A DNA stretch of 64,000 bases from an uncultured Alistipes sp. (GTDB lineage: Bacteria > Bacteroidota > Bacteroidia > Bacteroidales > UBA932): contig UQUN01000010.1 of the NCBI GenBank assembly GCA_900544175.1, positions 3,392 through 67,391 on the forward strand, read 5' to 3'. Positions 1-64,000 of the stretch are shown here, piece by piece (position 1 is the first letter of the stretch; each line of letters opens with the position of its first letter). The position numbers and the translations under genes were made by a program. The notes beneath the pieces are model-generated. The model was not told where the DNA came from. It did not search any database and worked only from the letters and a program-made list of their open reading frames with translations.

Positions 1-393
1 GGTGAAGCGGAACGGGCCGCAGCCGATGTAGTCCGCTCCTGAAGCAGCGTGCATACGGATGTCCTCCAGAGTATTGGCGGTGCCTCCGATGATGAATTGT
101 CCCTGGGGTAAAATCCTCCTGGCTTCAGCCACCGGCATGTCGGTCAGTCCCAGATGGACGCCGTCCGCTCCGCACTCACGTACCAGTTCCACGCGGTCAT
201 CGAGAATCAGGACGGCCCCGTACTGCCTGCACAGGGGCAGGGCCTTTCCTGCAGCGGCACGGACCTCATCCTCCGGGGCATCCTTCATGCGCAGCTGTAT
301 CCAGCGGCATCCGCCTTCGATGGCGATGCGTACGGAGTCGAGGTAGGAGAGGGTCTCCGTAAAGTGGGTGATGAATTGTACTTGAAAGCTCAT
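1..393 (-). CDS. thiE: Thiamine-phosphate synthase, N-terminal part (gene runs off window edge)
   Basis: Missing from the ORF track because it is truncated by the window edge. Reverse-complement from ATG (393-391) reads MSFQVQFITHFTETLSYLDSVRIAIEGGCRWIQLRMKD...DDRVELVRECGADGVHLGLTDMPVAEARR...GADYIGCGPF, matching TMP-TPase (ThiE) motifs. A TPP riboswitch lies immediately upstream. Confidence 0.75.
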   Translation of the reverse strand, partial: MSFQVQFITHFTETLSYLDSVRIAIEGGCRWIQLRMKDAPEDEVRAAAGKALPLCRQYGAVLILDDRVELVRECGADGVHLGLTDMPVAEARRILPQGQFIIGGTANTLEDIRMHAASGADYIGCGPFRFT

Positions 394-454
394 TTCTCAA
401 AAATTATCCGGAACGGAGAGATGCCGCGGACGCGCGGCGGAAGAGCCTTGCACT

Positions 455-550
455 CGAAAAGTCCCTACGACGGTACTGACCGTATCAGGTTCGACGGGTG
501 TAATCTCAGCCTCCGCGACCGTGCGGCCATACGGGAGGCACCCCTCTTTT
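455..550 (-). promoter_or_regulatory. TPP riboswitch (THI element) in the thiE 5' leader
   Basis: Minus-strand sequence reads GAGGGGUGCCUCCCG...GGCUGAGAUUACACCCGUCGAACCUGAUACGGUCAGUACCGUCGUAGGGA. It contains the diagnostic GGGGUGCC, CUGAGA, ACCC and GAACCUGAU..GG..A.UACC..CGUAGGGA aptamer blocks in the correct order and spacing. It sits about 65 nt upstream of the thiE ATG. Confidence 0.85.
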
Positions 551-573
551 CCGTATGCAAATATAGGATTTAA

Positions 574-601
574 TTTGGCTTATTGATTTTTTTTAGCTTT
601 G
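574..601 (+). promoter_or_regulatory. Bacteroidetes sigmaA-type promoter (-33 TTTG at 574-577, -7 TAGCTTTG at 594-601)
   Basis: TTTG and TAnnTTTG elements with 20-nt offset, about 30 nt upstream of the ORF starting at 632. Confidence 0.5.
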
Positions 602-631
602 CCATAGCTAATTGACTAAAATTTTAACGTT

Positions 632-1321
632 ATGAGAAAGATTTACACACTTGCGCTGGTGATTGCAGCAGTTCTCGCTTCCATGCCTCTGTACGGACAG
701 TCTAAGGACAAAAATCCCAAGTGGGTGGATTACACCGGAACACATGAAGTGGATGTCAGTGTGGGATTTCCGACAGCATATGCTCTGGCCTATATGACGG
801 ATATGAGCAGAGGGGCATTATGGCTTAATAATTGGGCAGGCGATATAATTGACTTCATTGATGGCAATGAGCCGGTCGACCGGGTGAACGCCAATGCGGC
901 GGGAGGGGACAGATTCATCCCGAATCTCCGTGCTGAATACGGGTATAATGTCCTAAGCTGGCTTAATGTCGGTGTGGCAGTCAATTATTCCGGCTGCTCG
1001 CGGCCCATGGAGGATATGGATTCCGGGCAGTATCTGTGGACGGAGAACACTCACCTGACAACAGTGACCGCCAAGGTCAAGTTTTATTGGCTGAACCGCA
1101 AGTGGGTGCGGATGTACTCCAGTGTGGGTGCCGGAGTGGGTGTATGCAGGACGAATCTTCTGTCGCAGGATGTGGCGGATTCAGAGACCTATGTGACAAC
1201 TACCCGTTTTACGCCGGATATCTGTCTGGTCGGACTTACCGTGGGCCGGAATCTTTACGGCCGTATAGAGTGGGGAACCCTCTACGGGGGACTCACAGCG
1301 GGTATCGGTTACCGCTTCTGA
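632..1321 (+). CDS. Outer-membrane beta-barrel protein (OmpW/porin-like), signal peptide
   Basis: N-terminal signal peptide MRKIYTLALVIAAVLASMPLYGQ. Alternating aromatic/hydrophobic beta-strand pattern, C-terminal ...GIGYRF ending in Phe as in OM barrels. Confidence 0.6.
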   Translation: MRKIYTLALVIAAVLASMPLYGQSKDKNPKWVDYTGTHEVDVSVGFPTAYALAYMTDMSRGALWLNNWAGDIIDFIDGNEPVDRVNANAAGGDRFIPNLRAEYGYNVLSWLNVGVAVNYSGCSRPMEDMDSGQYLWTENTHLTTVTAKVKFYWLNRKWVRMYSSVGAGVGVCRTNLLSQDVADSETYVTTTRFTPDICLVGLTVGRNLYGRIEWGTLYGGLTAGIGYRF

Positions 1322-1344
1322 CACTGGAGGCCGGTATCAGGAAA

Positions 1345-1947
1345 TCATATTATGCGCCAGTCGTGAAGTTCACGGCTGAGTGCTGTTTCGCGACCGCCGA
1401 GCAGGGAGTCCAGCAGGGCGTGGAATCCGGGACCGTGGTCCTGGTAACGGAGGTGGCATAGCTCGTGCAGGATGACGTAGTCCTGCAGGTGCTCCGGGAG
1501 GAGAATCAGGCGCATGTTGAGGTTGATATTGCCCTTCGAGGAGCAGGATCCCCAGTTGGAGACGTTGTTTTTGACGGCCATGCGGCCCTTGAAGGGAAAT
1601 CCATATCTTGCTGCGGCTTCCCTCAATTTCGGCGCCAGTACAGCGCGGGCCTCTTCCCGCATCCGTTCGAGAGCGACCGGGTCGTCCGGAACACCTGCCG
1701 TCCGGCCTTCTGCTTCCGCATGCTGCTGCCTGAGTGCCTGTTTTTGCAGGACGTTCCTTATCCATTGGACTTTGGACATGAGAAATCTTTCTGCTGCGGC
1801 ATAGGGTACCGGCCATGGTACGGTCACTGTCACTCCACGTCTGGGCGATACGCTGATACGCAGTCTTCGTGCTCCGGCTTTTCTGAGCATGAGGACTTCT
1901 CCGATTCCGGGAACTGTGATGACTTTCTGGGAATTTGTCCGGAACAT
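1345..1947 (-). CDS. YgjP/SprT-like M48-family metal-dependent hydrolase (DUF45)
   Basis: HELCH zinc-binding HExxH motif near the C-terminus. Length and architecture typical of the YgjP family. Confidence 0.7.
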   Translation of the reverse strand: MFRTNSQKVITVPGIGEVLMLRKAGARRLRISVSPRRGVTVTVPWPVPYAAAERFLMSKVQWIRNVLQKQALRQQHAEAEGRTAGVPDDPVALERMREEARAVLAPKLREAAARYGFPFKGRMAVKNNVSNWGSCSSKGNINLNMRLILLPEHLQDYVILHELCHLRYQDHGPGFHALLDSLLGGRETALSRELHDWRII

Positions 1948-2006
1948 AGTTTTGTCGTTGAGGAAAAATTTGTATGCAAAAGTAGTATAATTTGATTTTA
2001 ATTACA

Positions 2007-2014
2007 TATCTTTG
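2007..2014 (+). promoter_or_regulatory. -7 box TATCTTTG (TAnnTTTG) upstream of rpsO
   Basis: Exact match to the Bacteroidetes -7 consensus, 58 nt upstream of the rpsO ATG. The -33 TTTG at 1991 is closer than ideal. Confidence 0.45.
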
Positions 2015-2071
2015 CAAGCCCGATTTTGGGGAAGAATTATAAGTTTAACTGATTTATTAATTTAAAGGTTT

Positions 2072-2347
2072 ATGGCAGAGTATCTTGCAGCAGACAAGAA
2101 GCAAGAGATTTTCGCTAAATACGGGAAGTCTAATACGGACACCGGCTCGGCAGAGAGTCAGATTGCTCTATTTTCCTACCGTATCGCTCATCTGACAGAA
2201 CACCTTCGCAACAACAAGAAGGACTTCGGCACCCAGCGTGCCCTGCTCCGTCTTGTGGGTAAGAGGCGCCGCCTCCTCGATTACCTGAAGGCCAAGGATA
2301 TTGAGAGATACAGGGAGATCGTCAAAGCACTCAACTTACGTAAATAA
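2072..2347 (+). CDS. rpsO: 30S ribosomal protein S15
   Basis: 91 aa, ...LTEHLRNNKKDFGTQRALLRLVGKRRRLLDYLK... is the canonical S15 core. Confidence 0.95.
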   Translation: MAEYLAADKKQEIFAKYGKSNTDTGSAESQIALFSYRIAHLTEHLRNNKKDFGTQRALLRLVGKRRRLLDYLKAKDIERYREIVKALNLRK

Positions 2348-2368
2348 GGCTTTGGCACTTGAAAGAAA

Positions 2369-2405
2369 CGGGGTTGTCCTGATTTGAACGGCAGCCCCTT
2401 TTTCT
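2369..2405 (+). terminator. Rho-independent terminator after rpsO
   Basis: ACGGGGTTGTCC-tgatttgaa-CGGCAGCCCC hairpin (9 bp with 2 GU) followed by TTTTTT. Confidence 0.7.
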
Positions 2406-2447
2406 TAATACAGGCAGGAGGCTCAGGAAGGCAACATTTAAGAAGAT

Positions 2448-4697
2448 ATGAATATAGTTAAGAAGACCATCACAATGGGTGATGGAACGATCGTAGAGAT
2501 CGAGACCGGCAAGCTGGCCAAGCAGGCAGCCGGTTCTGTAGTCGTCAAGGTCGGCGGCATGATGCTGCTGGCCACAGTCACATGTGCCAAGGACGCGAAG
2601 GAGGATGTGGATTTCATGCCTCTGTCAGTGGAGTACAAGGAAAAATACGCCGCCGCAGGCCGTTATCCCGGTGGATTCCTCAAGAGAGAGGGACGTGCTT
2701 CGGATTCGGAGATTCTGGTGGCCCGTCTGGTTGACAGGGCTCTCCGTCCTCTTTTCCCCGATGATTTCCATGCGGAGGTATTCGTCAATGTGATTATGAT
2801 ATCGGCCGATAAGGTCAATATGCCTGACAGTTATGCGGGTCTTGCGGCTTCGGCAGCATTGGCGGTAAGCGATATCCCCTGGCACGGCCCTATCTCCGAG
2901 GTGAGGGTTGCCCGTATCGATGGACAGTTTGTGATCAATCCCACGTTTGATGTTGTGGACAAGGCCGACATGGAACTCATAGTCGCCGCTACCGAGGAGA
3001 ATATCATGATGGTCGAGGGCGAGATGAAGGAGGTGAGCGAGAAGGAGATGCTCGATGCCATCAAGTTTGCTCACGAGGCCATCAAGGAGCAGTGCCGCGT
3101 GCAGAAGGAGATGATGGTGGAGACCGGGAAGGTGGAGAAGAAGGCTTACTGCCACGAGGAGAATGACGAGGATCTCCGCAAGGCCGTCCGCGACTACTGC
3201 TACGACAAATGCTACGCCATAGCCAAGAGCGGTCTGGCAAAGCATGAGCGTGAGGACGCTTTCGATGCTCTGAAAGAGGAGTTCATGGAGACCATTCCCG
3301 AGGAAGAGAGAGAGGACAAGACCATGATGGTCAACAGATATTACGGTGCGGTGGAGAAAGAGGCCATGCGCCGTATGATTATAGACGAGGGTGTTCGTCT
3401 GGACGGCCGCAGCACTACTCAGATCCGCCCGATCTGGTGCGAGGTGGGCTATCTGCCCGGAGCGCACGGCTCGGCTATTTTCACCCGGGGCGAGACCCAG
3501 TCCCTGTCGACTGTCACCCTCGGAACCAAAATGGACATGAAAGAGCTGGATGAGGTGCTGGTACAGGGTACGCAGCAGTTTGTCCTTCACTATAACTTCC
3601 CTCCTTTCGCAACGGGAGAGGCCAAGCCTCAGAGAGGAGTGGGCCGTCGTGAGATCGGTCACGGTAACCTGGCCTGGAGGGCCTTGAAGCCGGTAGTGCC
3701 TGTAGGAGACGAGAATCCCTACGCTGTCCGCGTGGTGTCCGATATCCTCGAGTCCAACGGATCTTCATCCATGGCTACAGTCTGCGCCGGTACGCTGGCC
3801 CTTATGGACTGCGGTGTCAAGATCAAGAAACCGGTATCCGGTATCGCAATGGGCCTTATCTCTGACGAGAAGACAGGTAAGTTCGTAGTGCTCTCCGATA
3901 TTCTCGGCGATGAGGACCATCTCGGAGACATGGATTTCAAGGTTACCGGAACCAAGGACGGCATTACTGCTACCCAGATGGATATCAAGGTGGACGGACT
4001 TCCTTACGAGGTGCTCGAGCAGGCTCTGGCCCAGGCCAAGGAAGGACGTGCCCATATCATGGGTGAGATGCTCAAGACCATTTCCGAGCCCCGTGCCGAT
4101 TACCGTCCCAATGTGCCCCGTATCGTTCAGATTATCATTCCCGGAGAGTTCATCGGCGCCGTTATCGGTACCGGCGGAAAGGTTATTCAGGATATTCAGA
4201 AGACAACCGGCACTACTATTACTATCACTGAGGAGGGTGACAAGGGTATCGTGGATATCTTCGGTGAGAACAAGGAAGCCATGGACGCCGCACTGGCCCG
4301 CATCAAGGCCATCACTACCGTTCCCGAGGTAGGCGAGGTTTATCATGGTAAGGTAGTGTCCATTCTGGAATTCGGTGCTTTCGTGGAGATTCTGCCCGGC
4401 AAGGAAGGTCTGCTGCACATCTCCGAGCTGGACTATAAGAAGGTGGACAAGGTAGAGGATGTGCTTCAGGTCGGCGATGAGGTGGATGTCAAGCTTCTTG
4501 AGATAGACGAGAAGACCGGAAAGATGCGTCTTTCCCGCAGGGCCTTGCTGCCTGCACCGGAGGGATGGGTAGAGCATGAGCGTAAGCCCCGTCTCAATGG
4601 CGGCAATGGTGGCAGCCGCGGAGGACGTGACCGCGACCGTGGAGGTGACCGCGGAAGAGGTCCCCGCCGCGACGGTGACAAAGGCGGCCGCCGCTAA
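2448..4697 (+). CDS. pnp: Polyribonucleotide nucleotidyltransferase (PNPase) with R/G-rich C-terminal tail
   Basis: 749 aa. Two RNase PH domains, KH ([15 protein letters not shown]) and S1 ([22 protein letters not shown]) domains. Tail [33 protein letters not shown]. Confidence 0.95.
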
Positions 4698-4747
4698 TCC
4701 GGACATGATTTGACACCGTTGCAGTTTTTACTGTTGACACAATAATC

Positions 4748-4786
4748 AGCGTGTGTTTCCCCTTTTGGAGACACACGCTTTTTTGA
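4748..4786 (+). terminator. Rho-independent terminator after pnp
   Basis: AGCGTGTGTTTCC-cctttt-GGAGACACACGCT (12/13 bp stem) followed by TTTTTT. Confidence 0.8.
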
Positions 4787-5327
4787 TTCCATGCTTCCGG
4801 ACAGTGCCCCTCCATCCTTATCTCGTGTCAGTAGATTTTCCGAGGGGTATGCGTACTGTTACTGTAAAATTACGGACACAATAGGGAAAGTCCTGCTGAT
4901 TTCAAGCGAGTCAGACTTCAGGCGTTGATGTGTACTTCACGTCCAACAAAGTGCGCTCACAGAAATGCCTGATAATCAGATATTCTGGAGAAGGGTGTCT
5001 GCTGGACTTGTGAAGATATGGGGCAGAATGGCCGTTTGGTAGCGAAATATGCCTGGTCCAGCAAGTTGCCAAAACGTATGTCTTTGATAATAAGCGGGAT
5101 GAATTTTGGTGATATGCTGGACATTGCAAAATGGCTGCGTCTGAGACGCAAGTGCCCGGGACGCGATCTCCTCCTCACGGCCCGTCTGCCACACCGGCAC
5201 CGGATCGCGGGAAACGCTGCCGTTGCGGAACCCTGGGAACGTGAACCACAAGGCAGGGCGAGTGCTTCATGATTGGCGCAGAATGGGTGCGTGACGGAAA
5301 AGTGCTCTGGGTTTGTAGGAAACCGGG

Positions 5328-6278
5328 TCACTTTTCCGGAGTGGCTGGAGAGGATGGGCGGTAGAGGCGGCCTTGGAAGGTATCGCGTTCTTCGAGACGT
5401 TGCTCCAGCAGGCGTATGAGCTCGGTGTTGCGGAGCAGGCCCCATGGAGTGGAATTGACGAAGCGTGGCGGTACCTCGCCGGCGAAGCGTTCGATGTACA
5501 GATCGGGACGGAGACGTTCCAGCAGTCCGGTCATGAAGTCGAGGTATCCGTCCAAGGAGAATGTGACGAAGTCTGACGGGTGCGAGGCGAATTCTCGCTC
5601 CATGGCCGTGCCCCGGACTATCTGGAGCTGGTGGAATTTGACGGAGTGCAGAGGCAGGGCATTGATAATAGGCGCATAGGCCAGCATGTCATCGATACTT
5701 TCTCCGGGCAGGCCGAAGATGAAGTGTGCCCCCTGTGTCAGTCCACGTTCGGCAGTCATCTTTACTGCTCTGACTGCGTCTGCAAAGGAGTGGCCCCGGT
5801 TGATGCGTTTCAAAGTCCTGTCATAGCATGATTCGATACCGTATTCGATGATGACTATATGCCCCCTGGCTGCCAGCGAGGCGAGGTAGTCCAGTTTCCC
5901 GGCATCTACACAGTCAGGTCTGGTGCCGATGACGATACCTGCCACATGAGGATGGGACAGGGCCTCACCGTATACGGTCATGAGCCGTTCTAATGGAGCG
6001 TACGTGTTTGAGTATGGCTGGAAATAGGCCAGGAATTTTTCCGCTTTACGATAGCGGACACGGTGGAACCTGATGCCCTCGTCTATCTGCTCGCGGATAG
6101 GGATACCGGCAGTGCTGTAGCCGGGATGGAAGGCCGCGTTGTCGCAGTAGGTGCAGCCGCCGGTACCGACGAGTCCGTCCCGGTTGGGGCAGGTGAAACC
6201 GGCGTCCACAACGACCTTTTGCAGCCGTTCTCCGTAAGTTCTCTTGAAATAGCCGACGTATGAGTTGTATCTGCTCAT
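5328..6278 (-). CDS. TIGR01212-family radical SAM protein (YhcC-like)
   Basis: N-terminus MSRYNSYVGYFKRTYGERLQKVVVDAGFTCPNRDG...GGCTYC with the characteristic Cys cluster of this radical SAM subfamily. 316 aa. Confidence 0.8.
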   Translation of the reverse strand: MSRYNSYVGYFKRTYGERLQKVVVDAGFTCPNRDGLVGTGGCTYCDNAAFHPGYSTAGIPIREQIDEGIRFHRVRYRKAEKFLAYFQPYSNTYAPLERLMTVYGEALSHPHVAGIVIGTRPDCVDAGKLDYLASLAARGHIVIIEYGIESCYDRTLKRINRGHSFADAVRAVKMTAERGLTQGAHFIFGLPGESIDDMLAYAPIINALPLHSVKFHQLQIVRGTAMEREFASHPSDFVTFSLDGYLDFMTGLLERLRPDLYIERFAGEVPPRFVNSTPWGLLRNTELIRLLEQRLEERDTFQGRLYRPSSPATPEK

Positions 6279-6321
6279 GACTTCATGACCTGAGGATACG
6301 GTGTGCCGCTTGCGAATGTTG

Positions 6322-6768
6322 TCACAGACGGACTTTGAAGACGGCTTTTCTGATGGATCCTGAGCCTATGAGCGGTGCGTGGCAGTCCTGTGGAAAACAG
6401 ATTACGAAGTTGTCGTCAGAGTAGCTGATGTAAGCCTCCGGCTGTTCTTTCAGGAAAGCGATGTCATCGGCCTCGTCATACTTGACATCGATTCCGAGGC
6501 ATTTGGACCTGTCCCGGAAGCCGATGATTTCCGTGCCTTCAAGTATGACGTGGATGTCTATGAATGTATCATGCACCTCAAGAGGAGCGTTCTCGATCTC
6601 CTTGGCTTTGTTGACGGATATGGTACACCATACATTGCCTTCTTCGATGACGTGCCTGCCTTCTGGAAGGGAGTGAAGGTCGTGACTCCTGATGAACTCA
6701 TGCACTTTTCCGAATGACGGGTGCAGGGTGGTGTATCTCTCAAAACTTCTTAACGAATCCAGTATCAT
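6322..6768 (-). CDS. YhcH/YjgK/YiaL (DUF386) family protein
   Basis: 148 aa, cupin-like family signature ...HDTFIDIHVILEGTEIIG... Confidence 0.6.
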   Translation of the reverse strand: MILDSLRSFERYTTLHPSFGKVHEFIRSHDLHSLPEGRHVIEEGNVWCTISVNKAKEIENAPLEVHDTFIDIHVILEGTEIIGFRDRSKCLGIDVKYDEADDIAFLKEQPEAYISYSDDNFVICFPQDCHAPLIGSGSIRKAVFKVRL

Positions 6769-6795
6769 ATTGTTTGCAATAGTGTCTTGTCGGTG

Positions 6796-7980
6796 TTACT
6801 TGCTGTATACGCTCCGTCTGGTGACGGCTGTCAGTATGGTGAGGAGTATGATTATGCATACGGCAGGATGGAATGTCTGCGGCAGCAGCCATGATGCAGT
6901 CAGCCCTACCGTTGATATGAGGGTCAGAATGGTTATGATAATGTTCTTGACCCGGCCTCCCCTGATTACTGCCGGGATGAGGAACAGGGGATTCATCCAC
7001 AGCAGATTCCAGTTTTCGGCTGTCCAGATATGGTTGGTGGCTATCCACATGAGCGTCAGAATGACTCCTCCTGTCCCGAGTATGGCGTAGAGGACGGTTG
7101 AGAATATTCTGGTAAATCTCTGTTTGTTTCCTGTGCGTAGGAAGAACAGCAGGTAGAACAGGAATACGGCCGTGAATACTGTGAACGGTGATGTGATTCT
7201 GGACAGTGTCTTCTTGAAATGACCGGGGCCTGGGGCAGGTCCGCTTATCGTGTTTTCCGATGTCATCAGCGGTATGCCTCCCATGTCTTGATTGCGGTAT
7301 GTCGCAAGTATTCCGGCCAGTCTGTCGGGAAGGAACTCTGTTTCCCGTAAGGTTATCCGGCGGTCGACTCTGGCGCCGAGCAGGAGGTCCACACCGAACA
7401 TCATCCACCGTCTGTCTCCGATGAGCCTGTCCAGCTCGCTTCTGTATGTCATGTCGGTGACAGTGTCGGTAAGGATGAATTCATCTTTGCCGTAACGGTC
7501 GAATATGTCTCTTATGCGTGTTGCGCAGTTGTCCTGCAGGAAATCGTACAGGTAATACTTGTTTTCAGGTCGGGCGTTTTCCATAAGGAAAGAGTATATT
7601 CTGGCTTTCTGGTCTTCCGTGAGGTTCATCGGCTGCTCGGTGATGCCGCGCCCAGCTCTTTCGTATGCGCTCTTGAACTCATTGAAATAGCTTATGGAAA
7701 GGAAATAATTGAGGTCTCCCTTGAGAAAATTGAGCAGGAAGTGTGGCTCGTTGAAACTGAATGTCCCATAGTTGAAGACGATGTCGCGTCCTTTTTCCGA
7801 ATCCCGGACGCGGATGGCCGAGTGTCCGAATGCCGAGGAAATATCCTTTCCTTGCGAGCATGTAAGCAGCGATATGGACAGGGTCTGGCGACAGGTGTCC
7901 TGCGGGGATACGTGGCTCTGGCCTGTCATGGTCATGACGGCTGCGACTGTCATGAGGATAATCAGTGTAAACCTTTTCAT
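6796..7980 (-). CDS. DUF4105 (Lnb N-terminal-like) domain membrane protein
   Basis: Start taken at internal Met MKRFTLIILMTVAAVMTMTGQ (signal peptide); the ORF-track start at 8100 is an upstream extension. Periplasmic DUF4105-like region followed by about 5 TM helices. Confidence 0.6.
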   Translation of the reverse strand: MKRFTLIILMTVAAVMTMTGQSHVSPQDTCRQTLSISLLTCSQGKDISSAFGHSAIRVRDSEKGRDIVFNYGTFSFNEPHFLLNFLKGDLNYFLSISYFNEFKSAYERAGRGITEQPMNLTEDQKARIYSFLMENARPENKYYLYDFLQDNCATRIRDIFDRYGKDEFILTDTVTDMTYRSELDRLIGDRRWMMFGVDLLLGARVDRRITLRETEFLPDRLAGILATYRNQDMGGIPLMTSENTISGPAPGPGHFKKTLSRITSPFTVFTAVFLFYLLFFLRTGNKQRFTRIFSTVLYAILGTGGVILTLMWIATNHIWTAENWNLLWMNPLFLIPAVIRGGRVKNIIITILTLISTVGLTASWLLPQTFHPAVCIIILLTILTAVTRRSVYSK

Positions 7981-8023
7981 AATAAATTTCAAAAATATAA
8001 AAAACTCGTTTATATTTGCAGGA

Positions 8024-8998
8024 ATGAAGAAAGTTTTGTTCACAATCGTGCTTTTCTGTCTTCTTGGCGCAGTCTCCCATGCGGCGTCAGAGAAAAGCAT
8101 GGCCTTGGTGTCCGTATCCGTTACGGATATGAAATCGGAGCCGGACTATCAGTCAGAGACGATTTCCCAGGCAGTTATGGGCACACCTGTTGAGGTTACC
8201 GGCAAGCACGGGTACTGGTACTCGATTGTGACGCCGGAGGGGTATTCCGGTTGGACGACGGAACTCAATATCGCTCTTTTGTCCGATGAGCGTTTCGAGC
8301 AGTGGAAATCTGCGTCAAGATATATAGTCACGGATTATTTCACGGTGGTCAGAGAAGATCCGCATGAGCAGGCAAGGGTTATTTCGGACTGTGTCATGGG
8401 CAATATAGTCGAGGCATGGGCAGCGGGGGAAGGCAACGACGGGTATGTCCCGGTGATGCTGCCTGACGGCAGGGCCGGCTACATCGGACGGCACAGTGTG
8501 AAGTCCATGTCCGGATGGCTGTCCTCTGTGGAGTCTCCGTCAGGGGAGGATATCGTCGCTACCGCCGGAATGTTCCTCGGATTCCCTTACCTGTGGGGAG
8601 GGCTTTCGCCCAAGGGGCTTGACTGCAGCGGACTTGTGAAGATGAGTTATTTCATGAACGGAATCATTCTGCTTCGGGATGCCCGTCAGCAGATAAACAC
8701 CGGTACTGCGTTGGATTTTACCGACATACTCGGAAACCTGAGATCCGGCGATTTGGTCTTCTTCGGCCGTCCCGCAGCGGACGGAGGACCGGGCAGTGTG
8801 ACTCATGTAGGCATCTACATGTCTGACGGCATGATGATCCATTCTTCCCTCCGGGTAAGGATCAACAGTCTGTTGCCGGGAAGGCAGGATTCATACACTA
8901 ACAAGAGCATTGTCGGCGCTGTCAGGATTCTCGGAAACCAGAATACTGGACCCGGTATAGTGACGGTGGCCGACCATCCGTGGTACTTCAACGACTGA
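8024..8998 (+). CDS. NlpC/P60 (C40) cell-wall peptidase with SH3b-like domains
   Basis: Start at MKKVLFTIVLFCLLGAVSHA (signal peptide); the track ORF begins further upstream without a signal peptide. Catalytic GLDCSGLV Cys motif and downstream His (HVGIYMSDG). Confidence 0.8.
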   Translation: MKKVLFTIVLFCLLGAVSHAASEKSMALVSVSVTDMKSEPDYQSETISQAVMGTPVEVTGKHGYWYSIVTPEGYSGWTTELNIALLSDERFEQWKSASRYIVTDYFTVVREDPHEQARVISDCVMGNIVEAWAAGEGNDGYVPVMLPDGRAGYIGRHSVKSMSGWLSSVESPSGEDIVATAGMFLGFPYLWGGLSPKGLDCSGLVKMSYFMNGIILLRDARQQINTGTALDFTDILGNLRSGDLVFFGRPAADGGPGSVTHVGIYMSDGMMIHSSLRVRINSLLPGRQDSYTNKSIVGAVRILGNQNTGPGIVTVADHPWYFND

Positions 8999-9034
8999 GT
9001 ATAATAGAGACAAGCAATATTAAAACGAAGGATT

Positions 9035-9316
9035 ATGAATTTAAGAGTTATTAAAAAGGATGTCAATTATCTGATAGACGAGTTCCTGTCAGATGCATTT
9101 ATCAGCATGGGCTTTAATGGAGGTGAGGAAAAGTCCGGACAGATTCTCGATCTGACCAACGAGGCTCTTGACCTACGCGACGGTATTCTGGCAAGGATCA
9201 GCCATCCGGAGGGAAATAAAAAGTCATACTACCGTAACCTTACTGAAGAACTTCTCAGTTCTCTGGACGTGATGTATGACAAGCTTAGTGCGATAGTTTC
9301 AAAGAAGGCGGAGTGA
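9035..9316 (+). CDS. Small hypothetical protein (93 aa), no recognisable family
   Basis: Clean ORF filling the gap immediately upstream of guaB. Predicted helical, no signal peptide. Confidence 0.4.
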   Translation: MNLRVIKKDVNYLIDEFLSDAFISMGFNGGEEKSGQILDLTNEALDLRDGILARISHPEGNKKSYYRNLTEELLSSLDVMYDKLSAIVSKKAE

Positions 9317-9331
9317 CAAGGAGACAATACG

Positions 9332-10801
9332 ATGCAGATTTATACGAATTCCCCAATTGTTGAAGGACTCACTTTTGATGACGTCCTCCTTATTCCGGCG
9401 CATTCGGACGTGCTGCCGAGGGAAGTGGATGTGAGCACAAAGCTCACGAGAGAGATTACACTTCACACCCCTATCGTATCCGCCGCCATGGATACGGTCA
9501 CTGAGGCAGAACTCGCTATAGCGATTGCACGGGAGGGCGGTATCGGAGTCATCCACAAGAACATGCCCATCGATGTGCAGATGGAGCAGGTACGGAAGGT
9601 GAAGAGGGCTGAGAACGGCATGATCTACGATCCTGTCACCATCAGGGAGAACGCGACCGTAGGAGACGCTCTTGACCTGATGAGGGAGAACCATATCGGA
9701 GGGATTCCCGTAGTGGACGCGCACGGGATGCTCTGCGGTATTGTCACCAACAGGGACCTTCGTTTTCAGGACAATCCTAAGACTCCCATAAGCGAGGTGA
9801 TGACCAAGGAGAATCTTATCACCACCACCAACGGTACGAATCTGAAAGAGGCCACCGAGCTGTTGAGGCGTTACAAGATAGAGAAGCTGCTTGTGGTGGA
9901 CAAGAGCGGCAAGCTGGCCGGTCTCATCACATACAAGGACATTATGAAGATCAAGGACAATCCTACGGCCAGCAAGGATTCGAAGGGAAGGCTTCTCGTA
10001 GCCGCAGCTGTCGGAATCAATTCCGAGAGCGTGGAGAAAGTGGAGATGCTGATGTCCGTAGAGCCTGACGCTCTCGTGTTTGATACGGCACACGGACATT
10101 CCGAGGGGGTTCTCAGAACGTTGAGGACTGTACGCAAGAAGTTCCCCGGATTGCAGATCATTGCCGGCAACATCGCTACGGCAGAGGCCGCCGAGGCTCT
10201 GAGGGACTGCGGAGTGGATGCTGTCAAGGTCGGTATAGGTCCTGGTTCTATATGCACTACGAGGATCATAGCGGGTGTCGGTGTACCCCAGCTGTCTGCG
10301 ATCATGATGGTTGCCGGGGCGCTCAAAGGTTCGGGCATTCCGATTATCGCGGACGGCGGTATCAGGTACTCGGGCGATATTGTCAAGGCTCTTGCAGCAG
10401 GTGCCGATACCATCATGGCGGGCTCGCTCTTTGCTGGAGTAGAGGAGTCCCCAGGTGAGACTATCATTCTGAATGGCAGAAAGTTCAAGTCATATAGAGG
10501 AATGGGCTCGCTTGAGGCAATGCAGCTCGGCTCGAAGGACCGTTACTTCCAGGATATGGAGGAGGACATCAAGAAGCTGGTGCCCGAGGGTATCGTCGCG
10601 CAGGTTCCGTACAAAGGGACTCTCGCAGAAGTGGTGTACCAGCTTGTCGGCGGTCTCCGCTCCGGTATGGGATACTGTGGAGCTCACAGTATCTCCGAAT
10701 TGAAGAACGCAAGGTTCGTGCGCATCACGGCCGCCGGTATGGCGGAGAGCCATCCTCACGATGTGACCATTACGCGCGAGGCTCCAAACTACAGCAGATA
10801 A
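9332..10801 (+). CDS. guaB: IMP dehydrogenase
   Basis: 489 aa. LTFDDVLLIP, tandem CBS pair, catalytic GIGPGSICTTR loop. Confidence 0.95.
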   Translation: MQIYTNSPIVEGLTFDDVLLIPAHSDVLPREVDVSTKLTREITLHTPIVSAAMDTVTEAELAIAIAREGGIGVIHKNMPIDVQMEQVRKVKRAENGMIYDPVTIRENATVGDALDLMRENHIGGIPVVDAHGMLCGIVTNRDLRFQDNPKTPISEVMTKENLITTTNGTNLKEATELLRRYKIEKLLVVDKSGKLAGLITYKDIMKIKDNPTASKDSKGRLLVAAAVGINSESVEKVEMLMSVEPDALVFDTAHGHSEGVLRTLRTVRKKFPGLQIIAGNIATAEAAEALRDCGVDAVKVGIGPGSICTTRIIAGVGVPQLSAIMMVAGALKGSGIPIIADGGIRYSGDIVKALAAGADTIMAGSLFAGVEESPGETIILNGRKFKSYRGMGSLEAMQLGSKDRYFQDMEEDIKKLVPEGIVAQVPYKGTLAEVVYQLVGGLRSGMGYCGAHSISELKNARFVRITAAGMAESHPHDVTITREAPNYSR

Positions 10802-10815
10802 TATTTCCCGCCGGT

Positions 10816-11667
10816 ATGTCCTCAAGGATCCTATGGATTGTCATACTCTGTGTCTCAGTCTCGTCCTGTCGGCTGTACGATCGTCTCTTCAAGGGAGACG
10901 TGATAGCCAGGGCAGGTAATGAGGTCCTTTATAAAAGCGATATAGATGCGTTGAACATACATGGATTCTCTCCAGCGGACAGTACCAGGATGGTAGAGCG
11001 GTATATATATTCCTGGGCCAAGGACAGGCTGCTGCTTGACATAGCTGAGAGCCGCCTGTCCAAGGCAGACCGGGATGTCGAGGACAAGTTGGAGGAGTAC
11101 AGACGGCAGCTTTTAGTGTACCGTTATGAGCAGCAGTATGTGGAGCAGCGTCTGGATACGGCTGTGTCGGAACAGGAATATATGGATTTCTACAGCACTC
11201 ACCCGTCCAGCGTAATCACCCATGTCCCGCTTATAAAAGGCTGGTATATAAAAATCAGTGACAATTCTCCGAATCTCAGTCCTGTGCGTTCCCTGTACAG
11301 GTCGAGAAACGAGGAAGACCTGGGCCGTCTGGAAGAGATGTGCTACACATCCGCCGACAAATACTCCGTTCTGGATTCGTGGACTGCCCTTGACGCACTC
11401 GTGGAGGGTACGGGAATGGATGTTCAGGAGATGGCCAGAGTCCTTGACGAGAAGTCCTACTTTGAGACGAGCCGTTTGGGCTATACGTACCTTATATCGT
11501 TGGACGGCTATGTCCCTGCAGGCAGCCAGGCTCCTTACGAATACTGTAAGGACATCATCAGAAACAATATATTGAATAGAAGAAAACAGGAGCTTCTCAC
11601 CAGTTTGGAACGAAATCTGCTAAATGATGCAATAATGTCAGAGAAGTTTGTAATTTATTCCAAGTGA
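10816..11667 (+). CDS. SurA N-terminal-domain-like periplasmic chaperone lipoprotein (no PPIase domain)
   Basis: Lipobox-like N-terminus (LCVSVSSC). Resembles the chaperone module of the downstream SurA and directly precedes it. Confidence 0.5.
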   Translation: MSSRILWIVILCVSVSSCRLYDRLFKGDVIARAGNEVLYKSDIDALNIHGFSPADSTRMVERYIYSWAKDRLLLDIAESRLSKADRDVEDKLEEYRRQLLVYRYEQQYVEQRLDTAVSEQEYMDFYSTHPSSVITHVPLIKGWYIKISDNSPNLSPVRSLYRSRNEEDLGRLEEMCYTSADKYSVLDSWTALDALVEGTGMDVQEMARVLDEKSYFETSRLGYTYLISLDGYVPAGSQAPYEYCKDIIRNNILNRRKQELLTSLERNLLNDAIMSEKFVIYSK

Positions 11668-11668
11668 A

Positions 11669-13018
11669 ATGAAGACAAAGGCTATTATGGCGGCATTGAT
11701 GCTCCTTGCGTTCTCCATGACGGAGTCGGCCGCCCAGCGTTACGAGGGCGTGGTTGACAAGACCGTGGCCATTGTGGGAAACAGTGTTATCCTGCTTTCC
11801 GATGTAGAGGCTCAGGCTTTGGCCAGACAGAGCTACGGCCTTTCATCCGACAGATGCAGTACGCTGGAGGAGATGCTGGTAGTGAAGCTGCTGTACACCC
11901 AGGCCGTTCTGGACAGCCTTGCGGTCAATCAGGACATGCTCAATGCCTCCCTCAGTGAAAGGGTTGACTACGAGCTGTCAATGCATGGAGGCGAGGAAGG
12001 TGTCGAGCAATATTACGGCAAGCCGCTCCATGTTCTCAGGAATGAGTGGAGGAACGATATGATGGAGCAGAATCTTGCCGGGGAGATGCGCAGGAACATA
12101 GCCGGCAAGATAGGGGAAGTGACACCGCGGGAGGTCGAGCAGTATTACAAACGGATACCGAAGGACAGTCTTCCTGTGATACCGACGAAGTACCAGTTCA
12201 GCCAGATAGTCATATATCCCAACGTGGAAAGAGCCGAGATGGAGGTACGCGAGCGTCTTCTGGAATTCCGCCAGAGAGTGATTGACGGTGAGAAGTTCTC
12301 GTTGTTGGCGACACTTTACTCGGAGGACAACAGCGCCATGCGCGGTGGAGAGCTCGGCATGACGTCCAAGTCCTTTTTCTGGCCGGAATTCAGCGATGCC
12401 GCCATGTCCCTGAAGCCTGGGCAGGTATCTCCGATAGTGCAGACTCCGGACGGCTTTCATCTGATACAGCTGATAGAACGTAAGGGGGATATGTTCAATG
12501 CCCGCCATATATTGCTCAAGCCGAGGTATACACGGGAGGACCGGGATTCGGCTTTCCTGCGTCTGGACTCCATACGCAATGTCATATTGACGGACAGCAT
12601 CACGTTCGAGCAGGCTGCCAAGAAGTATTCGGAGGATCCTAAGACAAGAACCAACGGAGGGCTGGTGTCGGATCCCATGACAGGAGCACCCTTTTTTGCT
12701 GTGGACGAACTTAAGGCCAACGAGTACGAAGTGCTGCGCAATATGAAGGAGGGAGATGTGTCGGGACCTATAGAGTCTACGGACAATGAGGGACGGAACG
12801 GCAATACGGTGTACAAGATCCTGCGTCTGGATAAAGTCCGTCCTGCCCATACGGCTACTTACAATGACGATTTCGATGTCCTTCTGGACCATGCGACCAA
12901 TCAGAAGGCCATGGATGCCATAGAACAGTTTATACAGGACAAGCAGCAGACCACGTACATAGTGATTGATCCTATTTTCCAGAAATGTGTTTTTCAACGT
13001 GAAGGATGGCTGAAATGA
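11669..13018 (+). CDS. surA: Peptidylprolyl isomerase / chaperone SurA (parvulin type)
   Basis: 449 aa, signal peptide, N-terminal chaperone domain plus PpiC/parvulin region (...FSLLATLYSEDNSAMRGGELG... / ...ESTDNEGRNGNTVYKILRL...). Confidence 0.75.
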   Translation: MKTKAIMAALMLLAFSMTESAAQRYEGVVDKTVAIVGNSVILLSDVEAQALARQSYGLSSDRCSTLEEMLVVKLLYTQAVLDSLAVNQDMLNASLSERVDYELSMHGGEEGVEQYYGKPLHVLRNEWRNDMMEQNLAGEMRRNIAGKIGEVTPREVEQYYKRIPKDSLPVIPTKYQFSQIVIYPNVERAEMEVRERLLEFRQRVIDGEKFSLLATLYSEDNSAMRGGELGMTSKSFFWPEFSDAAMSLKPGQVSPIVQTPDGFHLIQLIERKGDMFNARHILLKPRYTREDRDSAFLRLDSIRNVILTDSITFEQAAKKYSEDPKTRTNGGLVSDPMTGAPFFAVDELKANEYEVLRNMKEGDVSGPIESTDNEGRNGNTVYKILRLDKVRPAHTATYNDDFDVLLDHATNQKAMDAIEQFIQDKQQTTYIVIDPIFQKCVFQREGWLK

Positions 13019-14955
13019 GACGTTCTGTATCTTTGGTATCATTGCTCCTTCTCTCCCTGATGTCTGTCTGCGGGCAGGAGACCAGGGATTCGCTTGTGCG
13101 TCTCCTGTCTGCGGACAGGGCAAGACTGGTGGAAATAGGTGGGGTGGAGTACCGTAAGGTAGTAGGCCATGCGGTGTTTTTCCATAACAATACTTACCTT
13201 AAGTGTGACAGTGCGTACTGGAATGTGAACGGGCAGTATATAGATGCTATAGGCAGGGTCCGTATCGAGCAGGAGAATACCATGCTCACCGGAGACAGTC
13301 TCAGGTATGTCATCCATGAAAATACGGCCAAGTTCCGTGGCCATCTTGTCCAGCTCATGGATCGCGACAGCAATGTCCTGAGGACCAATTATCTTGATTA
13401 CAATACCAAGGACAGTGTCGCGACTTTCTTTAAAGGAGGAGCCATGCGTGACAGTTCCGGAAACATCATAGAAAGCATGCGCGGCAGGTATGAGTCAAGG
13501 ATCCGGACTTTCGAGTTTGTAGACCGTGTCGAGATGTTTTCGGACAGCATGTTCTTCAAGTGCGACCGTCTTGTGTATGACTCGCGCAGCAATGTGGCGG
13601 ATTTTTATGGCAATACGGAGGGCTGGTACGATGTGAACCATATTTCATCGGGAGCAGGCTGGTATGACAGGGGGAATGAGAAGTTGTTTTTCAGGGACGA
13701 TGTCCATATATTGACGGAGGATTACGAGCTGTGGTGCGATACGTTGAACTATGACAGGATGACTGAGTTCTCGCATCTTCTCGGCAATGTGCAGCTTACC
13801 GATACGGTTGACAATGTCGTGGTTCTGGGAGGCGAGCTGTTCTATTGGAACGATCCGCGCAAGGCTGAGGTCTACCGTGATCCCGCCCTTGTTCTGGTGG
13901 AGGAGAATGAGGCGGGAGAGCGGGACTCGGTATTCATGGCGGCCGACATGATGAGATATTATACCCAGAGAATGTTCGAGGTGGACAGTGCTGTGGCAGC
14001 TGCGGCCAGACAGAGGTATGAGGATGCTTTGGTCGATCCGCTCGCCCCGCCGCCGTCTGCGTCAAGTACGCAGACTTCTACTGAAAACAAGACTGCCGGC
14101 AAAGGTATGTCTCCGGACTCATCGGCCGTACAGGATTCTCTTTCAATTTCCGGAGGCGGTATGCCGGGTGTCACGGACTCGCTCGCGGTTCAGGACTCAG
14201 TGGCGGTGGATTCGGCTGCGGTGCAGTTGGACACCACGGAAGTCAGTTTCGTGGAGGCGTACCATAACGTCAGGATATACAGGAACGATATGCAGGTACG
14301 CTGTGACTCGATGCTGTTCTCATCGCTTGACTCCATCGCGAGGCTTTATGTAAGTCCGGTCATATGGTATGAGACGAAAACGCAGATCACGGCTGACAGT
14401 ATGCAGTTTCTCATACGTAACGAGACTTTGGACAAGGGTCTGCTTTTCTCCAATGCCTTTGTCATATCCGAGGAGGAGGCCGGACGCTATTATCATCAGA
14501 TCAAGTCTCCGGAGATGACCGGATATTTCAAGGACGGCCAGATATCGCGTTTCGATGCTCTCGGAGGAGTTACGGCGATGTTCTATGTATCTGAGGATTC
14601 TGTGATAACGACCATGAACCAGAAGGAGTGCCGTCTTATGACCGGACGCATGAAGGACGGGCAGGTCCAGAGGGTGCTTTATAACGAGAATGTCAAGAGC
14701 GACGCATATCCTGTCAGGGAGCTGACGCCGGACATGATGCAGTTGAGGGATTTCAACTGGAAGCCGGACCAGCGTCCCGACTCGCGTTACAGTGTTACGG
14801 CGCGTCCTGTACGGGCCTCCATCAGGAATGAACTGGTCCCTTCGCCATATTTCCCTCAGTTCAGGTATACCGAACAGTATTTCAGCGGATATATGAAGTC
14901 CGTAATGTCGGAGATAGAGCGTAGAAAGCCGCTGATTTGGATAGGAAAAGAGTAA
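13006..14955 (+). CDS. OstA-like (LptD N-terminal beta-jellyroll-like) periplasmic protein
   Basis: 649 aa with signal peptide and repeated strand motifs typical of OstA-like_N proteins that follow surA in Bacteroidales. Start may be 13015. Confidence 0.55.
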   Translation: MAEMRRSVSLVSLLLLSLMSVCGQETRDSLVRLLSADRARLVEIGGVEYRKVVGHAVFFHNNTYLKCDSAYWNVNGQYIDAIGRVRIEQENTMLTGDSLRYVIHENTAKFRGHLVQLMDRDSNVLRTNYLDYNTKDSVATFFKGGAMRDSSGNIIESMRGRYESRIRTFEFVDRVEMFSDSMFFKCDRLVYDSRSNVADFYGNTEGWYDVNHISSGAGWYDRGNEKLFFRDDVHILTEDYELWCDTLNYDRMTEFSHLLGNVQLTDTVDNVVVLGGELFYWNDPRKAEVYRDPALVLVEENEAGERDSVFMAADMMRYYTQRMFEVDSAVAAAARQRYEDALVDPLAPPPSASSTQTSTENKTAGKGMSPDSSAVQDSLSISGGGMPGVTDSLAVQDSVAVDSAAVQLDTTEVSFVEAYHNVRIYRNDMQVRCDSMLFSSLDSIARLYVSPVIWYETKTQITADSMQFLIRNETLDKGLLFSNAFVISEEEAGRYYHQIKSPEMTGYFKDGQISRFDALGGVTAMFYVSEDSVITTMNQKECRLMTGRMKDGQVQRVLYNENVKSDAYPVRELTPDMMQLRDFNWKPDQRPDSRYSVTARPVRASIRNELVPSPYFPQFRYTEQYFSGYMKSVMSEIERRKPLIWIGKE

Positions 14956-14964
14956 ATTATTCTT

Positions 14965-14996
14965 ACATTTGTAAGTTATTTCATAAATACAAATGT
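14965..14996 (+). promoter_or_regulatory. Perfect 9-bp inverted repeat ACATTTGTA-N14-TACAAATGT abutting the hutH start codon, overlapping a TACATTTG -7-like box
   Basis: Arms at 14965-14973 and 14988-14996; ATG of hutH at 14997. -7-like TAnnTTTG at 14964-14971. Confidence 0.4.
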
Positions 14997-16493
14997 ATGA
15001 AACAGTTTGATATAGATACTCTTATCCATTCTATGGACGATGTGAGGTCCTTGTTGGACCCTGAATGCAGGCTGCATCTGGGTGAGGAAGCCCGTAAAAG
15101 AATCAGAAAATGCCGGGATTACCTGGACAGGCGTATGGAGGCCCAGAAAGCTCCCATCTACGGAGTGACCACGGGATTCGGCTCGCTTTGTAATGTCTCT
15201 GTGGACAAGGACCAGCTTTCACAGCTTCAGAAAAATCTGGTGATGTCCCATGCCTGCGGAGTCGGTGATGAGGTGCGTCCGGAGATAGTGCGTCTCATGA
15301 TAGCCCTCAAGGTAAAGTCCCTTGCATACGGATATTCGGGAGTTCGTGTAGAAACGGTGGAGAGGCTTGTTGACTTTTTCAACGAGGGCGTGACTCCGGT
15401 GGTATACCAGCAGGGTTCTCTCGGAGCTTCAGGCGACCTGGCTCCTTTGGCCAATATGTGCCTTCCCCTTATAGGGCTTGGCGAGTTTGATTATAAAGGA
15501 AAAAGATACCCCGGTTCGGAACTGGAGAGGATGTTCGGATGGAAACCGCTCACACTGGCGTCCAAGGAAGGTCTCGCCCTTCTGAACGGTACTCAGTTCA
15601 TGCTGGCCCATGCCGTATGGTGCATCATCAGGGCAGAGCATATATCCGCAGCGGCCGACAAGATCGCCACTGTTTCACTTGAGGCATTCAACGGCCGCAA
15701 GGAACCGTTCACTCCGGGCGTGCATGCAGTACGTCCTCACAAGGGGCAGATGGAGACGGCACGGGTAATCCTCAATTATCTTCAGGGAAGTGAACTTATC
15801 GACGGTCCCGGCAAGGAGGTTCAGGATCCATATTCTTTCCGTTGTGTGCCCCAGGTGCACGGAGCGTCGAAGGATGCCATCGCTTATGTGGAGAGCGTCT
15901 TCATGACTGAGGTCAACAGTGCGACCGACAATCCGACCGTCCTGCCTGACGAGGATCAGGTCATTTCGGCCGGCAACTTCCACGGGCAGCCTCTGTCGAT
16001 TACCCTTGATTTTCTGGCCATAGCCCTTGCAGAGCTCGGATCGATTTCCGAACGCCGTACATACCAGCTCATTTCCGGCAAGAGAGGCTTGCCGTCATTC
16101 CTGGTGGCCAAGTCCGGTCTCAACTCCGGTTTCATGATACCTCAGTATGCCGCTGCTTCTGTCGTCAGCCAGAACAAGCAGCTGTGTACTCCATGTGTAG
16201 TGGATACCATCGATTCTTCGCAGGGTCAGGAGGACCATGTCAGCATGGGTGCCAACGCAGCCACCAAATGTGTCCGCGTAGTTGAGAATGTGGAGAAGAT
16301 ACTTGGTATAGAGATGCTCAACGCGGCTCAGGCTCTTGAGTTCCGTCACCGCGCCGGTGCAGGCAAGTCATCACCTGTCATCGAGCGTTTCTTCGATGAA
16401 TACCGTAAGACTGTTCCTTTTGTCGAGGAGGATACAGTCATGTATACCAGGATCAAGGATTCAATTGAATTTATAAGGAAAGCCGAATTTTAA
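14997..16493 (+). CDS. hutH: Histidine ammonia-lyase
   Basis: Start at MKQFDIDTL (internal Met of track ORF). Catalytic GSLGASGDLAPL (Ala-Ser-Gly MIO-forming triad) motif. Confidence 0.9.
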   Translation: MKQFDIDTLIHSMDDVRSLLDPECRLHLGEEARKRIRKCRDYLDRRMEAQKAPIYGVTTGFGSLCNVSVDKDQLSQLQKNLVMSHACGVGDEVRPEIVRLMIALKVKSLAYGYSGVRVETVERLVDFFNEGVTPVVYQQGSLGASGDLAPLANMCLPLIGLGEFDYKGKRYPGSELERMFGWKPLTLASKEGLALLNGTQFMLAHAVWCIIRAEHISAAADKIATVSLEAFNGRKEPFTPGVHAVRPHKGQMETARVILNYLQGSELIDGPGKEVQDPYSFRCVPQVHGASKDAIAYVESVFMTEVNSATDNPTVLPDEDQVISAGNFHGQPLSITLDFLAIALAELGSISERRTYQLISGKRGLPSFLVAKSGLNSGFMIPQYAAASVVSQNKQLCTPCVVDTIDSSQGQEDHVSMGANAATKCVRVVENVEKILGIEMLNAAQALEFRHRAGAGKSSPVIERFFDEYRKTVPFVEEDTVMYTRIKDSIEFIRKAEF

Positions 16494-16498
16494 GGAAG

Positions 16499-17761
16499 AT
16501 GTCGCTTTTTATAAAGAATATAAAGAAGCTTGTCAATGCAAGGGCGCAGTCTGTTTCCTCTCCGTTGAAGGGGAAGGAGATGGACTCCCTCCCTTGTATC
16601 GAGGATGCATGGCTGCTGACGGAAAAGGACCGGATAGCCCGTATGGGACGTATGTGCGATCTTGCTCCGGAAAGTATGGAAGCTATAGAGGACGTGGCCG
16701 ATGAGGTCATCGATGCGTCCGGCAGGATGGTTTTCCCTTCGTACTGCGACTCCCATACTCATCTGGTATATGCCGGAAGCCGTGAGATGGAGTTCATGGA
16801 CAAGCTCCGCGGTCTGTCGTATCAGGAGATAGCCCGTCGTGGAGGCGGTATTCTGAATTCTGTGGAGCTGTTGCATAACACTTCAGAGGAGGACCTGCTT
16901 CGCCAGACTCTGGTGCGGGCGTGGGAGATTGTATCTCTTGGTACCGGGGCAGTGGAGATCAAGAGCGGTTACGGGCTGACCGTGGAAGATGAGGTGAAGA
17001 TGCTCCGCGTGGCCCGAAGAGTGGAGGAGGAGACTCCGCTGAGAGTGCGTACCACATTTCTTGGTGCGCATGCCGTTCCGGCAAGATACAAGGGAAACAG
17101 AGAAGGTTATGTGGATGAGATAATCCGCGATATCATGCCTGCCGTTGCAGCCGAGGGACTGGCGGATTATGTGGATATATTTGTCGAGGAGGGATTTTTT
17201 ACCGTGGAGGACGCTTCCAGGATATTCGAATCCGCAGCGAAGTACGGCATGACCCCGAAAGTTCACGCCAATCAGATGAGTTTCTCTGGCGGTGTACAGG
17301 TCGGAGTCAAGTATGGCGCGGCATCCGTAGATCATCTGGAGTTTACCGGTCCCGAGGAATTCAAGGTCCTGCAGGGCAGCAGTACCATTGCCACACTGCT
17401 GCCGGGCGCCACATTTTTCCTGGATATGGACTATCCGAAAGCCAAGGAGATGCAGGAATACAGCCTGCCCCTGGCTATCGCTTCCAACTACAATCCAGGC
17501 TCCTGCCCGTCAGGAGACATGAAATTCATGATGGCCCTGGCAATGATCAAGATGCGGCTTACACCGGAGACTGTGCTCAATGCAGCTACCGTCAACGGGG
17601 CGTTTGCCATGGGCGTGAGTGAGGATTACGGTTCCATCACAGTGGGCAAGAAGGCGTCATTCTTCATCACCAGAAAGATACCCTCCTATGAGTTCATACC
17701 GTATTCATTTACCTCGCAACTTATAGAAGACATTATACTTAATGGGAAAATATACAGATAG
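16499..17761 (+). CDS. hutI: Imidazolonepropionase
   Basis: 420 aa amidohydrolase with the imidazolonepropionase family CDSHTHLVYAG metal-binding motif. Confidence 0.9.
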   Translation: MSLFIKNIKKLVNARAQSVSSPLKGKEMDSLPCIEDAWLLTEKDRIARMGRMCDLAPESMEAIEDVADEVIDASGRMVFPSYCDSHTHLVYAGSREMEFMDKLRGLSYQEIARRGGGILNSVELLHNTSEEDLLRQTLVRAWEIVSLGTGAVEIKSGYGLTVEDEVKMLRVARRVEEETPLRVRTTFLGAHAVPARYKGNREGYVDEIIRDIMPAVAAEGLADYVDIFVEEGFFTVEDASRIFESAAKYGMTPKVHANQMSFSGGVQVGVKYGAASVDHLEFTGPEEFKVLQGSSTIATLLPGATFFLDMDYPKAKEMQEYSLPLAIASNYNPGSCPSGDMKFMMALAMIKMRLTPETVLNAATVNGAFAMGVSEDYGSITVGKKASFFITRKIPSYEFIPYSFTSQLIEDIILNGKIYR

Positions 17762-17772
17762 AAAAATAGATT

Positions 17773-19470
17773 ATGACAAGAAAACTTATTGAGTGCGTCC
17801 CCAATTTCAGCGAGGGACGCGATATGCAGGTTATCAAGCAGATAACAGACGCAGCCGAGAGTGTCGAAGGCGTAAGGCTGCTCGATGTCGACCCGGGTGC
17901 CGCCACCAACAGGACGGTGGTGACATTCGTAGGCGAACCGGAAAAGGTCATGGAGGCCGCTTTCCGTGCCGTGAAAAAGGCTTCTGAGCTCATAGACATG
18001 AGGCATCATCATGGTGAGCATCCCAGAATGGGAGCTACGGACGTATGCCCTCTCGTACCTATTGCAGGTGTCACTATGGAGGAGTGCGTGGAATATGCCC
18101 GCAGTCTTGCAAAAAGGATAGGTGATGAACTCGGTATTCCTGTATTCTGCTATGAGAGTGCGGCATTTGTTCCCGAGAGAAGGAATCTGGCAGTATGCCG
18201 CAGCGGCGAGTACGAAGGGTTGGCAAAGAGATTTGAGGATGGGGTGAAGCCAGACTTCGGTCCGGCCGTAATCGATGACTATACTGCCCGTACAGGAGCC
18301 ACTGCAGTGGGTGCAAGGGATTTTCTTGTAGCGATCAACTATAATCTGAATACCACTTCTACGCGCAGGGCCAACTCCATAGCATTTGACGTGCGCGAGA
18401 AAGGACGTAAGAAGAGAGAGGGGGATCCCATTACAGGCAAGGTGGTGAAGGATGAGAACGGCAATGTCGTATGGATTCCCGGTACACTGAAGGGCTGCAA
18501 GGCCATAGGCTGGTATATAGAGGAGTACGGTATCGCTCAGGTGTCGATGAATGTCACCAATATCAATGTGACTCCTGTGCATGTAGCTTTCGATGAGGTA
18601 TGTGAGAAAGCCCATGCCCGCGGCATCAGGGTGACCGGTTCCGAGATAGTAGGTCTCATTCCCAAGAAAGTGCTCATCGATGCCGGCAAGCATTATCTGG
18701 CGAAACAGAACCGCTCCTGCGGTATTCCTGAGGAGGACATCGTGAAGATCGCCGTCAAGTCCATGGGTCTGGACGACCTGAAGCCATTCAATCCCCGCGA
18801 GAAGGTGATCGAATATATACTTGAGGACAGTGACAAGACTCCCAAGCTGGTAGACCTGACTGTACGTGGCTTTGCCGAGGAGACCTCCCGTGAGTCTCCG
18901 GCTCCAGGCGGCGGATCCATCTCGGCTTATATGGGATCTCTCGGCGCTGCTCTCGGTGCGATGGTTGCCAATCTGTCTTCGCACAAGAGGGGCTGGGATG
19001 ACCAGTGCCCCAAGTTCTCCCAGTGGGCTGAGAAAGGGCAGGAACTGATGTACGAGCTGTTGCACCTTGTGGATGAGGATACTGCCGCATTCAACCGCAT
19101 CATGGACGCCATGTCCCTGCCCAAGAAGACCGACGAGGAGAAGGCTGCCCGTGCAGCTGCGATGCAGGATGCCACTCTATATGCTACGGAGGTGCCATTG
19201 AGGACCATGAAGGCTTCTTTCAAGGTTTTCGAACTTGTAGAGGCCATGGCTTCCGAGGGTAATCCCAACTCCGTATCCGATGCAGGTGTTGGTGCTCTCG
19301 CAGCCCGCTCGGCAGTCCTTGGAGCTTTCCTCAACGTCAGGATCAATGCAGCCGGACTGAAAGACCGCGAGAAGGCCGATGCTCTCGTAGCTGAGGCGTC
19401 TGCCATTGCGGAAGAAGCTGTTAAACAAGAGGCTAAGATTATCGAAATCGTTAACTCCAAGATAGGGTAG
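17773..19470 (+). CDS. ftcD: Bifunctional glutamate formimidoyltransferase / formimidoyl-THF cyclodeaminase
   Basis: N-terminus LIECVPNFSEGRD (formiminotransferase). C-terminal about 200 aa cyclodeaminase-like (...SVSDAGVGALAARSAVLGAFLNVRIN...). Confidence 0.85.
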   Translation: MTRKLIECVPNFSEGRDMQVIKQITDAAESVEGVRLLDVDPGAATNRTVVTFVGEPEKVMEAAFRAVKKASELIDMRHHHGEHPRMGATDVCPLVPIAGVTMEECVEYARSLAKRIGDELGIPVFCYESAAFVPERRNLAVCRSGEYEGLAKRFEDGVKPDFGPAVIDDYTARTGATAVGARDFLVAINYNLNTTSTRRANSIAFDVREKGRKKREGDPITGKVVKDENGNVVWIPGTLKGCKAIGWYIEEYGIAQVSMNVTNINVTPVHVAFDEVCEKAHARGIRVTGSEIVGLIPKKVLIDAGKHYLAKQNRSCGIPEEDIVKIAVKSMGLDDLKPFNPREKVIEYILEDSDKTPKLVDLTVRGFAEETSRESPAPGGGSISAYMGSLGAALGAMVANLSSHKRGWDDQCPKFSQWAEKGQELMYELLHLVDEDTAAFNRIMDAMSLPKKTDEEKAARAAAMQDATLYATEVPLRTMKASFKVFELVEAMASEGNPNSVSDAGVGALAARSAVLGAFLNVRINAAGLKDREKADALVAEASAIAEEAVKQEAKIIEIVNSKIG

Positions 19471-19482
19471 AGGATCGCTTCT

Positions 19483-19515
19483 TTTGTTTTTTAGTGCAAA
19501 ATGTATAATTTTGCA
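19483..19515 (+). promoter_or_regulatory. Promoter of fab cluster with embedded palindrome TGCAAAAT-gtata-ATTTTGCA
   Basis: -33 TTTG 19483-19486. -7 TAATTTTG 19506-19513. 8-bp perfect inverted repeat 19495-19502 / 19508-19515 overlapping the -7 box; 28 nt upstream of fabH ATG. Confidence 0.45.
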
Positions 19516-19542
19516 CGATTTTAACATAAGACAGGCAAGAGT

Positions 19543-20499
19543 ATGAGAATTATAGGAACTGGTAGTGCCCGCCCTTCTAAGGTCGTAACAAATGCGATGC
19601 TGGAGGATTTTCTGGATACCAGCAACGAGTGGATAGTGACCCGTACGGGTATCAGGGAGAGGCGGCTCATCTCCTCCGAGAGTCTGGAGGAACTGGCAGC
19701 AGCCGCCGCCCGCAGTGCTATGGAGAATGCCGGGATAACACCGGAGCAGGTAGACTTCATAATCTGCTCCAATGTGGTGAACGAGTACGTGACTCCGGGG
19801 TTGGGCTGTGTCGTGCAGGGCATGATAGGTGCTGCCTGTCCCACAGTGGACATCAACTGTGCCTGCACCGGTTTTATCTACGCGCTGGACATTGCCGAGG
19901 CGTATCTTGCGACCAAGGACATGAGAAACATCCTTATAGTCTGTGCCGAGGAACCGTCCCGCATGATGAACTGGCACGACCGTTCCTCCTGCATCCTTTT
20001 CGGGGATGCGGCCGGGGCAGTGGTTGTCACTAAAGGGGATGACCTCAAGGCCATCCGTGTATCCACCCACTGCAAGGTGGAGGCTCTCTACCAGAAGCGC
20101 AGACTTCAGCCTACGCCTTTCCTGACCAAGGAGGAGACGGACACTGACGGTGTGGTCATGAACGGTCAGGATGTGTTCAAGCTCGCTGTATCATCATCCA
20201 TCAAGGATATAGACAAGGTGCTGGCCATGGCCGGCATGAAAGCCGATGACATCGACCTGTATGTGCTGCATCAGGCCAATGTGCGTATCATCGAGTCCAT
20301 CCGGCACTTCGTCAATCAGGACAGAAGCAAGTTCCCGTTCAACCTGGACAGGTACGGGAACACTTCTTCCGCATCCATTCCCGCCCTGTTGGACGATCTT
20401 AACAGAGGCAATCAATTGAAAACAGGAGAAATGTTGTTGCTTAGTGCGTTCGGAGCCGGATTCACTACCGGGGCATGTATTCTCCGCTGGTCAAAGTAA
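19543..20499 (+). CDS. fabH: 3-oxoacyl-ACP synthase III (KAS III)
   Basis: 318 aa. Active-site Cys context NCACTGF, downstream His (YVLHQAN) and Asn (GNTSSAS) of the FabH triad. Confidence 0.85.
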   Translation: MRIIGTGSARPSKVVTNAMLEDFLDTSNEWIVTRTGIRERRLISSESLEELAAAAARSAMENAGITPEQVDFIICSNVVNEYVTPGLGCVVQGMIGAACPTVDINCACTGFIYALDIAEAYLATKDMRNILIVCAEEPSRMMNWHDRSSCILFGDAAGAVVVTKGDDLKAIRVSTHCKVEALYQKRRLQPTPFLTKEETDTDGVVMNGQDVFKLAVSSSIKDIDKVLAMAGMKADDIDLYVLHQANVRIIESIRHFVNQDRSKFPFNLDRYGNTSSASIPALLDDLNRGNQLKTGEMLLLSAFGAGFTTGACILRWSK

Positions 20500-20510
20500 A
20501 ACAAAACTAT

Positions 20511-21776
20511 ATGGAAAAAAGAGTAGTAGTGACAGGTATGGGAGTGGTCTCACCTGTCGGAAATAACGTGGAGACTTTCTGGAAGAGCATTGTCAACGGA
20601 GTCTGCGGTATTGATTACATTACCCAGTTCCCGACTGACGGGCTTTCAGTGAAGATTGCAGGTGAGGTCAAGGATTTCAGGCCGGCCGACTACGGCATCG
20701 AACCTAAGGCGGCCAGGAAGTTTGACCGGTTCAGTCTCTTTGCTCTTGCAGCCGCCAATCAGGCCGTGGCAATGAGCGGACTCAGGTCCACAGATGACGA
20801 GGAAGACAAAACGCCCGGCACTGTCCTGGCTGACCGTTTCGGAGTCTATATCGGCTCCGGGATCGGAGGTATGCACTCTTTTGTCAACGAGACTACAAAG
20901 TTGATTAAGGACGGTCCTCAGTGGATATCGCCTTTGTTCATCCCTACGATGATCGCGAATATTGCTGCCGGCAATGTGGCCATTGCGCATCATGCCAAGG
21001 GCGTATGCCTGCCTATAGTGACTGCCTGTGCTACCGGGACCCATTCCATAGGGGAGGCGTACAGGGCTGTCAAGTACGGTTATGCAGATGCAATAATAGC
21101 CGGAGGTACCGAAGCGGCCGTTACTCCTCTGGCCATAGGAGGATTTTCCAACAGCAAGGCTCTGTCTCCCGCCGAGGATCCGATGGCTGCCTCCCTGCCT
21201 TTCGATGCCCGCCGTCAGGGGTTCGTAATCGCTGAAGGTGCCGGAGTTCTGGTTATCGAGGAATACGAGCATGCGATGGCACGCGGAGCTAAGATATATG
21301 CCGAACTGTGCGGTTATGGCAATACCTGTGACGCTTATCACTACACGGCGCCCTGTCCGGACGGCTCCACACCTGCCAAAGCATTCAGACAGGCCCTGAC
21401 CGAAGCCCATTATTCGACGTCAGATCTGCTGCATATCAACACCCATGGTACTGGTACACCTCTGAACGACAAGTCCGAGACAGCGGCCATCAAGCTTGCC
21501 CTCGGTGAGACCGAGGCCCGTCGCGCCATTCTCTGCTCCACCAAGTCCATGACAGGACACGCGCTTGGAGCGGCAGGAGGCATCGAGGCTGTCGCTGCAG
21601 TCATGGCACTTCACGACGGTGTGGTTCCGCCTACCATCAACTACAAGGAACCTGATCCCGAATGTGACCTGGATGTCAATCCCAACCATGCCCGGGAGGC
21701 TGCGCTGACCATGGCCCTGTCCTCTTCGCTGGGCTTCGGAGGCCATAATGCAGTATTGGCATTCAGACGTTTATAA
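20511..21776 (+). CDS. fabF: 3-oxoacyl-ACP synthase II (KAS II)
   Basis: Start at MEKRVVVTGMGVVSP. Active-site Cys (ACATGTHS) and HTHGTGT / H..G His motifs. Confidence 0.9.
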   Translation: MEKRVVVTGMGVVSPVGNNVETFWKSIVNGVCGIDYITQFPTDGLSVKIAGEVKDFRPADYGIEPKAARKFDRFSLFALAAANQAVAMSGLRSTDDEEDKTPGTVLADRFGVYIGSGIGGMHSFVNETTKLIKDGPQWISPLFIPTMIANIAAGNVAIAHHAKGVCLPIVTACATGTHSIGEAYRAVKYGYADAIIAGGTEAAVTPLAIGGFSNSKALSPAEDPMAASLPFDARRQGFVIAEGAGVLVIEEYEHAMARGAKIYAELCGYGNTCDAYHYTAPCPDGSTPAKAFRQALTEAHYSTSDLLHINTHGTGTPLNDKSETAAIKLALGETEARRAILCSTKSMTGHALGAAGGIEAVAAVMALHDGVVPPTINYKEPDPECDLDVNPNHAREAALTMALSSSLGFGGHNAVLAFRRL

Positions 21777-21805
21777 GCAGTATCAATCACTAAAACCAAA
21801 CTGAA

Positions 21806-22237
21806 ATGGATAGAGAAGAGATCAAGCAGTTTCTCCGTCATCGTGAGCCGATGCTTCTGGTTGACGAGATGGAACTTCAGAACGGAGGCACAGAATGTGT
21901 CGGAAAGTATCACGTCAGAGGTGACGAATTCTTCCTCCAGGGGCATTTCCCCGGCTATCCGGTAGTGCCCGGAGTCATCCTCTGCGAGATTATGGGGCAG
22001 TGCAGCTCCTTGCTTATCAAGGATTATTTGGTAGGTCACACAACCTTGTTCACTGGCATTGACAAGACCCGTTTCAAGCATCAGGTCCATCCTGGCGATA
22101 CGGTAGAGGTGCATGCTCACATCACAAATCACCGGGCCATGCTTTTTTATATCGATGCAAAGGCATATGTGGGTGGTGAGATATGTGTCGAGGCCAGTCT
22201 TTCATTTGCAGTGATACCCAACGATAAAGTAAAATAA
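21806..22237 (+). CDS. fabZ: 3-hydroxyacyl-ACP dehydratase (hot-dog fold)
   Basis: 143 aa. FFLQGHFPGYPVVPGVILCE catalytic His motif of FabZ/FabA. Confidence 0.85.
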   Translation: MDREEIKQFLRHREPMLLVDEMELQNGGTECVGKYHVRGDEFFLQGHFPGYPVVPGVILCEIMGQCSSLLIKDYLVGHTTLFTGIDKTRFKHQVHPGDTVEVHAHITNHRAMLFYIDAKAYVGGEICVEASLSFAVIPNDKVK

Positions 22238-22239
22238 TT

Positions 22240-22989
22240 ATGCTGGAAGGATTATTAAAAGGCAGGGTGGCCCTGATTACCGGAGCTGCCCGTGGAATAG
22301 GCAAGGCTATTGCCATGAAACTGGCTTCAGCCGGAGCCGACATTGCTTTCACGGACCTCAGAGAGGACGACAATTTCAGGAATACAGTGGCTGAGATTAC
22401 AGCTCTTGGAGTGCAGTGCCGTGGCTATGCCTCAAATGCGGCGGACTTTGCCGAGGCTCATGCAACTGTAGACCAGATACTGAAGGACTTCGGTCATATC
22501 GACATTCTGGTCAACAATGCCGGCATTACCCGTGACGGCCTGATGATGAGGATGTCCGAGCAGCAGTGGGACAGTGTGATTACAGTCAACCTCAAGAGCG
22601 CGTTCAACTTTACGCATGCACTGACTCCCATCATGGCCCGTCAGAGAGGTGGCAGCATCATCAACATCTCTTCTGTTGTGGGCGTGAACGGCAATGCCGG
22701 ACAGTGCAACTACTCCGCTTCCAAGGCCGGTCTGATCGGTCTGGCCAAGTCCATAGCCAAGGAGATGGGCTCGCGCGGTATCCGTGCAAATGCCATTGCT
22801 CCCGGATTCATAATCACGGACATGACGAATGCTCTGCCTCAGGAGGTCCGTGACGAGTGGAACAAGAAGATACCCCTCCGTCGCGGCGGCACACCCGAGG
22901 ATATCGCCAATGTGGCTCTCTTCCTCGCATCCGACCTTTCCTCATATGTTACAGGTCAGGTCATAATCTGCGACGGCGGCATGCTGTAG
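22240..22989 (+). CDS. fabG: 3-oxoacyl-ACP reductase (SDR)
   Basis: 249 aa. TGAARGIG cofactor motif, NNAG, catalytic S...YSASK. Confidence 0.85.
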   Translation: MLEGLLKGRVALITGAARGIGKAIAMKLASAGADIAFTDLREDDNFRNTVAEITALGVQCRGYASNAADFAEAHATVDQILKDFGHIDILVNNAGITRDGLMMRMSEQQWDSVITVNLKSAFNFTHALTPIMARQRGGSIINISSVVGVNGNAGQCNYSASKAGLIGLAKSIAKEMGSRGIRANAIAPGFIITDMTNALPQEVRDEWNKKIPLRRGGTPEDIANVALFLASDLSSYVTGQVIICDGGML

Positions 22990-23031
22990 CCTCTTCCTGC
23001 TGCAGTCGGCAGTGTAAGATGCAGAAACAGA

Positions 23032-23064
23032 AAGAGTCCGGATCTGTTCCGGACTCTTCTTTTA
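23032..23064. terminator. Bidirectional hairpin terminator between convergent fabG and the BACON-thioredoxin lipoprotein gene
   Basis: AAGAGTCCGGA-tctgt-TCCGGACTCTT followed by TTTT on plus, A-rich on the other side. Confidence 0.65.
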
Positions 23065-23088
23065 TGCAATTCTGCGTGCGCAGTGTCA

Positions 23089-24522
23089 TCAGTCTTCGTA
23101 TTCGAAGATGGCGAAGTTGTTGATCTTTATGTCTACGACGTTGTCTGTCACATATCCGGTCCCGGTTTGGAAGCCGTATATGGCGTAGTCCACTGATCCC
23201 TTATACGTGTCCTCGTAGTTGACGATGGCAACGATGTGGAGGTTTTCAGGATTCTCGACATCCTGGGGAACAGGGCAAGTCAGTTCGACATTGTTGATTT
23301 CACCGCCTGTCAGCTGGATAGGGTCTCCCCACATCTCGGTAACCTCGGCTCTTACCACATTGTCGTGGATGTATCTGCTGCCTCCATTTGACTGGTATGC
23401 GACGATGCTGTCCTCAAGTACCAGGACACTTATCCTGTAGTTGCCGGATTCCTTTGCACCTATTCCAAGGCTGATTTCAATGTTGTCTCCGTTGAGGTTG
23501 ACTATTCCGCCGATGGCTGTGTTGGCCGGCAGTTCTTCCACTGCTTCTTTGGCGAGGTCGGCAAAGAGTCTTCTTACGATGCTTCCAGACGAATTCTCAA
23601 CGCGTGCGTAGCTGTTCACGAGTCCTACAGGGATGTAGCCGTAGTTGAGGTAGCGGTAGTACTGGTTACTGCCGTCCCACTCCAGTTCGCTGCCGCCATC
23701 ATAAGAGATGTGCATGTTAACCGGGACTAAGTGGTTGGGGTAGTCTTCTATGGCTCCCATCAGAGACTCATTCATGCTGGGGCAGTTGGGGCATCCTGTA
23801 GCGGTGAAGCGGATCGCAAGGGAGCGTCTGAGGAAGGTCCTGCTGAAGTCGGCCTTGAGGTCGCCCATCTGCGATACAGTGATTGTAGCAGTTGTCATTC
23901 CGTCCTTTCCGTTGAGCGTCAGGACAGTCTCGCGTACTTCTCCGGAGTTGTTCTCGTCTTCTATGTTTGCTTCTGCGGAGAGACTGATAGTGTATGTCTT
24001 TAGCTGCGAGTATGTCGTGTTGTCGGAGAGGAGTGTGGAATCTGTGGCTGCGCAGGAATTGACGGTGAGCCATTCAGCTTCAGTGGTGACGTCAAAGCCG
24101 ACATTAGACCGGAGACTTATTGAGAAGTCCGTTGCATCCCCGCTGATAGATACGGACTGGCTCGCTATTGAAAAGCCGGGAGTGGGGTCCTGCACCACAA
24201 AGTACTGGGTGGTCACTCCTGCCTCTTCGATGTTGATACTGCCGACTCTTTCCTGGAGGTCGGAATTGATGTCAAGGATTGTGAATGACAACTCGTTTGT
24301 GCCTGCCGCTCCGGAGAGTGGAGTGATCGCGAACCATGTGGATGTGTTCTTGCTTACCTTCCACTCGTCCTCGAAGGGCATTCTTACTGTCAGAGTGGTG
24401 TCACTGACATTGGGCAGAAATATGGTTGAACCCGAAATGACAGGAGTCTCTGTATTGTCGGTGCATGCCGCAAGGCAGAGAGCAGCTGCGATACTTGCAA
24501 ACAAGATGTTTATCTGTCTCAT
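23089..24522 (-). CDS. Lipoprotein: N-terminal BACON-like Ig domains plus C-terminal Omp28-like thioredoxin-fold domain with CPNC motif (paralog 1)
   Basis: Start at MRQINILFASIAAALCLAAC (lipobox); the track ORF is extended upstream. ...IRFTATGCPNCPSMNES... CxxC after a beta-strand, YIPVG cis-Pro-like loop. C-terminal FAIFEYED. Confidence 0.7.
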   Translation of the reverse strand: MRQINILFASIAAALCLAACTDNTETPVISGSTIFLPNVSDTTLTVRMPFEDEWKVSKNTSTWFAITPLSGAAGTNELSFTILDINSDLQERVGSINIEEAGVTTQYFVVQDPTPGFSIASQSVSISGDATDFSISLRSNVGFDVTTEAEWLTVNSCAATDSTLLSDNTTYSQLKTYTISLSAEANIEDENNSGEVRETVLTLNGKDGMTTATITVSQMGDLKADFSRTFLRRSLAIRFTATGCPNCPSMNESLMGAIEDYPNHLVPVNMHISYDGGSELEWDGSNQYYRYLNYGYIPVGLVNSYARVENSSGSIVRRLFADLAKEAVEELPANTAIGGIVNLNGDNIEISLGIGAKESGNYRISVLVLEDSIVAYQSNGGSRYIHDNVVRAEVTEMWGDPIQLTGGEINNVELTCPVPQDVENPENLHIVAIVNYEDTYKGSVDYAIYGFQTGTGYVTDNVVDIKINNFAIFEYED

Positions 24523-24533
24523 GCTGGTATGTT

Positions 24534-26114
24534 TTAAAGTGCGACGATGAGTGATAGGTTGACACCTGTGTATGCAGGGGTCATGCGGCAAACGCCTCCG
24601 GAGCAGAGGTAACCTTCCTTGAAGCGTCCGAAGTTGAGGGCTGCCCTGACTTTGGAGTATGAATAGCTTACCGAGCCGTTGATGTAGTGTGTCTTTGTGT
24701 CCCCGTAGTTCCACATGTCCTGGATCGAGATGCTCCATCTCGGTGCGAAACTGTACTCGAGGAGGGCTGCTGCCCAGCTCTTGTGGTCCTGCTTCGTGTA
24801 CAGGTGCTGAAGTTCAAGCCGCAGGGAGTTCTTTCTGTCGAACTTATAGGTCATGTCGGCCACGACTGTGTGGGAGTTCCACATGTCCGTTCCTTTGGAG
24901 ATGGCCTGCGAGTTGAGGGTCTGCCAGGAGTAGAACAGGATCATCTTGAAGTCGCTTCCGAACCATCTTTCGATGTCTATTGTAAGGTCTCTGAACAGCA
25001 GTTCGTCATTGCCTCTTACACCTGTCATCATGTCCAGTATGCCGCCGTAGTAGGTCGAGAAGTTGGCATGTACTTTCATGCCTTTCTTGCCGCCCATGGC
25101 TGTACCTCTCCTGAAGTTGTAGTAAAGGTCGGCCTGTCCTCCGATCTCATCGTTCTGGGCCGTGTAGGGGTTCAGTGTGGCGAGGGCATAGGTATGCTGC
25201 TGTGTGAGGGCAGGTACGTAGTTGATGAACGTCCAGATGTCGGACGGTCCGTTGTTCCTGATACCCTGAAGCATAGGGTTGTTGAGCTTTCTGAATGTCA
25301 GCAGTCCGCCGAATCCGTTGCCGGTGTAGCTGAAGTCTACCTGGATGGCCTCGCTTCTGGTGGAATCGAGACTGTTGTAGAATCCTGGATCGGCTTTTCT
25401 GCTCATGTATTCGCCGCTGAGACGGAAGCCTGCGTAACCGAGACTCATCCTCGCTGAGTAGCCGAACGTATGTGGATTCATGCCCTCGATGGTCACGGGC
25501 TCGTACTTGTCGAGTACGCTTCCCTCGACTGTCCAGTCGAAGTTGTCCCAGTTGGCTGCCCTGGATATCGACAGTGACAGGTCCGCTCCGGCGACGGTGT
25601 TGCTGGTGTATTCCTGAATGTCCCGGATCCTTCCGTACAGACCCTTGATGGTGAGGAAGTCCCCGAATGTGTAGCCTACCTTGACACCCTGTATTGCATT
25701 GTTTATACCCAGAGTCCTGTCTTCGTAAGTCCTGAAGAGAAGTCCGCTACCGAACTGCTCGTGTATGCTTCCTATCCTCACGTCCCAACCGTTGGCCGCA
25801 TATCCGGCATACAGGTCATATCTCATGAAGTTCTCGCTCATGATGTTGTCAGGGAAGTATCCTGCAATGGGGGGAAAGTAGCCTTCCATCTGAAGGCCGG
25901 CGTAGAATCCTTTCCAGGAGTAGTCCAACTTGAGGTAGTTGTTGGACCCCATGTGTCCGTCCGGATTGTAGGAATTTGTTTTCTCGTCTTTGAAGTAGTA
26001 GGTGGTATTGGTCTCCAGACCAGCAGAAAAGTTGCCCTTGTCCTCGTTCTGGGCAAAGGCAACTATCCCTGTCAGAGCCAAAAGACCTACTGCAGTCGTA
26101 AATCTTTTGAGCAT
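24534..26114 (-). CDS. DUF6029-like outer-membrane beta-barrel protein
   Basis: 526 aa, signal peptide, amphipathic strand pattern throughout, C-terminal ...NLSLIVAL. Sits 4 nt after tlpA and 11 nt before paralog 1. Confidence 0.5.
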   Translation of the reverse strand: MLKRFTTAVGLLALTGIVAFAQNEDKGNFSAGLETNTTYYFKDEKTNSYNPDGHMGSNNYLKLDYSWKGFYAGLQMEGYFPPIAGYFPDNIMSENFMRYDLYAGYAANGWDVRIGSIHEQFGSGLLFRTYEDRTLGINNAIQGVKVGYTFGDFLTIKGLYGRIRDIQEYTSNTVAGADLSLSISRAANWDNFDWTVEGSVLDKYEPVTIEGMNPHTFGYSARMSLGYAGFRLSGEYMSRKADPGFYNSLDSTRSEAIQVDFSYTGNGFGGLLTFRKLNNPMLQGIRNNGPSDIWTFINYVPALTQQHTYALATLNPYTAQNDEIGGQADLYYNFRRGTAMGGKKGMKVHANFSTYYGGILDMMTGVRGNDELLFRDLTIDIERWFGSDFKMILFYSWQTLNSQAISKGTDMWNSHTVVADMTYKFDRKNSLRLELQHLYTKQDHKSWAAALLEYSFAPRWSISIQDMWNYGDTKTHYINGSVSYSYSKVRAALNFGRFKEGYLCSGGVCRMTPAYTGVNLSLIVAL

Positions 26115-26118
26115 AATT

Positions 26119-26607
26119 CTACTGAAGTTTTAAGATTTGGTCAAAAAGTTCCTCCTCGCTGCCTGGAGTATAGCCGGTGTGAGTGTAGACGATCTTGCCT
26201 TCCCTGTCGAGAATGAACACGGTGGGCTGTGTCTGTACGTTCATGGCTCTCTTGAGGTCTCCGTTCTCGTCAAGCAGAATGGTGAAGTCGGTCCAGCCTC
26301 TGCCGTTGACCATAGGTTTTACCTTGGCGCTCGACCTTGAGTCGTCTGTAGCGACAGCCACTACCTTGAACTCGGCCTCTTCGATCCAGTCCACATAAGC
26401 GTCGTTGACGGCTCCGAGCTCCTGAAGGCAGGGCTTGCATGTGGTATACCAGAATGAAAGTATTACAGGTACTCCGTCCTCCATGATGGACTGGACGTTG
26501 ACCGCATTTCCGTCGATGTCCTTCACCTCAACGCTGGGCAGGTCCTTCTGTGCCCATGCAAGACAGGGGAGAAGCAGTGCGGCAGCTAAAAATAGAAATC
26601 TTTTCAT
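26119..26607 (-). CDS. tlpA: TlpA/ResA-family periplasmic thiol-disulfide oxidoreductase
   Basis: 162 aa, signal peptide, ILSFWYTTCKPCLQE thioredoxin CxxC, cis-Pro region TQPTVFILD. Confidence 0.8.
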   Translation of the reverse strand: MKRFLFLAAALLLPCLAWAQKDLPSVEVKDIDGNAVNVQSIMEDGVPVILSFWYTTCKPCLQELGAVNDAYVDWIEEAEFKVVAVATDDSRSSAKVKPMVNGRGWTDFTILLDENGDLKRAMNVQTQPTVFILDREGKIVYTHTGYTPGSEEELFDQILKLQ

Positions 26608-26622
26608 CTTTATTGTAGTGTG

Positions 26623-28056
26623 TTAGTTTTCGTATTCGAATTCAACAGAGCCTCCTACGGGGATGTCTATTACGTTGTCGACGATGTAGCCGTAGTCATC
26701 ATATATGACGTTTCCGTTGTTGAACTGGCCGGTGTATGCTCCCTCGTAGGTGGTAAAGGCCACTACGTGCAGATTCTCGGTGTCCTTGACGGTACCTGGT
26801 ACAGGTATGCTCAGGTTTACATTGTACATGCCGTTCGTTGAGAGATATGCAGGGTCGCCGAAATGTTCGGTGAGTACGGAACGCACTACGTTGCTGTGCT
26901 CGTAGTTGTATGGATCAGGGACGATGCCCGTGTAGTCTGACTGTGTTCCGATGATTCCGTCCTCAAGCAGGAATACGGAGATGAAGTAGTCCCCGGCCTC
27001 TTTGGAGGCTATGTAGAGGTCTACTGTCAGGTTGGAACCGTTGATGGCTGCGGAGCCGATTATGCCAGTGTTGGAAGGCAGGTTCTCGACGGCGTCCTGG
27101 GCCACCCCTACAAATGCGCCTGCTGTTATCGCCGTGCTGTTGTTGTTGATTGTAGAGTAGTAGTTCTCTATGGCTGTGGGGAATCCGGCGATATCAAACT
27201 GATTCATGTATTCATTGACATAGTTGAAGCTGAGAGCTCCCGATCCCTGATACATGTTCATGGCGACTATGCGGTCGGGATACTCCTCGATGGCCTGGTG
27301 CAGGCTTTCGTTCATCATGGGGCAGTATCCGCACCAGTTTCCGGTGAATCTGATTACGAGAGAGCGGCGGAGGAAATTCCTGGAGAAATCCTCACCCATA
27401 TTGGGTTTCTGCTCGAATGTGACTGTTCTCTCGATACCTTTCTCACCGGTAAAGGTGACTCTTGCAAGACGAGCCTCCTCACCTGTGTTTGCAGCAATGG
27501 ACATGGATGCTGTGTATGTTTTGTACTTCGAAGCAGTCGTTCCGTCAGCGAGCAGGTCCGAAATGGACGAGATCTCACCGAATGTCAGCCAGTCAGAGGA
27601 GCTTGTGATGGTAACGTCGCCGACATTGGCCATGAACTCGAACTCTGTGCCGCTAAGCTCGCTTCCGCTGAAGGAATATGAGTCGGCCAGTTCGAATCCG
27701 GGATTTACATCCTGAATGACATAGTATGTCGTCTCTTCTGTGCCGGAAATGATCGTGAATGTTCCTACTCTCTCAGCCATGTCCTCATTGTACTGAAGGC
27801 ATTTTATGGTGATATCTGTGGTGCCGGCCTCTCCTGAGAGTGGCACTATGGAGAACCAGTCAGCGTTGCAGCTGGCCTGCCATGCGCTTTCGAATTCAAT
27901 AGGTACGGTAATAGTTGTGTCAGCAGCATTGGGCAGCATTATCGATGTGCCTTGTATCAATGTGTTCTGACCTCCTTCCGTGCAGGAAGTCAAGGCTGCG
28001 GAAAGACCTGCCGTGCAGAGTCCGCAGAGGATAATCGGTTTGAAAAAACGTTTCAT
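26623..28056 (-). CDS. Lipoprotein: BACON-like domains plus Omp28-like thioredoxin-fold domain with CGYC motif (paralog 2)
   Basis: MKRFFKPIILCGLCTAGLSAALTSC lipobox. ...IRFTGNWCGYCPMMNES..., GFPTAIEN cis-Pro loop. C-terminal VEFEYEN. Confidence 0.7.
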   Translation of the reverse strand: MKRFFKPIILCGLCTAGLSAALTSCTEGGQNTLIQGTSIMLPNAADTTITVPIEFESAWQASCNADWFSIVPLSGEAGTTDITIKCLQYNEDMAERVGTFTIISGTEETTYYVIQDVNPGFELADSYSFSGSELSGTEFEFMANVGDVTITSSSDWLTFGEISSISDLLADGTTASKYKTYTASMSIAANTGEEARLARVTFTGEKGIERTVTFEQKPNMGEDFSRNFLRRSLVIRFTGNWCGYCPMMNESLHQAIEEYPDRIVAMNMYQGSGALSFNYVNEYMNQFDIAGFPTAIENYYSTINNNSTAITAGAFVGVAQDAVENLPSNTGIIGSAAINGSNLTVDLYIASKEAGDYFISVFLLEDGIIGTQSDYTGIVPDPYNYEHSNVVRSVLTEHFGDPAYLSTNGMYNVNLSIPVPGTVKDTENLHVVAFTTYEGAYTGQFNNGNVIYDDYGYIVDNVIDIPVGGSVEFEYEN

Positions 28057-28138
28057 ATAAAAATAAGTATTAGTATTGTCTTCCTAATTATCACTAATGA
28101 TTATGCAAATATAATTTTTTTTGTGATTTGCAGTACGT

Positions 28139-30139
28139 TTACTGACGGCTGTTTTTATAATTTTCAAGACCCTGTTTCAGGAAAGCCACGAACTCATTGA
28201 TGTCGAGATTGTAGCTTCTCGGGTCGGCCAGGAGCTCTCCGTCACGGCCTTCGAGGACATAGCAGGGCTGTGCGTTGACACCGTAGTAGGTATAGGCTAT
28301 ATAGGAATTGATCTTGCCTATGTCCTTCAGCGTCCTGTCACCGGCTGTAATCCAGTCACTCTCGTCGGCCTCCTTCTTGTCATCGCAGTACAGTGCTACT
28401 AAAACATAGTCATTGCGGAGTATCTCCAGTACCTTGGGGTCGGACCACACTCGGTTCTCCATCTCGCGGCAGTTGACGCAGCCGTGGCCGGTGAAGTCTA
28501 TGAACAGGGGCTTGCCCACGCTCTCCGCGTAGGCCCTGGCCTCTTCCAGCTCGAAGAAGCCCTGAAGGTTGTGCGGAAGATGGAGGAAGTCGCTGTATTT
28601 TGGTGCCTTACCTTCTGTTGAAGTCTGCGTTGCAGCCGATCCTGCCGTGCTGCCAGTCACTATCACCGGAGCCTCGTCCCCGAGAATGAAATCCTGAGTC
28701 GTGAGCGGGGGCAGATATCCGGACAGAGCCTTCAGCGGAGCACCCCACATACCCGGAATCATATACACCACGAAGGAGAACACCACTATCACCAGTGTCA
28801 GACGGCCCACTCCGATATGCTTGACCTCGTCGTCATGTGCAAAGCGGATCTTGCCCAACAGATATAGCCCCAGAAGGGTAAACACCACAATCCATATCGC
28901 CAGGTACACTTCCCTGTCCAGCAGTCCCCAGTGATAGGTCTGGTCGGCCACGGAGAGGAACTTGAAGCCCAGAGCCACCTCGACGAAAGCGATGACCACC
29001 TTCACGCTGTTGAGCCAGCCGCCGCTCTTAGGCAGCTTCTTGAGTACGGAAGGGAAGAGGGCAAACAGCGTGAAAGGAAGAGCAAATGCGACAGAGAAAG
29101 CCAGCATGGTGATAATCGGCTCCCAGAACTCTCCCTGAGTAGACTTGATAAGAACTGAACCGACTATAGGTCCCGTACAGGAGAATGATACCAGCACCAA
29201 GGTCAGAGCCAGGAAGAAAATTCCTCCGAGGCCCTTGGTGTCCGCCTTGGAATCGGACTTGTTGACCAGCTTTGAAGGCATGGTTATCTCGAATGCTCCG
29301 AAGAACGAAGCCGCGAATATCATGAATACTATGAAAAATATGATATTGGGCAGCCAGTGGGTCGAAAGCCAGTTGAAAATGTCCGCTGTGACGGCATCGC
29401 CTCCGACTATTCTGGTAATGAGAATGATTGCCGCAATAGGTAGAGTATACAGCATGACAATGAACAGTCCGTACATTGCCGCACGTATACGTCCTCGGGC
29501 CGGACCGCCTTCACCTTTGAGGAAATATGACACGGTCATAGGCACCATAGGGAACACACATGGTGTAAGCAGGGCTACAAAACCCCAGATGATGGCCTCC
29601 AGTATCAGACCCCACAGGCTCTTGCTCCTGCCTGTCTCCTCATCATCTCCGGCAGGAGAGACGGACACGCCGTCCGGCAGGCTGATGGAAAGCGTCTGAT
29701 CGGCCAGCGGCAGGCAGTTGTTGTCGTCGCACGCCATCCATTCCACATAGACGTTTACCTGGGCGTTTTTCTTCTTGAGACGGATATCCTGGTAGAAAGT
29801 CACGCTGTCCTCGAAATATCCGATCTCCATCATGTAGATGTCGTCGTAATATCTGAACGGTTCTGAGGATATCTGCATGTCTCCCTCTTTCACTGCTCTT
29901 TTATTGTCTGCGATCGTGAAGTCCACAATCGTGGCGTTAGGACCGAATTCAGTCCGCAATGTGTCATATATATGCCAGGTAGAGTCAATGATAGCAGTTA
30001 CAGAAACCCTGTAAAGATTCTTGCCGAGTTCCTCTACGTCTGTTCTCCAATGTGCGTGCTGCTCCTGTGCGTTGACGGATAATGTTGGAAAGATTATCAT
30101 GGCGATCAATCCAACGATGACCGATATACCTTTTTTCAT
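28139..30139 (-). CDS. dsbD: Protein-disulfide reductase DsbD (alpha-beta-gamma, full length)
   Basis: Start at MKKGISVIVG. Periplasmic alpha domain with CDDNNC. 8-TM beta core with TPCVFP and SCTGP Cys. C-terminal thioredoxin gamma domain FTGHGCVNCREME. Confidence 0.85.
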   Translation of the reverse strand: MKKGISVIVGLIAMIIFPTLSVNAQEQHAHWRTDVEELGKNLYRVSVTAIIDSTWHIYDTLRTEFGPNATIVDFTIADNKRAVKEGDMQISSEPFRYYDDIYMMEIGYFEDSVTFYQDIRLKKKNAQVNVYVEWMACDDNNCLPLADQTLSISLPDGVSVSPAGDDEETGRSKSLWGLILEAIIWGFVALLTPCVFPMVPMTVSYFLKGEGGPARGRIRAAMYGLFIVMLYTLPIAAIILITRIVGGDAVTADIFNWLSTHWLPNIIFFIVFMIFAASFFGAFEITMPSKLVNKSDSKADTKGLGGIFFLALTLVLVSFSCTGPIVGSVLIKSTQGEFWEPIITMLAFSVAFALPFTLFALFPSVLKKLPKSGGWLNSVKVVIAFVEVALGFKFLSVADQTYHWGLLDREVYLAIWIVVFTLLGLYLLGKIRFAHDDEVKHIGVGRLTLVIVVFSFVVYMIPGMWGAPLKALSGYLPPLTTQDFILGDEAPVIVTGSTAGSAATQTSTEGKAPKYSDFLHLPHNLQGFFELEEARAYAESVGKPLFIDFTGHGCVNCREMENRVWSDPKVLEILRNDYVLVALYCDDKKEADESDWITAGDRTLKDIGKINSYIAYTYYGVNAQPCYVLEGRDGELLADPRSYNLDINEFVAFLKQGLENYKNSRQ

Positions 30140-30381
30140 TAATCGATTAATTATTTTAATATGTTTACAAAAAACGTCCAAAGGTATAAAACCATGTTAA
30201 AAAAACAAAATTTGATAACAGTTTTTCACGAAAATCAATAAAATGATTTGCTGAAACTTATGTCATCAATTAAAATGAACGTATATAGTTAAAGTAAAAA
30301 CGTTACAAATTTATACAAAAACTCAACAAAACTCCAAATTCTGAGAAAAAAATATTGACCATTTAATCGTTCGTTTTATAT

Positions 30382-31827
30382 ATGAGGCAAATTTGGTCGT
30401 CGTGCTACATTTTTGTCACGGCTGTGTTACTTTTGTCAGTCATTACGTCGTGTCAGGAGTCTCGGATTCCTGGAACTCTTTCTTCTGGGGCTACATTCGT
30501 GGTGGAGTCATCCGAAGGCAGCCTTGATACTGTAAAGCTGGATTTCAACGGGCCATGGGAGGTCGTGTCGTCCCCTGAATGGTGCTCCGTGTCGCCTGCG
30601 GAAGGCAATGCCGGTCCATGTGTCCTGACAGTTACAGCAACATCTGCCAATACTGCACTGCATGAAAAGGAAGGCATTGTCTCAATCATGGTCAATGCCG
30701 GAGATGAAGTCTCCTGTTATGTTGTTCAGCGTGGGGAGGACGGAATATCCCTGATTTCCGACGCTGGTCTGTATGTCTCTCCCGATGAGGGATCTGAGGT
30801 AAGGATATCCATTGAGGGCAATACTGCGTTTGACGAGTCGTCTTTGTCTTCTGACGTGGACTGGCTGACGTATCGAGGTGTGGAGATTACGTCGGACTCG
30901 CTTGTCCTTGGCGATGGAGAGACTGTCTCAGAGTATTACACTGCGGATATAATTCTTGCTGCCGGAGAGAACGCTTCCGGAAGTCTGCGGAGTGGTTACG
31001 TGTCCGTAGGCGGGGATGAGGTTGCGGTCACTCAGGTTGTATCGCCTGAGTGGAGCAGGGATTTCTACCGTCACAGCGCCATGATCAAGATTACTGCCAC
31101 ATGGTGTACCAACTGTCCTCTCATGGAGGTTGCTTTCGGAATAGCTGACGAGCAGATGCCCGGTCGGATAGTCCCGATGAACATGCACAGGACGGACTCC
31201 GATGGCGGGCTTGGATGGAGCGGTACGGACACGTTTGAGAAACTGTACAGCGTCGCTTCAGTTCCTATGGTGGCCTTCAACGGATTTGCAAAATTCCAGA
31301 GTCTCAACTCTCCGTCGTCGACAGCGATGCTTATGACCAGAGTGGCTGAAGAGGCAGTGCAGAATTTCCCTTCAAGGACCAATATCATGGCTGCGGCTTC
31401 ATTGACCGACAGGGACATAAGGATAGACGCCTTTGTCGCGGCCAAGGAGGGTGGAGATTATCTGCTTGCAGCGTATGTGCTTGAGGACAGTATCATAGGA
31501 TTTCAGGACGACGCTCACGGTATCGTGGAGGATCCTTATCATTATGTGCACAGGCATATCGTCAGAGGTTCTCTCACAGAGCTCACGGGGGATCCGGTAC
31601 CGGCTGTGTCGGACGGGGAGATGGCTCACATTATCATAAACGGGGAACTTCCGTCCAGTGTCTCAGATCCGTCAAACACTTATATAGTACTGTATGTCTC
31701 GACGCCAGGGGATCCGGACATGAGTCTGTGTACGGTACCGTCCGTCAACTATGCATCGTCCGGCTACGTGATTGACAACGTGACTACCGTGCAGATGAAC
31801 GGCTTTACTGACTTCCAGTACGAATAA
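30382..31827 (+). CDS. Lipoprotein: BACON-like domains plus Omp28-like thioredoxin-fold domain with CTNC motif (paralog 3)
   Basis: MRQIWSSCYIFVTAVLLLSVITSC lipobox. ...IKITATWCTNCPLMEV..., SVPMVAFNG cis-Pro loop. C-terminal FTDFQYE. Confidence 0.7.
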   Translation: MRQIWSSCYIFVTAVLLLSVITSCQESRIPGTLSSGATFVVESSEGSLDTVKLDFNGPWEVVSSPEWCSVSPAEGNAGPCVLTVTATSANTALHEKEGIVSIMVNAGDEVSCYVVQRGEDGISLISDAGLYVSPDEGSEVRISIEGNTAFDESSLSSDVDWLTYRGVEITSDSLVLGDGETVSEYYTADIILAAGENASGSLRSGYVSVGGDEVAVTQVVSPEWSRDFYRHSAMIKITATWCTNCPLMEVAFGIADEQMPGRIVPMNMHRTDSDGGLGWSGTDTFEKLYSVASVPMVAFNGFAKFQSLNSPSSTAMLMTRVAEEAVQNFPSRTNIMAAASLTDRDIRIDAFVAAKEGGDYLLAAYVLEDSIIGFQDDAHGIVEDPYHYVHRHIVRGSLTELTGDPVPAVSDGEMAHIIINGELPSSVSDPSNTYIVLYVSTPGDPDMSLCTVPSVNYASSGYVIDNVTTVQMNGFTDFQYE

Positions 31828-31874
31828 ACAGGATAACTATACAACAAAACAACATTCAACTCTTTACTTACTTT

Positions 31875-34400
31875 TTGTTTATGAACAAGTTTATTAAAAT
31901 TGCTGCAATTGCTTTTTCTCTGGCGCTTCTGTTCAGCGCCTGCCGCGAGAATGAGACTACATCCTCGCAGATAAAAGCGACTACGCTGGAGATCCCCGGA
32001 GATTCCGGAGAGTACGTGCTGCCCTACAGTATTGAGGGCTATGCCGACGGATCGTCCCTTACAGCTACCACCGAGTCCGAGTGGATAAGCATAAGTGAGA
32101 TAACCCAGGGGCAGGAGGGTGAGATTACGTTCACTGCCGGCCGCAATGACGGTCAGCCAAGGCAGGGCCGCATCATTCTGAGGTATCCGAATGCCCCCGA
32201 CCTTACGGTGGCCGTCAACCAGTACACCTACGGCGTGGAGGATGGTACTCCACTGATGATAGAAGTCAGTGTGCTTTCTCCCTACAGCGCGGAGGTGACC
32301 TATACGCCCATCAGTTACGACGGAGGATATTTCTTCCTGGTTATGGGAGCGGAGGACTTTGACCTGTATCTTCAGAACGACAACATGGAGGGCCTTCTGG
32401 AGTCCGACCTGGAGTGGATCCAGTATCAGGCGGACTACAATGGCATGACTATTGGCGAATTCCTGGGACGCGCCCCTCAGGTGTACACTGACAGCCGCGA
32501 GCCGAATGTCCAGTTGTACAACGACCTGGAGCGTGAGAGCGACTACTATGCCTACTGCTACGGTCTCAGCCTTACCGGAGAGGCCCTGACAGAGGTTCTG
32601 TACAAGGAGTTCCGCACGGAGGTCGTCCAGACTGTGGACATGACCTTCGAAGGCGAGGCGACTGACATCACTCTGGAGTCGGCGCACACTGCGATCCATC
32701 CCTCGACGGATGAATATACATATTACTGGACATATGTGTCTTCGATGGACATGGCCCAGTACGACCTTTACACCATCATGGACAATATGATTCTGAACCT
32801 GCGCGCCGCCAGTGAGGAGAGCGGCATGCCTCTCTCCGAGTATCTCTGCAAGGGAGACTACGAGGCGGACGCCACTGATCTTTGGGCCGGTACCGAGTAC
32901 ACCATAGTGGCATGGGGCATGGATGAAGGTGGCTCTCCCACAACTGAGCCTCAGGAAGTGTTCAGTTTCAACACGCCGAGAGAGGAGATCGTGGACGACT
33001 GCACCTTTGAGATTACGTGCCCTCAGGTCGAATCCATGGATATTCTGGTGAACATAGTACCCTCCAATCCGGAGACACGCTATTACATAGCTGTGATCGA
33101 TTCGGCTACGGCCTACGGCTATAATGACGAGCAGATGGCCCAGCGCATCATCAACATGGAGAGCCAGCGCCTTATGGATGGCTTCTACGGCGATGATCAG
33201 AACTGGACCAACTTCGAGTCCCTCTATACGGGCGAGCAGAGCAAGTGGGCACGTGCTGACCTGTACTGGCAGAAAGTGAATCCCAACACACTGATGCACA
33301 TATACGTGTTCGGTGTCAGCACGCGCGGTGAGCGCACCACCGCTGTGGCCCGTCTGGACCAGCGCACCGCTGAGGCCGACAAGTCTGACATGACATTCGA
33401 TGTGAGCGTTGTGGAGGAGAACTGGCAGGGAGGCACCTACAAGGTCGTTCCGAGCAACGACGAGGACTTCTGGGTGCCGTTCATGGTGCAGAGCTCCGAC
33501 CTTGACCTGTTCCGCAAAGGAGACGGTACCCTGAACGAGCAGCTTCTCATGGACGAGATAACCCATTATTATGACAATACCGTGTCATATTATGTAAGAC
33601 AGGGTGAAAATGATGTATACTTCTCCTGCATCTCCGACCGTGACTACACCCTGCTGACCTTCGGCTGGGCCGGCACCAATACGACACCTTTCTATGAGTT
33701 CGAGCATCATACCCCGGCCATACCTTTCGGACAGAGTGATGCTGAGATGACGGCCAGCTACGAACTTTTCGACGGTGCGGAGCTGTATGCAATGGATCCC
33801 GAGCGCTGGGAGGGAAGTCAGGAGGACTGCGTGATGTACATCAAGTTCAACCCCAATGACAAGGCTGTCCACTGGTACGGCGGTGTATGGGCTCCTGAGT
33901 CAGCTTATCAGGATGTAGGCGGAGTATACCAGCTGCTGATACTGATCATGAATCCTGTCGCCTCGTTCGTGGACCAGCCGACTGGCACTATCAGGCCCTG
34001 GTTCGACAATACCTGGAGTTTCTCCTACGTGGCCGAGGGAGCTGACGGAACATTCGGCGAATGGCATTACGAAGAGTTTACTCCCCAGCGCGGCGTGAAT
34101 ATGGACGAACCTTACGATTTCTGGAGCAATCCTTCACAGAACAGCGTGATCGTCAACATCCCCAAGGACTATAAGGAGCGTGCGGAAGCTATGCTCATTG
34201 AGGATGCCAAGGCTGCTCTCAGGAATCCCGTTCCGGTAAATATTGTCACCGGTCCGGAGTTCGATCCCATGGGCCGCTATATCGCACCTGACATCACAGC
34301 GGAGAAAACGGCAAACGGAGTCTCGCTGCATAACTGGAAGGACGGTCTCGACAGCCGTATGGTATTCCATCGTGACGGAGAGCGTCATGTGTCCTTATAA
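31875..34400 (+). CDS. Large surface lipoprotein (841 aa), N-terminal BACON-like domain, remainder unassigned
   Basis: SpII signal (LALLFSAC). BACON-like block ...WISISEITQGQEGEITFTAGRNDGQPRQGRIILRY...TVAVNQ. Acidic, Tyr/Trp-rich body with no recognisable catalytic motif. Confidence 0.55.
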   Translation: MFMNKFIKIAAIAFSLALLFSACRENETTSSQIKATTLEIPGDSGEYVLPYSIEGYADGSSLTATTESEWISISEITQGQEGEITFTAGRNDGQPRQGRIILRYPNAPDLTVAVNQYTYGVEDGTPLMIEVSVLSPYSAEVTYTPISYDGGYFFLVMGAEDFDLYLQNDNMEGLLESDLEWIQYQADYNGMTIGEFLGRAPQVYTDSREPNVQLYNDLERESDYYAYCYGLSLTGEALTEVLYKEFRTEVVQTVDMTFEGEATDITLESAHTAIHPSTDEYTYYWTYVSSMDMAQYDLYTIMDNMILNLRAASEESGMPLSEYLCKGDYEADATDLWAGTEYTIVAWGMDEGGSPTTEPQEVFSFNTPREEIVDDCTFEITCPQVESMDILVNIVPSNPETRYYIAVIDSATAYGYNDEQMAQRIINMESQRLMDGFYGDDQNWTNFESLYTGEQSKWARADLYWQKVNPNTLMHIYVFGVSTRGERTTAVARLDQRTAEADKSDMTFDVSVVEENWQGGTYKVVPSNDEDFWVPFMVQSSDLDLFRKGDGTLNEQLLMDEITHYYDNTVSYYVRQGENDVYFSCISDRDYTLLTFGWAGTNTTPFYEFEHHTPAIPFGQSDAEMTASYELFDGAELYAMDPERWEGSQEDCVMYIKFNPNDKAVHWYGGVWAPESAYQDVGGVYQLLILIMNPVASFVDQPTGTIRPWFDNTWSFSYVAEGADGTFGEWHYEEFTPQRGVNMDEPYDFWSNPSQNSVIVNIPKDYKERAEAMLIEDAKAALRNPVPVNIVTGPEFDPMGRYIAPDITAEKTANGVSLHNWKDGLDSRMVFHRDGERHVSL

Positions 34401-34439
34401 TAGAAGAACCAACATTCAACCAATCAATACTAATACACT

Positions 34440-36992
34440 ATGAACGCAAGAACAATTCTCAGCATCATGGCGGCTCTGCCGCTGATGCTCGTCGGCTGTA
34501 CTCCCGAGGAGACGGTCGAACCCCCCGTGATAACAGCGGAGGACATCACTGTGTCCGCTGACGCTCACACCGACAAACTGACCTACAGTATCACGAATCC
34601 TGTAGAAGGCAGTCAGGTGGAAGCCGAGTCCAACCAGGACTGGATCCATACATTCAACTACGACACGGAGAACACTATAACGTTTGAGGTTGATGCCAAC
34701 GTCTCGGATGAAAGGACTGCCGAGATAACCATTTCCTATCCCCAGGCCGAGCCCGTTACGGTGACCGTCACTCAGATGGCTGCCGGCGAGTCCATCGCCC
34801 TGGATCCCGAGACCCTGTCTTTCCTGCCTGCCGGCGGAGACCTTAGCGTTACCGTCAACAGCGGCCGTGCATGGGTCATGACCGGTGAGTCCGACTGGGT
34901 GAGCGCATCTGCCGCTTCCGGTGACCCCGGTGCGCAGGTGACATTCAACGCACAGGCCAACGAGAGCGACGAGCCCCGCGAAGCCACATTCCAGTTCATC
35001 TGTGGCACCAACGTCGTTCCCCTCACTGTTACCCAGAGCTTTGCAGGTCGTATCATCGTAGAGAAGGCAGAGTATGACATCCCCGGAACGGCCAACACGT
35101 TCAGCATCGCGCTCCAGTCCAACATGAGCGATGTCAAGGTCGAGATCACCGAGGGTTCCGACTGGCTGACCGATGTCACTACGAAGGCCATGCAGGACAT
35201 GAGTTTTGAGTTCTCCGCCACTGAAAACGAAGGAGATGAGACGAGGACAGCCGTGGTAGTGTTCTCAAACGCCGATGCCTCTGAGCAGGTAGCGGTGAAC
35301 CAGGAGCCTTCGTTCCCCAGCGACGTGCTTACCCGCGTCACTGACGAGGAATTCAAGACTTACCTCAGGGATAACTTCGATACCGACGGTGACGGCACCA
35401 TCAGCCGCTCCGAGGCCCAGGCTGTAACCAGCATGGACTGCAGCTACAGCAATATCATTTCTGCTGCCGGAATCGAGTATTTCGAGAATCTGTCAACCGT
35501 GAACTTCAATTCCTGCTATATGATGACAGAACTCAATCTGAGCAATATGCCCAATCTTACGGTAGTAGAGCTCAATTCCTGCAACAGACTTGAGACACTG
35601 AATCTCGAAGGAAGCGATGCATTAGTGGAACTTAATGTCGGTCTCTGCAGTGCATTGACATCTGTAGATCTTTCAGGCAAGGCAGCCCTGGAGAACATAT
35701 CCGCTTACAGCAGTGGTCTTACCTCAATTGACGTGTCTGAGTGTCCTGCCTTGGTACTCCTTTCAGTGTATGGCTCCGAGGGCATAACCGAGATAGATGT
35801 CACCAACAACCCCGAGCTGGTAAGTCTCTCAGTGCCGAATATCGCCTCCGTAGACCTGACCAACAATACCAAGTTGGAAAGCCTGTCTGTGAACAGTGAC
35901 AGATTGTCGTCTATAGATCTGAGTGCCAACACTGAATTGCGCTCACTCGGTTTCACCAACTGTACGTTTACTACAGTAGACCACACTATGTGCCCGGAAC
36001 TCAGTTCGCTCAGTTTCGATTATTGCTCTAATCTGACGACGATAGACATCAGCAAGAATATGAAGCTCAACTCGCTGTCCACATATATGTGCAACAATAT
36101 TCAGGTGCTGTACATGACAGAAGGACAGTACGTTCCTACGATCAACGGTATCGGCTCCGATCTGATTCAGTATAAGGATATGGAGTATCCCTACGACTTG
36201 GCTGCAGGGATAGCTGATCCAAACCTGAAGGCGGCTGTCATAAATCAGTGTGACTATTATGAGCCTTGGGATGTCATTACTGAGGATGAGGCTCCGTATC
36301 TTACAAGTCTGAATGCTTCAGGAAGAGGGATAGAGTCTCTTACCGGTCTGGATTATTTCACTTCACTGAGGGAAATAAATGCCTCGAACAACGCTATTAC
36401 TGAGGTGGATCTTTCCTCACTGCAGAATCTGGAAGTGCTTAATCTGTCAAACAACCAGATAACATCCATCGATCTGACGCGTAACCCTAATATCCGCGAG
36501 CTTTATCTCGATCATAACAGCTTGACTTCCATCGAGCTTCAGAAAGACGAACTGGTGGAATGCGATCTGTCATACAACAACATGACATCGCTTCAGTTGG
36601 ATTATGCTACCAATCTGATATCACTGAATGTCTCCAACAATCAGATTGAGGATCTGGATGTTCACATGAACGAAGCGATGCAGGACTTCGACTGCAGCAA
36701 CAACCAGATCAGTTACTTCAACATCTGGTCGCTTAGTGGAATCGTGAACTTCAACTGCAGCAACAATCCTGTGTCGGATCTCAGCCAGACCACTTATCTG
36801 GTCAATATGGAGACACTCAATGTAAGCAATACTGACCTGATTACATTGAACCTCAGTGAGAACACATTGTTGAGACAGCTTATTGCAACTGGTTGTGAAA
36901 GTCTTACAGACATATATGTCGGCGATAATACGATTGCGGACATGCAGGTTGATGATGGTGTGAACATTGTAAACGGTGCTCCCGGGGAGTAA
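34440..36992 (+). CDS. Surface lipoprotein: three BACON domains plus leucine-rich-repeat (LRR) domains
   Basis: Lipobox LMLVGC. Three repeats of about 85 aa ending TVTQ/AVNQ (BACON). Then about 22-residue LxxLxLxxN LRRs (...LEVLNLSNNQITSIDLTRNPNIRELYLDHNSLTSIEL...). Confidence 0.75.
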   Translation: MNARTILSIMAALPLMLVGCTPEETVEPPVITAEDITVSADAHTDKLTYSITNPVEGSQVEAESNQDWIHTFNYDTENTITFEVDANVSDERTAEITISYPQAEPVTVTVTQMAAGESIALDPETLSFLPAGGDLSVTVNSGRAWVMTGESDWVSASAASGDPGAQVTFNAQANESDEPREATFQFICGTNVVPLTVTQSFAGRIIVEKAEYDIPGTANTFSIALQSNMSDVKVEITEGSDWLTDVTTKAMQDMSFEFSATENEGDETRTAVVVFSNADASEQVAVNQEPSFPSDVLTRVTDEEFKTYLRDNFDTDGDGTISRSEAQAVTSMDCSYSNIISAAGIEYFENLSTVNFNSCYMMTELNLSNMPNLTVVELNSCNRLETLNLEGSDALVELNVGLCSALTSVDLSGKAALENISAYSSGLTSIDVSECPALVLLSVYGSEGITEIDVTNNPELVSLSVPNIASVDLTNNTKLESLSVNSDRLSSIDLSANTELRSLGFTNCTFTTVDHTMCPELSSLSFDYCSNLTTIDISKNMKLNSLSTYMCNNIQVLYMTEGQYVPTINGIGSDLIQYKDMEYPYDLAAGIADPNLKAAVINQCDYYEPWDVITEDEAPYLTSLNASGRGIESLTGLDYFTSLREINASNNAITEVDLSSLQNLEVLNLSNNQITSIDLTRNPNIRELYLDHNSLTSIELQKDELVECDLSYNNMTSLQLDYATNLISLNVSNNQIEDLDVHMNEAMQDFDCSNNQISYFNIWSLSGIVNFNCSNNPVSDLSQTTYLVNMETLNVSNTDLITLNLSENTLLRQLIATGCESLTDIYVGDNTIADMQVDDGVNIVNGAPGE

Positions 36993-37020
36993 TCCTGGCG
37001 TGACTGAAATTTCATGAATG

Positions 37021-37057
37021 TGAGGAGTGGCTCTGTCAGAGTCGCTCCTCTTTTTTA
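37021..37057 (+). terminator. Hairpin terminator after the LRR lipoprotein gene
   Basis: GAGGAGTGGCTCTG/CAGAGTCGCTCCTC imperfect inverted repeat followed by TTTTTTAT. Confidence 0.55.
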
Positions 37058-37635
37058 TCGTATCGATAAGATATGAGCCGTTGCTTTATGGGCAGATAGT
37101 CGTTGGTATACGGAAAGAGAATATGGCCAACGGCTTTATTATAGCATCAACTTATGGCAGGGGATCAAGGGGTGCGGATAGTCAGATATTTTGATGTCAG
37201 TGGTTTAATTAATCAAGAGGTGCTTTATGGTGATATGCTCCGGTACGGGGTGGGGTAAGTTGGCTGTTATCTCATCTTGGATATGAAGCATGGTGTCGGA
37301 CGGGCGGCTTATCAGTTATGAGCCGGATATCACCGCTGAAGTATGGAACGGACGGGACTGAAAACCGTCCCGGAGACATGGATAAAGGCCTTTGGCGAAG
37401 ACAGTCCGGCATCAACGGAAGGCAGAAGATCACTGTGTTTTGCAACTACTTGTCATACAGATACTTGAGGAAGAGGTGTGCTCTTCCTGACCTGAAAAAA
37501 CATGGCGAAAAGATCGGCGATATTTTGTAATGACTTCATTGTCAATGATATACAAAAGCAAGATGCTGCACGGCATGCAGTTGTACGCCGACAAAATCGC
37601 AATTCATGGTACAGAAGAAATTAAGGGCTGAGTAT

Positions 37636-37667
37636 GAAAAAGGGCCGTCCCGAGGTGGAACGGCCCT
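37636..37667 (-). terminator. Rho-independent terminator after the minus-strand OM barrel gene
   Basis: AGGGCCG-tcccgaggtggaa-CGGCCCT with T-tract on the minus strand (A-run 37637-37641 on plus), 25 nt past the stop codon. Confidence 0.6.
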
Positions 37668-37692
37668 TGATGTCTGTATACCGCTGTATGGG

Positions 37693-38526
37693 TCAGAAGC
37701 GGAAACCAAGCTTGAGACGCGGCATGGTCAGCAGTTTGATGTCATGATTGATCGCCCTGTAAGGGGTCATTCCTGAGGGATGCAGTTCCATGACGCTGCA
37801 CTGGTACATGGCCGGACTGACCTCAACACCGAGTACAAGGCCTGGAGCGAGGATGTAGTCGATACCGGCTACGATACCGCCCTGTACGGCCCAGGCCTGT
37901 CCGGCCTGGTATGACGGAACATACAGCTCTATCGGCTCTCCGTCAGAGGCTGTTTCACCGGTGTATGGAAGCATTGTCTCCAGTCTGGCGAACTGGTATC
38001 CGAACACTACTCCTATGTATGGAGCGATCCGCTGGTTCTCAGGCCGGAAGTAATAGTTGGTACCTAACTGTACATAGAAGACGTGGTTCGTTCTTCCTAT
38101 GATGTAGCCTGCATCCGGCACTGGCATCTCGGGTACCGTGAAGTCACCTTCGATGAAGTCTTTCTTGGGTGTCAGGTTGATATTCATCCCGAACATCACG
38201 TTCACGTCGAAACGCTCGTGCACAAATACGCTGTAACGGATACCTATGGTATTGACAATGCTGTTTCCATTCATACTGCCCAGATCCAGGAACTTCAGGG
38301 GCATGCCCTTGAAGCCTATTTCTGTGCCGTCTCCTATACCGTCACTGTAGGGCATCAGGTAGTCCATGCCATAGGTCTCGTTGTAGAGCGAGAAACTGGA
38401 TGAACCCAGCAGCAGCGAGAACTGCATGTCCCCCGCCTTGGGAGCCTCTATGTCATAGACCTGAGCCACTGCCGGAGAGGCGGTCAGTAACACGGCCATT
38501 ATTGTTATGAATAGATTTTTTCTCAT
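37693..38526 (-). CDS. Small outer-membrane beta-barrel protein (277 aa)
   Basis: Signal peptide MRKNLFITIMAVLLTASPAVAQ, alternating strand pattern, C-terminal ...RLKLGFRF. Confidence 0.55.
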   Translation of the reverse strand: MRKNLFITIMAVLLTASPAVAQVYDIEAPKAGDMQFSLLLGSSSFSLYNETYGMDYLMPYSDGIGDGTEIGFKGMPLKFLDLGSMNGNSIVNTIGIRYSVFVHERFDVNVMFGMNINLTPKKDFIEGDFTVPEMPVPDAGYIIGRTNHVFYVQLGTNYYFRPENQRIAPYIGVVFGYQFARLETMLPYTGETASDGEPIELYVPSYQAGQAWAVQGGIVAGIDYILAPGLVLGVEVSPAMYQCSVMELHPSGMTPYRAINHDIKLLTMPRLKLGFRF

Positions 38527-38537
38527 AGCACTGTCAA

Positions 38538-41198
38538 TTAAGCTTCAGCTCCGATGATGTTTGTAAGGAAGTCGCTCAGAAGATCATTGTAGAAGTTGAA
38601 TCTTTCAAGCAGGGAATCGTACTGTTCCTGCAGATCCTCGACTCTGCGCTCGGCATCCTCGATGGCTACTGCGCCCGGATCATCTGCGTTCTCAAGTCTC
38701 TCGAGGTTTGCATTGGCTTTCTCCAGCTCGAGCTCGGCGCTTTCAAGTTCGCCCTGAAGTACCTCTATGCGGGCATCCCTTATTCCCTCAAGATCGTCAG
38801 TGAGAGGATTGTAGATAGTGCCATCTATCTCTATTTCAACTCCCATGATGATGCTTTCGATGATGCCTTTTGTGGTGTTTAGCCTGCTTATCTGATTGTT
38901 CAGAGTCTGCTCCTGGCTGTTTATCTCCTGTATCTCAAGATCTATCTGCGTGATTATGTCGTCCTGCTCTGCGATACGTGCATATAAGTCTACGATCTTG
39001 TTGTTAAGCTCCAGTACTTTCTCGTACAATCCCTTTATGGTCTCGTTGTCTATGACGCCTACTGCCGCGAGTTCGTCATACATGGCCTGGATGTCCTCGG
39101 TCAAAGCAGGGAGCTCTGTGAGATTGTCGAAGTATGCGGTGACACTTTCTTCGATGAACTGATAATAGTATACACTGAATGTACTTGAGCTAAGGAAGTC
39201 ATTTGCACCAGATTGATAGCCGAGGTCTCTGTAGTACTGGTCTACTATATCAGGATCAGTCAAGTACAATATATATGGATTGTATATGTCATTCGGAGAG
39301 AATTCAAATCCGACGTACTCACCCAGCTTGTAGGTTTCGGTGGTCATTTCTGTTTCCTCGAACTCCAATGCATACAGGTACTGTGATGTCTCGTTCCATC
39401 TCTGCAGTATGCTCCATGCGGTCGTGTCCGCGTTGTATTCAGGCTCATAGGAACTCCAGATGTCATAAAGACTGCTGTTGTAGTTGTAGTTTGAGTTCTG
39501 TACTGCAGACATTACGAAATTGATATCAATGTGGTTCGCCTCTGTCGCATCTGAGGTAAGGTTGGCGTACGTGATCAGCTCCCATCCGTCATAGGCATTG
39601 TTGAAGAGTGTGTCGCGCACTTCCTGTTCCTGACGAATGGTGTTGAGCGCGGCGGTCACGATGGTCTGCACCGCCGAGCCGTCAAGGGCTGTGCCTTCGT
39701 CTACAAGTGTCTGAAGTTCCGCAGCTGCCTCCAATGCCTTTGTCATAAGGTTGTCGGACTCATAGTAATTGCGGTTGATGATGCCGTACTCGGCGGCGAA
39801 TTCGGTGTATTCCTCCCTGGCCTGACGGAACTGGTTCAGGTTGTGGTCGTATGTCTCGTAGAATCTTGACTGCTCGAGATTAAGTCTGAAGTTCTCGAAT
39901 TCGTCTCTGAGATTCTGGATAGCGGGATCGGACAGTACATACTGGCTGACGGCGTCCGTGAGTGCAGGCAGGATATAGTTGTAGTTGTCTATCTCTCTGG
40001 CTTTCCAGGAGAATACGCCTGAAGGCAGGGCATACTTGAAATTGACATACTCAAAATCCGAGATAATATCTATATCGATGGAGTTGTTGTATATCAGGTC
40101 ATATATTGCGGACTGGATGGCGCCGCCTACGATGCTGGCGATGGGGTCCGTTATTGCGATCTCCCTTATGGCGTAGTAGTCGAGCTCGGACTTGTCTCCT
40201 CCGCTGTAGATCTGCTCCATCAGGTCGTTGATTTCCTCGTTGACGAGATCGATGCTGTCCTGCAGCTCGGCCTTGACAGCTTCAGGCTCAATCTTCTCAT
40301 ATGCCTTCGCATCGGCATCTATACGGATCTGTGCAATCTGGGAATTGAGTCCGGCTATCTCGTTGTCGATGGACTCTACTTCTGCCATAAGTTCCTCAGT
40401 GCCTCCTGTAAGGTCGAGACCACGCACTTCCTCTATCTCGGCATTGAGGTTGTCTACTTCCCTCTGCCATTCGTTTACATTGTTGACGTACTGCTGATGC
40501 AGTATTAGAGAGTCGTATCCGCGACCGTATTTGAGGTCAACAAGAGTGTTCTGGGCGTTTATCAGGTCGGACTCGACACCGTCCAGCTGTGCCTGAATCA
40601 TGTCAATCTGGTTGATGTACTGGTCAAGCTTGTTCTGCTCTGCGTCCGAAAGACCGTGCTTGGCGGCCTCTATGTCGCGAAGTGTTTGATCATAAGTGGC
40701 TTGGGCTTGAGCAAGCTTTGTCTGAAGTTCAAGCAACTCGAGTTCGTGCTGCTGGACCATTGTCTCTTTCTCAAGCTCGATTCGCTGTTTTTCAAGATCT
40801 AACTGCATCTGGAGCATCTCAAGTTCGGCAATCTGCATCTTGAGCTCTTCGATGGCTGCGTTGTTCTCTTCCTGTCTAAGCAGGTATTCCAGCTCCATCA
40901 GCTTGATCTGATGCTCGTTCCAAGCCTCCTGATATTCGAGGTCAAGTTCTTTCTGGCGAAGTTCCAGCTCCTTTATCTGGTTCTCCAGAAGCTGTCCTTG
41001 GGTGAGAGCCTCCTGCATGGCGGCCTCTGCCTCGATCAGGGCGATACGGGCCTGCTCGTAAGCGGCCTGTGCGCGGATTAGTTCTGATTTGGCATTGCGA
41101 AGATCCTCAATGCCCGCCGGCTCGGTATTGTCCAGGCATGAAGTAGCCATAAATGAGGACAGCCCGAGAATGGCGATTCCCAATAAAAATTTTCTCAT
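38538..41198 (-). CDS. 886-aa coiled-coil lipoprotein of unknown function
   Basis: Lipobox LGLSSFMATSC. About 230 aa of heptad E/Q/L-rich coiled coil, a central Tyr/Asn/Phe-rich region, then C-terminal coiled coil. Stop is 11 nt upstream of the barrel gene. Confidence 0.6.
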   Translation of the reverse strand: MRKFLLGIAILGLSSFMATSCLDNTEPAGIEDLRNAKSELIRAQAAYEQARIALIEAEAAMQEALTQGQLLENQIKELELRQKELDLEYQEAWNEHQIKLMELEYLLRQEENNAAIEELKMQIAELEMLQMQLDLEKQRIELEKETMVQQHELELLELQTKLAQAQATYDQTLRDIEAAKHGLSDAEQNKLDQYINQIDMIQAQLDGVESDLINAQNTLVDLKYGRGYDSLILHQQYVNNVNEWQREVDNLNAEIEEVRGLDLTGGTEELMAEVESIDNEIAGLNSQIAQIRIDADAKAYEKIEPEAVKAELQDSIDLVNEEINDLMEQIYSGGDKSELDYYAIREIAITDPIASIVGGAIQSAIYDLIYNNSIDIDIISDFEYVNFKYALPSGVFSWKAREIDNYNYILPALTDAVSQYVLSDPAIQNLRDEFENFRLNLEQSRFYETYDHNLNQFRQAREEYTEFAAEYGIINRNYYESDNLMTKALEAAAELQTLVDEGTALDGSAVQTIVTAALNTIRQEQEVRDTLFNNAYDGWELITYANLTSDATEANHIDINFVMSAVQNSNYNYNSSLYDIWSSYEPEYNADTTAWSILQRWNETSQYLYALEFEETEMTTETYKLGEYVGFEFSPNDIYNPYILYLTDPDIVDQYYRDLGYQSGANDFLSSSTFSVYYYQFIEESVTAYFDNLTELPALTEDIQAMYDELAAVGVIDNETIKGLYEKVLELNNKIVDLYARIAEQDDIITQIDLEIQEINSQEQTLNNQISRLNTTKGIIESIIMGVEIEIDGTIYNPLTDDLEGIRDARIEVLQGELESAELELEKANANLERLENADDPGAVAIEDAERRVEDLQEQYDSLLERFNFYNDLLSDFLTNIIGAEA

Positions 41199-41381
41199 AA
41201 ATAAAGAATTAATAAATGTTTAGTTTAGGTGGCCTCTTTTGCTTTGTGTCGGCTGTACCGGCCAGTTTAAGTACAACCTATATAGGTGTCAGTGAAGTTT
41301 GTTCACTGTAAAGATATGTATAATTTCTTAAAATGTGACATTCTTTTTCAAAAAAGACTATTTTTGTAGTAAAATAGACAG

Positions 41382-43703
41382 ATGTATATGGACACATTTT
41401 TCACAAATGTCGAAAAAGCCTATATAGGCTCAAAAAGACACAGGTTTACATCAAACATTCCCTACATTACAGTGGAGAACTTTCCCAAACTGGGAAAATT
41501 GACTGCATTCAGATTCCTGGAGTGGGCGGCAGAACATCCGGAAGGAGTGATAAGCCTGCCTACAGGCAAGACCCCGGAGTACTTCATTGCCTGGGTAAAG
41601 AGGATACTTGCAGAGTGGGACACTAAGGAGGGGGCTGCTTCCAGAGAGGAGAATGGACTGGACGTAAATGTAAAACCAGACTTGAGAGGACTGCATTTCG
41701 TACAGATCGACGAGTTTTACCCCATCGACCCGAGGCAGCACAACAGCTTTTACAACTACGTTCAGAAATACTATGTGGAGGGTTTCGGACTGGATGCCTC
41801 CAAAGGTATATTCATAAACTGCGACAGGATACCTCTCGTGGACGGAAAGCATTTTACGGAAGTGTTTCCCGATGGACGCATAGACCTGAGCCTGCGTTAC
41901 CGTGAGGCCAAGAGCGTGGCGGAGCGGATGCAGCAGAAGTCCATTTTCATGATTGACAACTGGTGCGCGGAATATGACCAGGCGGTAAGGGACATGGGTG
42001 GCATAGGATTTTTCCTCGGCGGTATCGGTCCTGACGGTCATATCGCCTTCAATGTGAGAGGAAGCGACCCTCATTCCACCACACGTCTGACACATACCAA
42101 TTATGAGACGCAGGCTGCATCGGCCAGTGATCTCGGCGGCATAGAGATTTCCAGGACCAAACCGGTGATCACTATAGGTCTTGAGACCATTACCCACAAT
42201 CAGGATGCAGTAGCCATAATTTTCGCGGCAGGAGAGGCGAAGGCGCCAGTCGTGGCCGACGCTCTTGAGAAGACTCCTTGCAACCTTTACCCGGCTTCAG
42301 TGCTGTCCAGATTGCCCAATGCAAGATTCTATCTTACAACAGGAGCTGCCTCCATGCTGCATGAGTCGGTCTACCATTATTATGTGGATTCTCCATGGTC
42401 TCAGGAAAAAACCGACAGGGCCGTCATTGACTGCTGCAACAGGATCAACAAGTACGGAGACAAGATCACTCTCGACGACCTCAGGGCAGACGAGTTCTGC
42501 AGCATGATACCCGGACTGGACGAGAACACCGTGCAGAGTGTTATAGACTCGCTTGCCGGAAAGATAGCGCGCGGAACATCGAACTGGAGCAATGAGGTCT
42601 TCTACTACACCGGTCCTCACCACGACGACATTCTGCTCGGTCTTCTGCCTCACATACACAGGGTGTCCCGCAATGAGACCAATGAGTCCCATTTTTCCAT
42701 CATGACCTCCGGATTCAATGCGGTGACCAACCATTTCCTCATCGATGCGCTTGAGGAGACGCTGAGATTCCTCGATGCCGGGAAAATAGAAATGACGGAC
42801 TATCCGGATTTCTTCGAGAGCGGCTGGAAAGAGAAACGGGAGAAGGACATCTATCACAGCCTTATCAATGTGGCCTCGGGAAATGTCGAGGAACGCAGGA
42901 GAGGTCGCGCACACAGGCTTGTGAGAGACTTCATCGAGATATATGGAGTAAAGAACAAAAAGGAGCTCCGGGACAAGATAACAGATGTTATAGAAGAGAC
43001 CCGCAGAAGCTATGACGGGCAGAAGATGTCTGCGGACATCCGGTTGCTGAAGGGCATGATCCGGGAGTTCGAGGAGGAGTTGGTATGGGGCTTCTTCGGT
43101 ATCAGGAACGAGAACGTGCATCATCTCAGACTCGGTTTCTATACTGGCGACATCTTTACGGAGCAGCCCAACCGCGAGCGTGATGTTGTGCCCATCCTCG
43201 AGGAGCTGCGCACAATCAGGCCGACAGTCATAAGCATTGCGTTCGATCCTGAGGGCAGCGGTCCGGATACCCACTACAAAGTGCTTCAGGCCATAGCAGA
43301 GGCTATCCGCGAGTGGGGCAAGGAAGCAGATCTTAGCAATCTCAGGATATGGGGGTACAGAAATGTGTGGTACAGGTTCCTGCCTTCCGAGGCTACGCAT
43401 ATCGTTCCTGTTTCGCTTAATGCGATGAGTGTATTCGACAATGCGTTCTGCAACTGCTATGCCTCGCAGGTACATGCGGATTTCCCGAGTTATATGCTGG
43501 ACGGCAAGTTCAGTGATCTGGCCAAGCTCATCTGGGTGGACCAGCTTTCCAAAGTACAGCACGTGCTCGGCAAGCCGTTCTTCTACCAGAATCCCAGCCC
43601 CAGGCTCAGGACCACTCACGGCCTGCTGTTCTTCAAGGAGATGGGTGTGGATGAGTTCCTGAAATCAGCCCGTGAGCTCCAGAAGTCCATGACCATCATA
43701 TAG
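41382..43703 (+). CDS. nagB: Glucosamine-6-phosphate deaminase-like, long form (NagB domain plus large C-terminal extension)
   Basis: N-terminal about 270 aa NagB/6-phosphogluconolactonase fold (...ISLPTGKTPE...GGIGPDGHIAFN...). About 450 aa extension. TATTTTTG -7 box at 41366. Confidence 0.7.
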   Translation: MYMDTFFTNVEKAYIGSKRHRFTSNIPYITVENFPKLGKLTAFRFLEWAAEHPEGVISLPTGKTPEYFIAWVKRILAEWDTKEGAASREENGLDVNVKPDLRGLHFVQIDEFYPIDPRQHNSFYNYVQKYYVEGFGLDASKGIFINCDRIPLVDGKHFTEVFPDGRIDLSLRYREAKSVAERMQQKSIFMIDNWCAEYDQAVRDMGGIGFFLGGIGPDGHIAFNVRGSDPHSTTRLTHTNYETQAASASDLGGIEISRTKPVITIGLETITHNQDAVAIIFAAGEAKAPVVADALEKTPCNLYPASVLSRLPNARFYLTTGAASMLHESVYHYYVDSPWSQEKTDRAVIDCCNRINKYGDKITLDDLRADEFCSMIPGLDENTVQSVIDSLAGKIARGTSNWSNEVFYYTGPHHDDILLGLLPHIHRVSRNETNESHFSIMTSGFNAVTNHFLIDALEETLRFLDAGKIEMTDYPDFFESGWKEKREKDIYHSLINVASGNVEERRRGRAHRLVRDFIEIYGVKNKKELRDKITDVIEETRRSYDGQKMSADIRLLKGMIREFEEELVWGFFGIRNENVHHLRLGFYTGDIFTEQPNRERDVVPILEELRTIRPTVISIAFDPEGSGPDTHYKVLQAIAEAIREWGKEADLSNLRIWGYRNVWYRFLPSEATHIVPVSLNAMSVFDNAFCNCYASQVHADFPSYMLDGKFSDLAKLIWVDQLSKVQHVLGKPFFYQNPSPRLRTTHGLLFFKEMGVDEFLKSARELQKSMTII

Positions 43704-43706
43704 CAT

Positions 43707-44390
43707 TTGCTGTACGACATGAGATATCCCGTCCTTATACTGCTTGTCTTGAGCATTTTCCTTTCGGATATGAGCGCTCAGGACATACATGATGGGGACG
43801 GGATGTTCATGCAATATATCGTAGAAAAGGGAGATACGGTCTACATAGACCAGCTCGATACTCTCTACAAGACTGCCAGGCGCAAGAAAAAGAGCAAGGA
43901 GTGGAGGAGGTATTCGAGACTGGTGCACAATTTTGCAAAAGCATATCCTTACGCTCTTCTGGCTGAGGAAAAACTCAGGGAGGCAGATTCGACCATTATT
44001 GCCGGAGACATGAACCGCAGACAGAAGAACCGTTACGTGAACATTCTGCAGGATGAGCTTTTCGACGTGTTCGAAAAGCCTCTGCGCAATCTTACGGTAA
44101 GTCAGGGAAAGCTGTTGCTCAGGCTTATCGACAGGCAGACGGGCATTACGTCCTACGAAATCATCAAGGACTACAAGGGAAAGGCAGCCGCTGGATTCTG
44201 GCAAGGTATAGCCAAATTGTTCGGGTCCGACATGAAACGGCCGTACGACCCTCTTGGGGAGGACAGGCAGACCGAGGAACTGGTCGCATTGTATCAGAAA
44301 GGGGAGTTCAACAGGCTGTACAGGTCGATTTTCGGCAGAAGCATGCCGGAACCGGTGGTCAGATCCCGTCTGGATGTCCGTCAGCAATGA
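43707..44390 (+). CDS. Conserved Bacteroidota secreted protein (DUF4294-like)
   Basis: Signal peptide. Family assignment from memory of the conserved basic/helical core. Start may be 43719. Confidence 0.45.
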   Translation: MLYDMRYPVLILLVLSIFLSDMSAQDIHDGDGMFMQYIVEKGDTVYIDQLDTLYKTARRKKKSKEWRRYSRLVHNFAKAYPYALLAEEKLREADSTIIAGDMNRRQKNRYVNILQDELFDVFEKPLRNLTVSQGKLLLRLIDRQTGITSYEIIKDYKGKAAAGFWQGIAKLFGSDMKRPYDPLGEDRQTEELVALYQKGEFNRLYRSIFGRSMPEPVVRSRLDVRQQ

Positions 44391-45153
44391 CCCGCAGCTC
44401 TCCGTCCGAGAATACTGCGTATTCGCCTCCGTCCACCCAGCATCCCAGAATATACATTCTTCCGCCTGAGGGAATATCGATTTCTCCTGGTGTGTGGTAG
44501 TGTCCGTATATATAATAGTCTATGCAGCGTCCGCCGTGTGCGGCCCTGTAGTCTTTCCCGAATGAGTCGGAATATTTGTACAGCGGCTCGTCCTTGCCAC
44601 GGAACACATAGACGCCTGCGTTCTCGGGAGAGTTCTTCATCTTTCTGGAATGGCCGGCCCATGCGTACCCGAGCCCGAAGGCCCACCTCGGATGCAGCGA
44701 ACTGAACAGAATTTGCAGAAACCGGTTGTGGAAAGCCCATCTGATGACGCGGAACATAGTGTCAGTCCTGCCGAGACCGTCTCCGTGCCCTATACAGAAG
44801 ACGCGCCCGCCGATTTCGGCCACATAAGGTTGCGTCAGTACGGTCATACCTATCTCACGCTCGAAATAGTCGTAGACCCAGACATCGTGGTTGCCCCTCA
44901 TGAAATAGACCTTGACACCGCTGTCGCATAGTCTGGCCAGCGCACCGAGGGCCCGTGTATGTCCTCTCGGGATCACATGGCGGTACTCGTACCAGAAATC
45001 GAAAATGTCTCCCAGCAGGTATACTGCCCCGGCCTTCTCTGCGGCGATTCTGTCAAGAAGCGACACGAAACGGGCCTCAAGTGCCGCCTTGTCGCAGAAA
45101 GCGGCACCGAGATGCACGTCCGAGATGAAATAGCACTTGCCGCCCGAATCCAT
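44359..45153 (-). CDS. lpxH: LpxH-family calcineurin-like metallophosphoesterase (probable UDP-2,3-diacylglucosamine diphosphatase)
   Basis: YFISDVHLG, LLGDIFDFW, MRGNHD, GHGD metallophosphoesterase motifs in LpxH order. Confidence 0.55.
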   Translation of the reverse strand: MDSGGKCYFISDVHLGAAFCDKAALEARFVSLLDRIAAEKAGAVYLLGDIFDFWYEYRHVIPRGHTRALGALARLCDSGVKVYFMRGNHDVWVYDYFEREIGMTVLTQPYVAEIGGRVFCIGHGDGLGRTDTMFRVIRWAFHNRFLQILFSSLHPRWAFGLGYAWAGHSRKMKNSPENAGVYVFRGKDEPLYKYSDSFGKDYRAAHGGRCIDYYIYGHYHTPGEIDIPSGGRMYILGCWVDGGEYAVFSDGELRVIADGHPDGI

Positions 45154-45166
45154 GTCCAGCAGGCTG

Positions 45167-45994
45167 TTATTTGAAGAATTCGAACACGAAGCAGAAAACG
45201 GCGGCGGCGCAGCAGTATATTGCGAAATAGCGGAGTCTGGCTTTCTGTACGATGCGGATCATCCAGCGGCATGCCGCATAGCCTGATACAAAGGCAGTCA
45301 GTGTCCCGAGAGTAAGCGAAAGAGCCGAGATTCCTGATTCGGAAGTCGAAAGGTCCCCGCTGACCAGCTGGAGAAACGCCTCCCCGAGAATGGGAATCAT
45401 AACCATGAGGAACGAGAACTGGGCCATCGAACTTTTTTTCACGCCGAGCATCAGACCAGTGGAAATAGTCGTGCCTGAACGTGACAGTCCGGGAAGTACG
45501 GCGCATGCCTGCGACAGACCGATAATGAAGGCATCCAGAAAACTGACTTCCCTGCCAGGCTCCTTTCCCTCGGCAGCTGCCCTGCGCGCCTGACGGTTGG
45601 ACAGGTATTCGCCCAGTGTGAGCAGCACGGCCGTGAGAAGCAGCATGGAGCCTACTATTACAAGGCCGGAGCCGAACACTGCCTCCACCTCATCCTTGAA
45701 GAAGACGCCTACCACAAACACCGGTATCATGGATACGCATATTTTCAGGAAATACTGAGTCTGCTGGTTGTACTTGAACTTGAATACACCGCTGATTATG
45801 TTCCAGATCTCCTTTCGGAAAGCGACTATCGTGCTGAGCACTGTCGCGGCATGTACAGCGACCTCGAAACTCAGATTGTCAGCATCTATGCCGAAAATGG
45901 CCTTGAATATGGTCAGATGACCGCTGCTGCTCACAGGAAGGAATTCTGTGAGCCCCTGGATAAGGCCCAGGACTACTGCTTGAAACCATTCCAT
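45167..45994 (-). CDS. uppP: Undecaprenyl-diphosphate phosphatase
   Basis: 275 aa, 8 [11 protein letters not shown] and SRSG family motifs. Confidence 0.9.
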
Positions 45995-45999
45995 AGGGA

Positions 46000-46239
46000 T
46001 TACTTTTTATTGAACAGTCTTATGGGTCTGCGTCTGAGCAGGACAACCAACTCCGTTACAGCACCGAGCAGTATGAGAAACGGTGCGACATACATTCTTG
46101 TGAAGCTGAAAATAGCATAGCTGAATTCTTCCGGACTGTCGGATCCTCCTCCCAGCATCAGAAGATAGCCCAGTATCATGATCCCCAGACCGGCGGCCAG
46201 ATACTTGACATTCTCACGAGGTATTGCGAATTTATCCAT
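46000..46239 (-). CDS. DUF3098-like small membrane protein
   Basis: 79 aa, two TM helices, conserved position between ftsX and uppP. Confidence 0.5.
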
Positions 46240-46250
46240 TTTCTTTTTAT

Positions 46251-47135
46251 TTAGTAATACAATTCATTTCTGGTCAACGAAATCATGCCTCTGACTCCGA
46301 CTGCTGTCGAAAGCATGCATATCAGGACTCCCAGCACTATCACGCCGACCGTCACGGCTGCGAGCAGCATGGCGTCGAACAGGGAGAACAACTGGTAGAA
46401 CTCATTGCGGACGAGATACAGGGATCCCAGGATGAGCACGTCGGCTACAGCTCCGGAAATAAGACCCTGGAAAAAGGCCTGTCCTATGAACGGCCTTGAT
46501 ATGAAGCCTTTTGTCGCGCCCACGAGGCGCATCGCATGTATCGTGAAGCGTTTGGAATATACGTTGAGGCGTACGGTATTGTTGATGAGTACCACAGAGA
46601 TGAAAAGCAGCAGGAGTACGAATACGCCGGCAACCATGCCTATCTTCTCGATATTGGCGTTAAGCAGTTCCACCAGCGACTGCTGGTATACCACATCCTC
46701 CACTTGAGGGAAACCGCGCAGCGAGGTCTCGATTGACTGAAGGCTGTCTGTGGATATGTATCCGGCCGGCACCTGAAGCTCTATGGACACCGGTACCGGA
46801 TTGACCTCGAAGACGTCCATGAAGTCCTCTCCGAGTATTTCCTTCATCTCCTCCACGCCTTCTTCCTTGGTGATGATTCTGATGCCGCGTACAAAAGGCT
46901 TGTCTTCAAGGTTGTCTGCGAGGTCAGAGGCGTCGGCCTCGTCAGCTTCCACATTGAGCACGGCCGTCACGGTGATGTTCTCCTTGAAATAGTTCGACAC
47001 AGAACGGGCGTTGACAGCCAGTACACCCACCATTCCGACAAGGAACAGTACGAGACTGATACTGGCCACTGATGAGAAATAGGATCTCAACAGTCTTCTG
47101 TACAGTATGTTACCCTCGTTTCCAGCCATTGGCAA
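46251..47135 (-). CDS. ftsX: Cell-division permease-like protein FtsX
   Basis: 294 aa. N-terminal TM, periplasmic domain, three C-terminal TM helices. No adjacent ftsE. Confidence 0.75.
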   Translation of the reverse strand: MPMAGNEGNILYRRLLRSYFSSVASISLVLFLVGMVGVLAVNARSVSNYFKENITVTAVLNVEADEADASDLADNLEDKPFVRGIRIITKEEGVEEMKEILGEDFMDVFEVNPVPVSIELQVPAGYISTDSLQSIETSLRGFPQVEDVVYQQSLVELLNANIEKIGMVAGVFVLLLLFISVVLINNTVRLNVYSKRFTIHAMRLVGATKGFISRPFIGQAFFQGLISGAVADVLILGSLYLVRNEFYQLFSLFDAMLLAAVTVGVIVLGVLICMLSTAVGVRGMISLTRNELYY

Positions 47136-47219
47136 GTTTCTTATAAATCCTCCAAAGATAAATAAAAAGATAATTAATTTAGATTTTTTATTATTATATT
47201 TGCAAAAAATGTATCTGAA

Positions 47220-48041
47220 ATGGAAGATCCCAGAAGAGTTTTATTCGTCAATTCGGAGATTTACCCCTATATGCCGGAGAGCACCATCTCCATCGTAGGC
47301 AGGTACCTGCCTCAGGGAATACAGGAATCGGGCAAGGAAATAAGAACTTTCATGCCCCGCTACGGATGCATCAATGAACGGCGCAATCAGTTGCACGAGG
47401 TGATCAGACTCTCTGGAATGAATATGGTTATCAATGATATAGACCGACCGTTGGTCATCAAGGTGGCGTCCATATCCTCAGCCAGAATGCAGGTCTACTT
47501 CATCGACAACGATGACTATTTCCACAGAAAGTCGGTATATGAGGATGCTGACGGGAATTTCATGGAAGACAATGACGAAAGGGCCATATTCTTCGCACGA
47601 GGTATTCTGGAGACGGTCAAGAAGCTGAGATGGAGACCTGACATCATACATTGTTCTGGATGGATTTCCCATCTTGTGCCGCTGTATCTTAAGAAAGCAT
47701 ACAAGAACGACCCCATTTTCTCCGATACGAAAGTTGTCATTTCCACCTACAACGAGTACATGGACCGTCATTTCGACCCGGCCATGAAGGGAAAGGTGCC
47801 TGTTGCCGGGATCAAGGCCAAGGATGTGGAACTGCTGAAGGACCCTACTGGCATAAATCTTGCAAAATTGGCGATACAGTATGCAGATGCCGTCATAATA
47901 GGCTCCGAGGAGACGGATCCGGAACTTGCCGCATTCATCGAATCCAGGAAGATAGCAGTGCTTCCCTATACGCCTGTAGACCATCCTGACGGCACATACA
48001 TCAGTAAGTACAACGAATTTTACGACAAACTGATAGACTGA
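47220..48041 (+). CDS. Glycogen/starch-synthase N-terminal-domain-like protein (GT5-like, 273 aa)
   Basis: N-terminus MEDPRRVLFVNSEIYPYMPESTISIVGRYLPQGIQESGKEIRTFMPRYG resembles GlgA N-terminal domain. The C-terminal catalytic half is absent. Confidence 0.55.
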   Translation: MEDPRRVLFVNSEIYPYMPESTISIVGRYLPQGIQESGKEIRTFMPRYGCINERRNQLHEVIRLSGMNMVINDIDRPLVIKVASISSARMQVYFIDNDDYFHRKSVYEDADGNFMEDNDERAIFFARGILETVKKLRWRPDIIHCSGWISHLVPLYLKKAYKNDPIFSDTKVVISTYNEYMDRHFDPAMKGKVPVAGIKAKDVELLKDPTGINLAKLAIQYADAVIIGSEETDPELAAFIESRKIAVLPYTPVDHPDGTYISKYNEFYDKLID

Positions 48042-48042
48042 G

Positions 48043-49404
48043 ATGTCATTGAAGAAAGTAACCGCAGCAGTTGCAGGAGCGTTCCTGGCCCTGCTGCTCC
48101 CTCTGTCCTGTGTCGAGAATGACAGGGCCATGGGTGAAGGACTGCTGCCAGGGCCGTCGATCCTGCATCTGGGCGTAAAGACATTCGACCTCCCTCTTAC
48201 AGTCAGGTCAAGTGATTCCGTGCAGGCTGCAAACGTGGTCAAGATGCTCGTCGGCACTATGACTGACCCTGTATTCGGGACGGTGGTGTGCAATGCGGCG
48301 TCATACATCCTTCCTTATTCGGATTCGACCGATTTCGGAGAGAATCCGGAACTTAGGTCGGCGTACATAGCGCTGTCCGTCGATTCGACATACTATATTG
48401 ACCAGAACCAGCAGGGCATACATCAGAGAATACGCATATACAAGATGAAATCCCGTCTCGGAGACTCGCTGGGATTCTGCAATTCCATATCCCCGGACGA
48501 TTACTATCCGGAGCCTATCACCGACAGTGACCCCGTGATATACGGTACCGGAGAGATAAGGATAGGACTTAAGGACGAATTCGCGCGTGAACTGCTGGAC
48601 ACCACTCCCGAGGAATTCGGAGACACGGACCTTTTCCTTGAAAGGATTCCCGGATTCTACATAGAGACGGAGCCTCCGCTCGGTACAGGTGAAGGAGGAA
48701 GACTCAATGAGATACGGCTTGGGAATTCCACAATAGTGGTCAATTATACTTATAACGACCAGGATAATGGAATATCCCGGGATACCACCGAGTCATTCGC
48801 TTTCGGATACAACACGGCCTTCAATTACTTCAGCACAGGGTCTTCCGGCCTGCAGACCGATGAACCCTCGGATTCGCTGTATCTTGAAGGATTGTCAGGA
48901 GTCAAGCCGCACGTATCGGCGTCTGCTCTCAAGGAGATGATAAGCGCATGGATCGCCGAGGAACGTCTCGGGGACTACACGCTCATCATATCAAGGGCTG
49001 AGCTTGTTCTGCCATATGAGATGCCAGAGGATTTCTCGCGGTTTGACCTCGAGCATCCGGCTTCAATCTATGCGTTCACGTCCGTTCCTTGGGCTACTGA
49101 CAGTACGAAGTACCTGACCATGCTCCCGGAACTGTCGGAGACAGAAAACAAAGGCGAGATCAACAGGTCTCTTTCCCATTACAGCATGGATATCACTTCC
49201 TACGTCCAGAATCTGGTCAATATGGACGTTCAGGACATAGACGCGTCTATGGACCTGTGGCTCGCGCCTCTTACATATCGAACCAATATACTGAACGAGA
49301 CGCATTACGAGTTCGACAACTACAATTACAAGAAGATTATTCTTAACGGTCCGTCATCTGAGAGAAAGCCTGCTCTTACTATTACCTACGGGCTGATGGA
49401 GTAA
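48043..49404 (+). CDS. DUF4270-like lipoprotein
   Basis: Lipobox LLLPLSC. 453 aa. Conserved neighbour of the GlgA-N-like gene in Bacteroidales. Confidence 0.5.
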   Translation: MSLKKVTAAVAGAFLALLLPLSCVENDRAMGEGLLPGPSILHLGVKTFDLPLTVRSSDSVQAANVVKMLVGTMTDPVFGTVVCNAASYILPYSDSTDFGENPELRSAYIALSVDSTYYIDQNQQGIHQRIRIYKMKSRLGDSLGFCNSISPDDYYPEPITDSDPVIYGTGEIRIGLKDEFARELLDTTPEEFGDTDLFLERIPGFYIETEPPLGTGEGGRLNEIRLGNSTIVVNYTYNDQDNGISRDTTESFAFGYNTAFNYFSTGSSGLQTDEPSDSLYLEGLSGVKPHVSASALKEMISAWIAEERLGDYTLIISRAELVLPYEMPEDFSRFDLEHPASIYAFTSVPWATDSTKYLTMLPELSETENKGEINRSLSHYSMDITSYVQNLVNMDVQDIDASMDLWLAPLTYRTNILNETHYEFDNYNYKKIILNGPSSERKPALTITYGLME

Positions 49405-49538
49405 CGGTCCGGGAAACGTGGGTCCCTGTGGGCGTGCCTGCTAAAAAAAAGGGCTAAAGCGCGGGAATGAATCCCTTCGCTATAACCCGTCTGACCGGGC
49501 ATATGGGCCGGTCTTCAGTCTGGTTTTCGCTCTGCGAG

Positions 49539-49775
49539 CTATTTGGTATGCTCTTCGATATAATCGATGGCTTCGCCTACCTTGGAAATCTTTTCGGCTG
49601 CATCATCAGGTATCTCGATGTTGAATTTCTTCTCAAATTCCATGATGAGCTCAACTGTATCGAGAGAGTCAGCACCTAAATCATTTGTAAAACTTGCATC
49701 GCGTGTTACTTCGCTTTCATCAACACCGAGTTTGTTGACGATGATGGCTGTTACTTCAGAAACAATATCTGCCAT
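49539..49775 (-). CDS. acpP: Acyl carrier protein
   Basis: 78 aa. [19 protein letters not shown] phosphopantetheine-attachment Ser motif. Confidence 0.95.
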
Positions 49776-49856
49776 GGTCTAAATTTTAGTTAATAATTAG
49801 TTTTAAAATAAATTTGCTGCAAACTAACATATAATTTTTTAAATAATGAAATTTTT

Positions 49857-50489
49857 ATGAACTTTGCAAGAATACAAACCCTTTGTAAAATGGGAGAAAA
49901 AATACCGAATATCGTCATATTTGCTTCAGGATCAGGTACAAACGCCGAGAATATAATTTTGTGGTCAAAGAGTAGGGAAACTTACCGTGTCAAGGCCGTG
50001 TTCTGCAACCGCAAGGATGCATTCGTGCTGACAAGGGCGGAAAGGCTGGGAATACCTTATTATACGTTCACAGCTGCTGATTTCAGAGACAACAAGTTGG
50101 CTGGCAGTGACGGACGCATATTGACAGACGTGCTTGCAGAGCTTGGAACGGATTATATCATACTTGCCGGTTTCCTCCTCAAGGTGCCCGGGTATCTGCT
50201 GGAGGCATATCCGGGAAGGATCCTGAACATCCATCCGGCTCTTCTTCCGGCTTACGGAGGCAAGGGTATGTACGGTGACAATGTTCACAGGGCTGTTATT
50301 GCTGCCGGAGAGAAAGAATCCGGTATAACCATACATGTTGTCGACGATCAGTATGACCATGGCCGTATAATCTATCAGGCCAGATGCCGGATAGCTCCGG
50401 AGGACACTCCCGAGACCCTGTTCGCGAAGGTACATGAGCTGGAAAGTGCATACCCGCAAGTCATAGAGAATTTCATACAGTCAAGATGA
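49857..50489 (+). CDS. purN: Phosphoribosylglycinamide formyltransferase
   Basis: IVIFASGSGTNAENII and NIHPALLP / HVVDDQYDHG motifs. Start may be the internal Met at 49890. Confidence 0.85.
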   Translation: MNFARIQTLCKMGEKIPNIVIFASGSGTNAENIILWSKSRETYRVKAVFCNRKDAFVLTRAERLGIPYYTFTAADFRDNKLAGSDGRILTDVLAELGTDYIILAGFLLKVPGYLLEAYPGRILNIHPALLPAYGGKGMYGDNVHRAVIAAGEKESGITIHVVDDQYDHGRIIYQARCRIAPEDTPETLFAKVHELESAYPQVIENFIQSR

Positions 50490-51451
50490 AATACATGATA
50501 GAAAATCTGCAGGACAAAATACTCTCTGGTCAGGGGCTCTGCTTCGATGAGGCGGTCTGGCTGGCTGAGAGGGCCGGGATTGAGCCGTTGTGCATGGCGG
50601 CAGGAAAGATCACGGAGCAGTGCGCGCCCCGGAAATTTGACCTGTGCTCGATCATAAACGCGAAATCCGGCCGCTGCCCGGAGGACTGCAAGTGGTGTGC
50701 GCAGTCCGCCCGGTACAGCACAGGAGCAGAGACATATCCCTTGGTGTCGAAGGAGGAATGCCTGAGACATGCGATGGTCAACGAGGAGGCCGGGATAGGG
50801 CGCTTCTCTCTCGTTACAAGCGGGAAAAGACTGTCAGACAGGGAAGTGGACGAGGTGTGCGAAAGGGTCAGGTATGTCCGGGACAACAGTCACGTCAGCA
50901 TATGCGCATCTCTGGGGCTTCTTTCCGAGGATGCCTTGCATAGACTCCATGAGGCAGGCGTGTCCCGCTATCATTGCAATATGGAGTCCGCTCCGTCGTA
51001 TTTCCATAAGTTATGCACAACTCATACGCAGGAGGAGAAAAGACATACCCTTGAGGCAGCCGTCCGTACAGGGATGGATATCTGCTCCGGCGGCATCATC
51101 GGCATGGGCGAGACCATGGCGCAGAGGGTAGAGCTGGCATTTTTCCTCAGGAGTCTCGATGTGCGGTCCATACCTATAAATATACTCTCCCCCATACCCG
51201 GAACACCGCTTGAGAATACCCCGCTCATATCCTCGGAGGAAATCCTGCGCACCATAGCCGTGTTCCGCTTCATCCATCCTTCGGCGTATCTTAGATTTGC
51301 CGGAGGAAGGTCCAGACTGTCCCGCGAGGATGTCCTGAGAGCCATGCGCGCCGGCATCAACTCCGCAATAGCAGGAGACCTGCTGACGACTGTCGGCTCC
51401 AAAGTCGCGGAAGACAGAGAACTTATAAAAAATGCAGGTTATGAATTGTAA
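50486..51451 (+). CDS. bioB: Biotin synthase
   Basis: Radical [14 protein letters not shown] cluster and BioB C-terminal Cys residues. Overlaps purN stop by 4 nt. Confidence 0.9.
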
Positions 51452-52742
51452 TTCGGATCCAAATATCAGTTTCGATGAATTTGACCGTGCCCATCTCTGG
51501 CATCCATATACATCGGCCGTAAATCCGTTGCCGACTTACAAGGTGCGCAGTGCTTCAGGGTGCCGGATCACCCTTGAAGACGGAACGGAACTTGTCGAGG
51601 GTATGTCTTCATGGTGGTGCGCCGTCCATGGTTACAACAACCCGGTGCTCAATGAGGCTGTACGCAGACAGCTGGATTCCATGGCGCACGTGATGTTCGG
51701 GGGACTGACTCATCAGCCGGCCATAGATCTGGGCAGACTGCTGCTGGGTATCGTTCCGCCGTCGATGAAGCATATTTTCTACGCGGACAGCGGCTCGGTG
51801 GCAGTGGAGGTTGCCATGAAGATGGCCGTGCAGTACCAGTTTGCCGCAGGCCGGCCTGCGAGGACAAATTTCGTTACTATCCGTTCCGGCTATCATGGAG
51901 ATACGTGGAATGCCATGTCTGTGTGTGATCCTGTCACAGGCATGCACTCGCTTTTCGGTCCCGCTCTGCCGGTAAGGCATTTCGTCCCGTCCCCCAGCAG
52001 CCGTTTTGACGGAGAGTGGCATCCGTCGGACGCAGAGTCTCTGCGCTGTGTCGTGGAACGTTACTCGGATGAACTGGCGGCCCTGATACTCGAGCCGGTT
52101 GTGCAGGGCGCAGGCGGCATGTGGTTCTATCACCCGCAGTATCTGGTCGAGGCGGCAAGGATATGCCGGGAACACGGACTTCTGTTGATCTTCGATGAGA
52201 TAGCCACAGGTTTCGGGCGCACCGGTAAGCTGTTCGCATGGGAGCACACAGGTGTGGAGCCGGACATCATGTGTATCGGCAAGGCTTTGACCGGGGGATA
52301 TATGACATTCTCCGCAGTGCTCGCATCCGGTCCTGTCGCCGGTACCATATCCGGCAGCGGGCCTGGGGTCTTCATGCACGGCCCTACGTTCATGGGCAAT
52401 CCGCTTGCCTGTGCAGTGTCTCTTGCCTCTACCAGGCTGCTGCTTGAAAGCGGCTGGCAGGAGAATGTACGCAGGATAGAGGCCTGGTTGCGGCAGGAAC
52501 TCGCGCCGGCACGTCAGTTGCCTCAGGTGGCGGATGTTAGGGTGCTGGGAGCTATAGGAGTCATCGAAATGAAGAAGCCTGTGGATATGGCATGGATGCA
52601 GAAGCGGTTTGTGGAAGAGGGAATATGGCTTCGTCCTTTCGGACGTTTAGTGTACTGCATGCCTCCGTTTGTCATACAGCCGGATGAACTTTCATTCCTG
52701 ACTTCCAAGATGTTGAAAATAGTAAAGGAAATCAGGCCATGA
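51432..52742 (+). CDS. bioA: Adenosylmethionine-8-amino-7-oxononanoate aminotransferase
   Basis: Class III PLP aminotransferase (...[19 protein letters not shown]...). Overlaps bioB end. Confidence 0.9.
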
Positions 52743-53923
52743 AGATGATGGAGATGGAAAGCCCGCTGCTGTCCGGACTTGGAAGGGAACTCGAAAAACT
52801 TAAAGACTCAGGTGCTTTCAGGACGTTGCCTGAAGTGCAGCACAGCGGGAAATGGATCGTAGACGATAAAGGTCACTGGATGCTGAACCTGTCATCCAAC
52901 GACTATCTCGGACTGGTGGCTGACAACCTTCTGTACGAGGAGTTTATGAGACTGCCCGGTGTAGGTGTGCTGCCTTTCTCTTCCTCATCGTCCAGGCTGC
53001 TCACAGGCAATTCCGGCATATACTCCAGACTTGAGGACACACTCGCTTCTCTTTACGGGAGGGAGAGTGCGCTGGTTCTCAGCAGCGGCTATCACATGAA
53101 TACGGGAATCCTTCCGGCACTGTGTGACAGCAGGGCCTTGATACTGGCCGACAAGCTCGTACATGCCAGTCTTATAGACGGAATAAGGCTCAGCCCCTGT
53201 CATTGTATACGCTACCGTCATCAGGACTATTCCCAGCTTGAGAGTATAATAGAAAAGGTGCATGGACAGTACAGCCGCATTTTCATTGTCACAGAAAGCA
53301 TATTCAGCATGGACGGTGACCTGGCTCCGCTGCAGCGGTTGGTCGGGATAAGACGCCGCTGGAACAATGTCGTGCTTTATGTGGACGAGGCGCATGCCGT
53401 GGGGGTACGCGGAAAGAACGGGCTTGGTCTGGCGGAGGAGGCGGGATGCCTGAAGGAAATAGACCTGATCTGCGGTACTTTCGGTAAGGCTCTGGCCTCG
53501 ACCGGAGCATTCGTGATCTGCGATAAGGTCATAAAGGACTGGCTGGTAAACAAGATGCGCACTCTGATATTCACCACAGCCATACCGCCTGTCAATCTGG
53601 CCTGGACTCAGTTCATAGTAGAGCGGCTCTCCTCTTTCGGCGACCGCAGGGACAGACTTGCCGGATACGCGGCGGAACTCAGGACGGCATTGGCCGACAA
53701 AGGTATATCCCATCCGTCGGAAAGTCATATAGTTCCCATGATAGCCGGGACCAGTGAGGATGCCGTAATGACAGCTGAAGTCATGCGGCGCAAAGGTTTC
53801 TACGTCCTTCCGATCCGTCCTCCTACAGTGCCTGAGGGCACGTCGCGCCTGCGGTTTTCCCTTACCGCCGCTTTGGACAGCAGTGATGTGGACCGTCTGG
53901 CAGCAAGCATTAAGACCCTTTGA
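52739..53923 (+). CDS. bioF: 8-amino-7-oxononanoate synthase
   Basis: Alpha-oxoamine synthase family (...SMDGDLAPL..., GTFGKAL lysine motif). Overlaps bioA stop. Confidence 0.9.
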
Positions 53924-54645
53924 GGATGAGACAGACATTCTTGAGACATACGGACGGGAATGATTCCCTTATGCTGTTTTTCGCAGGATGGGGAGCGGAA
54001 CCCTGCATGTTCGCCGAGCCGGAATCCGGCATGACGGCGGGACGGCTTCCTTATGATATACTTTTGTGCTGGGACTATCGTAGTATGGATTTCGACATGG
54101 AGGTGCCGAGGCGGTACGGGACCATACGTATTCTCGCATGGTCAATGGGGGTAAGCATGGCCGGACGGCTGCTGGCCGCTACCTCATCCGGGCATGATAT
54201 CAGCCCGCTGGTTACTGACTCGCTCGCCGTCTGCGGCACACCGTTTCCGATAGATGATCAGCGGGGCATACCCAAGGCTATATTTGACGGTACTGCAGAC
54301 GGACTGTCGGACAGGAGTATGGCAAAATTCAGGCGCAGGATGTGCGGCTCGTCCGAAGCTCTTGACCAGCTTCTGTCATCCGGACTTACACGCACGACAG
54401 AAGAACTGCGCGAAGAGCTCCTGTCCATACGTGATGCAGTCCTTGAGTGCAGTGATGTGGAATCCGCAGCTTGTCTCTGGCGGCGCGCCATAGTCGGCAC
54501 GGAGGACATGATCTTTCCTGCGTCCAATCAGAGGCGGGCATGGGAAAGTCTCGGCGTGCCGTATGTCATATCGGACATGCCTCATTACGAAACCCGGCTG
54601 TTCAGGCAGCTGCTCTATCAACAGGATTCATGGACAAGACTCTGA
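53920..54645 (+). CDS. bioG: Pimeloyl-ACP methyl ester esterase BioG (DUF452 type)
   Basis: 241 aa alpha/beta-hydrolase-like with AWSMGV nucleophile elbow, located between bioF and bioC. Confidence 0.7.
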   Translation: MRMRQTFLRHTDGNDSLMLFFAGWGAEPCMFAEPESGMTAGRLPYDILLCWDYRSMDFDMEVPRRYGTIRILAWSMGVSMAGRLLAATSSGHDISPLVTDSLAVCGTPFPIDDQRGIPKAIFDGTADGLSDRSMAKFRRRMCGSSEALDQLLSSGLTRTTEELREELLSIRDAVLECSDVESAACLWRRAIVGTEDMIFPASNQRRAWESLGVPYVISDMPHYETRLFRQLLYQQDSWTRL

Positions 54646-55445
54646 TACGTAGCAGGTTTTCCAGGGCAATGGACAGTTACGGCGAATTTGCCGGAGCCCA
54701 GCGTGATATCGCGGATAAAATGTGCCGCAAGATATGCGCCCTGCCTGAGTTCGGGCATACCGGCCTTTCTCCTGCAGACATAGGACCAGTGCTGGAGGTG
54801 GGATGCGGTGCGGGTATGTTCACACGCATGCTGCTCCGCTGCTTCCGTCCGGAAAGTCTGACACTCGTGGATATCTGTCCGGAAGCGCGGCAGGCTGCAG
54901 GCGACATTCTGTGCAGGGAGGACATCCGTCCTGAGTTCATCTGCGGAGATGCCGAGCACTGTTCCTTGCCGGATGGCATGGCTCTCGTTGTTTCCTGCTC
55001 CGCACTGCAGTGGTTTGAGGACCAGGCGGCGTTCCTGCACAAATGTGCGGGTCTTCTGAGGAACGGTGGTGTTCTCGCCATAAGCACTTTCGGCCCGGAC
55101 AATCTGAAGGAGATCAAGGCTCTTACCGGTTGTGGTCTGCAGTACCGTCCGCTTGGATGGTACTGCGATGTTCTTGAAGCTTCCGGCTTGCAGACAGTCA
55201 CTGCTGAGGAGGAAAACATGGTCCTGTCTTTCTCGTCTCCGACTGAAGTTCTACGGCATCTCAAGAATACAGGTGTAACCGGAATAGTCCGTACAGCCTG
55301 GACCAGAGGCAGTCTTGTGTCGTTCTCGAAGCGGTACTACGGCTTGTACGGAAAGAGACTTTCCGATGGGTCTGTCTCTGCGGAGGTGCCTTTGACTTAT
55401 AACCCGGTATATCTTATCGCCAGAAAACGGCCTTCTTTGCGTTAG
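54630..55445 (+). CDS. bioC: Malonyl-ACP O-methyltransferase
   Basis: Start at MDKTLIRSRFSRAMDSY (internal Met; upstream track extension overlaps bioG). SAM-binding LEVGCGAGMFT. Confidence 0.75.
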   Translation: MDKTLIRSRFSRAMDSYGEFAGAQRDIADKMCRKICALPEFGHTGLSPADIGPVLEVGCGAGMFTRMLLRCFRPESLTLVDICPEARQAAGDILCREDIRPEFICGDAEHCSLPDGMALVVSCSALQWFEDQAAFLHKCAGLLRNGGVLAISTFGPDNLKEIKALTGCGLQYRPLGWYCDVLEASGLQTVTAEEENMVLSFSSPTEVLRHLKNTGVTGIVRTAWTRGSLVSFSKRYYGLYGKRLSDGSVSAEVPLTYNPVYLIARKRPSLR

Positions 55446-55452
55446 CGCTCTG

Positions 55453-56124
55453 TCAGCGGTTATGGGACCGGACAGTACCGGAAAGGTACGGCACAGTCAT
55501 AAAATATGTTCCGGGCCATTCTTCTGAAAGGACTTCCCGTATGTAGGCTTCTGTATCTTTCCGTATGGTATCGTCGTCTTCGCGTGGATACAGGTTGTAC
55601 GCTACGGTATGCAGCCGGATGCCCCTTCGGCGCACTGCCTCGAGCCCGAGGAGGAAGTGGTTGATGCTGCCCAGCCGGCCTGATGTCACATATATGAGAG
55701 GATATCCTTTCCTGGCTATGTAGTCTATGGTAAGCAGTTGCCTGGTCAGCGGCACCATAAGTCCTCCGGCTCCTTCTATCAGAACTGCGTCCCACCTGTC
55801 GCTCAGTTCTGTGGTGGCTCTTTCTATTTTCTCGAAATCTATGGGTCTGTGGTCGATCTCGGCGGCCAGATGGGGCGAGCACGGGTATGAGTAGATTTCC
55901 GGCATCGTCAGTCTTTCCCTGTCTTCCGGGAACAGTCCGGTACCCATAATCCGCCGGTGCAGCTCGATGTCTTCCGACAAGCCGTCATTGCCTGTCTGTA
56001 TGAGTTTCTGTGTTATTGTCCTCCGGCCTGCGGCGTTCCATTCGCGGGCTATGTAGCCGGTAGCGTAGCTCTTGCCGATATTGGTATCAATGCCGCTTAC
56101 AAAATATACGTTGTCCTTTGTCAT
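55453..56124 (-). CDS. bioD: Dethiobiotin synthetase
   Basis: Start at MTKDNVYFVSGIDTNIGKSYA (P-loop). Convergent with bioC. Confidence 0.85.
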   Translation of the reverse strand: MTKDNVYFVSGIDTNIGKSYATGYIAREWNAAGRRTITQKLIQTGNDGLSEDIELHRRIMGTGLFPEDRERLTMPEIYSYPCSPHLAAEIDHRPIDFEKIERATTELSDRWDAVLIEGAGGLMVPLTRQLLTIDYIARKGYPLIYVTSGRLGSINHFLLGLEAVRRRGIRLHTVAYNLYPREDDDTIRKDTEAYIREVLSEEWPGTYFMTVPYLSGTVRSHNR

Positions 56125-56323
56125 CTCTGATGTATTTATATGTCGGCTTGCAAATTTACTGAAAATACGCACACGTGTAAGGGCAAGTCTCACGGAGTGA
56201 TGTGTCGAAAATGTCGTCCGCCGGATATTTTATATTTTTATAATAACTTGATCGGCCGGTATTTGACCTTAAAATTCCTTGGTCGAAAATGTTTGTTTTT
56301 TTTGAAAAAAAACATCAAAAAAG

Positions 56324-56354
56324 TTTGGTGTTAAAGGAATTTGTAATATCTTTG
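56324..56354 (+). promoter_or_regulatory. Bacteroidetes sigmaA-type promoter for the rplP ribosomal cluster (-33 TTTG 56324-56327, -7 TATCTTTG 56347-56354)
   Basis: Canonical spacing (20 nt) and exact TAnnTTTG, 68 nt upstream of rplP ATG. Confidence 0.55.
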
Positions 56355-56421
56355 CAGCCCCGATAAAGGGTGAATTATGTTTATTTGACTGGAAATAATA
56401 GACTTACAAAAAGTATAGACA

Positions 56422-56844
56422 ATGTTACAACCAAAGAAAACCAAGTTCAGAAGGCAGCAGAAAGGTCGGATGAAAGGAAATGCTCATCGCGGAACCGAGC
56501 TTTCTTTCGGCTCTTTCGGCATCAAGACTCTTGAGTCTGCATGGCTTACCGGCCAGCAGATAGAGGCTGCCCGTCAGGCTGTAGTGCGTTACATGAAACG
56601 TGAAGGTAAGATCTGGATTCGCGTTTTTCCTGACAAACCTTATACAAAGAAACCTGCGGAGGTACGTATGGGTAAAGGTAAGGGTAATCCTGAGGGATTC
56701 GTCGCACCTATCACTCCCGGACGTATGCTGATAGAGGCGGAAGGTGTGCCTTTGGAAGTCGCAAAGGAGGCTCTCCGTCTTGGAGCACAGAAGCTTCCCG
56801 TGACTACCAAATTTGTAGTCCGCAGAGATTATGTTGAACAGTAA
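56422..56844 (+). CDS. rplP: 50S ribosomal protein L16
   Basis: [19 protein letters not shown]... Confidence 0.95.
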
Positions 56845-56862
56845 TAAACCGGAGGAGAAGAA

Positions 56863-57066
56863 ATGAAACCCAAGGAAATTAGAGAAATGTCTATCAAGGA
56901 CCTGCGCGAGCGTATCGAGACTGAGAGGGCCAACCTGGCGCAGATGAAGCTCAACCATGCTGTCTCCCCCATTGAGGATACCTCAAAGATCAGAAAGGCA
57001 GGAAAGGACATCGCCCGTATGCTCACCATCCTGACTGAAAAGGAAAACCAGGCAAAAGCAGAGTAA
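56863..57066 (+). CDS. rpmC: 50S ribosomal protein L29
   Basis: 67 aa, ...[21 protein letters not shown]... Confidence 0.9.
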
Positions 57067-57071
57067 CAGTT

Positions 57072-57326
57072 ATGGAAAGAAATTTACGCAAGGAAAGAAT
57101 CGGGGTGGTGGTCAGCAACAAGATGGACAAGTCTATCGTAGTTGCCGTGAGAGTCAAGGAAAAACACCCTGTTTACGGCAAGTTCGTGAACAAGACCACC
57201 AAGTTCGTCGCTCATGACGATAAGAATATATGCGACGAAGGCGATACGGTCCGCATCATGGAGACCCGTCCCCTGAGCAAGACCAAACGCTGGAGATTAG
57301 TAGAAATCGTAGAAAAAGTGAAGTAA
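57072..57326 (+). CDS. rpsQ: 30S ribosomal protein S17
   Basis: [21 protein letters not shown]... Confidence 0.9.
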
Positions 57327-57327
57327 A

Positions 57328-57693
57328 ATGATACAACAGGAATCACGTTTAATGGTAGCTGACAACAGCGGCGCCAAAGAGGTGCTCTGCATCCGTGTAC
57401 TCGGAGGCACCCGTCGCCGTTACGCCAGCGTCGGCGACAAGATCGTTGTCGCTGTCAAGAGCGCTATCCCGGGCGGTGATGCCAAGAAGGGATCGGTCTC
57501 CAAGGCCGTAGTAGTGCGTACAAAGAAGGAGATCCGTCGTCCGGACGGCTCATATATCCGTTTTGATGACAATGCCTGCGTTCTTTTGAACAATCAGGGC
57601 GAGGTCCGCGGAACACGTATTTTCGGCCCTGTTGCCCGTGAGCTGCGTGACAACTATATGAAAATTGTCTCCCTTGCACCCGAGGTTCTTTAA
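57328..57693 (+). CDS. rplN: 50S ribosomal protein L14
   Basis: [27 protein letters not shown]... Confidence 0.95.
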
Positions 57694-57711
57694 TATATAG
57701 GAGGTACAGAC

Positions 57712-58035
57712 ATGAACAGGAAATTACATATCAAGAAAGGGGACATGGTCTACGTGAATGCCGGTGATGACAAAGGCAAGACCGGAAAGGTTCTCGAGAT
57801 CATCACTAAGAAGAACCGCGCAATCGTGGAGGGTGTGAACATGGTGAGCAAGCATACGAAGCCTAACGCAAAGCATCCTCAGGGCGGTATTATAAAACAG
57901 GAAGCAGGAGTTCATATTTCCAACCTTCAGGTAGTGGATCCGGCAAAAGGAGGCCCTACCAGGATCGGCCGCCGTATGGGCGAGAAAGGGAAATTGGTCC
58001 GTTACGCTAAAAAATCAGGAGAGGAGATCAAATAA
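57712..58035 (+). CDS. rplX: 50S ribosomal protein L24
   Basis: [24 protein letters not shown]... Confidence 0.9.
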
Positions 58036-58643
58036 TGGCAAAGAAAAAAACAGAAGAGACCAAGCAGGAGCAGAATGTCAGCTTGGCGGGTTATGTCCCC
58101 AATCTTCAGAAAAAATACAAGGAGGAGATAGTAGGCAAGCTGCAGAAGGAGTTCTCGTTCCCTACAGTCATGCAGGTTCCCAGACTCCTCAAGATAACCA
58201 TCAACCAAGGTATCGGTGCTGCTACCGGTGACAAGAAGCTTGTCGAGGTCGCACAGCAGGAGCTTACTGCCATTGCAGGTCAGAAAGCGGTTCCGACTTA
58301 TTCGAGGAAGGATATATCCAACTTCAAGCTCCGTCGCGGACAGCCCATCGGTGTGAAGGTGACCCTCAGGGGGGCGCGTATGTACGAGTTCCTTGAAAGG
58401 CTTATAGCCGTGTCCCTTCCCCGAATCAGAGATTTCAACGGCATCAACGAGAAGTTTGACGGCCGCGGCAACTACACTCTCGGTATCAAGGAACAGATCA
58501 TATTTCCCGAGATCGACATAGACAAGATATCCAAGATCTTCGGAATGGAGATTACATTTGTCACATCGACAGAGAAGGACGAGGAGGCTTATGCACTTCT
58601 CCGTGAATTCGGACTGCCTTTTAAGAATAAAAACCGTAATTAG
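58035..58643 (+). CDS. rplE: 50S ribosomal protein L5 (with about 15-aa Lys/Glu-rich N-terminal extension)
   Basis: ...[19 protein letters not shown]...[33 protein letters not shown] overlaps rplX stop by 1 nt. Confidence 0.9.
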
Positions 58644-58648
58644 AAGAT

Positions 58649-58918
58649 ATGGCAAAAGAATCAATGAAAGCCCGCGAGGTGAAACGCGCGAGGATGTGCG
58701 CTAAATACGCAGAAAAACGTAAAGCATTGAAAGAGGCCGGCGACTGGGCCGCTCTTGACAGACTCCCCAAGAACTCAAGTCCCTGCCGTCAGCACAACCG
58801 CTGCTCTATTACAGGGCGTCCCAAGGGATATATGCGTGTTTTCGGCATCAGCCGTATTCAGTTCCGCGAGATGGCCAGCAAGGGTCTGATTCCCGGCGTT
58901 CGCAAGGCATCCTGGTAA
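58649..58918 (+). CDS. rpsN: 30S ribosomal protein S14
   Basis: 89 aa, ...[39 protein letters not shown]. Confidence 0.9.
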
Positions 58919-58999
58919 AATAGAAACGAACTTAATTTATAAACCATTGGATATCGGGCGCAGAAATGCGTCGAACCACAAAAAAACAAAACAAACAAA

Positions 59000-59395
59000 A
59001 TGACTGATCCAATAGCAGATTACCTGACGAGAGTCAGGAACGCATACCTCGCAAAGCATAAAATCGTCGAGGTCCCTGCATCGAAGATGAAAATGGAGAT
59101 AACCCGTATCCTGCATGAGAAGGGCTATATCCTGAGTTACAAGGTTGTGGAGGGTACACCCTGCAATACTATCAAGATGGCGCTCAAATATCATCCTGTG
59201 ACCAAACAGGCAGCTGTCAAGAAGATTCAGAGGGTATCCACTCCCGGTCTCAGGAAGTATGTCGGAGTCGAGGACATGCCTCGTGTGCTCAACGGCATGG
59301 GTATAGCCATCCTCTCTACTTCAAAGGGTATCATTACGGACAAGGAAGCCAAGGATATGAACGTCGGCGGCGAAGTCCTCTGTTATGTTTATTAA
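59000..59395 (+). CDS. rpsH: 30S ribosomal protein S8
   Basis: MTDPIADYLTRVRNA... Confidence 0.95.
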   Translation: MTDPIADYLTRVRNAYLAKHKIVEVPASKMKMEITRILHEKGYILSYKVVEGTPCNTIKMALKYHPVTKQAAVKKIQRVSTPGLRKYVGVEDMPRVLNGMGIAILSTSKGIITDKEAKDMNVGGEVLCYVY

Positions 59396-59416
59396 AAACC
59401 AAAAATTCAGAAAACA

Positions 59417-59977
59417 ATGTCAAGAATTGGAAAATTGCCTGTACACCTGCCGCAGGGCGTGACCGCAACGGTCGGAGCCGACAATGTGGTACTGGTTAAA
59501 GGACCGCTCGGACAACTGAGTCAGAAGGTTGATCCTGACATCAAAGTATCCGTTGAAGGGAATATTCTTACGGTAACTCGTCCCACGGACCAGCCCCGTC
59601 ACCGTTCCCTGCACGGACTCTACCGCGCACTCATTCACAATATGGTGACTGGAGTGTCTACTGGTTTTACCATCAAACAGGAACTGATCGGTGTCGGTTA
59701 CCGTGTGGAAGTCAAGGGGCAGATCCTCGAGCTCGCACTCGGATACTCGCACGACATACATTTCATGCTTCCCTCGGAGATCAAGGCCGAGGCAGAGCCT
59801 GTGAAGAAAGGTCAGAACCCTGTTCTCGTTCTCAAGAGCTGTGACAAGCAGCTGCTCGGTCAGGTGGCCGCCAAGATCCGCTCTATGCGTGCTCCCGAGC
59901 CGTACAAGGGCAAAGGTATCAAGTTCGTAGGCGAACAGCTCCGCCGTAAGGCAGGTAAGTCCGCAGGCGCTAAATAA
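59417..59977 (+). CDS. rplF: 50S ribosomal protein L6
   Basis: MSRIGKLPVHLPQGVTA... Confidence 0.95.
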   Translation: MSRIGKLPVHLPQGVTATVGADNVVLVKGPLGQLSQKVDPDIKVSVEGNILTVTRPTDQPRHRSLHGLYRALIHNMVTGVSTGFTIKQELIGVGYRVEVKGQILELALGYSHDIHFMLPSEIKAEAEPVKKGQNPVLVLKSCDKQLLGQVAAKIRSMRAPEPYKGKGIKFVGEQLRRKAGKSAGAK

Positions 59978-59993
59978 TTAGGAGGATAGGAAT

Positions 59994-60356
59994 ATGGCAA
60001 TGACTAAAATAGAAAGAAGACAGAGAATACGTTACCGTATCCGTAAAGTGGTGAGCGGTACTCCTGAGAGACCCAGGATGTCCGTATTCAGAAGCAACAA
60101 ACAGATATACGTTCAGGTGATCGATGACACCAAGGGCATCACCCTCGTTTCCGCCGGTTCTACCGACAAGTCTCTCGCTGAGGCTGTCAAGGGCAAGACC
60201 GGTACCGAGGTGGCGGCTCTGGTGGGCAAGCTCATCGCCGAGCGTGCAGTGGAGAAGGGTATTTCCAGCGTTGCTTTCGACCGTGGAGGCTACCTTTATC
60301 ACGGAAGGGTTAAAAGTTTGGCAGACGCGGCCCGCGAGGGCGGTCTTAAATTCTAA
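59994..60356 (+). CDS. rplR: 50S ribosomal protein L18
   Basis: ...[18 protein letters not shown]... Confidence 0.9.
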
Positions 60357-60361
60357 AGACT

Positions 60362-60880
60362 ATGGCAGATATCAATGTTAAAAAAGTAAAGACCACCGAT
60401 CTGGAACTGAAAGACAGATTGGTAGCAGTACAGAGGGTTACCAAGGTAACCAAAGGCGGCCGCCACTTCAGTTTCGCTGCTATCGTAGTAGTCGGCGATG
60501 AGAAGGGTGTCGTAGGCTATGGTCTCGGAAAGGCCAATGAAGTTACTACAGCTATATCCAAGGGTATAGAGGACGCCAAGAAGAATCTCGTAAAAGTTCC
60601 TCTTAACAAGAGGACCATTCCTCATGAGCAGGAGGCCAAGTTCGGAGGAGCCAAAGTGTTCATGAAACCTGCGGCGCCCGGTACCGGAGTGAAGGCCGGA
60701 GGTGCTATGCGTGCCGTGTTCGAGTCAGTAGGTGTTCAGGACGTGCTTGCGAAGTCCAAGGGTTCGTCCAATCCCCACAATCTCGTAAAAGCCACGATTG
60801 CGGCTCTTGTAGAGCTTCGTGACGCCTATACAGTGGCCGGTGTGCGCGGAATTCCAATGCAAAGAGTATTTAAAGGATAA
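60362..60880 (+). CDS. rpsE: 30S ribosomal protein S5
   Basis: ...[27 protein letters not shown]... Confidence 0.95.
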
Positions 60881-60892
60881 GGAGGAAGCACG

Positions 60893-61075
60893 ATGGCAAA
60901 AGTTAAGGTTACTCAGATAAAGAGCAAGAACGGTTCTACCAAGAGGCAGAGAGCCAATCTCGAGTCGCTTGGTCTGCGCCGTCTGCACCAGACGGTGGAA
61001 ATAGAACTCACACCCGTGACCAACGGTATGATTCAGAAGGTTCTACATCTTGTAAAAGTCGAAGAGATAAACTAA
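60893..61075 (+). CDS. rpmD: 50S ribosomal protein L30
   Basis: 60 aa, MAKVKVTQIKS... Confidence 0.85.
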   Translation: MAKVKVTQIKSKNGSTKRQRANLESLGLRRLHQTVEIELTPVTNGMIQKVLHLVKVEEIN

Positions 61076-61091
61076 ATCAAGGGAAAAAGAG

Positions 61092-61538
61092 ATGAAACTA
61101 CATAATTTACAACCTGCAGAGGGCTCCCGCAAGAAAACAAAGCGCGTCGGTAGAGGAGAAGGCTCCGGTCACGGAGGACAGTCTACCCGTGGTATGAACG
61201 GTGCCAAGTCACGTTCCGGTTACCGTCACAAGATTGGATTCGAGGGAGGCCAGATGCCGATCCAGAGACGTCTTCCTAAGTTCGGATTCAAGAATCCTAC
61301 CAGAGTCGAGTACAAGGCAGTCAATCTGTCCGCTCTTCAGGCTCTGAGTGAGAGGATGAATGTGTCTGTTATCGATTTCGACACACTTGTCATGGCCGGA
61401 CTCGTTTCAAAGAATGACAAGGTCAAGATCCTCGGTAACGGCGAGTTGAAGGCCAGGCTGGAGGTTTCGGCCGATGCATTCTCCAAGTCAGCCAAGGAAA
61501 AGATAGAGGCTCTGGAAGGCAAGGCTATAGTACTTTAA
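61092..61538 (+). CDS. rplO: 50S ribosomal protein L15
   Basis: ...KRVGRGEGSGHGGQSTRGMNG... Confidence 0.9.
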   Translation: MKLHNLQPAEGSRKKTKRVGRGEGSGHGGQSTRGMNGAKSRSGYRHKIGFEGGQMPIQRRLPKFGFKNPTRVEYKAVNLSALQALSERMNVSVIDFDTLVMAGLVSKNDKVKILGNGELKARLEVSADAFSKSAKEKIEALEGKAIVL

Positions 61539-61553
61539 TAAACATAGCGGCCG

Positions 61554-62873
61554 ATGAAAAGATTTATACAGACAATCAAGAATATCTTCAAGATTGAAGA
61601 GTTGAGGAAGAGGTTGGGATATACCTTTCTCCTCTTGCTTGTGTACCGTCTCGGATGCTTCATTGTAGTGCCGGGTATAGACCCGACCAAGCTGCAGGAA
61701 CTCGAAGCCCAGGCGTCCACAGGTCTCCTCAGTCTGTTGGATATGTTTTCCGGCGGCGCTTTCGGCAATGCTTCCATCTTCGCGTTGGGAGTGATGCCGT
61801 ACATCTCCGCATCCATTGTCATCCAGCTGTTGGGTGTTATGGTCCCCTATTTCCAGAAGATGCAGAGAGAAGGGGAGAGCGGACGTAGAAAAATGAACCA
61901 GTGGACACGCTATCTCACAATTGTAATCCTTCTGCTTCAAGGACCTGCGTACATTACCAACCTTCACGCACAGTTGCCTGCAGATGCGTTCTTAGTACAG
62001 GGTTTCGGATTCAATATCTTCGCCACGATAGTGCTGATGGCCGGCACGATGTTCGTGATGTGGCTCGGTGAGCGTATTACCGACAGAGGTATCGGAAACG
62101 GTATCTCCCTGATCATCATGGTAGGTATCATAGCCCGTCTGCCTTTCGCGATTTTCGCTGAGGCGGCGCAGAGGTTCAATCAGACCAATGGAGGTCCTCT
62201 CATGTTCCTCATTGAGATTGTATTCCTCTTCCTGGTGTTCATCGCCACCATCGCTCTCGTGCAGGGACAGCGCAAAGTTCCCGTGCAGTATGCGAAGAGA
62301 GTTGTCGGAAACCGTCAGTACGGTGGAGTCCGTCAGTATATACCTCTGAAAATAAACGCGGCCGGCGTAATGCCGATTATTTTCGCACAGGCCCTGATGA
62401 TGTTCCCGCTTCTCCTGTCGCGTTTCGACGCCTCACAGGGGCTTGCGGCCACATTGAGCGACTATACCGGATTCTGGTATAATCTCATCTTCGCGTTCCT
62501 CGTGATAGTATTCACATACTTCTATACGGCAGTCACTGTGAATTCCAACATGATGGCCGAGGAGATGAAGAAGAACGGCGGATTCATCCCCGGAGTGAAG
62601 CCCGGCAAGAAGACCGTCGACTACCTCGATGCAATCATGTCGCGTATCACACTGCCTGGATCATTCTTCCTGGCCATCGTGGCGATACTGCCGGCATTTG
62701 CGATGATGTTCGGGATAAACAACCAGTTCTCCCAGTTTTACGGTGGAACCTCCTTGCTTATCCTTGTAGGCGTAGTGCTCGACACTCTGCAGCAGATCGA
62801 GTCGCATCTGCTCATGCGTCACTACGACGGTTTGATGAAGACCGGACGTCTTAAAGGCCGTTCGGGCATGTAA
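61554..62873 (+). CDS. secY: Preprotein translocase subunit SecY
   Basis: 439 aa, 10 TM. ...LGVMPYISASIVIQLL... Confidence 0.95.
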   Translation: MKRFIQTIKNIFKIEELRKRLGYTFLLLLVYRLGCFIVVPGIDPTKLQELEAQASTGLLSLLDMFSGGAFGNASIFALGVMPYISASIVIQLLGVMVPYFQKMQREGESGRRKMNQWTRYLTIVILLLQGPAYITNLHAQLPADAFLVQGFGFNIFATIVLMAGTMFVMWLGERITDRGIGNGISLIIMVGIIARLPFAIFAEAAQRFNQTNGGPLMFLIEIVFLFLVFIATIALVQGQRKVPVQYAKRVVGNRQYGGVRQYIPLKINAAGVMPIIFAQALMMFPLLLSRFDASQGLAATLSDYTGFWYNLIFAFLVIVFTYFYTAVTVNSNMMAEEMKKNGGFIPGVKPGKKTVDYLDAIMSRITLPGSFFLAIVAILPAFAMMFGINNQFSQFYGGTSLLILVGVVLDTLQQIESHLLMRHYDGLMKTGRLKGRSGM

Positions 62874-62888
62874 TTCTCAAAAAGTTCT

Positions 62889-63668
62889 TTGAGTATGATA
62901 AGAATAAAATCCGAAGAAGAAATCGAGATTCTCAGAGAGAATGCGATCCTCGTATCCAAGACGTTGGCGGAAGTCGGCAAGCTTGTTGCTCCCGGTGTCA
63001 CCACCATGCAGCTCGACAAGGCGGCCGAGACATTTATCCGGGACAACGGGGCGGAGCCGGGCTTCTTGGGATACGGCGGATTCCCCTATACTCTCTGTGT
63101 CTCTGTCAATGATGTCGTGGTCCACGGTTTTCCGTCGGACTACAGGCTTAAGGAAGGAGACATCGTATCCGTCGACTGCGGAACTGTATACAAAGGATAC
63201 TACGGTGACTCGGCCTACACTTTCCCTGTCGGAAAAGTGGATGACGAGACAGCCCGGCTGCTTGAAGTCACCAAGGCGTCCCTGTACCGCGGCATAGAGC
63301 AGGCAGTTGCAGGAAAGAGGATAGGGGATATAGGTCATGCGGTCCAGTCATACGCCGAGAGTTTCGGTTTCTCGGTGGTCCGCGAGATGGTAGGACACGG
63401 AATCGGCAAGGACATGCACGAGCATCCCGAGGTTCCGAACTACGGCAAGGCGGGCACCGGCAAGAAACTGGTCAAAGGTATGACTATCTGCATAGAGCCT
63501 ATGATCAATGCGGGAGGCAAGGCTATCTACCTCCACGAGAACGGATGGGCGGTAAGTACCTGTGACAAGAAGAACTCTGCCCATTTCGAGCTGACAGTCG
63601 CCGTCGGGGACGAAAAGGCCGATATTCTATCAACTTTCGACTTTATAGAAGGTAAGAGACAATATTAA
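62889..63668 (+). CDS. map: Type I methionine aminopeptidase
   Basis: ...GFPYTLCVSVNDVVVHG...VDCG...HGIG...EPM... Confidence 0.9.
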   Translation: MSMIRIKSEEEIEILRENAILVSKTLAEVGKLVAPGVTTMQLDKAAETFIRDNGAEPGFLGYGGFPYTLCVSVNDVVVHGFPSDYRLKEGDIVSVDCGTVYKGYYGDSAYTFPVGKVDDETARLLEVTKASLYRGIEQAVAGKRIGDIGHAVQSYAESFGFSVVREMVGHGIGKDMHEHPEVPNYGKAGTGKKLVKGMTICIEPMINAGGKAIYLHENGWAVSTCDKKNSAHFELTVAVGDEKADILSTFDFIEGKRQY

Positions 63669-63689
63669 GTTGTAAGAGACAAGTACTTT

Positions 63690-63908
63690 ATGCCAAAGCA
63701 AGCTGCTATAGAAAAAGACGGCACTATAATCGAGGCCCTGTCCAACGCCATGTTCCGCGTGGAGCTTGACAACGGCCATGTGATTATAGCCCATATCTCC
63801 GGCAAGATGCGTATGCACTATATACGTATCCTGCCCGGTGACAAGGTCAGAGTAGAGATGTCCCCTTATGATTTATCAAAAGGAAGAATTTCTTTCAGGT
63901 ACAAATAA
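63690..63908 (+). CDS. infA: Translation initiation factor IF-1
   Basis: 72 aa, ...[29 protein letters not shown]... Confidence 0.95.
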
Positions 63909-63920
63909 AAAACTACGACA

Positions 63921-64000
63921 ATGAAAGTTAAAGCATCCATAAAGAAGCGCAGTGAGGATTGCAAAATAGTAAAGCGCAAAGGTCGCCTTTATGTCATCTG
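63921..64000 (+). CDS. rpmJ: 50S ribosomal protein L36 (3' end truncated by window edge)
   Basis: Not in the ORF track. ATG at 63921 gives [26 protein letters not shown]..., the L36 zinc-ribbon start. Confidence 0.75.

Follow-up and report, generated by a model that had tools for sequence, protein, structure and literature searches.

Gene content and control elements of the locus

The locus lies in a 64,000-nt window (the whole stretch of DNA that was analysed) and comprises five minus-strand genes, a divergent control region and a plus-strand unit, with a hairpin beyond each end:

23031..23059, both strands: bidirectional GC-rich hairpin with a stem of 11-12 bp (terminator scan), located past the last gene of the minus-strand operon and ahead of the convergent fabG, likely a terminator
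23089..24522, minus strand: Omp28-like/HBP35-like lipoprotein 2, 477 aa from MRQINILF, GCPNCP
24534..26114, minus strand: DUF6029 outer-membrane beta-barrel, 526 aa, about 24 strands
26119..26607, minus strand: secreted TlpA/ResA-type thiol-disulfide oxidoreductase, 162 aa, C-KP-C, SPI-type signal peptide
26623..28056, minus strand: Omp28-like/HBP35-like lipoprotein 1, 477 aa, WCGYCP, lipobox Cys25
28106..28113, minus strand: match to the Bacteroides-type -7 promoter motif (TATATTTG), in the 82-nt gap between the DsbD and lipoprotein 1 genes
28139..30139, minus strand: DsbD-type electron transporter of the membrane, full length (666 aa, start codon ATG at 30139)
30140..30381: divergent control region, 242 nt
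30382..31827, plus strand: Omp28-like/HBP35-like lipoprotein 3, 481 aa, WCTNCP, first gene of the divergent unit
31881..34400, plus strand: BACON/FN3 lipoprotein, 839 aa (gene call; BACON by Pfam, FN3 by profile)
34440..36992, plus strand: BACON-LRR lipoprotein, 850 aa (Pfam: three BACON, LRR_4, LRR_EndoS; internalin-like LRRs)
37022..37050, plus strand: strong hairpin (13-bp stem, 7 GC pairs) with a TTTTTT tail, likely the terminator closing the plus-strand unit

The six genes from lipoprotein 2 to lipoprotein 3 and their CxxC motifs, as given in the initial annotation, were all recovered in an ORF and motif check, together with the minus-strand gaps of 82, 15, 4 and 11 nt, and the same six genes are returned by gene calls made independently on metagenome contigs of identical sequence. 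This anatomy and the tight spacing support a single unit, whose genes would be co-transcribed. The divergent spacer is indeed AT-rich (22.3% GC vs 51.6% in the window), its length being 242 nt and not the 243 bp previously given; it carries minus-strand Bacteroides -7 motifs at 30186 and 30313, and a search of it for Rfam families or notable repeats found none. The -7 motif at 28106..28113, which comes from a regex scan giving 34 matches over both strands of the whole window, may represent an internal promoter for an ancestral unit of Omp28-like lipoprotein, TlpA and barrel.

The extent initially assigned to the locus, 23089-31827, is too narrow, as the plus-strand unit runs on through two further lipoprotein genes. 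The 839-aa product aligns with the 738-aa protein and the 847-aa DUF4988 protein of the B. xylanisolvens operon (hhalign probability 98.5-98.7%), a profile similarity that places it in the accessory-lipoprotein superfamily belonging to the conserved gene set of these operons in other genera. The gene for the 850-aa lipoprotein starts 39 nt past it and is followed by the terminator; this protein probably also belongs to the unit, as a substrate- or partner-binding surface protein. Neither an S41 peptidase nor a SusC/SusD pair is encoded around the window locus.

Sequence and structural features of the redox proteins and the barrel

The three-domain architecture originally claimed for DsbD is borne out by Pfam and alignment, with a Cys pair in the alpha domain (C137/C142, CDDNNC), two Cys in the transmembrane core (C194/C321, in TPCVFP and SCTGP) and a CxxC in the gamma thioredoxin domain (C554-VN-C557, CVNC), these six catalytic Cys being invariant in 22 of 22 homologs. 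Pfam recognises DsbD_TM (PF02683; 66 bits vs a cut-off of 27.1) and Thioredoxin_7, and the gamma domain matches PDB 3F9U (E=3.8e-36); Pfam DsbD_N gives no match at E<0.01 in the window protein and is found in the B. ovatus ortholog. The alignment with NCBIfam PRK00293 covers residues 100-581, begins at model position 87 and scores 109 bits, below the cut-off of 330, and the window DsbD is a divergent Bacteroidota-type protein, not one of the enterobacterial subfamily.

The TlpA protein exceeds the Pfam cut-offs for AhpC-TSA, Redoxin and Thioredoxin_8 and matches PDB 2M72 (E=4e-43) and, with E values of about 1e-10, ResA structures; the NCBIfam ResA/StoA/DsbE/TlpA models are also matched, all far below their equivalog cut-offs. 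Its Bacteroides orthologs are labelled 'peroxiredoxin family protein' by NCBI. The barrel matches DUF6029 (PF19494) over residues 7-525 (E=2.9e-173, 577.8 bits vs a cut-off of 27), and its AF2 model shows a barrel of about 24 strands, the last loop of which forms a hairpin with the invariant C504-SGGV-C509; neither Pfam nor the model reveals a plug domain. Wzi and MtrB are just two among its many generic barrel matches, and the Shewanella MtrCAB complex (6R2Q), which relies on hemes, not thiols, bears no sequence relationship to the window proteins. We infer that the barrel takes part in the redox module.

The reading as an ordinary locus for cytochrome c maturation or polysaccharide export, in which DsbD/TlpA would serve to reduce apocytochromes or DUF6029 would be a Wzi-like polysaccharide porin, with unrelated lipoproteins, is disfavoured and very improbable. 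The TlpA matches to ResA/DsbE/CcmG models, albeit weak, and the HHpred similarity noted between some Wzi-like barrels and DUF6029 (PMC9603273) point towards it; nevertheless, it leaves the tight recurrent linkage of TlpA, DUF6029 and Omp28-like genes without explanation, Wzi is a generic match, and TlpA falls far short of every equivalog threshold. A role of TlpA in the maturation of cytochrome c or cytochrome oxidase finds no support, the ccm/ccs/sco context being absent from the window and from homologous loci, and neither the window nor any of the inspected homologous loci contains ccm/ccs/resBC, OPX, Wzx or Wzy genes; nearby ccm/ccs genes were what the initial annotation had named as an argument against its redox-relay reading.

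The three lipoproteins share a layout of two BACON-type sandwiches, a thioredoxin fold and an Omp28 beta-sandwich. Of the BACON-thioredoxin architecture attributed to them, the thioredoxin part stands for all three, with an Omp28 domain added (PF11551; 70.2, 80.5 and 61.0 bits for paralogs 1, 2 and 3, vs a cut-off of 34.9), and the BACON part exceeds the Pfam cut-off in paralogs 1 and 3 (34.6 bits in paralog 3) and is borderline in paralog 2 (24.9 vs 25). Scores against NCBIfam lipoprot_Omp28 (NF033782) are 45.5, 56.3 and 23.6 bits, far under its 150-bit cut-off. NCBIfam also includes an 'Omp28-related selenoprotein' model. The AF2 model of lipoprotein 1 (pLDDT 90.2) places C242-GY-C245 at the N-terminus of helix 1 (245-258), and both Cys, together with the cis-Pro P293 of the GFPT loop, are invariant in a 38-homolog alignment that includes paralogs 2 and 3, as are E365 and H387 (NYEH motif) of the Omp28 domain; T-x3-CxxC is kept in 132 of the 142 representatives of 50%-identity clusters, CGYC being the commonest form. 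Both the fold and the Cys conservation that the initial annotation had put up for checking hold, and, as modelled, the lipoproteins carry a genuine thioredoxin fold and are predicted to be redox-active.

Relationship to HBP35 and Omp28

Foldseek and profile searches both identify HBP35 of P. gingivalis (5Y1A) as the closest solved relative of the three lipoproteins (Foldseek best match for lipoprotein 1, E=1.1e-10, TM 0.60; profile match E=1e-10, residues 218-440). HBP35 is surface-located and has thioredoxin activity, seen as insulin reduction that depends on its Cys residues (PMC2907840). In HBP35 as in the window lipoproteins, a thioredoxin domain (FT-x3-WCGYCP) precedes a beta-sandwich of the Omp28 type, but HBP35 is exported by the type IX secretion system via a C-terminal domain and A-LPS-anchored, whereas the window proteins are lipoproteins that bear BACON domains N-terminally; the three lack a detectable type IX secretion C-terminal domain and carry lipoprotein signal peptides instead. 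Moreover, HBP35 is encoded monocistronically, and no neighbouring TlpA, DUF6029 or DsbD has been reported. P. gingivalis Omp28 itself (PF11551, NF033782; structure 2R2C, profile match E=1.7e-11) is likewise an outer-membrane lipoprotein and has in common with them the C-terminal beta-sandwich and its NYEH motif, but the window proteins are almost double its length and have BACON domains in addition, and Omp28 has been called a putative adhesin.

The best-documented phenotype of HBP35 is heme utilisation, not protein reduction. Heme or metal acquisition is accordingly an alternative, in which the Omp28-type beta-sandwich binds hemin or another metal cofactor on the outside of the cell, the CxxC, TlpA and DsbD keep the site reduced and DUF6029 serves as the uptake channel; we regard it as rather unlikely. 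Bacteroidales are heme auxotrophs, the closest solved homolog binds hemin through residues 135-344, the equivalent of the Omp28 domain, its mutant grows poorly at limiting hemin, and the invariant E365 and H387 fall within this same domain. Nevertheless, hemin limitation does not induce hbp35, the locus holds neither a TonB-dependent heme receptor nor hmu/hus-type genes, DUF6029 is devoid of a plug, and the accessory genes of the locus elsewhere (PDZ-S41 peptidase, LRR and FN3 lipoproteins, SusC/SusD) indicate protein or peptide substrates.

With regard to location, the signal for lipoprotein export to the surface consists of CS(D/E)2 or K-(D/E)2 at +2 to +5 past the lipid Cys (PMC5080379, PMC6222051). 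The window paralogs (CTEGG, CTDNTE and CQESR) hold a single acidic residue, at +3, the canonical acidic positions being +3/+4, and their export signal, as read from these residues, appears weak; at least one D/E occurs at +2 to +6 in 160 of 183 homologs, with a peak at +6/+7. Because of the one acidic residue in the paralogs and the +6/+7 position in many homologs, surface exposure stays inferred. Elsewhere, the Trx-Omp28 module is joined in single polypeptides to Big_2, BspA-LRR, fimbrillin-like, DUF4988 or BACON domains, and LRR+BACON+Trx-Omp28 fusion proteins also occur.

Conservation of the gene set and its proposed function

The synteny survey covered 81 species loci, including those of B. 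xylanisolvens, P. coprocola, Butyricimonas and Alistipes. In 74 of 78 species loci, the gene immediately upstream of DUF6029, within 250 nt, encodes TlpA, and a CxxC Omp28-like lipoprotein gene is found at most 6.5 kb away in 75 of 79; full-length DsbD occurs within 10 kb in 23 of 81 and is absent from that neighbourhood in most loci, for example in P. coprocola and Alistipes. Its site of recruitment varies as well, being 5' in the window's clade, 3' in B. ovatus/xylanisolvens and after the barrel in locus L047, and other clades have stand-alone DsbD-alpha domains. An S41+PDZ peptidase accompanies SusC/SusD in the Bacteroides and L092 versions, the SusC/SusD pair being present also in L047, L056, L062, L065 and L067. 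The constant core is made up of TlpA, DUF6029, CxxC Omp28-like lipoproteins and large FN3/BACON lipoproteins, and the cluster is real and widely conserved in gut Bacteroidales; the gene set recurs across genera, with DsbD linked in a subset of the loci. We found no paper on this operon, in keeping with the view that the set was undescribed as a unit, but the concept of a Bacteroidota surface thioredoxin is not new, since the lipoproteins are homologs of HBP35 (PMC2907840).

The arrangement resembles the DsbD/ScsB-TlpA cascades (E. coli DsbD-DsbC/CcmG/DsbG; Caulobacter ScsB-TlpA-PprX) in its three-domain transporter with six conserved Cys and in the presence, alongside genes for candidate final acceptors, of one for a secreted CxxC protein of the TlpA type. 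In Caulobacter, electrons pass from a DsbD-like protein through TlpA to a terminal enzyme, the peroxiredoxin PprX (PMC3322552). Here, however, the candidate acceptors are outer-membrane, probably surface, binding-domain lipoproteins rather than soluble enzymes of the periplasm, a large barrel in the outer membrane is an obligatory partner and DsbD is only sometimes in cis. That precedent, the NCBI label of the Bacteroides TlpA orthologs and the surface/lipoprotein thioredoxins of Muribaculaceae, which were found associated with a high-fat diet and considered a possible defence against ROS (PMC13404670), would fit an envelope antioxidant pathway that repairs oxidised Cys/Met or scavenges peroxides at the outer membrane of an anaerobe. 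Such an oxidative-stress function is nevertheless unlikely: the terminal proteins bear CxxC thioredoxin motifs and no peroxidatic Cys motif, Msr and peroxiredoxin domains are absent by Pfam and NCBIfam, Shoji et al. saw no oxidative-stress phenotype for HBP35, and several paralogs together with adhesin-type fusions are better explained by substrate recognition.

Equally doubtful is a purely periplasmic role in biogenesis, with lipoproteins that face the periplasm or need reduction or isomerisation just during assembly, TlpA and DsbD doing no more than keeping them, or the Cys pair of the barrel, correctly folded, and all redox chemistry confined to the inside of the cell envelope. TlpA is periplasmic, the CGYC motif of paralog 1 recurs as the active site of DsbC, a periplasmic isomerase, the invariant barrel pair could need handling, and the export signal of the window paralogs is weak; to our knowledge, there is no thiol relay across the outer membrane, nor a mechanism by which a periplasmic TlpA reduces a surface protein. 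The BACON domains and the Big_2, BspA-LRR and fimbrillin-like fusions, however, are typical features of surface proteins, HBP35 is surface-located, the N-termini of most homologs are acidic as counted above, and the retention of three to five thioredoxin paralogs plus binding proteins is hard to explain by assembly alone.

A parallel for action outside the cell, by description, is the Paraprevotella 'Omp28-related' surface protein that recruits trypsin for degradation (PMC9477747). This P. clara protein (00502), a gut Bacteroidales surface protein with Omp28-type and Ig-like domains that is encoded with a partner binding protein, captures a host protein rich in disulfides and furthers its destruction; it differs in its type IX secretion and its WD40 and five Ig-like domains, no thioredoxin domain is reported, and no link to TlpA, DUF6029 or DsbD is described.

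In summary, the computable tests of the redox-relay reading (fold, Cys conservation, gene-set recurrence and ccm/ccs context) all speak in its favour, and the locus is best read, with a fair degree of confidence, as a dedicated envelope thiol-reductase module running from DsbD through TlpA to HBP35/Omp28-type outer-membrane lipoproteins that likely act on extracellular disulfides. DsbD would accept electrons from thioredoxin in the cytoplasm and pass them through the inner membrane, the secreted TlpA-type oxidoreductase would act as the periplasmic shuttle, and the three thioredoxin-fold lipoproteins, with their CGYC, CPNC and CTNC active sites, would be the terminal clients, working at the outer membrane, most likely on the external side, with the DUF6029 barrel and the FN3/BACON/LRR binding lipoproteins. 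Points against this reading are the lack of DsbD within 10 kb in most loci, the weak export signal of the window lipoproteins, the absence of an S41 peptidase and of SusC/SusD next to the window locus, and the heme phenotype of HBP35. A protein substrate is suggested by the S41+PDZ peptidase and SusC/SusD elsewhere, the LRR lipoprotein in the window and the adhesin-type fusions. The most likely job of the module would then be to reduce or isomerise disulfides of extracellular proteins for their capture, their unfolding and their degradation or import, and the Bacteroides version of the module is joined to an importer of the SusC/SusD type and to an S41 peptidase of the surface.

The locus and its genomic surroundings

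The six open reading frames of the initial annotation, and its minus-strand intergenic gaps of 82, 15, 4 and 11 nt, were borne out by gene calling and coordinates; the same six calls are made on identical human-gut metagenome contigs and in the metagenome-assembled genome GCA_964322725.1, and the domain calls are upheld by Pfam and NCBIfam. The nearest named relatives of the locus belong to Candidatus Coprenecus (Bacteroidales).

Genes and likely terminators of the redox locus, and three neighbouring genes
28139-30139, minus: DsbD, 666 aa, start codon ATG at 30139
26623-28056, minus: Omp28-like lipoprotein 1 (paralog 1), 477 aa, WCGYCP
26119-26607, minus: TlpA, 162 aa, CKPC
24534-26114, minus: DUF6029 barrel, 526 aa
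23089-24522, minus: Omp28-like lipoprotein 2 (paralog 2), 477 aa, GCPNCP
30382-31827, plus: Omp28-like lipoprotein 3 (paralog 3), 481 aa, WCTNCP
23031-23059: hairpin terminator after the last minus-strand gene
37022-37050, plus: hairpin terminator 3' of the 850-aa gene
37693-38526, minus: OmpA-like porin
38538-41198, minus: 886-aa coiled-coil-like protein
41382-43703, plus: 773-aa open reading frame without a Pfam match

The divergent spacer is AT-rich as claimed (22% GC, against 52% window-wide), its length being 242 nt rather than 243 bp. A sigma-70 promoter scan was uninformative (17 sites against 14.6 expected), so the Bacteroides-type -7 element TAnnTTTG was searched in its place; it occurs, as a motif match only, on the minus strand at 30186, 5' of dsbD, and again at 28113 within the 82-nt gap, hinting at a candidate internal promoter there. 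Rfam and repeat searches of the locus and spacer returned no match. With the terminators placed at 23031-23059 and 37022-37050, the divergent unit comprises Omp28-like lipoprotein 3 and two further lipoproteins, one of 839 aa (BACON/FN3) and one of 850 aa (BACON and LRR); the six-gene set thus stands, but its limits had been drawn too narrowly on the plus strand.

Single-sequence searches of the PDB and Pfam gave no match for the 839-aa lipoprotein, and pairwise BLAST against its Bacteroides counterparts was marginal, whereas profile-profile comparison with hhalign established it as a homolog of the two large accessory proteins of Bacteroides (probability 98.5-98.7%). Its profile contains BACON and FN3-like repeats only, and no catalytic domain was detected in the profile search.

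The redox locus is abutted by a FabH/FabF/dehydratase/FabG cluster (19543-22989), whose dehydratase has ApeI/ApeP-like Pfam matches, so that the cluster may represent a specialised lipid or aryl-polyene-type pathway and not core fatty-acid synthesis. Histidine-utilisation genes lie at 14937-19470 (a HutH-like aromatic amino-acid lyase, a HutI-like amidohydrolase and a formiminotransferase-cyclodeaminase), and the porin, the 886-aa protein and the 773-aa frame adjoin each other at 37693-43703.

Redox proteins and the DUF6029 barrel

All three window lipoproteins share one architecture, which in the AlphaFold model of paralog 1 (pLDDT 90.2) consists of a pair of beta-sandwiches spanning residues 33-216, a thioredoxin fold with strand 232-238, C242-GY-C245 starting helix 245-258 and then beta-alpha-beta-beta-alpha, and a C-terminal beta-sandwich (330-471). 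The claim that the CxxC motif sits in a true thioredoxin fold is upheld by its position at the start of helix 1 and by the invariance of P293 in the GFPT cis-Pro loop; in a 38-sequence alignment including all three paralogs, C242 and C245 are likewise invariant, as are E365 and H387 of the last domain. The profile of this alignment matches Porphyromonas gingivalis Omp28 (2R2C, E=1.7e-11) and, across the thioredoxin and sandwich parts, the P. gingivalis surface protein HBP35 (5Y1A, E=1e-10), also the top Foldseek match of the paralog 1 model. The combined thioredoxin-Omp28 module is widespread (2033 clusters at 50% identity, E<=1e-3), and 132 of the best 142 cluster representatives keep T-x3-CxxC, with CGYC the most frequent form, which agrees with the expected conservation of the cysteines in orthologs. 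The existence of an NCBIfam model for an 'Omp28-related selenoprotein' also fits a redox-active site. Each paralog has its own CxxC dipeptide, and the CGYC of paralog 1 is also the motif of DsbC, which suggests different redox potentials or substrates among them.

Some homologs in the loci of other species are single polypeptides with two or three thioredoxin CxxC modules in tandem (L046 12886-14805; L049 13144-15375; L050 11660-13816; L057 13082-15325; L079 11591-14149), a subset having an additional [D/N]NCxxC motif at the C terminus, which the window paralogs lack.

The window DsbD is full-length, with all three domains, as initially annotated; its six catalytic cysteines show no variation across 22 homologs, its gamma domain matches PDB 3F9U, and its score below the enterobacterial DsbD cut-off marks it as a divergent member of the family. 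TlpA is a secreted CxxC thioredoxin-fold protein that scores below every NCBIfam equivalog cut-off, its nearest structures being 2M72 (uncharacterised) and ResA.

In the barrel, residues 496-519 hold the invariant segment GRFKEGYLCSGGVCRxTPAYTG, in which four residues separate two cysteines; the confidence of the AlphaFold model is low here, and the pair may form a structural disulfide, a redox relay or a metal site. Loci L044 and L079 each carry two DUF6029 genes, the first after TlpA and before two large accessory lipoproteins, the second before the Omp28-like array.

Conservation of the gene cluster

In an alignment-based scan with each species represented by one genome, DUF6029 was present in at least 421 genomes, from which 80 loci were retrieved. 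The gene-neighbourhood check bore out the association: TlpA lies on the same strand within 250 nt upstream of DUF6029 in 74 of 78 assessable loci (median gap 34 nt), and in 75 of 79 an Omp28-like gene with CxxC is present within 6.5 kb. In Bacteroides, Phocaeicola and Alistipes the operon typically runs from TlpA and DUF6029 through two or three CxxC-bearing Omp28-like genes of ~365 aa to a ~740-aa protein without CxxC and a DUF4988 protein of ~850-1050 aa; in many cases a BACON+PDZ+S41 peptidase comes next and SusC/SusD flank the operon. Carriers include Phocaeicola coprocola, Alistipes and B. ovatus/xylanisolvens, the last with the order SusC, SusD, Calx-beta, TlpA, DUF6029, three Omp28-like genes, a 738-aa protein, DUF4988, S41, a 163-aa membrane protein and full-length DsbD; accessions of the B. 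ovatus/xylanisolvens orthologs are CBK65617-CBK65620 and EGN10340-EGN10344. A cytochrome c maturation locus was rejected, since neither the window nor the homologous loci inspected contain ccm or ccs genes.

DsbD is not a constant member of the operon. It is linked to the module in distant lineages, but its position varies (5' in the window clade, 3' in Bacteroides and B. caecigallinarum, after the barrel in locus L047), and none was found within 10 kb in the loci of other species. The linkage count of 23/81 is likely a lower bound, because 10-kb flanks were used and the Bacteroides DsbD lies ~12 kb from the barrel. That DsbD has been recruited repeatedly and independently is good evidence that it and the module are functionally coupled.

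Several Cryptobacteroides-type clusters without a full DsbD nearby encode DsbD-alpha-like domains as separate proteins of 149-178 aa, which retain the Cys pair and in two cases have a membrane anchor at the C terminus (L023 7530-7985; L025 7538-7987; L029 7548-8000; L034 6947-7483; L036 5364-5840, all from metagenome-assembled genomes). Butyricimonas muris and Bacteroides caecigallinarum encode PorV-like outer-membrane proteins, of a type IX secretion component family, in or next to the cluster (L039 13921-14994; L059 8456-9421), and rhamnogalacturonan-II-type GH127, GH141 and rhamnosidase genes directly follow the B. ovatus/xylanisolvens locus (L087 17453-22544), which may be coincidental.

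Probable surface location and the proposed relay

The Omp28-like lipoproteins are likely to be surface-exposed, a location favoured by their BACON or Ig-like N-terminal domains, by acidic residues after the lipid Cys in 160/183 homologs, and by longer homologs that fuse the thioredoxin-Omp28 module to adhesin-type partners (Big_2 arrays, BspA-type or other LRRs, fimbrillin-like, DUF4988, GLUG or collagen repeats); HBP35 itself is surface-located (PMC2907840). Nevertheless, the canonical lipoprotein export signal requires acidic residues at +3/+4 (PMC5080379, PMC6222051), and the single acidic residue of each window paralog (CTEGG, CTDNTE, CQESR) makes for a weak signal.

On the precedent of the ScsB-TlpA-PprX cascade (PMC3322552), cytoplasmic thioredoxin would hand electrons to DsbD, DsbD to TlpA, and TlpA to the Omp28/HBP35-like thioredoxins, the barrel, always adjoining TlpA, being the obvious candidate partner for passage across the outer membrane. 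The HBP35-like lipoproteins, TlpA and the DUF6029 barrel, which has 24 strands and an invariant Cys-SGGV-Cys loop, might form an outer-membrane-crossing thiol-disulfide relay that exports DsbD-delivered cytoplasmic reducing power and reduces host or dietary protein disulfides at the surface, a counterpart of the MtrCAB conduit with protein thiols in place of hemes; we put this forward tentatively, as a proposal that may well prove wrong. Heme acquisition appears rather improbable as the function, although the HBP35 hemin site lies in its Omp28-like portion; E365 (in LLEDG) and H387 (in NYEH) of the Omp28 beta-sandwich of paralog 1 (26623-28056) fall in the equivalent region. Oxidative-stress defence is doubtful, and so, to the same degree, is a purely periplasmic role in assembly.

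Extracellular proteins are suggested as substrates by the companion genes, which in the window encode binding lipoproteins with LRR and FN3/BACON domains and in other loci the PDZ-S41 peptidase and SusC/SusD. Paraprevotella has an 'Omp28-related' surface protein that recruits trypsin for degradation (PMC9477747); it has no reported thioredoxin domain.

The individual parts are of known kinds (DsbD, TlpA, HBP35/Omp28), several with structural-genomics structures, and a Bacteroidota surface thioredoxin was already demonstrated in 2010 (HBP35, PMC2907840). In line with the initial annotation, no publication was found that describes the TlpA-DUF6029-Omp28-like(-DsbD) operon, nor any DUF6029 function beyond a passing HHpred remark (PMC9603273). 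Its overall interpretation is largely supported by every computable test, with the provisos that more genes belong to the unit, that DsbD is variable and that HBP35 is a precedent. The operon gives a first functional context to DUF6029 and to the large BACON/FN3 and DUF4988 lipoproteins.

Gut Bacteroidales are anaerobes surrounded by disulfide-stabilised mucins, IgA, digestive proteases, antimicrobial peptides and plant storage proteins. The operon bears on how they handle extracellular disulfides and on how surface thioredoxins such as HBP35 are recharged; since it unites an inner-membrane electron importer, a periplasmic shuttle, an outer-membrane barrel and thioredoxin-lipoprotein arrays in one genetic unit, the question becomes directly testable in genetically tractable Bacteroides. 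If the relay is real, dominant gut Bacteroidales would reduce the disulfides of mucin, IgA, proteases and defensins at their surface before proteolysis and uptake.

Follow-up and report, generated by a model that had tools for sequence, protein, structure and literature searches.

What might three related lipoproteins, each with a different dipeptide between the two cysteines of a redox motif, do in the envelope of an uncultured Alistipes sp., and why do their motifs differ? The genes for these proteins, here called OmpL1, OmpL2, and OmpL3, lie in a 64,000-nucleotide stretch of DNA (the window), and an earlier note on it had read the differing motifs as deliberate diversification of redox potential or substrate range. 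The three genes are real, and they encode fast-evolving, putatively outer-membrane lipoproteins that belong to the Omp28/HBP35 type and have a thioredoxin-like active site. Their family is already known as Pfam Omp28. Their gene context, which combines DsbD, a TlpA-like protein, DUF6029, and Omp28-type lipoproteins, appears to be new and undescribed.

Table 1. Features of the locus, with positions in the window
Feature	Position	Strand	Details
Hairpin, terminator-like	23031..23059	.	11-12 bp; between OmpL1 and convergent fabG-like gene
OmpL1	23089..24522	-	Omp28-type lipoprotein, final gene of minus-strand operon; motif ATGCPNCPS, CPNC codons 23782-23793
DUF6029 protein	24534..26114	-	Outer-membrane beta-barrel, ~24 strands; Pfam 577.8 bits; AF2 model pLDDT 89
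TlpA/ResA-like protein	26119..26607	-	Secreted thioredoxin-fold protein; signal peptide; CKPC encoded at 26428-26439
OmpL2	26623..28056	-	Omp28-type lipoprotein; motif GNWCGYCPM, CGYC codons 27322-27333; AF2-modelled copy
DsbD-type protein	28139..30181	-	Membrane electron transporter; Pfam DsbD_TM and Thioredoxin_7; three Cys pairs
OmpL3	30382..31827	+	Omp28-type lipoprotein opening divergent plus-strand operon; motif ATWCTNCPL, CTNC codons 31105-31116
841-aa lipoprotein	31875..34400	+	Uncharacterised; N-terminal BACON; co-directional with OmpL3
850-aa lipoprotein	34440..36992	+	Three BACON domains and leucine-rich repeats; closes plus-strand unit
Hairpin with T-run	37022..37050	+	13 bp; from terminator scan

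Architecture and active site of the three lipoproteins

The proposal that the three open reading frames share one architecture is confirmed. All are present, and each encodes a lipobox after a hydrophobic h-region (LAAC in OmpL1, LTSC in OmpL2, and ITSC in OmpL3), two BACON/Ig-like domains, a thioredoxin-fold domain, and an Omp28 beta-sandwich. Each protein matches Pfam BACON and exceeds the gathering threshold of Pfam Omp28 (PF11551, 34.9 bits), with 80.5 bits for OmpL1, 70.2 for OmpL2, and 61.0 for OmpL3; Pfam E-values range from 1e-16 to 1e-22, a resemblance far beyond chance. Asp and Glu make up about 30% of positions +1 to +8 after the lipid Cys. Aligned end to end with OmpL1, the other two paralogs are 41% and 31% identical, and identity within the trio is 31-41%. 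They score below the cutoffs of two curated NCBIfam models. NF033782 (Omp28 family outer membrane lipoprotein) has a cutoff of 150 bits and scores the P. gingivalis archetype at 318.8, and the three proteins reach 56.3, 45.5, and 23.6 bits. NF045500, the curated Omp28-related selenoprotein model, matches two paralogs weakly (40.4 and 21.1 bits, below its 200-bit cutoff) and does not match OmpL3. The redox-motif codons of all three genes encode Cys and not selenocysteine, and their translation bears out a different dipeptide in every copy (CPNC, CGYC, and CTNC). The block FSR.F.R.S..I..T...C..CP.M aligns in all three proteins as claimed; a proline loop described as (V/F)P(T/V/M) also exists, but OmpL1 reads IPV.

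The CxxC segment maps to a thioredoxin-family active site. In the AF2 model of OmpL2 (pLDDT 90) the domain runs strand-helix-strand-helix-strand-strand-helix (strand 232-238, helix 245-258, strand 263-269, helix 280-286, strands 294-297 and 301-304, and helix 308-325), with C242/C245 at the N-terminal end of the first helix. Across 45 aligned sequences Pro293 never varies, and in the model it sits immediately ahead of the third strand. Thioredoxin sequence matches superpose at WCxxC, and the top Foldseek match is HBP35 of P. gingivalis (5y1a; E 7.6e-11, 262 columns). Most Foldseek matches of full-length OmpL2 (ciliary, cadherin, and titin proteins) can be put down to the tandem Ig-like domains. 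In the Omp28-type family, which comprises 4645 clusters, both cysteines are retained in 145 of 148 informative representatives; because they are so widely kept and map to the thioredoxin site, neither poor conservation nor a position outside the active site, which the earlier note had named as evidence against its view, was found. Three members have lost the cysteines, so the scaffold can serve a non-redox role. Outside the thioredoxin core, E365, Q372, and H387 of the beta-sandwich are invariant and R392 is nearly so.

The common C-terminal tail (FAIFEYED, VEFEYEN, and FTDFQYE) is as first described, although it is not confined to protein ends: a [DE]-[FY]-x-[YF] motif closes every internal module of fused multi-domain homologs in Alistipes and Tidjanibacter. 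The motif therefore belongs to the domain end, and these internal occurrences rule out F-E/Q-Y-E as a signal for sorting or partner binding that would depend on a free C-terminus. The tail of the OmpL2 model is partly strand and is placed with confidence. A C-terminal T9SS sorting domain is absent from the trio, and the modelled protein stops at the last beta-sandwich strands.

Two P. gingivalis proteins are among the closest known comparisons. Omp28 (PG2173; PF11551; NF033782; PDB 2r2c) is likewise a lipoprotein with a thioredoxin-like CxxCP segment followed by the Omp28 beta-sandwich, in which a LLED...Q...Y.H..V.R block is common to both; its crystal covers only residues 108-290, without the CxxC part. 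The OmpL proteins differ in their greater length (about 480 versus 290 aa), owing to a pair of additional BACON/Ig-like domains at the N-terminus, and in having three copies, a linked DsbD gene, and scores far below the NF033782 cutoff. HBP35 also joins a thioredoxin fold to a beta-sandwich and carries the motif WCGYCP, with about 16% identity to OmpL2 in the structural alignment. It has thioredoxin activity, reducing insulin in dependence on its two Cys, binds hemin, is required for growth in low hemin, and possesses a conserved C-terminal domain, the proposed means of its attachment to the cell surface (PMC2907840). It has been described as secreted via the Por/type IX system (PMC3120885). 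In contrast, the OmpL proteins are lipoproteins whose chain stops at the beta-sandwich, and the presence of a lipobox together with the missing C-terminal domain rules them out as HBP35-like T9SS cargo. The second specific fold match, DUF1223 (PDB 2axo), also has a further domain appended to a thioredoxin-like one, but the Pfam match of OmpL1 is weak and below threshold, and DUF1223 does not represent a lipoprotein cassette. The trypsin-recruiting ‘Omp28-related’ protein 00502 of P. clara (PMC9477747), with WD40, five Ig-like domains, and a T9SS sorting domain, was uninformative, and the Brucella and Salmonella ‘Omp28’ proteins share only the name.

Gene context and its recurrence

The main context of the lipoproteins, which the earlier note did not mention, is a minus-strand operon in the order dsbD - omp28L - tlpA-like - DUF6029 - omp28L. 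It contains two of the three paralogs; OmpL3 lies outside it, adjacent and divergent. The DsbD-type protein has all three redox Cys pairs of DsbD, at CDDNNC 151/156 in the N-terminal domain, at 208/335 in the transmembrane part (TM1/TM4), and at CVNC 568/571 in the C-terminal thioredoxin domain, and scores 109.5 against NCBIfam PRK00293, below the cutoff of 330. On identical public contigs gene callers give it 666 residues, which by arithmetic places its start near 30139 rather than 30181. The TlpA-like protein matches Pfam AhpC-TSA (66.5 bits) and Redoxin (59.7 bits), and scores below cutoff against all NCBIfam equivalog models. Known pathways from DsbD to TlpA, ResA, or CcmG similarly encode a three-domain DsbD together with a secreted TlpA/ResA-like CxxC protein. 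Here, however, the neighbourhood encodes no client of the cytochrome-maturation, Sco, or Msr kind; what is conserved beside these two genes is an outer-membrane barrel bearing a Cys hairpin, together with lipoproteins that have a thioredoxin fold.

The barrel matches PF19494 (DUF6029) over its full length, against a gathering threshold of 27 bits. Its hairpin, C504-SGGV-C509 (encoded at 24588-24605), follows a family pattern C-[SA]-G-G-[VI]-C, and the Cys pair is invariant in two homolog sets (116/116 and 45/45). Conservation within the barrel is highest at this hairpin and at loops L3 and L7. Standard OMP topology would put the hairpin on the extracellular side; its two Cys may serve only as a structural disulfide. 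The best fold matches are barrels of the LptD, usher, and MtrCAB type, at TM-scores of only 0.35-0.5 and about 10% identity. Like those of LptD-LptE, the ushers FimD/PapC, and MtrCAB, the DUF6029 barrel is large, plug-less (about 24 strands in the model), and always encoded beside a lipoprotein. In a published HHpred analysis, DUF6029 was compared to the Wzi barrel instead (PMC9603273).

The arrangement [DsbD]-OmpL-TlpA-DUF6029-OmpL recurs at 41 of 46 loci fetched with OmpL and on all eight contigs fetched with DUF6029; three OmpL loci (L011, L016, and L022) had no cassette within the flank available. A tlpA-DUF6029-omp28 core recurs across Bacteroidales. At the P. gingivalis omp28 locus (L058), recovered by a metagenome scan, tlpA-like, DUF6029, and omp28 follow the same order as positions 23089-26607 of the window, the Omp28 carrying CLNCP and the barrel CSGGVC. 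In the window OmpL2 is upstream of the tlpA-like gene. A full-text literature search found no paper linking Omp28, DUF6029, and a TlpA-like reductase.

Distant relatives of the 841-aa lipoprotein downstream of OmpL3 (23-24% identity) stand beside the cassette in other genomes. The hairpin beyond OmpL1 was detected on both strands, with a weak T-run after the stem on the minus strand, and is likely the end of the minus-strand operon; that at 37022 likely ends the plus-strand operon. Promoter and terminator scan counts were at chance level, and only these two long operon-end hairpins were used. An Rfam scan gave no RNA element near the locus, its sole match being a TPP riboswitch at 445-555.

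Divergence of the paralogs and their motifs

The view that the copies do not stem from recent duplication is supported by a bootstrapped tree, in which OmpL1 and OmpL2 split within their own clade (60/60 bootstraps), with OmpL3 outside it as an older lineage. A first neighbour-joining domain tree, which united the three window paralogs, is superseded by this better-sampled tree. The closest relatives do not keep the set of three motifs: they have one to three OmpL copies carrying TNCGYC, TSCGNC, NWCGYC, TWCGWC, TSCGYC, or TWCTNC. Gly in place of Trp before the first Cys is unique to OmpL1 within the window, but it occurs in 12 of 145 family motifs and throughout a whole GTGCGYCP clade. Since dipeptides differ between positional orthologs, the idea of tuned redox potentials is weakened. 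The lipoproteins also evolve much faster than their operon partners (37-47% versus 74-92% identity), and the dipeptide changes may therefore reflect general rapid divergence.

These data bear on the possibility that the motif differences are neutral, the copies being redundant surface antigens under immune or phage pressure in which constraint is limited to the two Cys, the Pro, and the fold. Besides the low identity and the variable copy number, positional orthologs of the closest genomes differ in both the dipeptide and the residue before the first Cys, and about 30 dipeptides occur among 150 family representatives. However, the dipeptides are non-random, with G-[YWFN] and x-N dominating, and lineages keep their class in the tree (GY/GW in the OmpL2-type clade, xN in the pair of OmpL1 and L055). 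Alistipes and Tidjanibacter have an independent three-module set whose position-specific motif classes persist across genera, whether the modules are separate genes or fused. Full neutrality is a tentative explanation that we consider rather unlikely. The proposed deliberate diversification is borne out only in part: the lineages have distinct motif classes, whereas the unconserved trio and the rapid divergence of the whole lipoprotein weaken it. From sequence comparison, OmpL2 (GY-type) probably differs from OmpL1 and OmpL3 (xN-type) in redox properties, partners, or both, as a lineage-specific specialisation.

A candidate redox module of the envelope

Our preferred reading, to which we give about an even chance, is that the OmpL proteins are thiol-disulfide oxidoreductases of the outer membrane or cell surface, and the variable, fast-evolving outer components of a conserved envelope module fed by DsbD and the TlpA-like protein. 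DsbD would bring electrons across the inner membrane, and the TlpA-like periplasmic reductase would relay them onward. The recipients would be the DUF6029 barrel, with its Cys hairpin outside, and its partner Omp28-type lipoproteins. In the latter, a lipid anchor, its Cys followed by acidic residues, and two BACON/Ig-like spacers would carry a redox domain with [W/G]-C-x-x-C-P and a Pro loop. At the outer membrane or surface, barrel and lipoproteins might in turn act on disulfides by reduction or isomerisation, or maintain thiols in the reduced state. Architecture, fold, cysteine conservation, synteny, and the asymmetry of rates are observed; localisation, electron path, and substrates are what the reading adds. 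Several observations run against it. The TlpA-like protein is periplasmic, and the barrel hairpin and lipoproteins are predicted to lie outside, so that electrons would have to cross the outer membrane. The barrel's Cys pair may be structural, the dipeptides vary between positional orthologs, three family members lack the cysteines, OmpL3 is not part of the operon, and three OmpL loci show no cassette in the flank available.

Instead of catalysis, the lipoproteins might capture a ligand. The CxxC and the conserved His, Glu, Gln, and Arg would bind haem or a metal, in the manner of hemin-binding HBP35 or of Sco-type copper chaperones, for transfer to a DUF6029 channel, and TlpA and DsbD would only keep the ligand cysteines reduced. 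For this last step there is a precedent, as TlpA keeps the ligand cysteines of Sco reduced. The hemin binding of HBP35, the closest structure, and its role in low hemin (PMC2907840) agree with this, as do the conserved beta-sandwich residues, including a YEHNHVLR block also found in Omp28 2r2c, and the pairing of a large barrel with a lipoprotein, which recalls nutrient-uptake systems. W-C-x-x-C-P with a Pro loop is, however, the catalytic thioredoxin signature, and the existence of a curated selenoprotein branch within the family likewise indicates redox chemistry. The neighbourhood lacks a TonB box, a plug domain, and any haem or metal gene, and the dipeptides and flanking residue vary freely. 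Overall, ligand capture seems unlikely.

A bolder form of the redox module is a relay in which thiol-disulfide exchange would bridge the outer membrane. By analogy with MtrCAB, DsbD, the TlpA-like protein, DUF6029, and the Omp28-type lipoproteins might form a ‘porin-thioredoxin’ conduit. Cytoplasmic reducing equivalents would pass to the barrel, by way of its CSGGVC hairpin or of a partner that runs through the lumen, and on to a surface thioredoxin-fold lipoprotein, with the fast-evolving paralogs and their different CxxC dipeptides as alternative surface ‘heads’. We consider this quite unlikely; if true, gut and oral Bacteroidales could reduce extracellular disulfides.

Least likely is a periplasm-facing plug or assembly partner that docks into or under DUF6029 as LptE does with LptD, thiol chemistry serving only biogenesis or gating of the barrel hairpin: the usher- and LptD-like barrel model that could house a partner, the periplasmic TlpA-like protein, the conserved hairpin, L3, and L7, and gene gaps of 4-16 bp suit it, but the predicted extracellular hairpin, the BACON domains and acidic residues after the Cys (both typical of Bacteroidota lipoproteins exposed at the surface, the acidic residues recalling the lipoprotein export signal), a very fast divergence that suits an exposed protein better than a buried plug, and a copy number of one to three do not.

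Because the lipoprotein component evolves very fast, it is likely to be exposed and to face pressure from host or phage. The three-gene core extends from uncultured Bacteroidales of the human gut to P. gingivalis, a genetically tractable pathogen. If the preferred reading of an outer-membrane or surface redox system is right, it would give a function to the unexplained antigen Omp28 and to the DUF6029 family, which has at least 1881 members. It would also explain a DsbD-fed pathway in obligate anaerobes without an obvious periplasmic client, and would raise the question of how reducing power gets to the outer membrane.

A conserved gene module around the Omp28-type lipoproteins

The open reading frames claimed in the earlier note for three paralogs (OmpL1, OmpL2, and OmpL3) were found at their coordinates, with lipoprotein signals ending in LAAC, LTSC, and ITSC, respectively, Pfam BACON matches on the N-terminal side, and codons that read the three redox motifs listed below. 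The shared sequence block likewise matches that description, as do the three tails (FAIFEYED, VEFEYEN, and FTDFQYE); one small correction to the proposed (V/F)P(T/V/M) pattern is that the proline loop of OmpL1 is I-P-V. OmpL2 and OmpL3 align with OmpL1 end to end (41% and 31% identity). All three pass the Pfam Omp28 model (PF11551; OmpL1 80.5, OmpL2 70.2, and OmpL3 61.0 bits; cutoff 34.9) and fail both the narrower NCBIfam Omp28 subfamily model and the selenoprotein model; they are new members of an already known family.

Features of the window and of compared loci (L handles), and structural elements of the OmpL2 AlphaFold2 model
Feature	Location	Strand	Remark
DsbD-type transporter	28139-30181	-	all three Cys pairs present
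OmpL2	26623-28056	-	CGYC
TlpA/ResA-like secreted protein	26119-26607	-	CKPC
DUF6029 protein	24534-26114	-	577.8 bits
OmpL1	23089-24522	-	CPNC
OmpL3	30382-31827	+	CTNC
Long hairpins	23031-23059; 37022-37050
Large lipoproteins, window	31875-36992	+
Large lipoproteins, other loci	L002 1850-7861; L053 3573-5861; L054 3538-5838; L040 4406-7348; L029 5449-8037; L052 3039-5924
Tandem-barrel locus	L052 926-10902
Second-CxxC proteins	L053 8043-9503; L056 3681-5120
Fab-like genes	19543-22989	+
Histidine-utilisation-like genes	14937-19470	+
TPP riboswitch	445-555	-	RF00059, 63.9 bits
Antisense ORF, 600 aa	31764-33566	-	opposite 841-aa gene
N-terminal beta-sandwiches	OmpL2 residues 33-115; 120-216
Thioredoxin-type unit	OmpL2 residues 232-325		strand 232-238; C242/C245 at start of helix 245-258; strand 263-269; helix 280-286; strands 294-297, 301-304; helix 308-325
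C-terminal beta-sandwich	OmpL2 residues 330-477

Minus-strand genes are spaced by 4-16 bp, but by about 80 bp after dsbD. The divergent unit begins with OmpL3, behind which come a BACON lipoprotein of 841 aa and a BACON-LRR lipoprotein of 850 aa; long hairpins bracket the two units. Human-gut metagenome contigs and the MAG GCA_964322725.1 carry the identical locus.

Scanning one genome per species gave 46 loci from uncultured Bacteroidales, Cryptobacteroides, Alistipes, Tidjanibacter, and Rikenellaceae. DUF6029 adjoins an Omp28-type gene in 41 of these, nearly always with a TlpA-like gene and often with DsbD, and each locus holds one to three Omp28-type modules, separate or fused into proteins of ~990 aa. 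Approached from DUF6029, an Omp28-type gene was adjacent in all eight contigs inspected and a TlpA-like gene in seven; in L052, the TlpA-like gene lies beside a second DUF6029 copy ~4.6 kb upstream. This tandem-barrel locus runs tlpA, DUF6029, a 961-aa lipoprotein, DUF6029, and three Omp28-type genes.

The archetypal Porphyromonas gingivalis Omp28 was found on a metagenome contig (~98% identity to PDB 2r2c, 4 differences in 183 residues; 318.8 bits on NCBIfam NF033782). Its locus has the same order as the window: a tlpA-like gene (CKPC), DUF6029, and then omp28. The DUF6029 end reads ...NCSGGVCRVVPETQG..., and the Omp28 motif is FTGQKCLNCPKG; the 2r2c crystal comprises residues 108-290 only and therefore lacks FTGQKCLNCPKG. 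PG2173 is the Omp28 lipoprotein (PMC9722745), and outer-membrane vesicles have been found to contain PG_2174 (PMC4335976). Omp28 was also among the proteins found only in vesicles of H2O2-treated cells (PMC12937337), which is circumstantial here. Membership of the OmpL proteins in a conserved DsbD/TlpA/DUF6029/Omp28 gene module is firmly shown.

In many genomes, the neighbours of the cassette include large uncharacterised lipoproteins (~640-980 aa), some with an N-terminal BACON domain, one with LRRs, and another with DUF4988. Identity among them is only 23-28% inside a clade, and BLAST between clades detected no similarity; they may serve the redox module as clients or co-receptors. Genes resembling FabH, FabF, FabG, and a FabA/ApeI dehydratase lie directly beside the cassette; judging by Pfam ApeI-like and faint ApeP-like matches on the identical contigs, they may belong to a pathway for specialised lipids or of the aryl-polyene type. 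Further away are an aromatic amino-acid lyase, an amidohydrolase, and a formiminotransferase-cyclodeaminase (Pfam, identical contigs), as well as a TPP riboswitch exceeding the Rfam gathering score. Antisense ORFs of 250-600 aa that oppose real genes look like ORF-listing artefacts, because gene calls on identical public contigs omit them.

Thioredoxin fold and active site

The middle paralog, OmpL2, was modelled with AlphaFold2 (mean pLDDT 90) and shows four folded parts. Pro293, immediately before the third strand of the thioredoxin-type unit, is invariant across a 45-sequence alignment, and in PDB sequence searches thioredoxins and HBP35 align over the WCxxC region. Foldseek placed HBP35 first (5y1a; E 7.6e-11, 262 columns), with the DUF1223 structure 2axo as the next specific match. 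The thioredoxin activity of recombinant HBP35 is abolished by mutating its two active-site cysteines (PMC2907840). HBP35 carries a T9SS sorting domain, whereas the OmpL proteins do not. The thioredoxin assignment of the earlier note was correct, and the paralogs are firmly shown to be thioredoxin-fold lipoproteins of the Omp28/HBP35 type whose active-site signature is conserved.

Searching 1.84 billion representatives with a profile built from the three domains gave 4645 clusters at E <= 1e-3. Motifs were counted in the best 150, of which two are N-terminal fragments. CxxC is kept in 145 of the remaining 148, so the cysteines are not lost from most orthologs; CSYD, CVYD, and SSFD replace it in the other three. 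These representatives (P0202, P0252, and P0258) lack one or both active-site cysteines in an otherwise intact domain and are likely redox-dead variants. Among the best 150, the dipeptides were GY (55), GW (19), GN (12), and GF (9), with ~22 of the x-N class (including PN 5 and TN 2), and the residue before the first Cys was Trp 122 times and Gly 12 times. Both "unusual" motifs of the window are rare yet recurrent types. Some family members have a second CxxC within the C-terminal beta-sandwich, as N-C-[YH]-[IV]-C-V-W or AEKCSICAL (P0028, P0035, P0037, P0040, P0042, P0045, the L053 and L056 proteins in the table, and the L021/L023/L026 fused proteins); the single-module ones have Thr or Ser instead of Trp before the first active-site Cys.

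The [DE]-[FY]-x-[YF]-[acidic] motif ends every module of the fused proteins, a linker following each, and the OmpL2 tail is confidently modelled, partly as strand (469-471, 475). The motif is therefore a feature of the beta-sandwich domain end that does not need a free C-terminus. At the other end, across 136 lipoproteins of the family, acidic residues occupy ~30% of positions +1 to +8 past the lipidated Cys; this stretch and the BACON domains presumably fit the Bacteroidota surface-lipoprotein export signal.

Divergence of the paralogs

The closest relatives firmly show that the OmpL lipoproteins evolve far faster than their cassette partners.

Identities in the closest relatives: partners versus window proteins, Omp28-type copies versus the best window paralog
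Locus	DUF6029	TlpA	DsbD	Omp28-type copies
L056	87%	87%		TNCGYC 46%; TSCGNC 37%
L053	81%	91%	82%	TSCGYC 37%
L054	77%	92%	90%	NWCGYC 43%; TWCGWC 47%
L055	74%			TWCTNC 41%

In a neighbour-joining tree, OmpL1, OmpL2, and all copies of these four loci form one clade (60/60 bootstraps). Within it, the OmpL2-type subclade carries GY or GW (53/60), and OmpL1 groups with an xN copy (47/60). OmpL3 falls outside the clade, entering it in only 3/60 replicates. The window trio of motifs is not conserved in these relatives, and the dominant signal among the paralogs is overall rapid divergence. In Alistipes and Tidjanibacter, separate and fused modules alike retain three motif classes tied to module position: TWC[GPT][YN]CP in the first, no Trp before the first Cys in the second (e.g., SVGCPNCP), and xxC[ST][FNW]CP in the third. 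These classes therefore give some comparative support for specialised modules. Tuned redox potentials, as the earlier note proposed, are plausible but only partly supported, and neutral drift of the dipeptides is a possible if rather doubtful explanation.

The DUF6029 barrel and a proposed redox route

The DUF6029 model (pLDDT 89) has ~24 strands. By fold it comes closest to the barrels of the ushers FimD and PapC, LptD, TonB-dependent transporters, and MtrB, at low TM-scores (0.35-0.5). C-[SA]-G-G-[VI]-C is present in 116/116 full-length homologs and 45/45 genome loci, its cysteines sitting on either side of the Gly-Gly turn in the final hairpin (strands 501-505 and 508-512). Because the usual barrel topology has both termini periplasmic, this hairpin is predicted to project on the extracellular side. 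Invariant residues cluster there and in two long loops (118-140 and 279-321); such conservation is unusual for "external" loops, except when these are buried in the lumen or beneath a partner.

We infer that the OmpL proteins would act as outer-membrane or surface thiol-disulfide oxidoreductases, with electrons passing from DsbD to the TlpA-like protein and on to OmpL; the Cys hairpin of the barrel would be their partner or client. Among the rival readings, capture of haem or metal by the OmpL proteins is improbable. An electron relay across the outer membrane, the boldest reading, is about as improbable, and a periplasmic plug or assembly role for OmpL is slightly less probable still.

The only paper found that discusses DUF6029 likens it to the Wzi barrel on the basis of HHpred and suggests a role in exporting polysaccharide, mentioning neither the cysteines nor the Omp28/TlpA neighbourhood (PMC9603273). 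The conserved cassette, with its invariant cysteine hairpin in the barrel, seems to be undescribed, and it can be tested in P. gingivalis.
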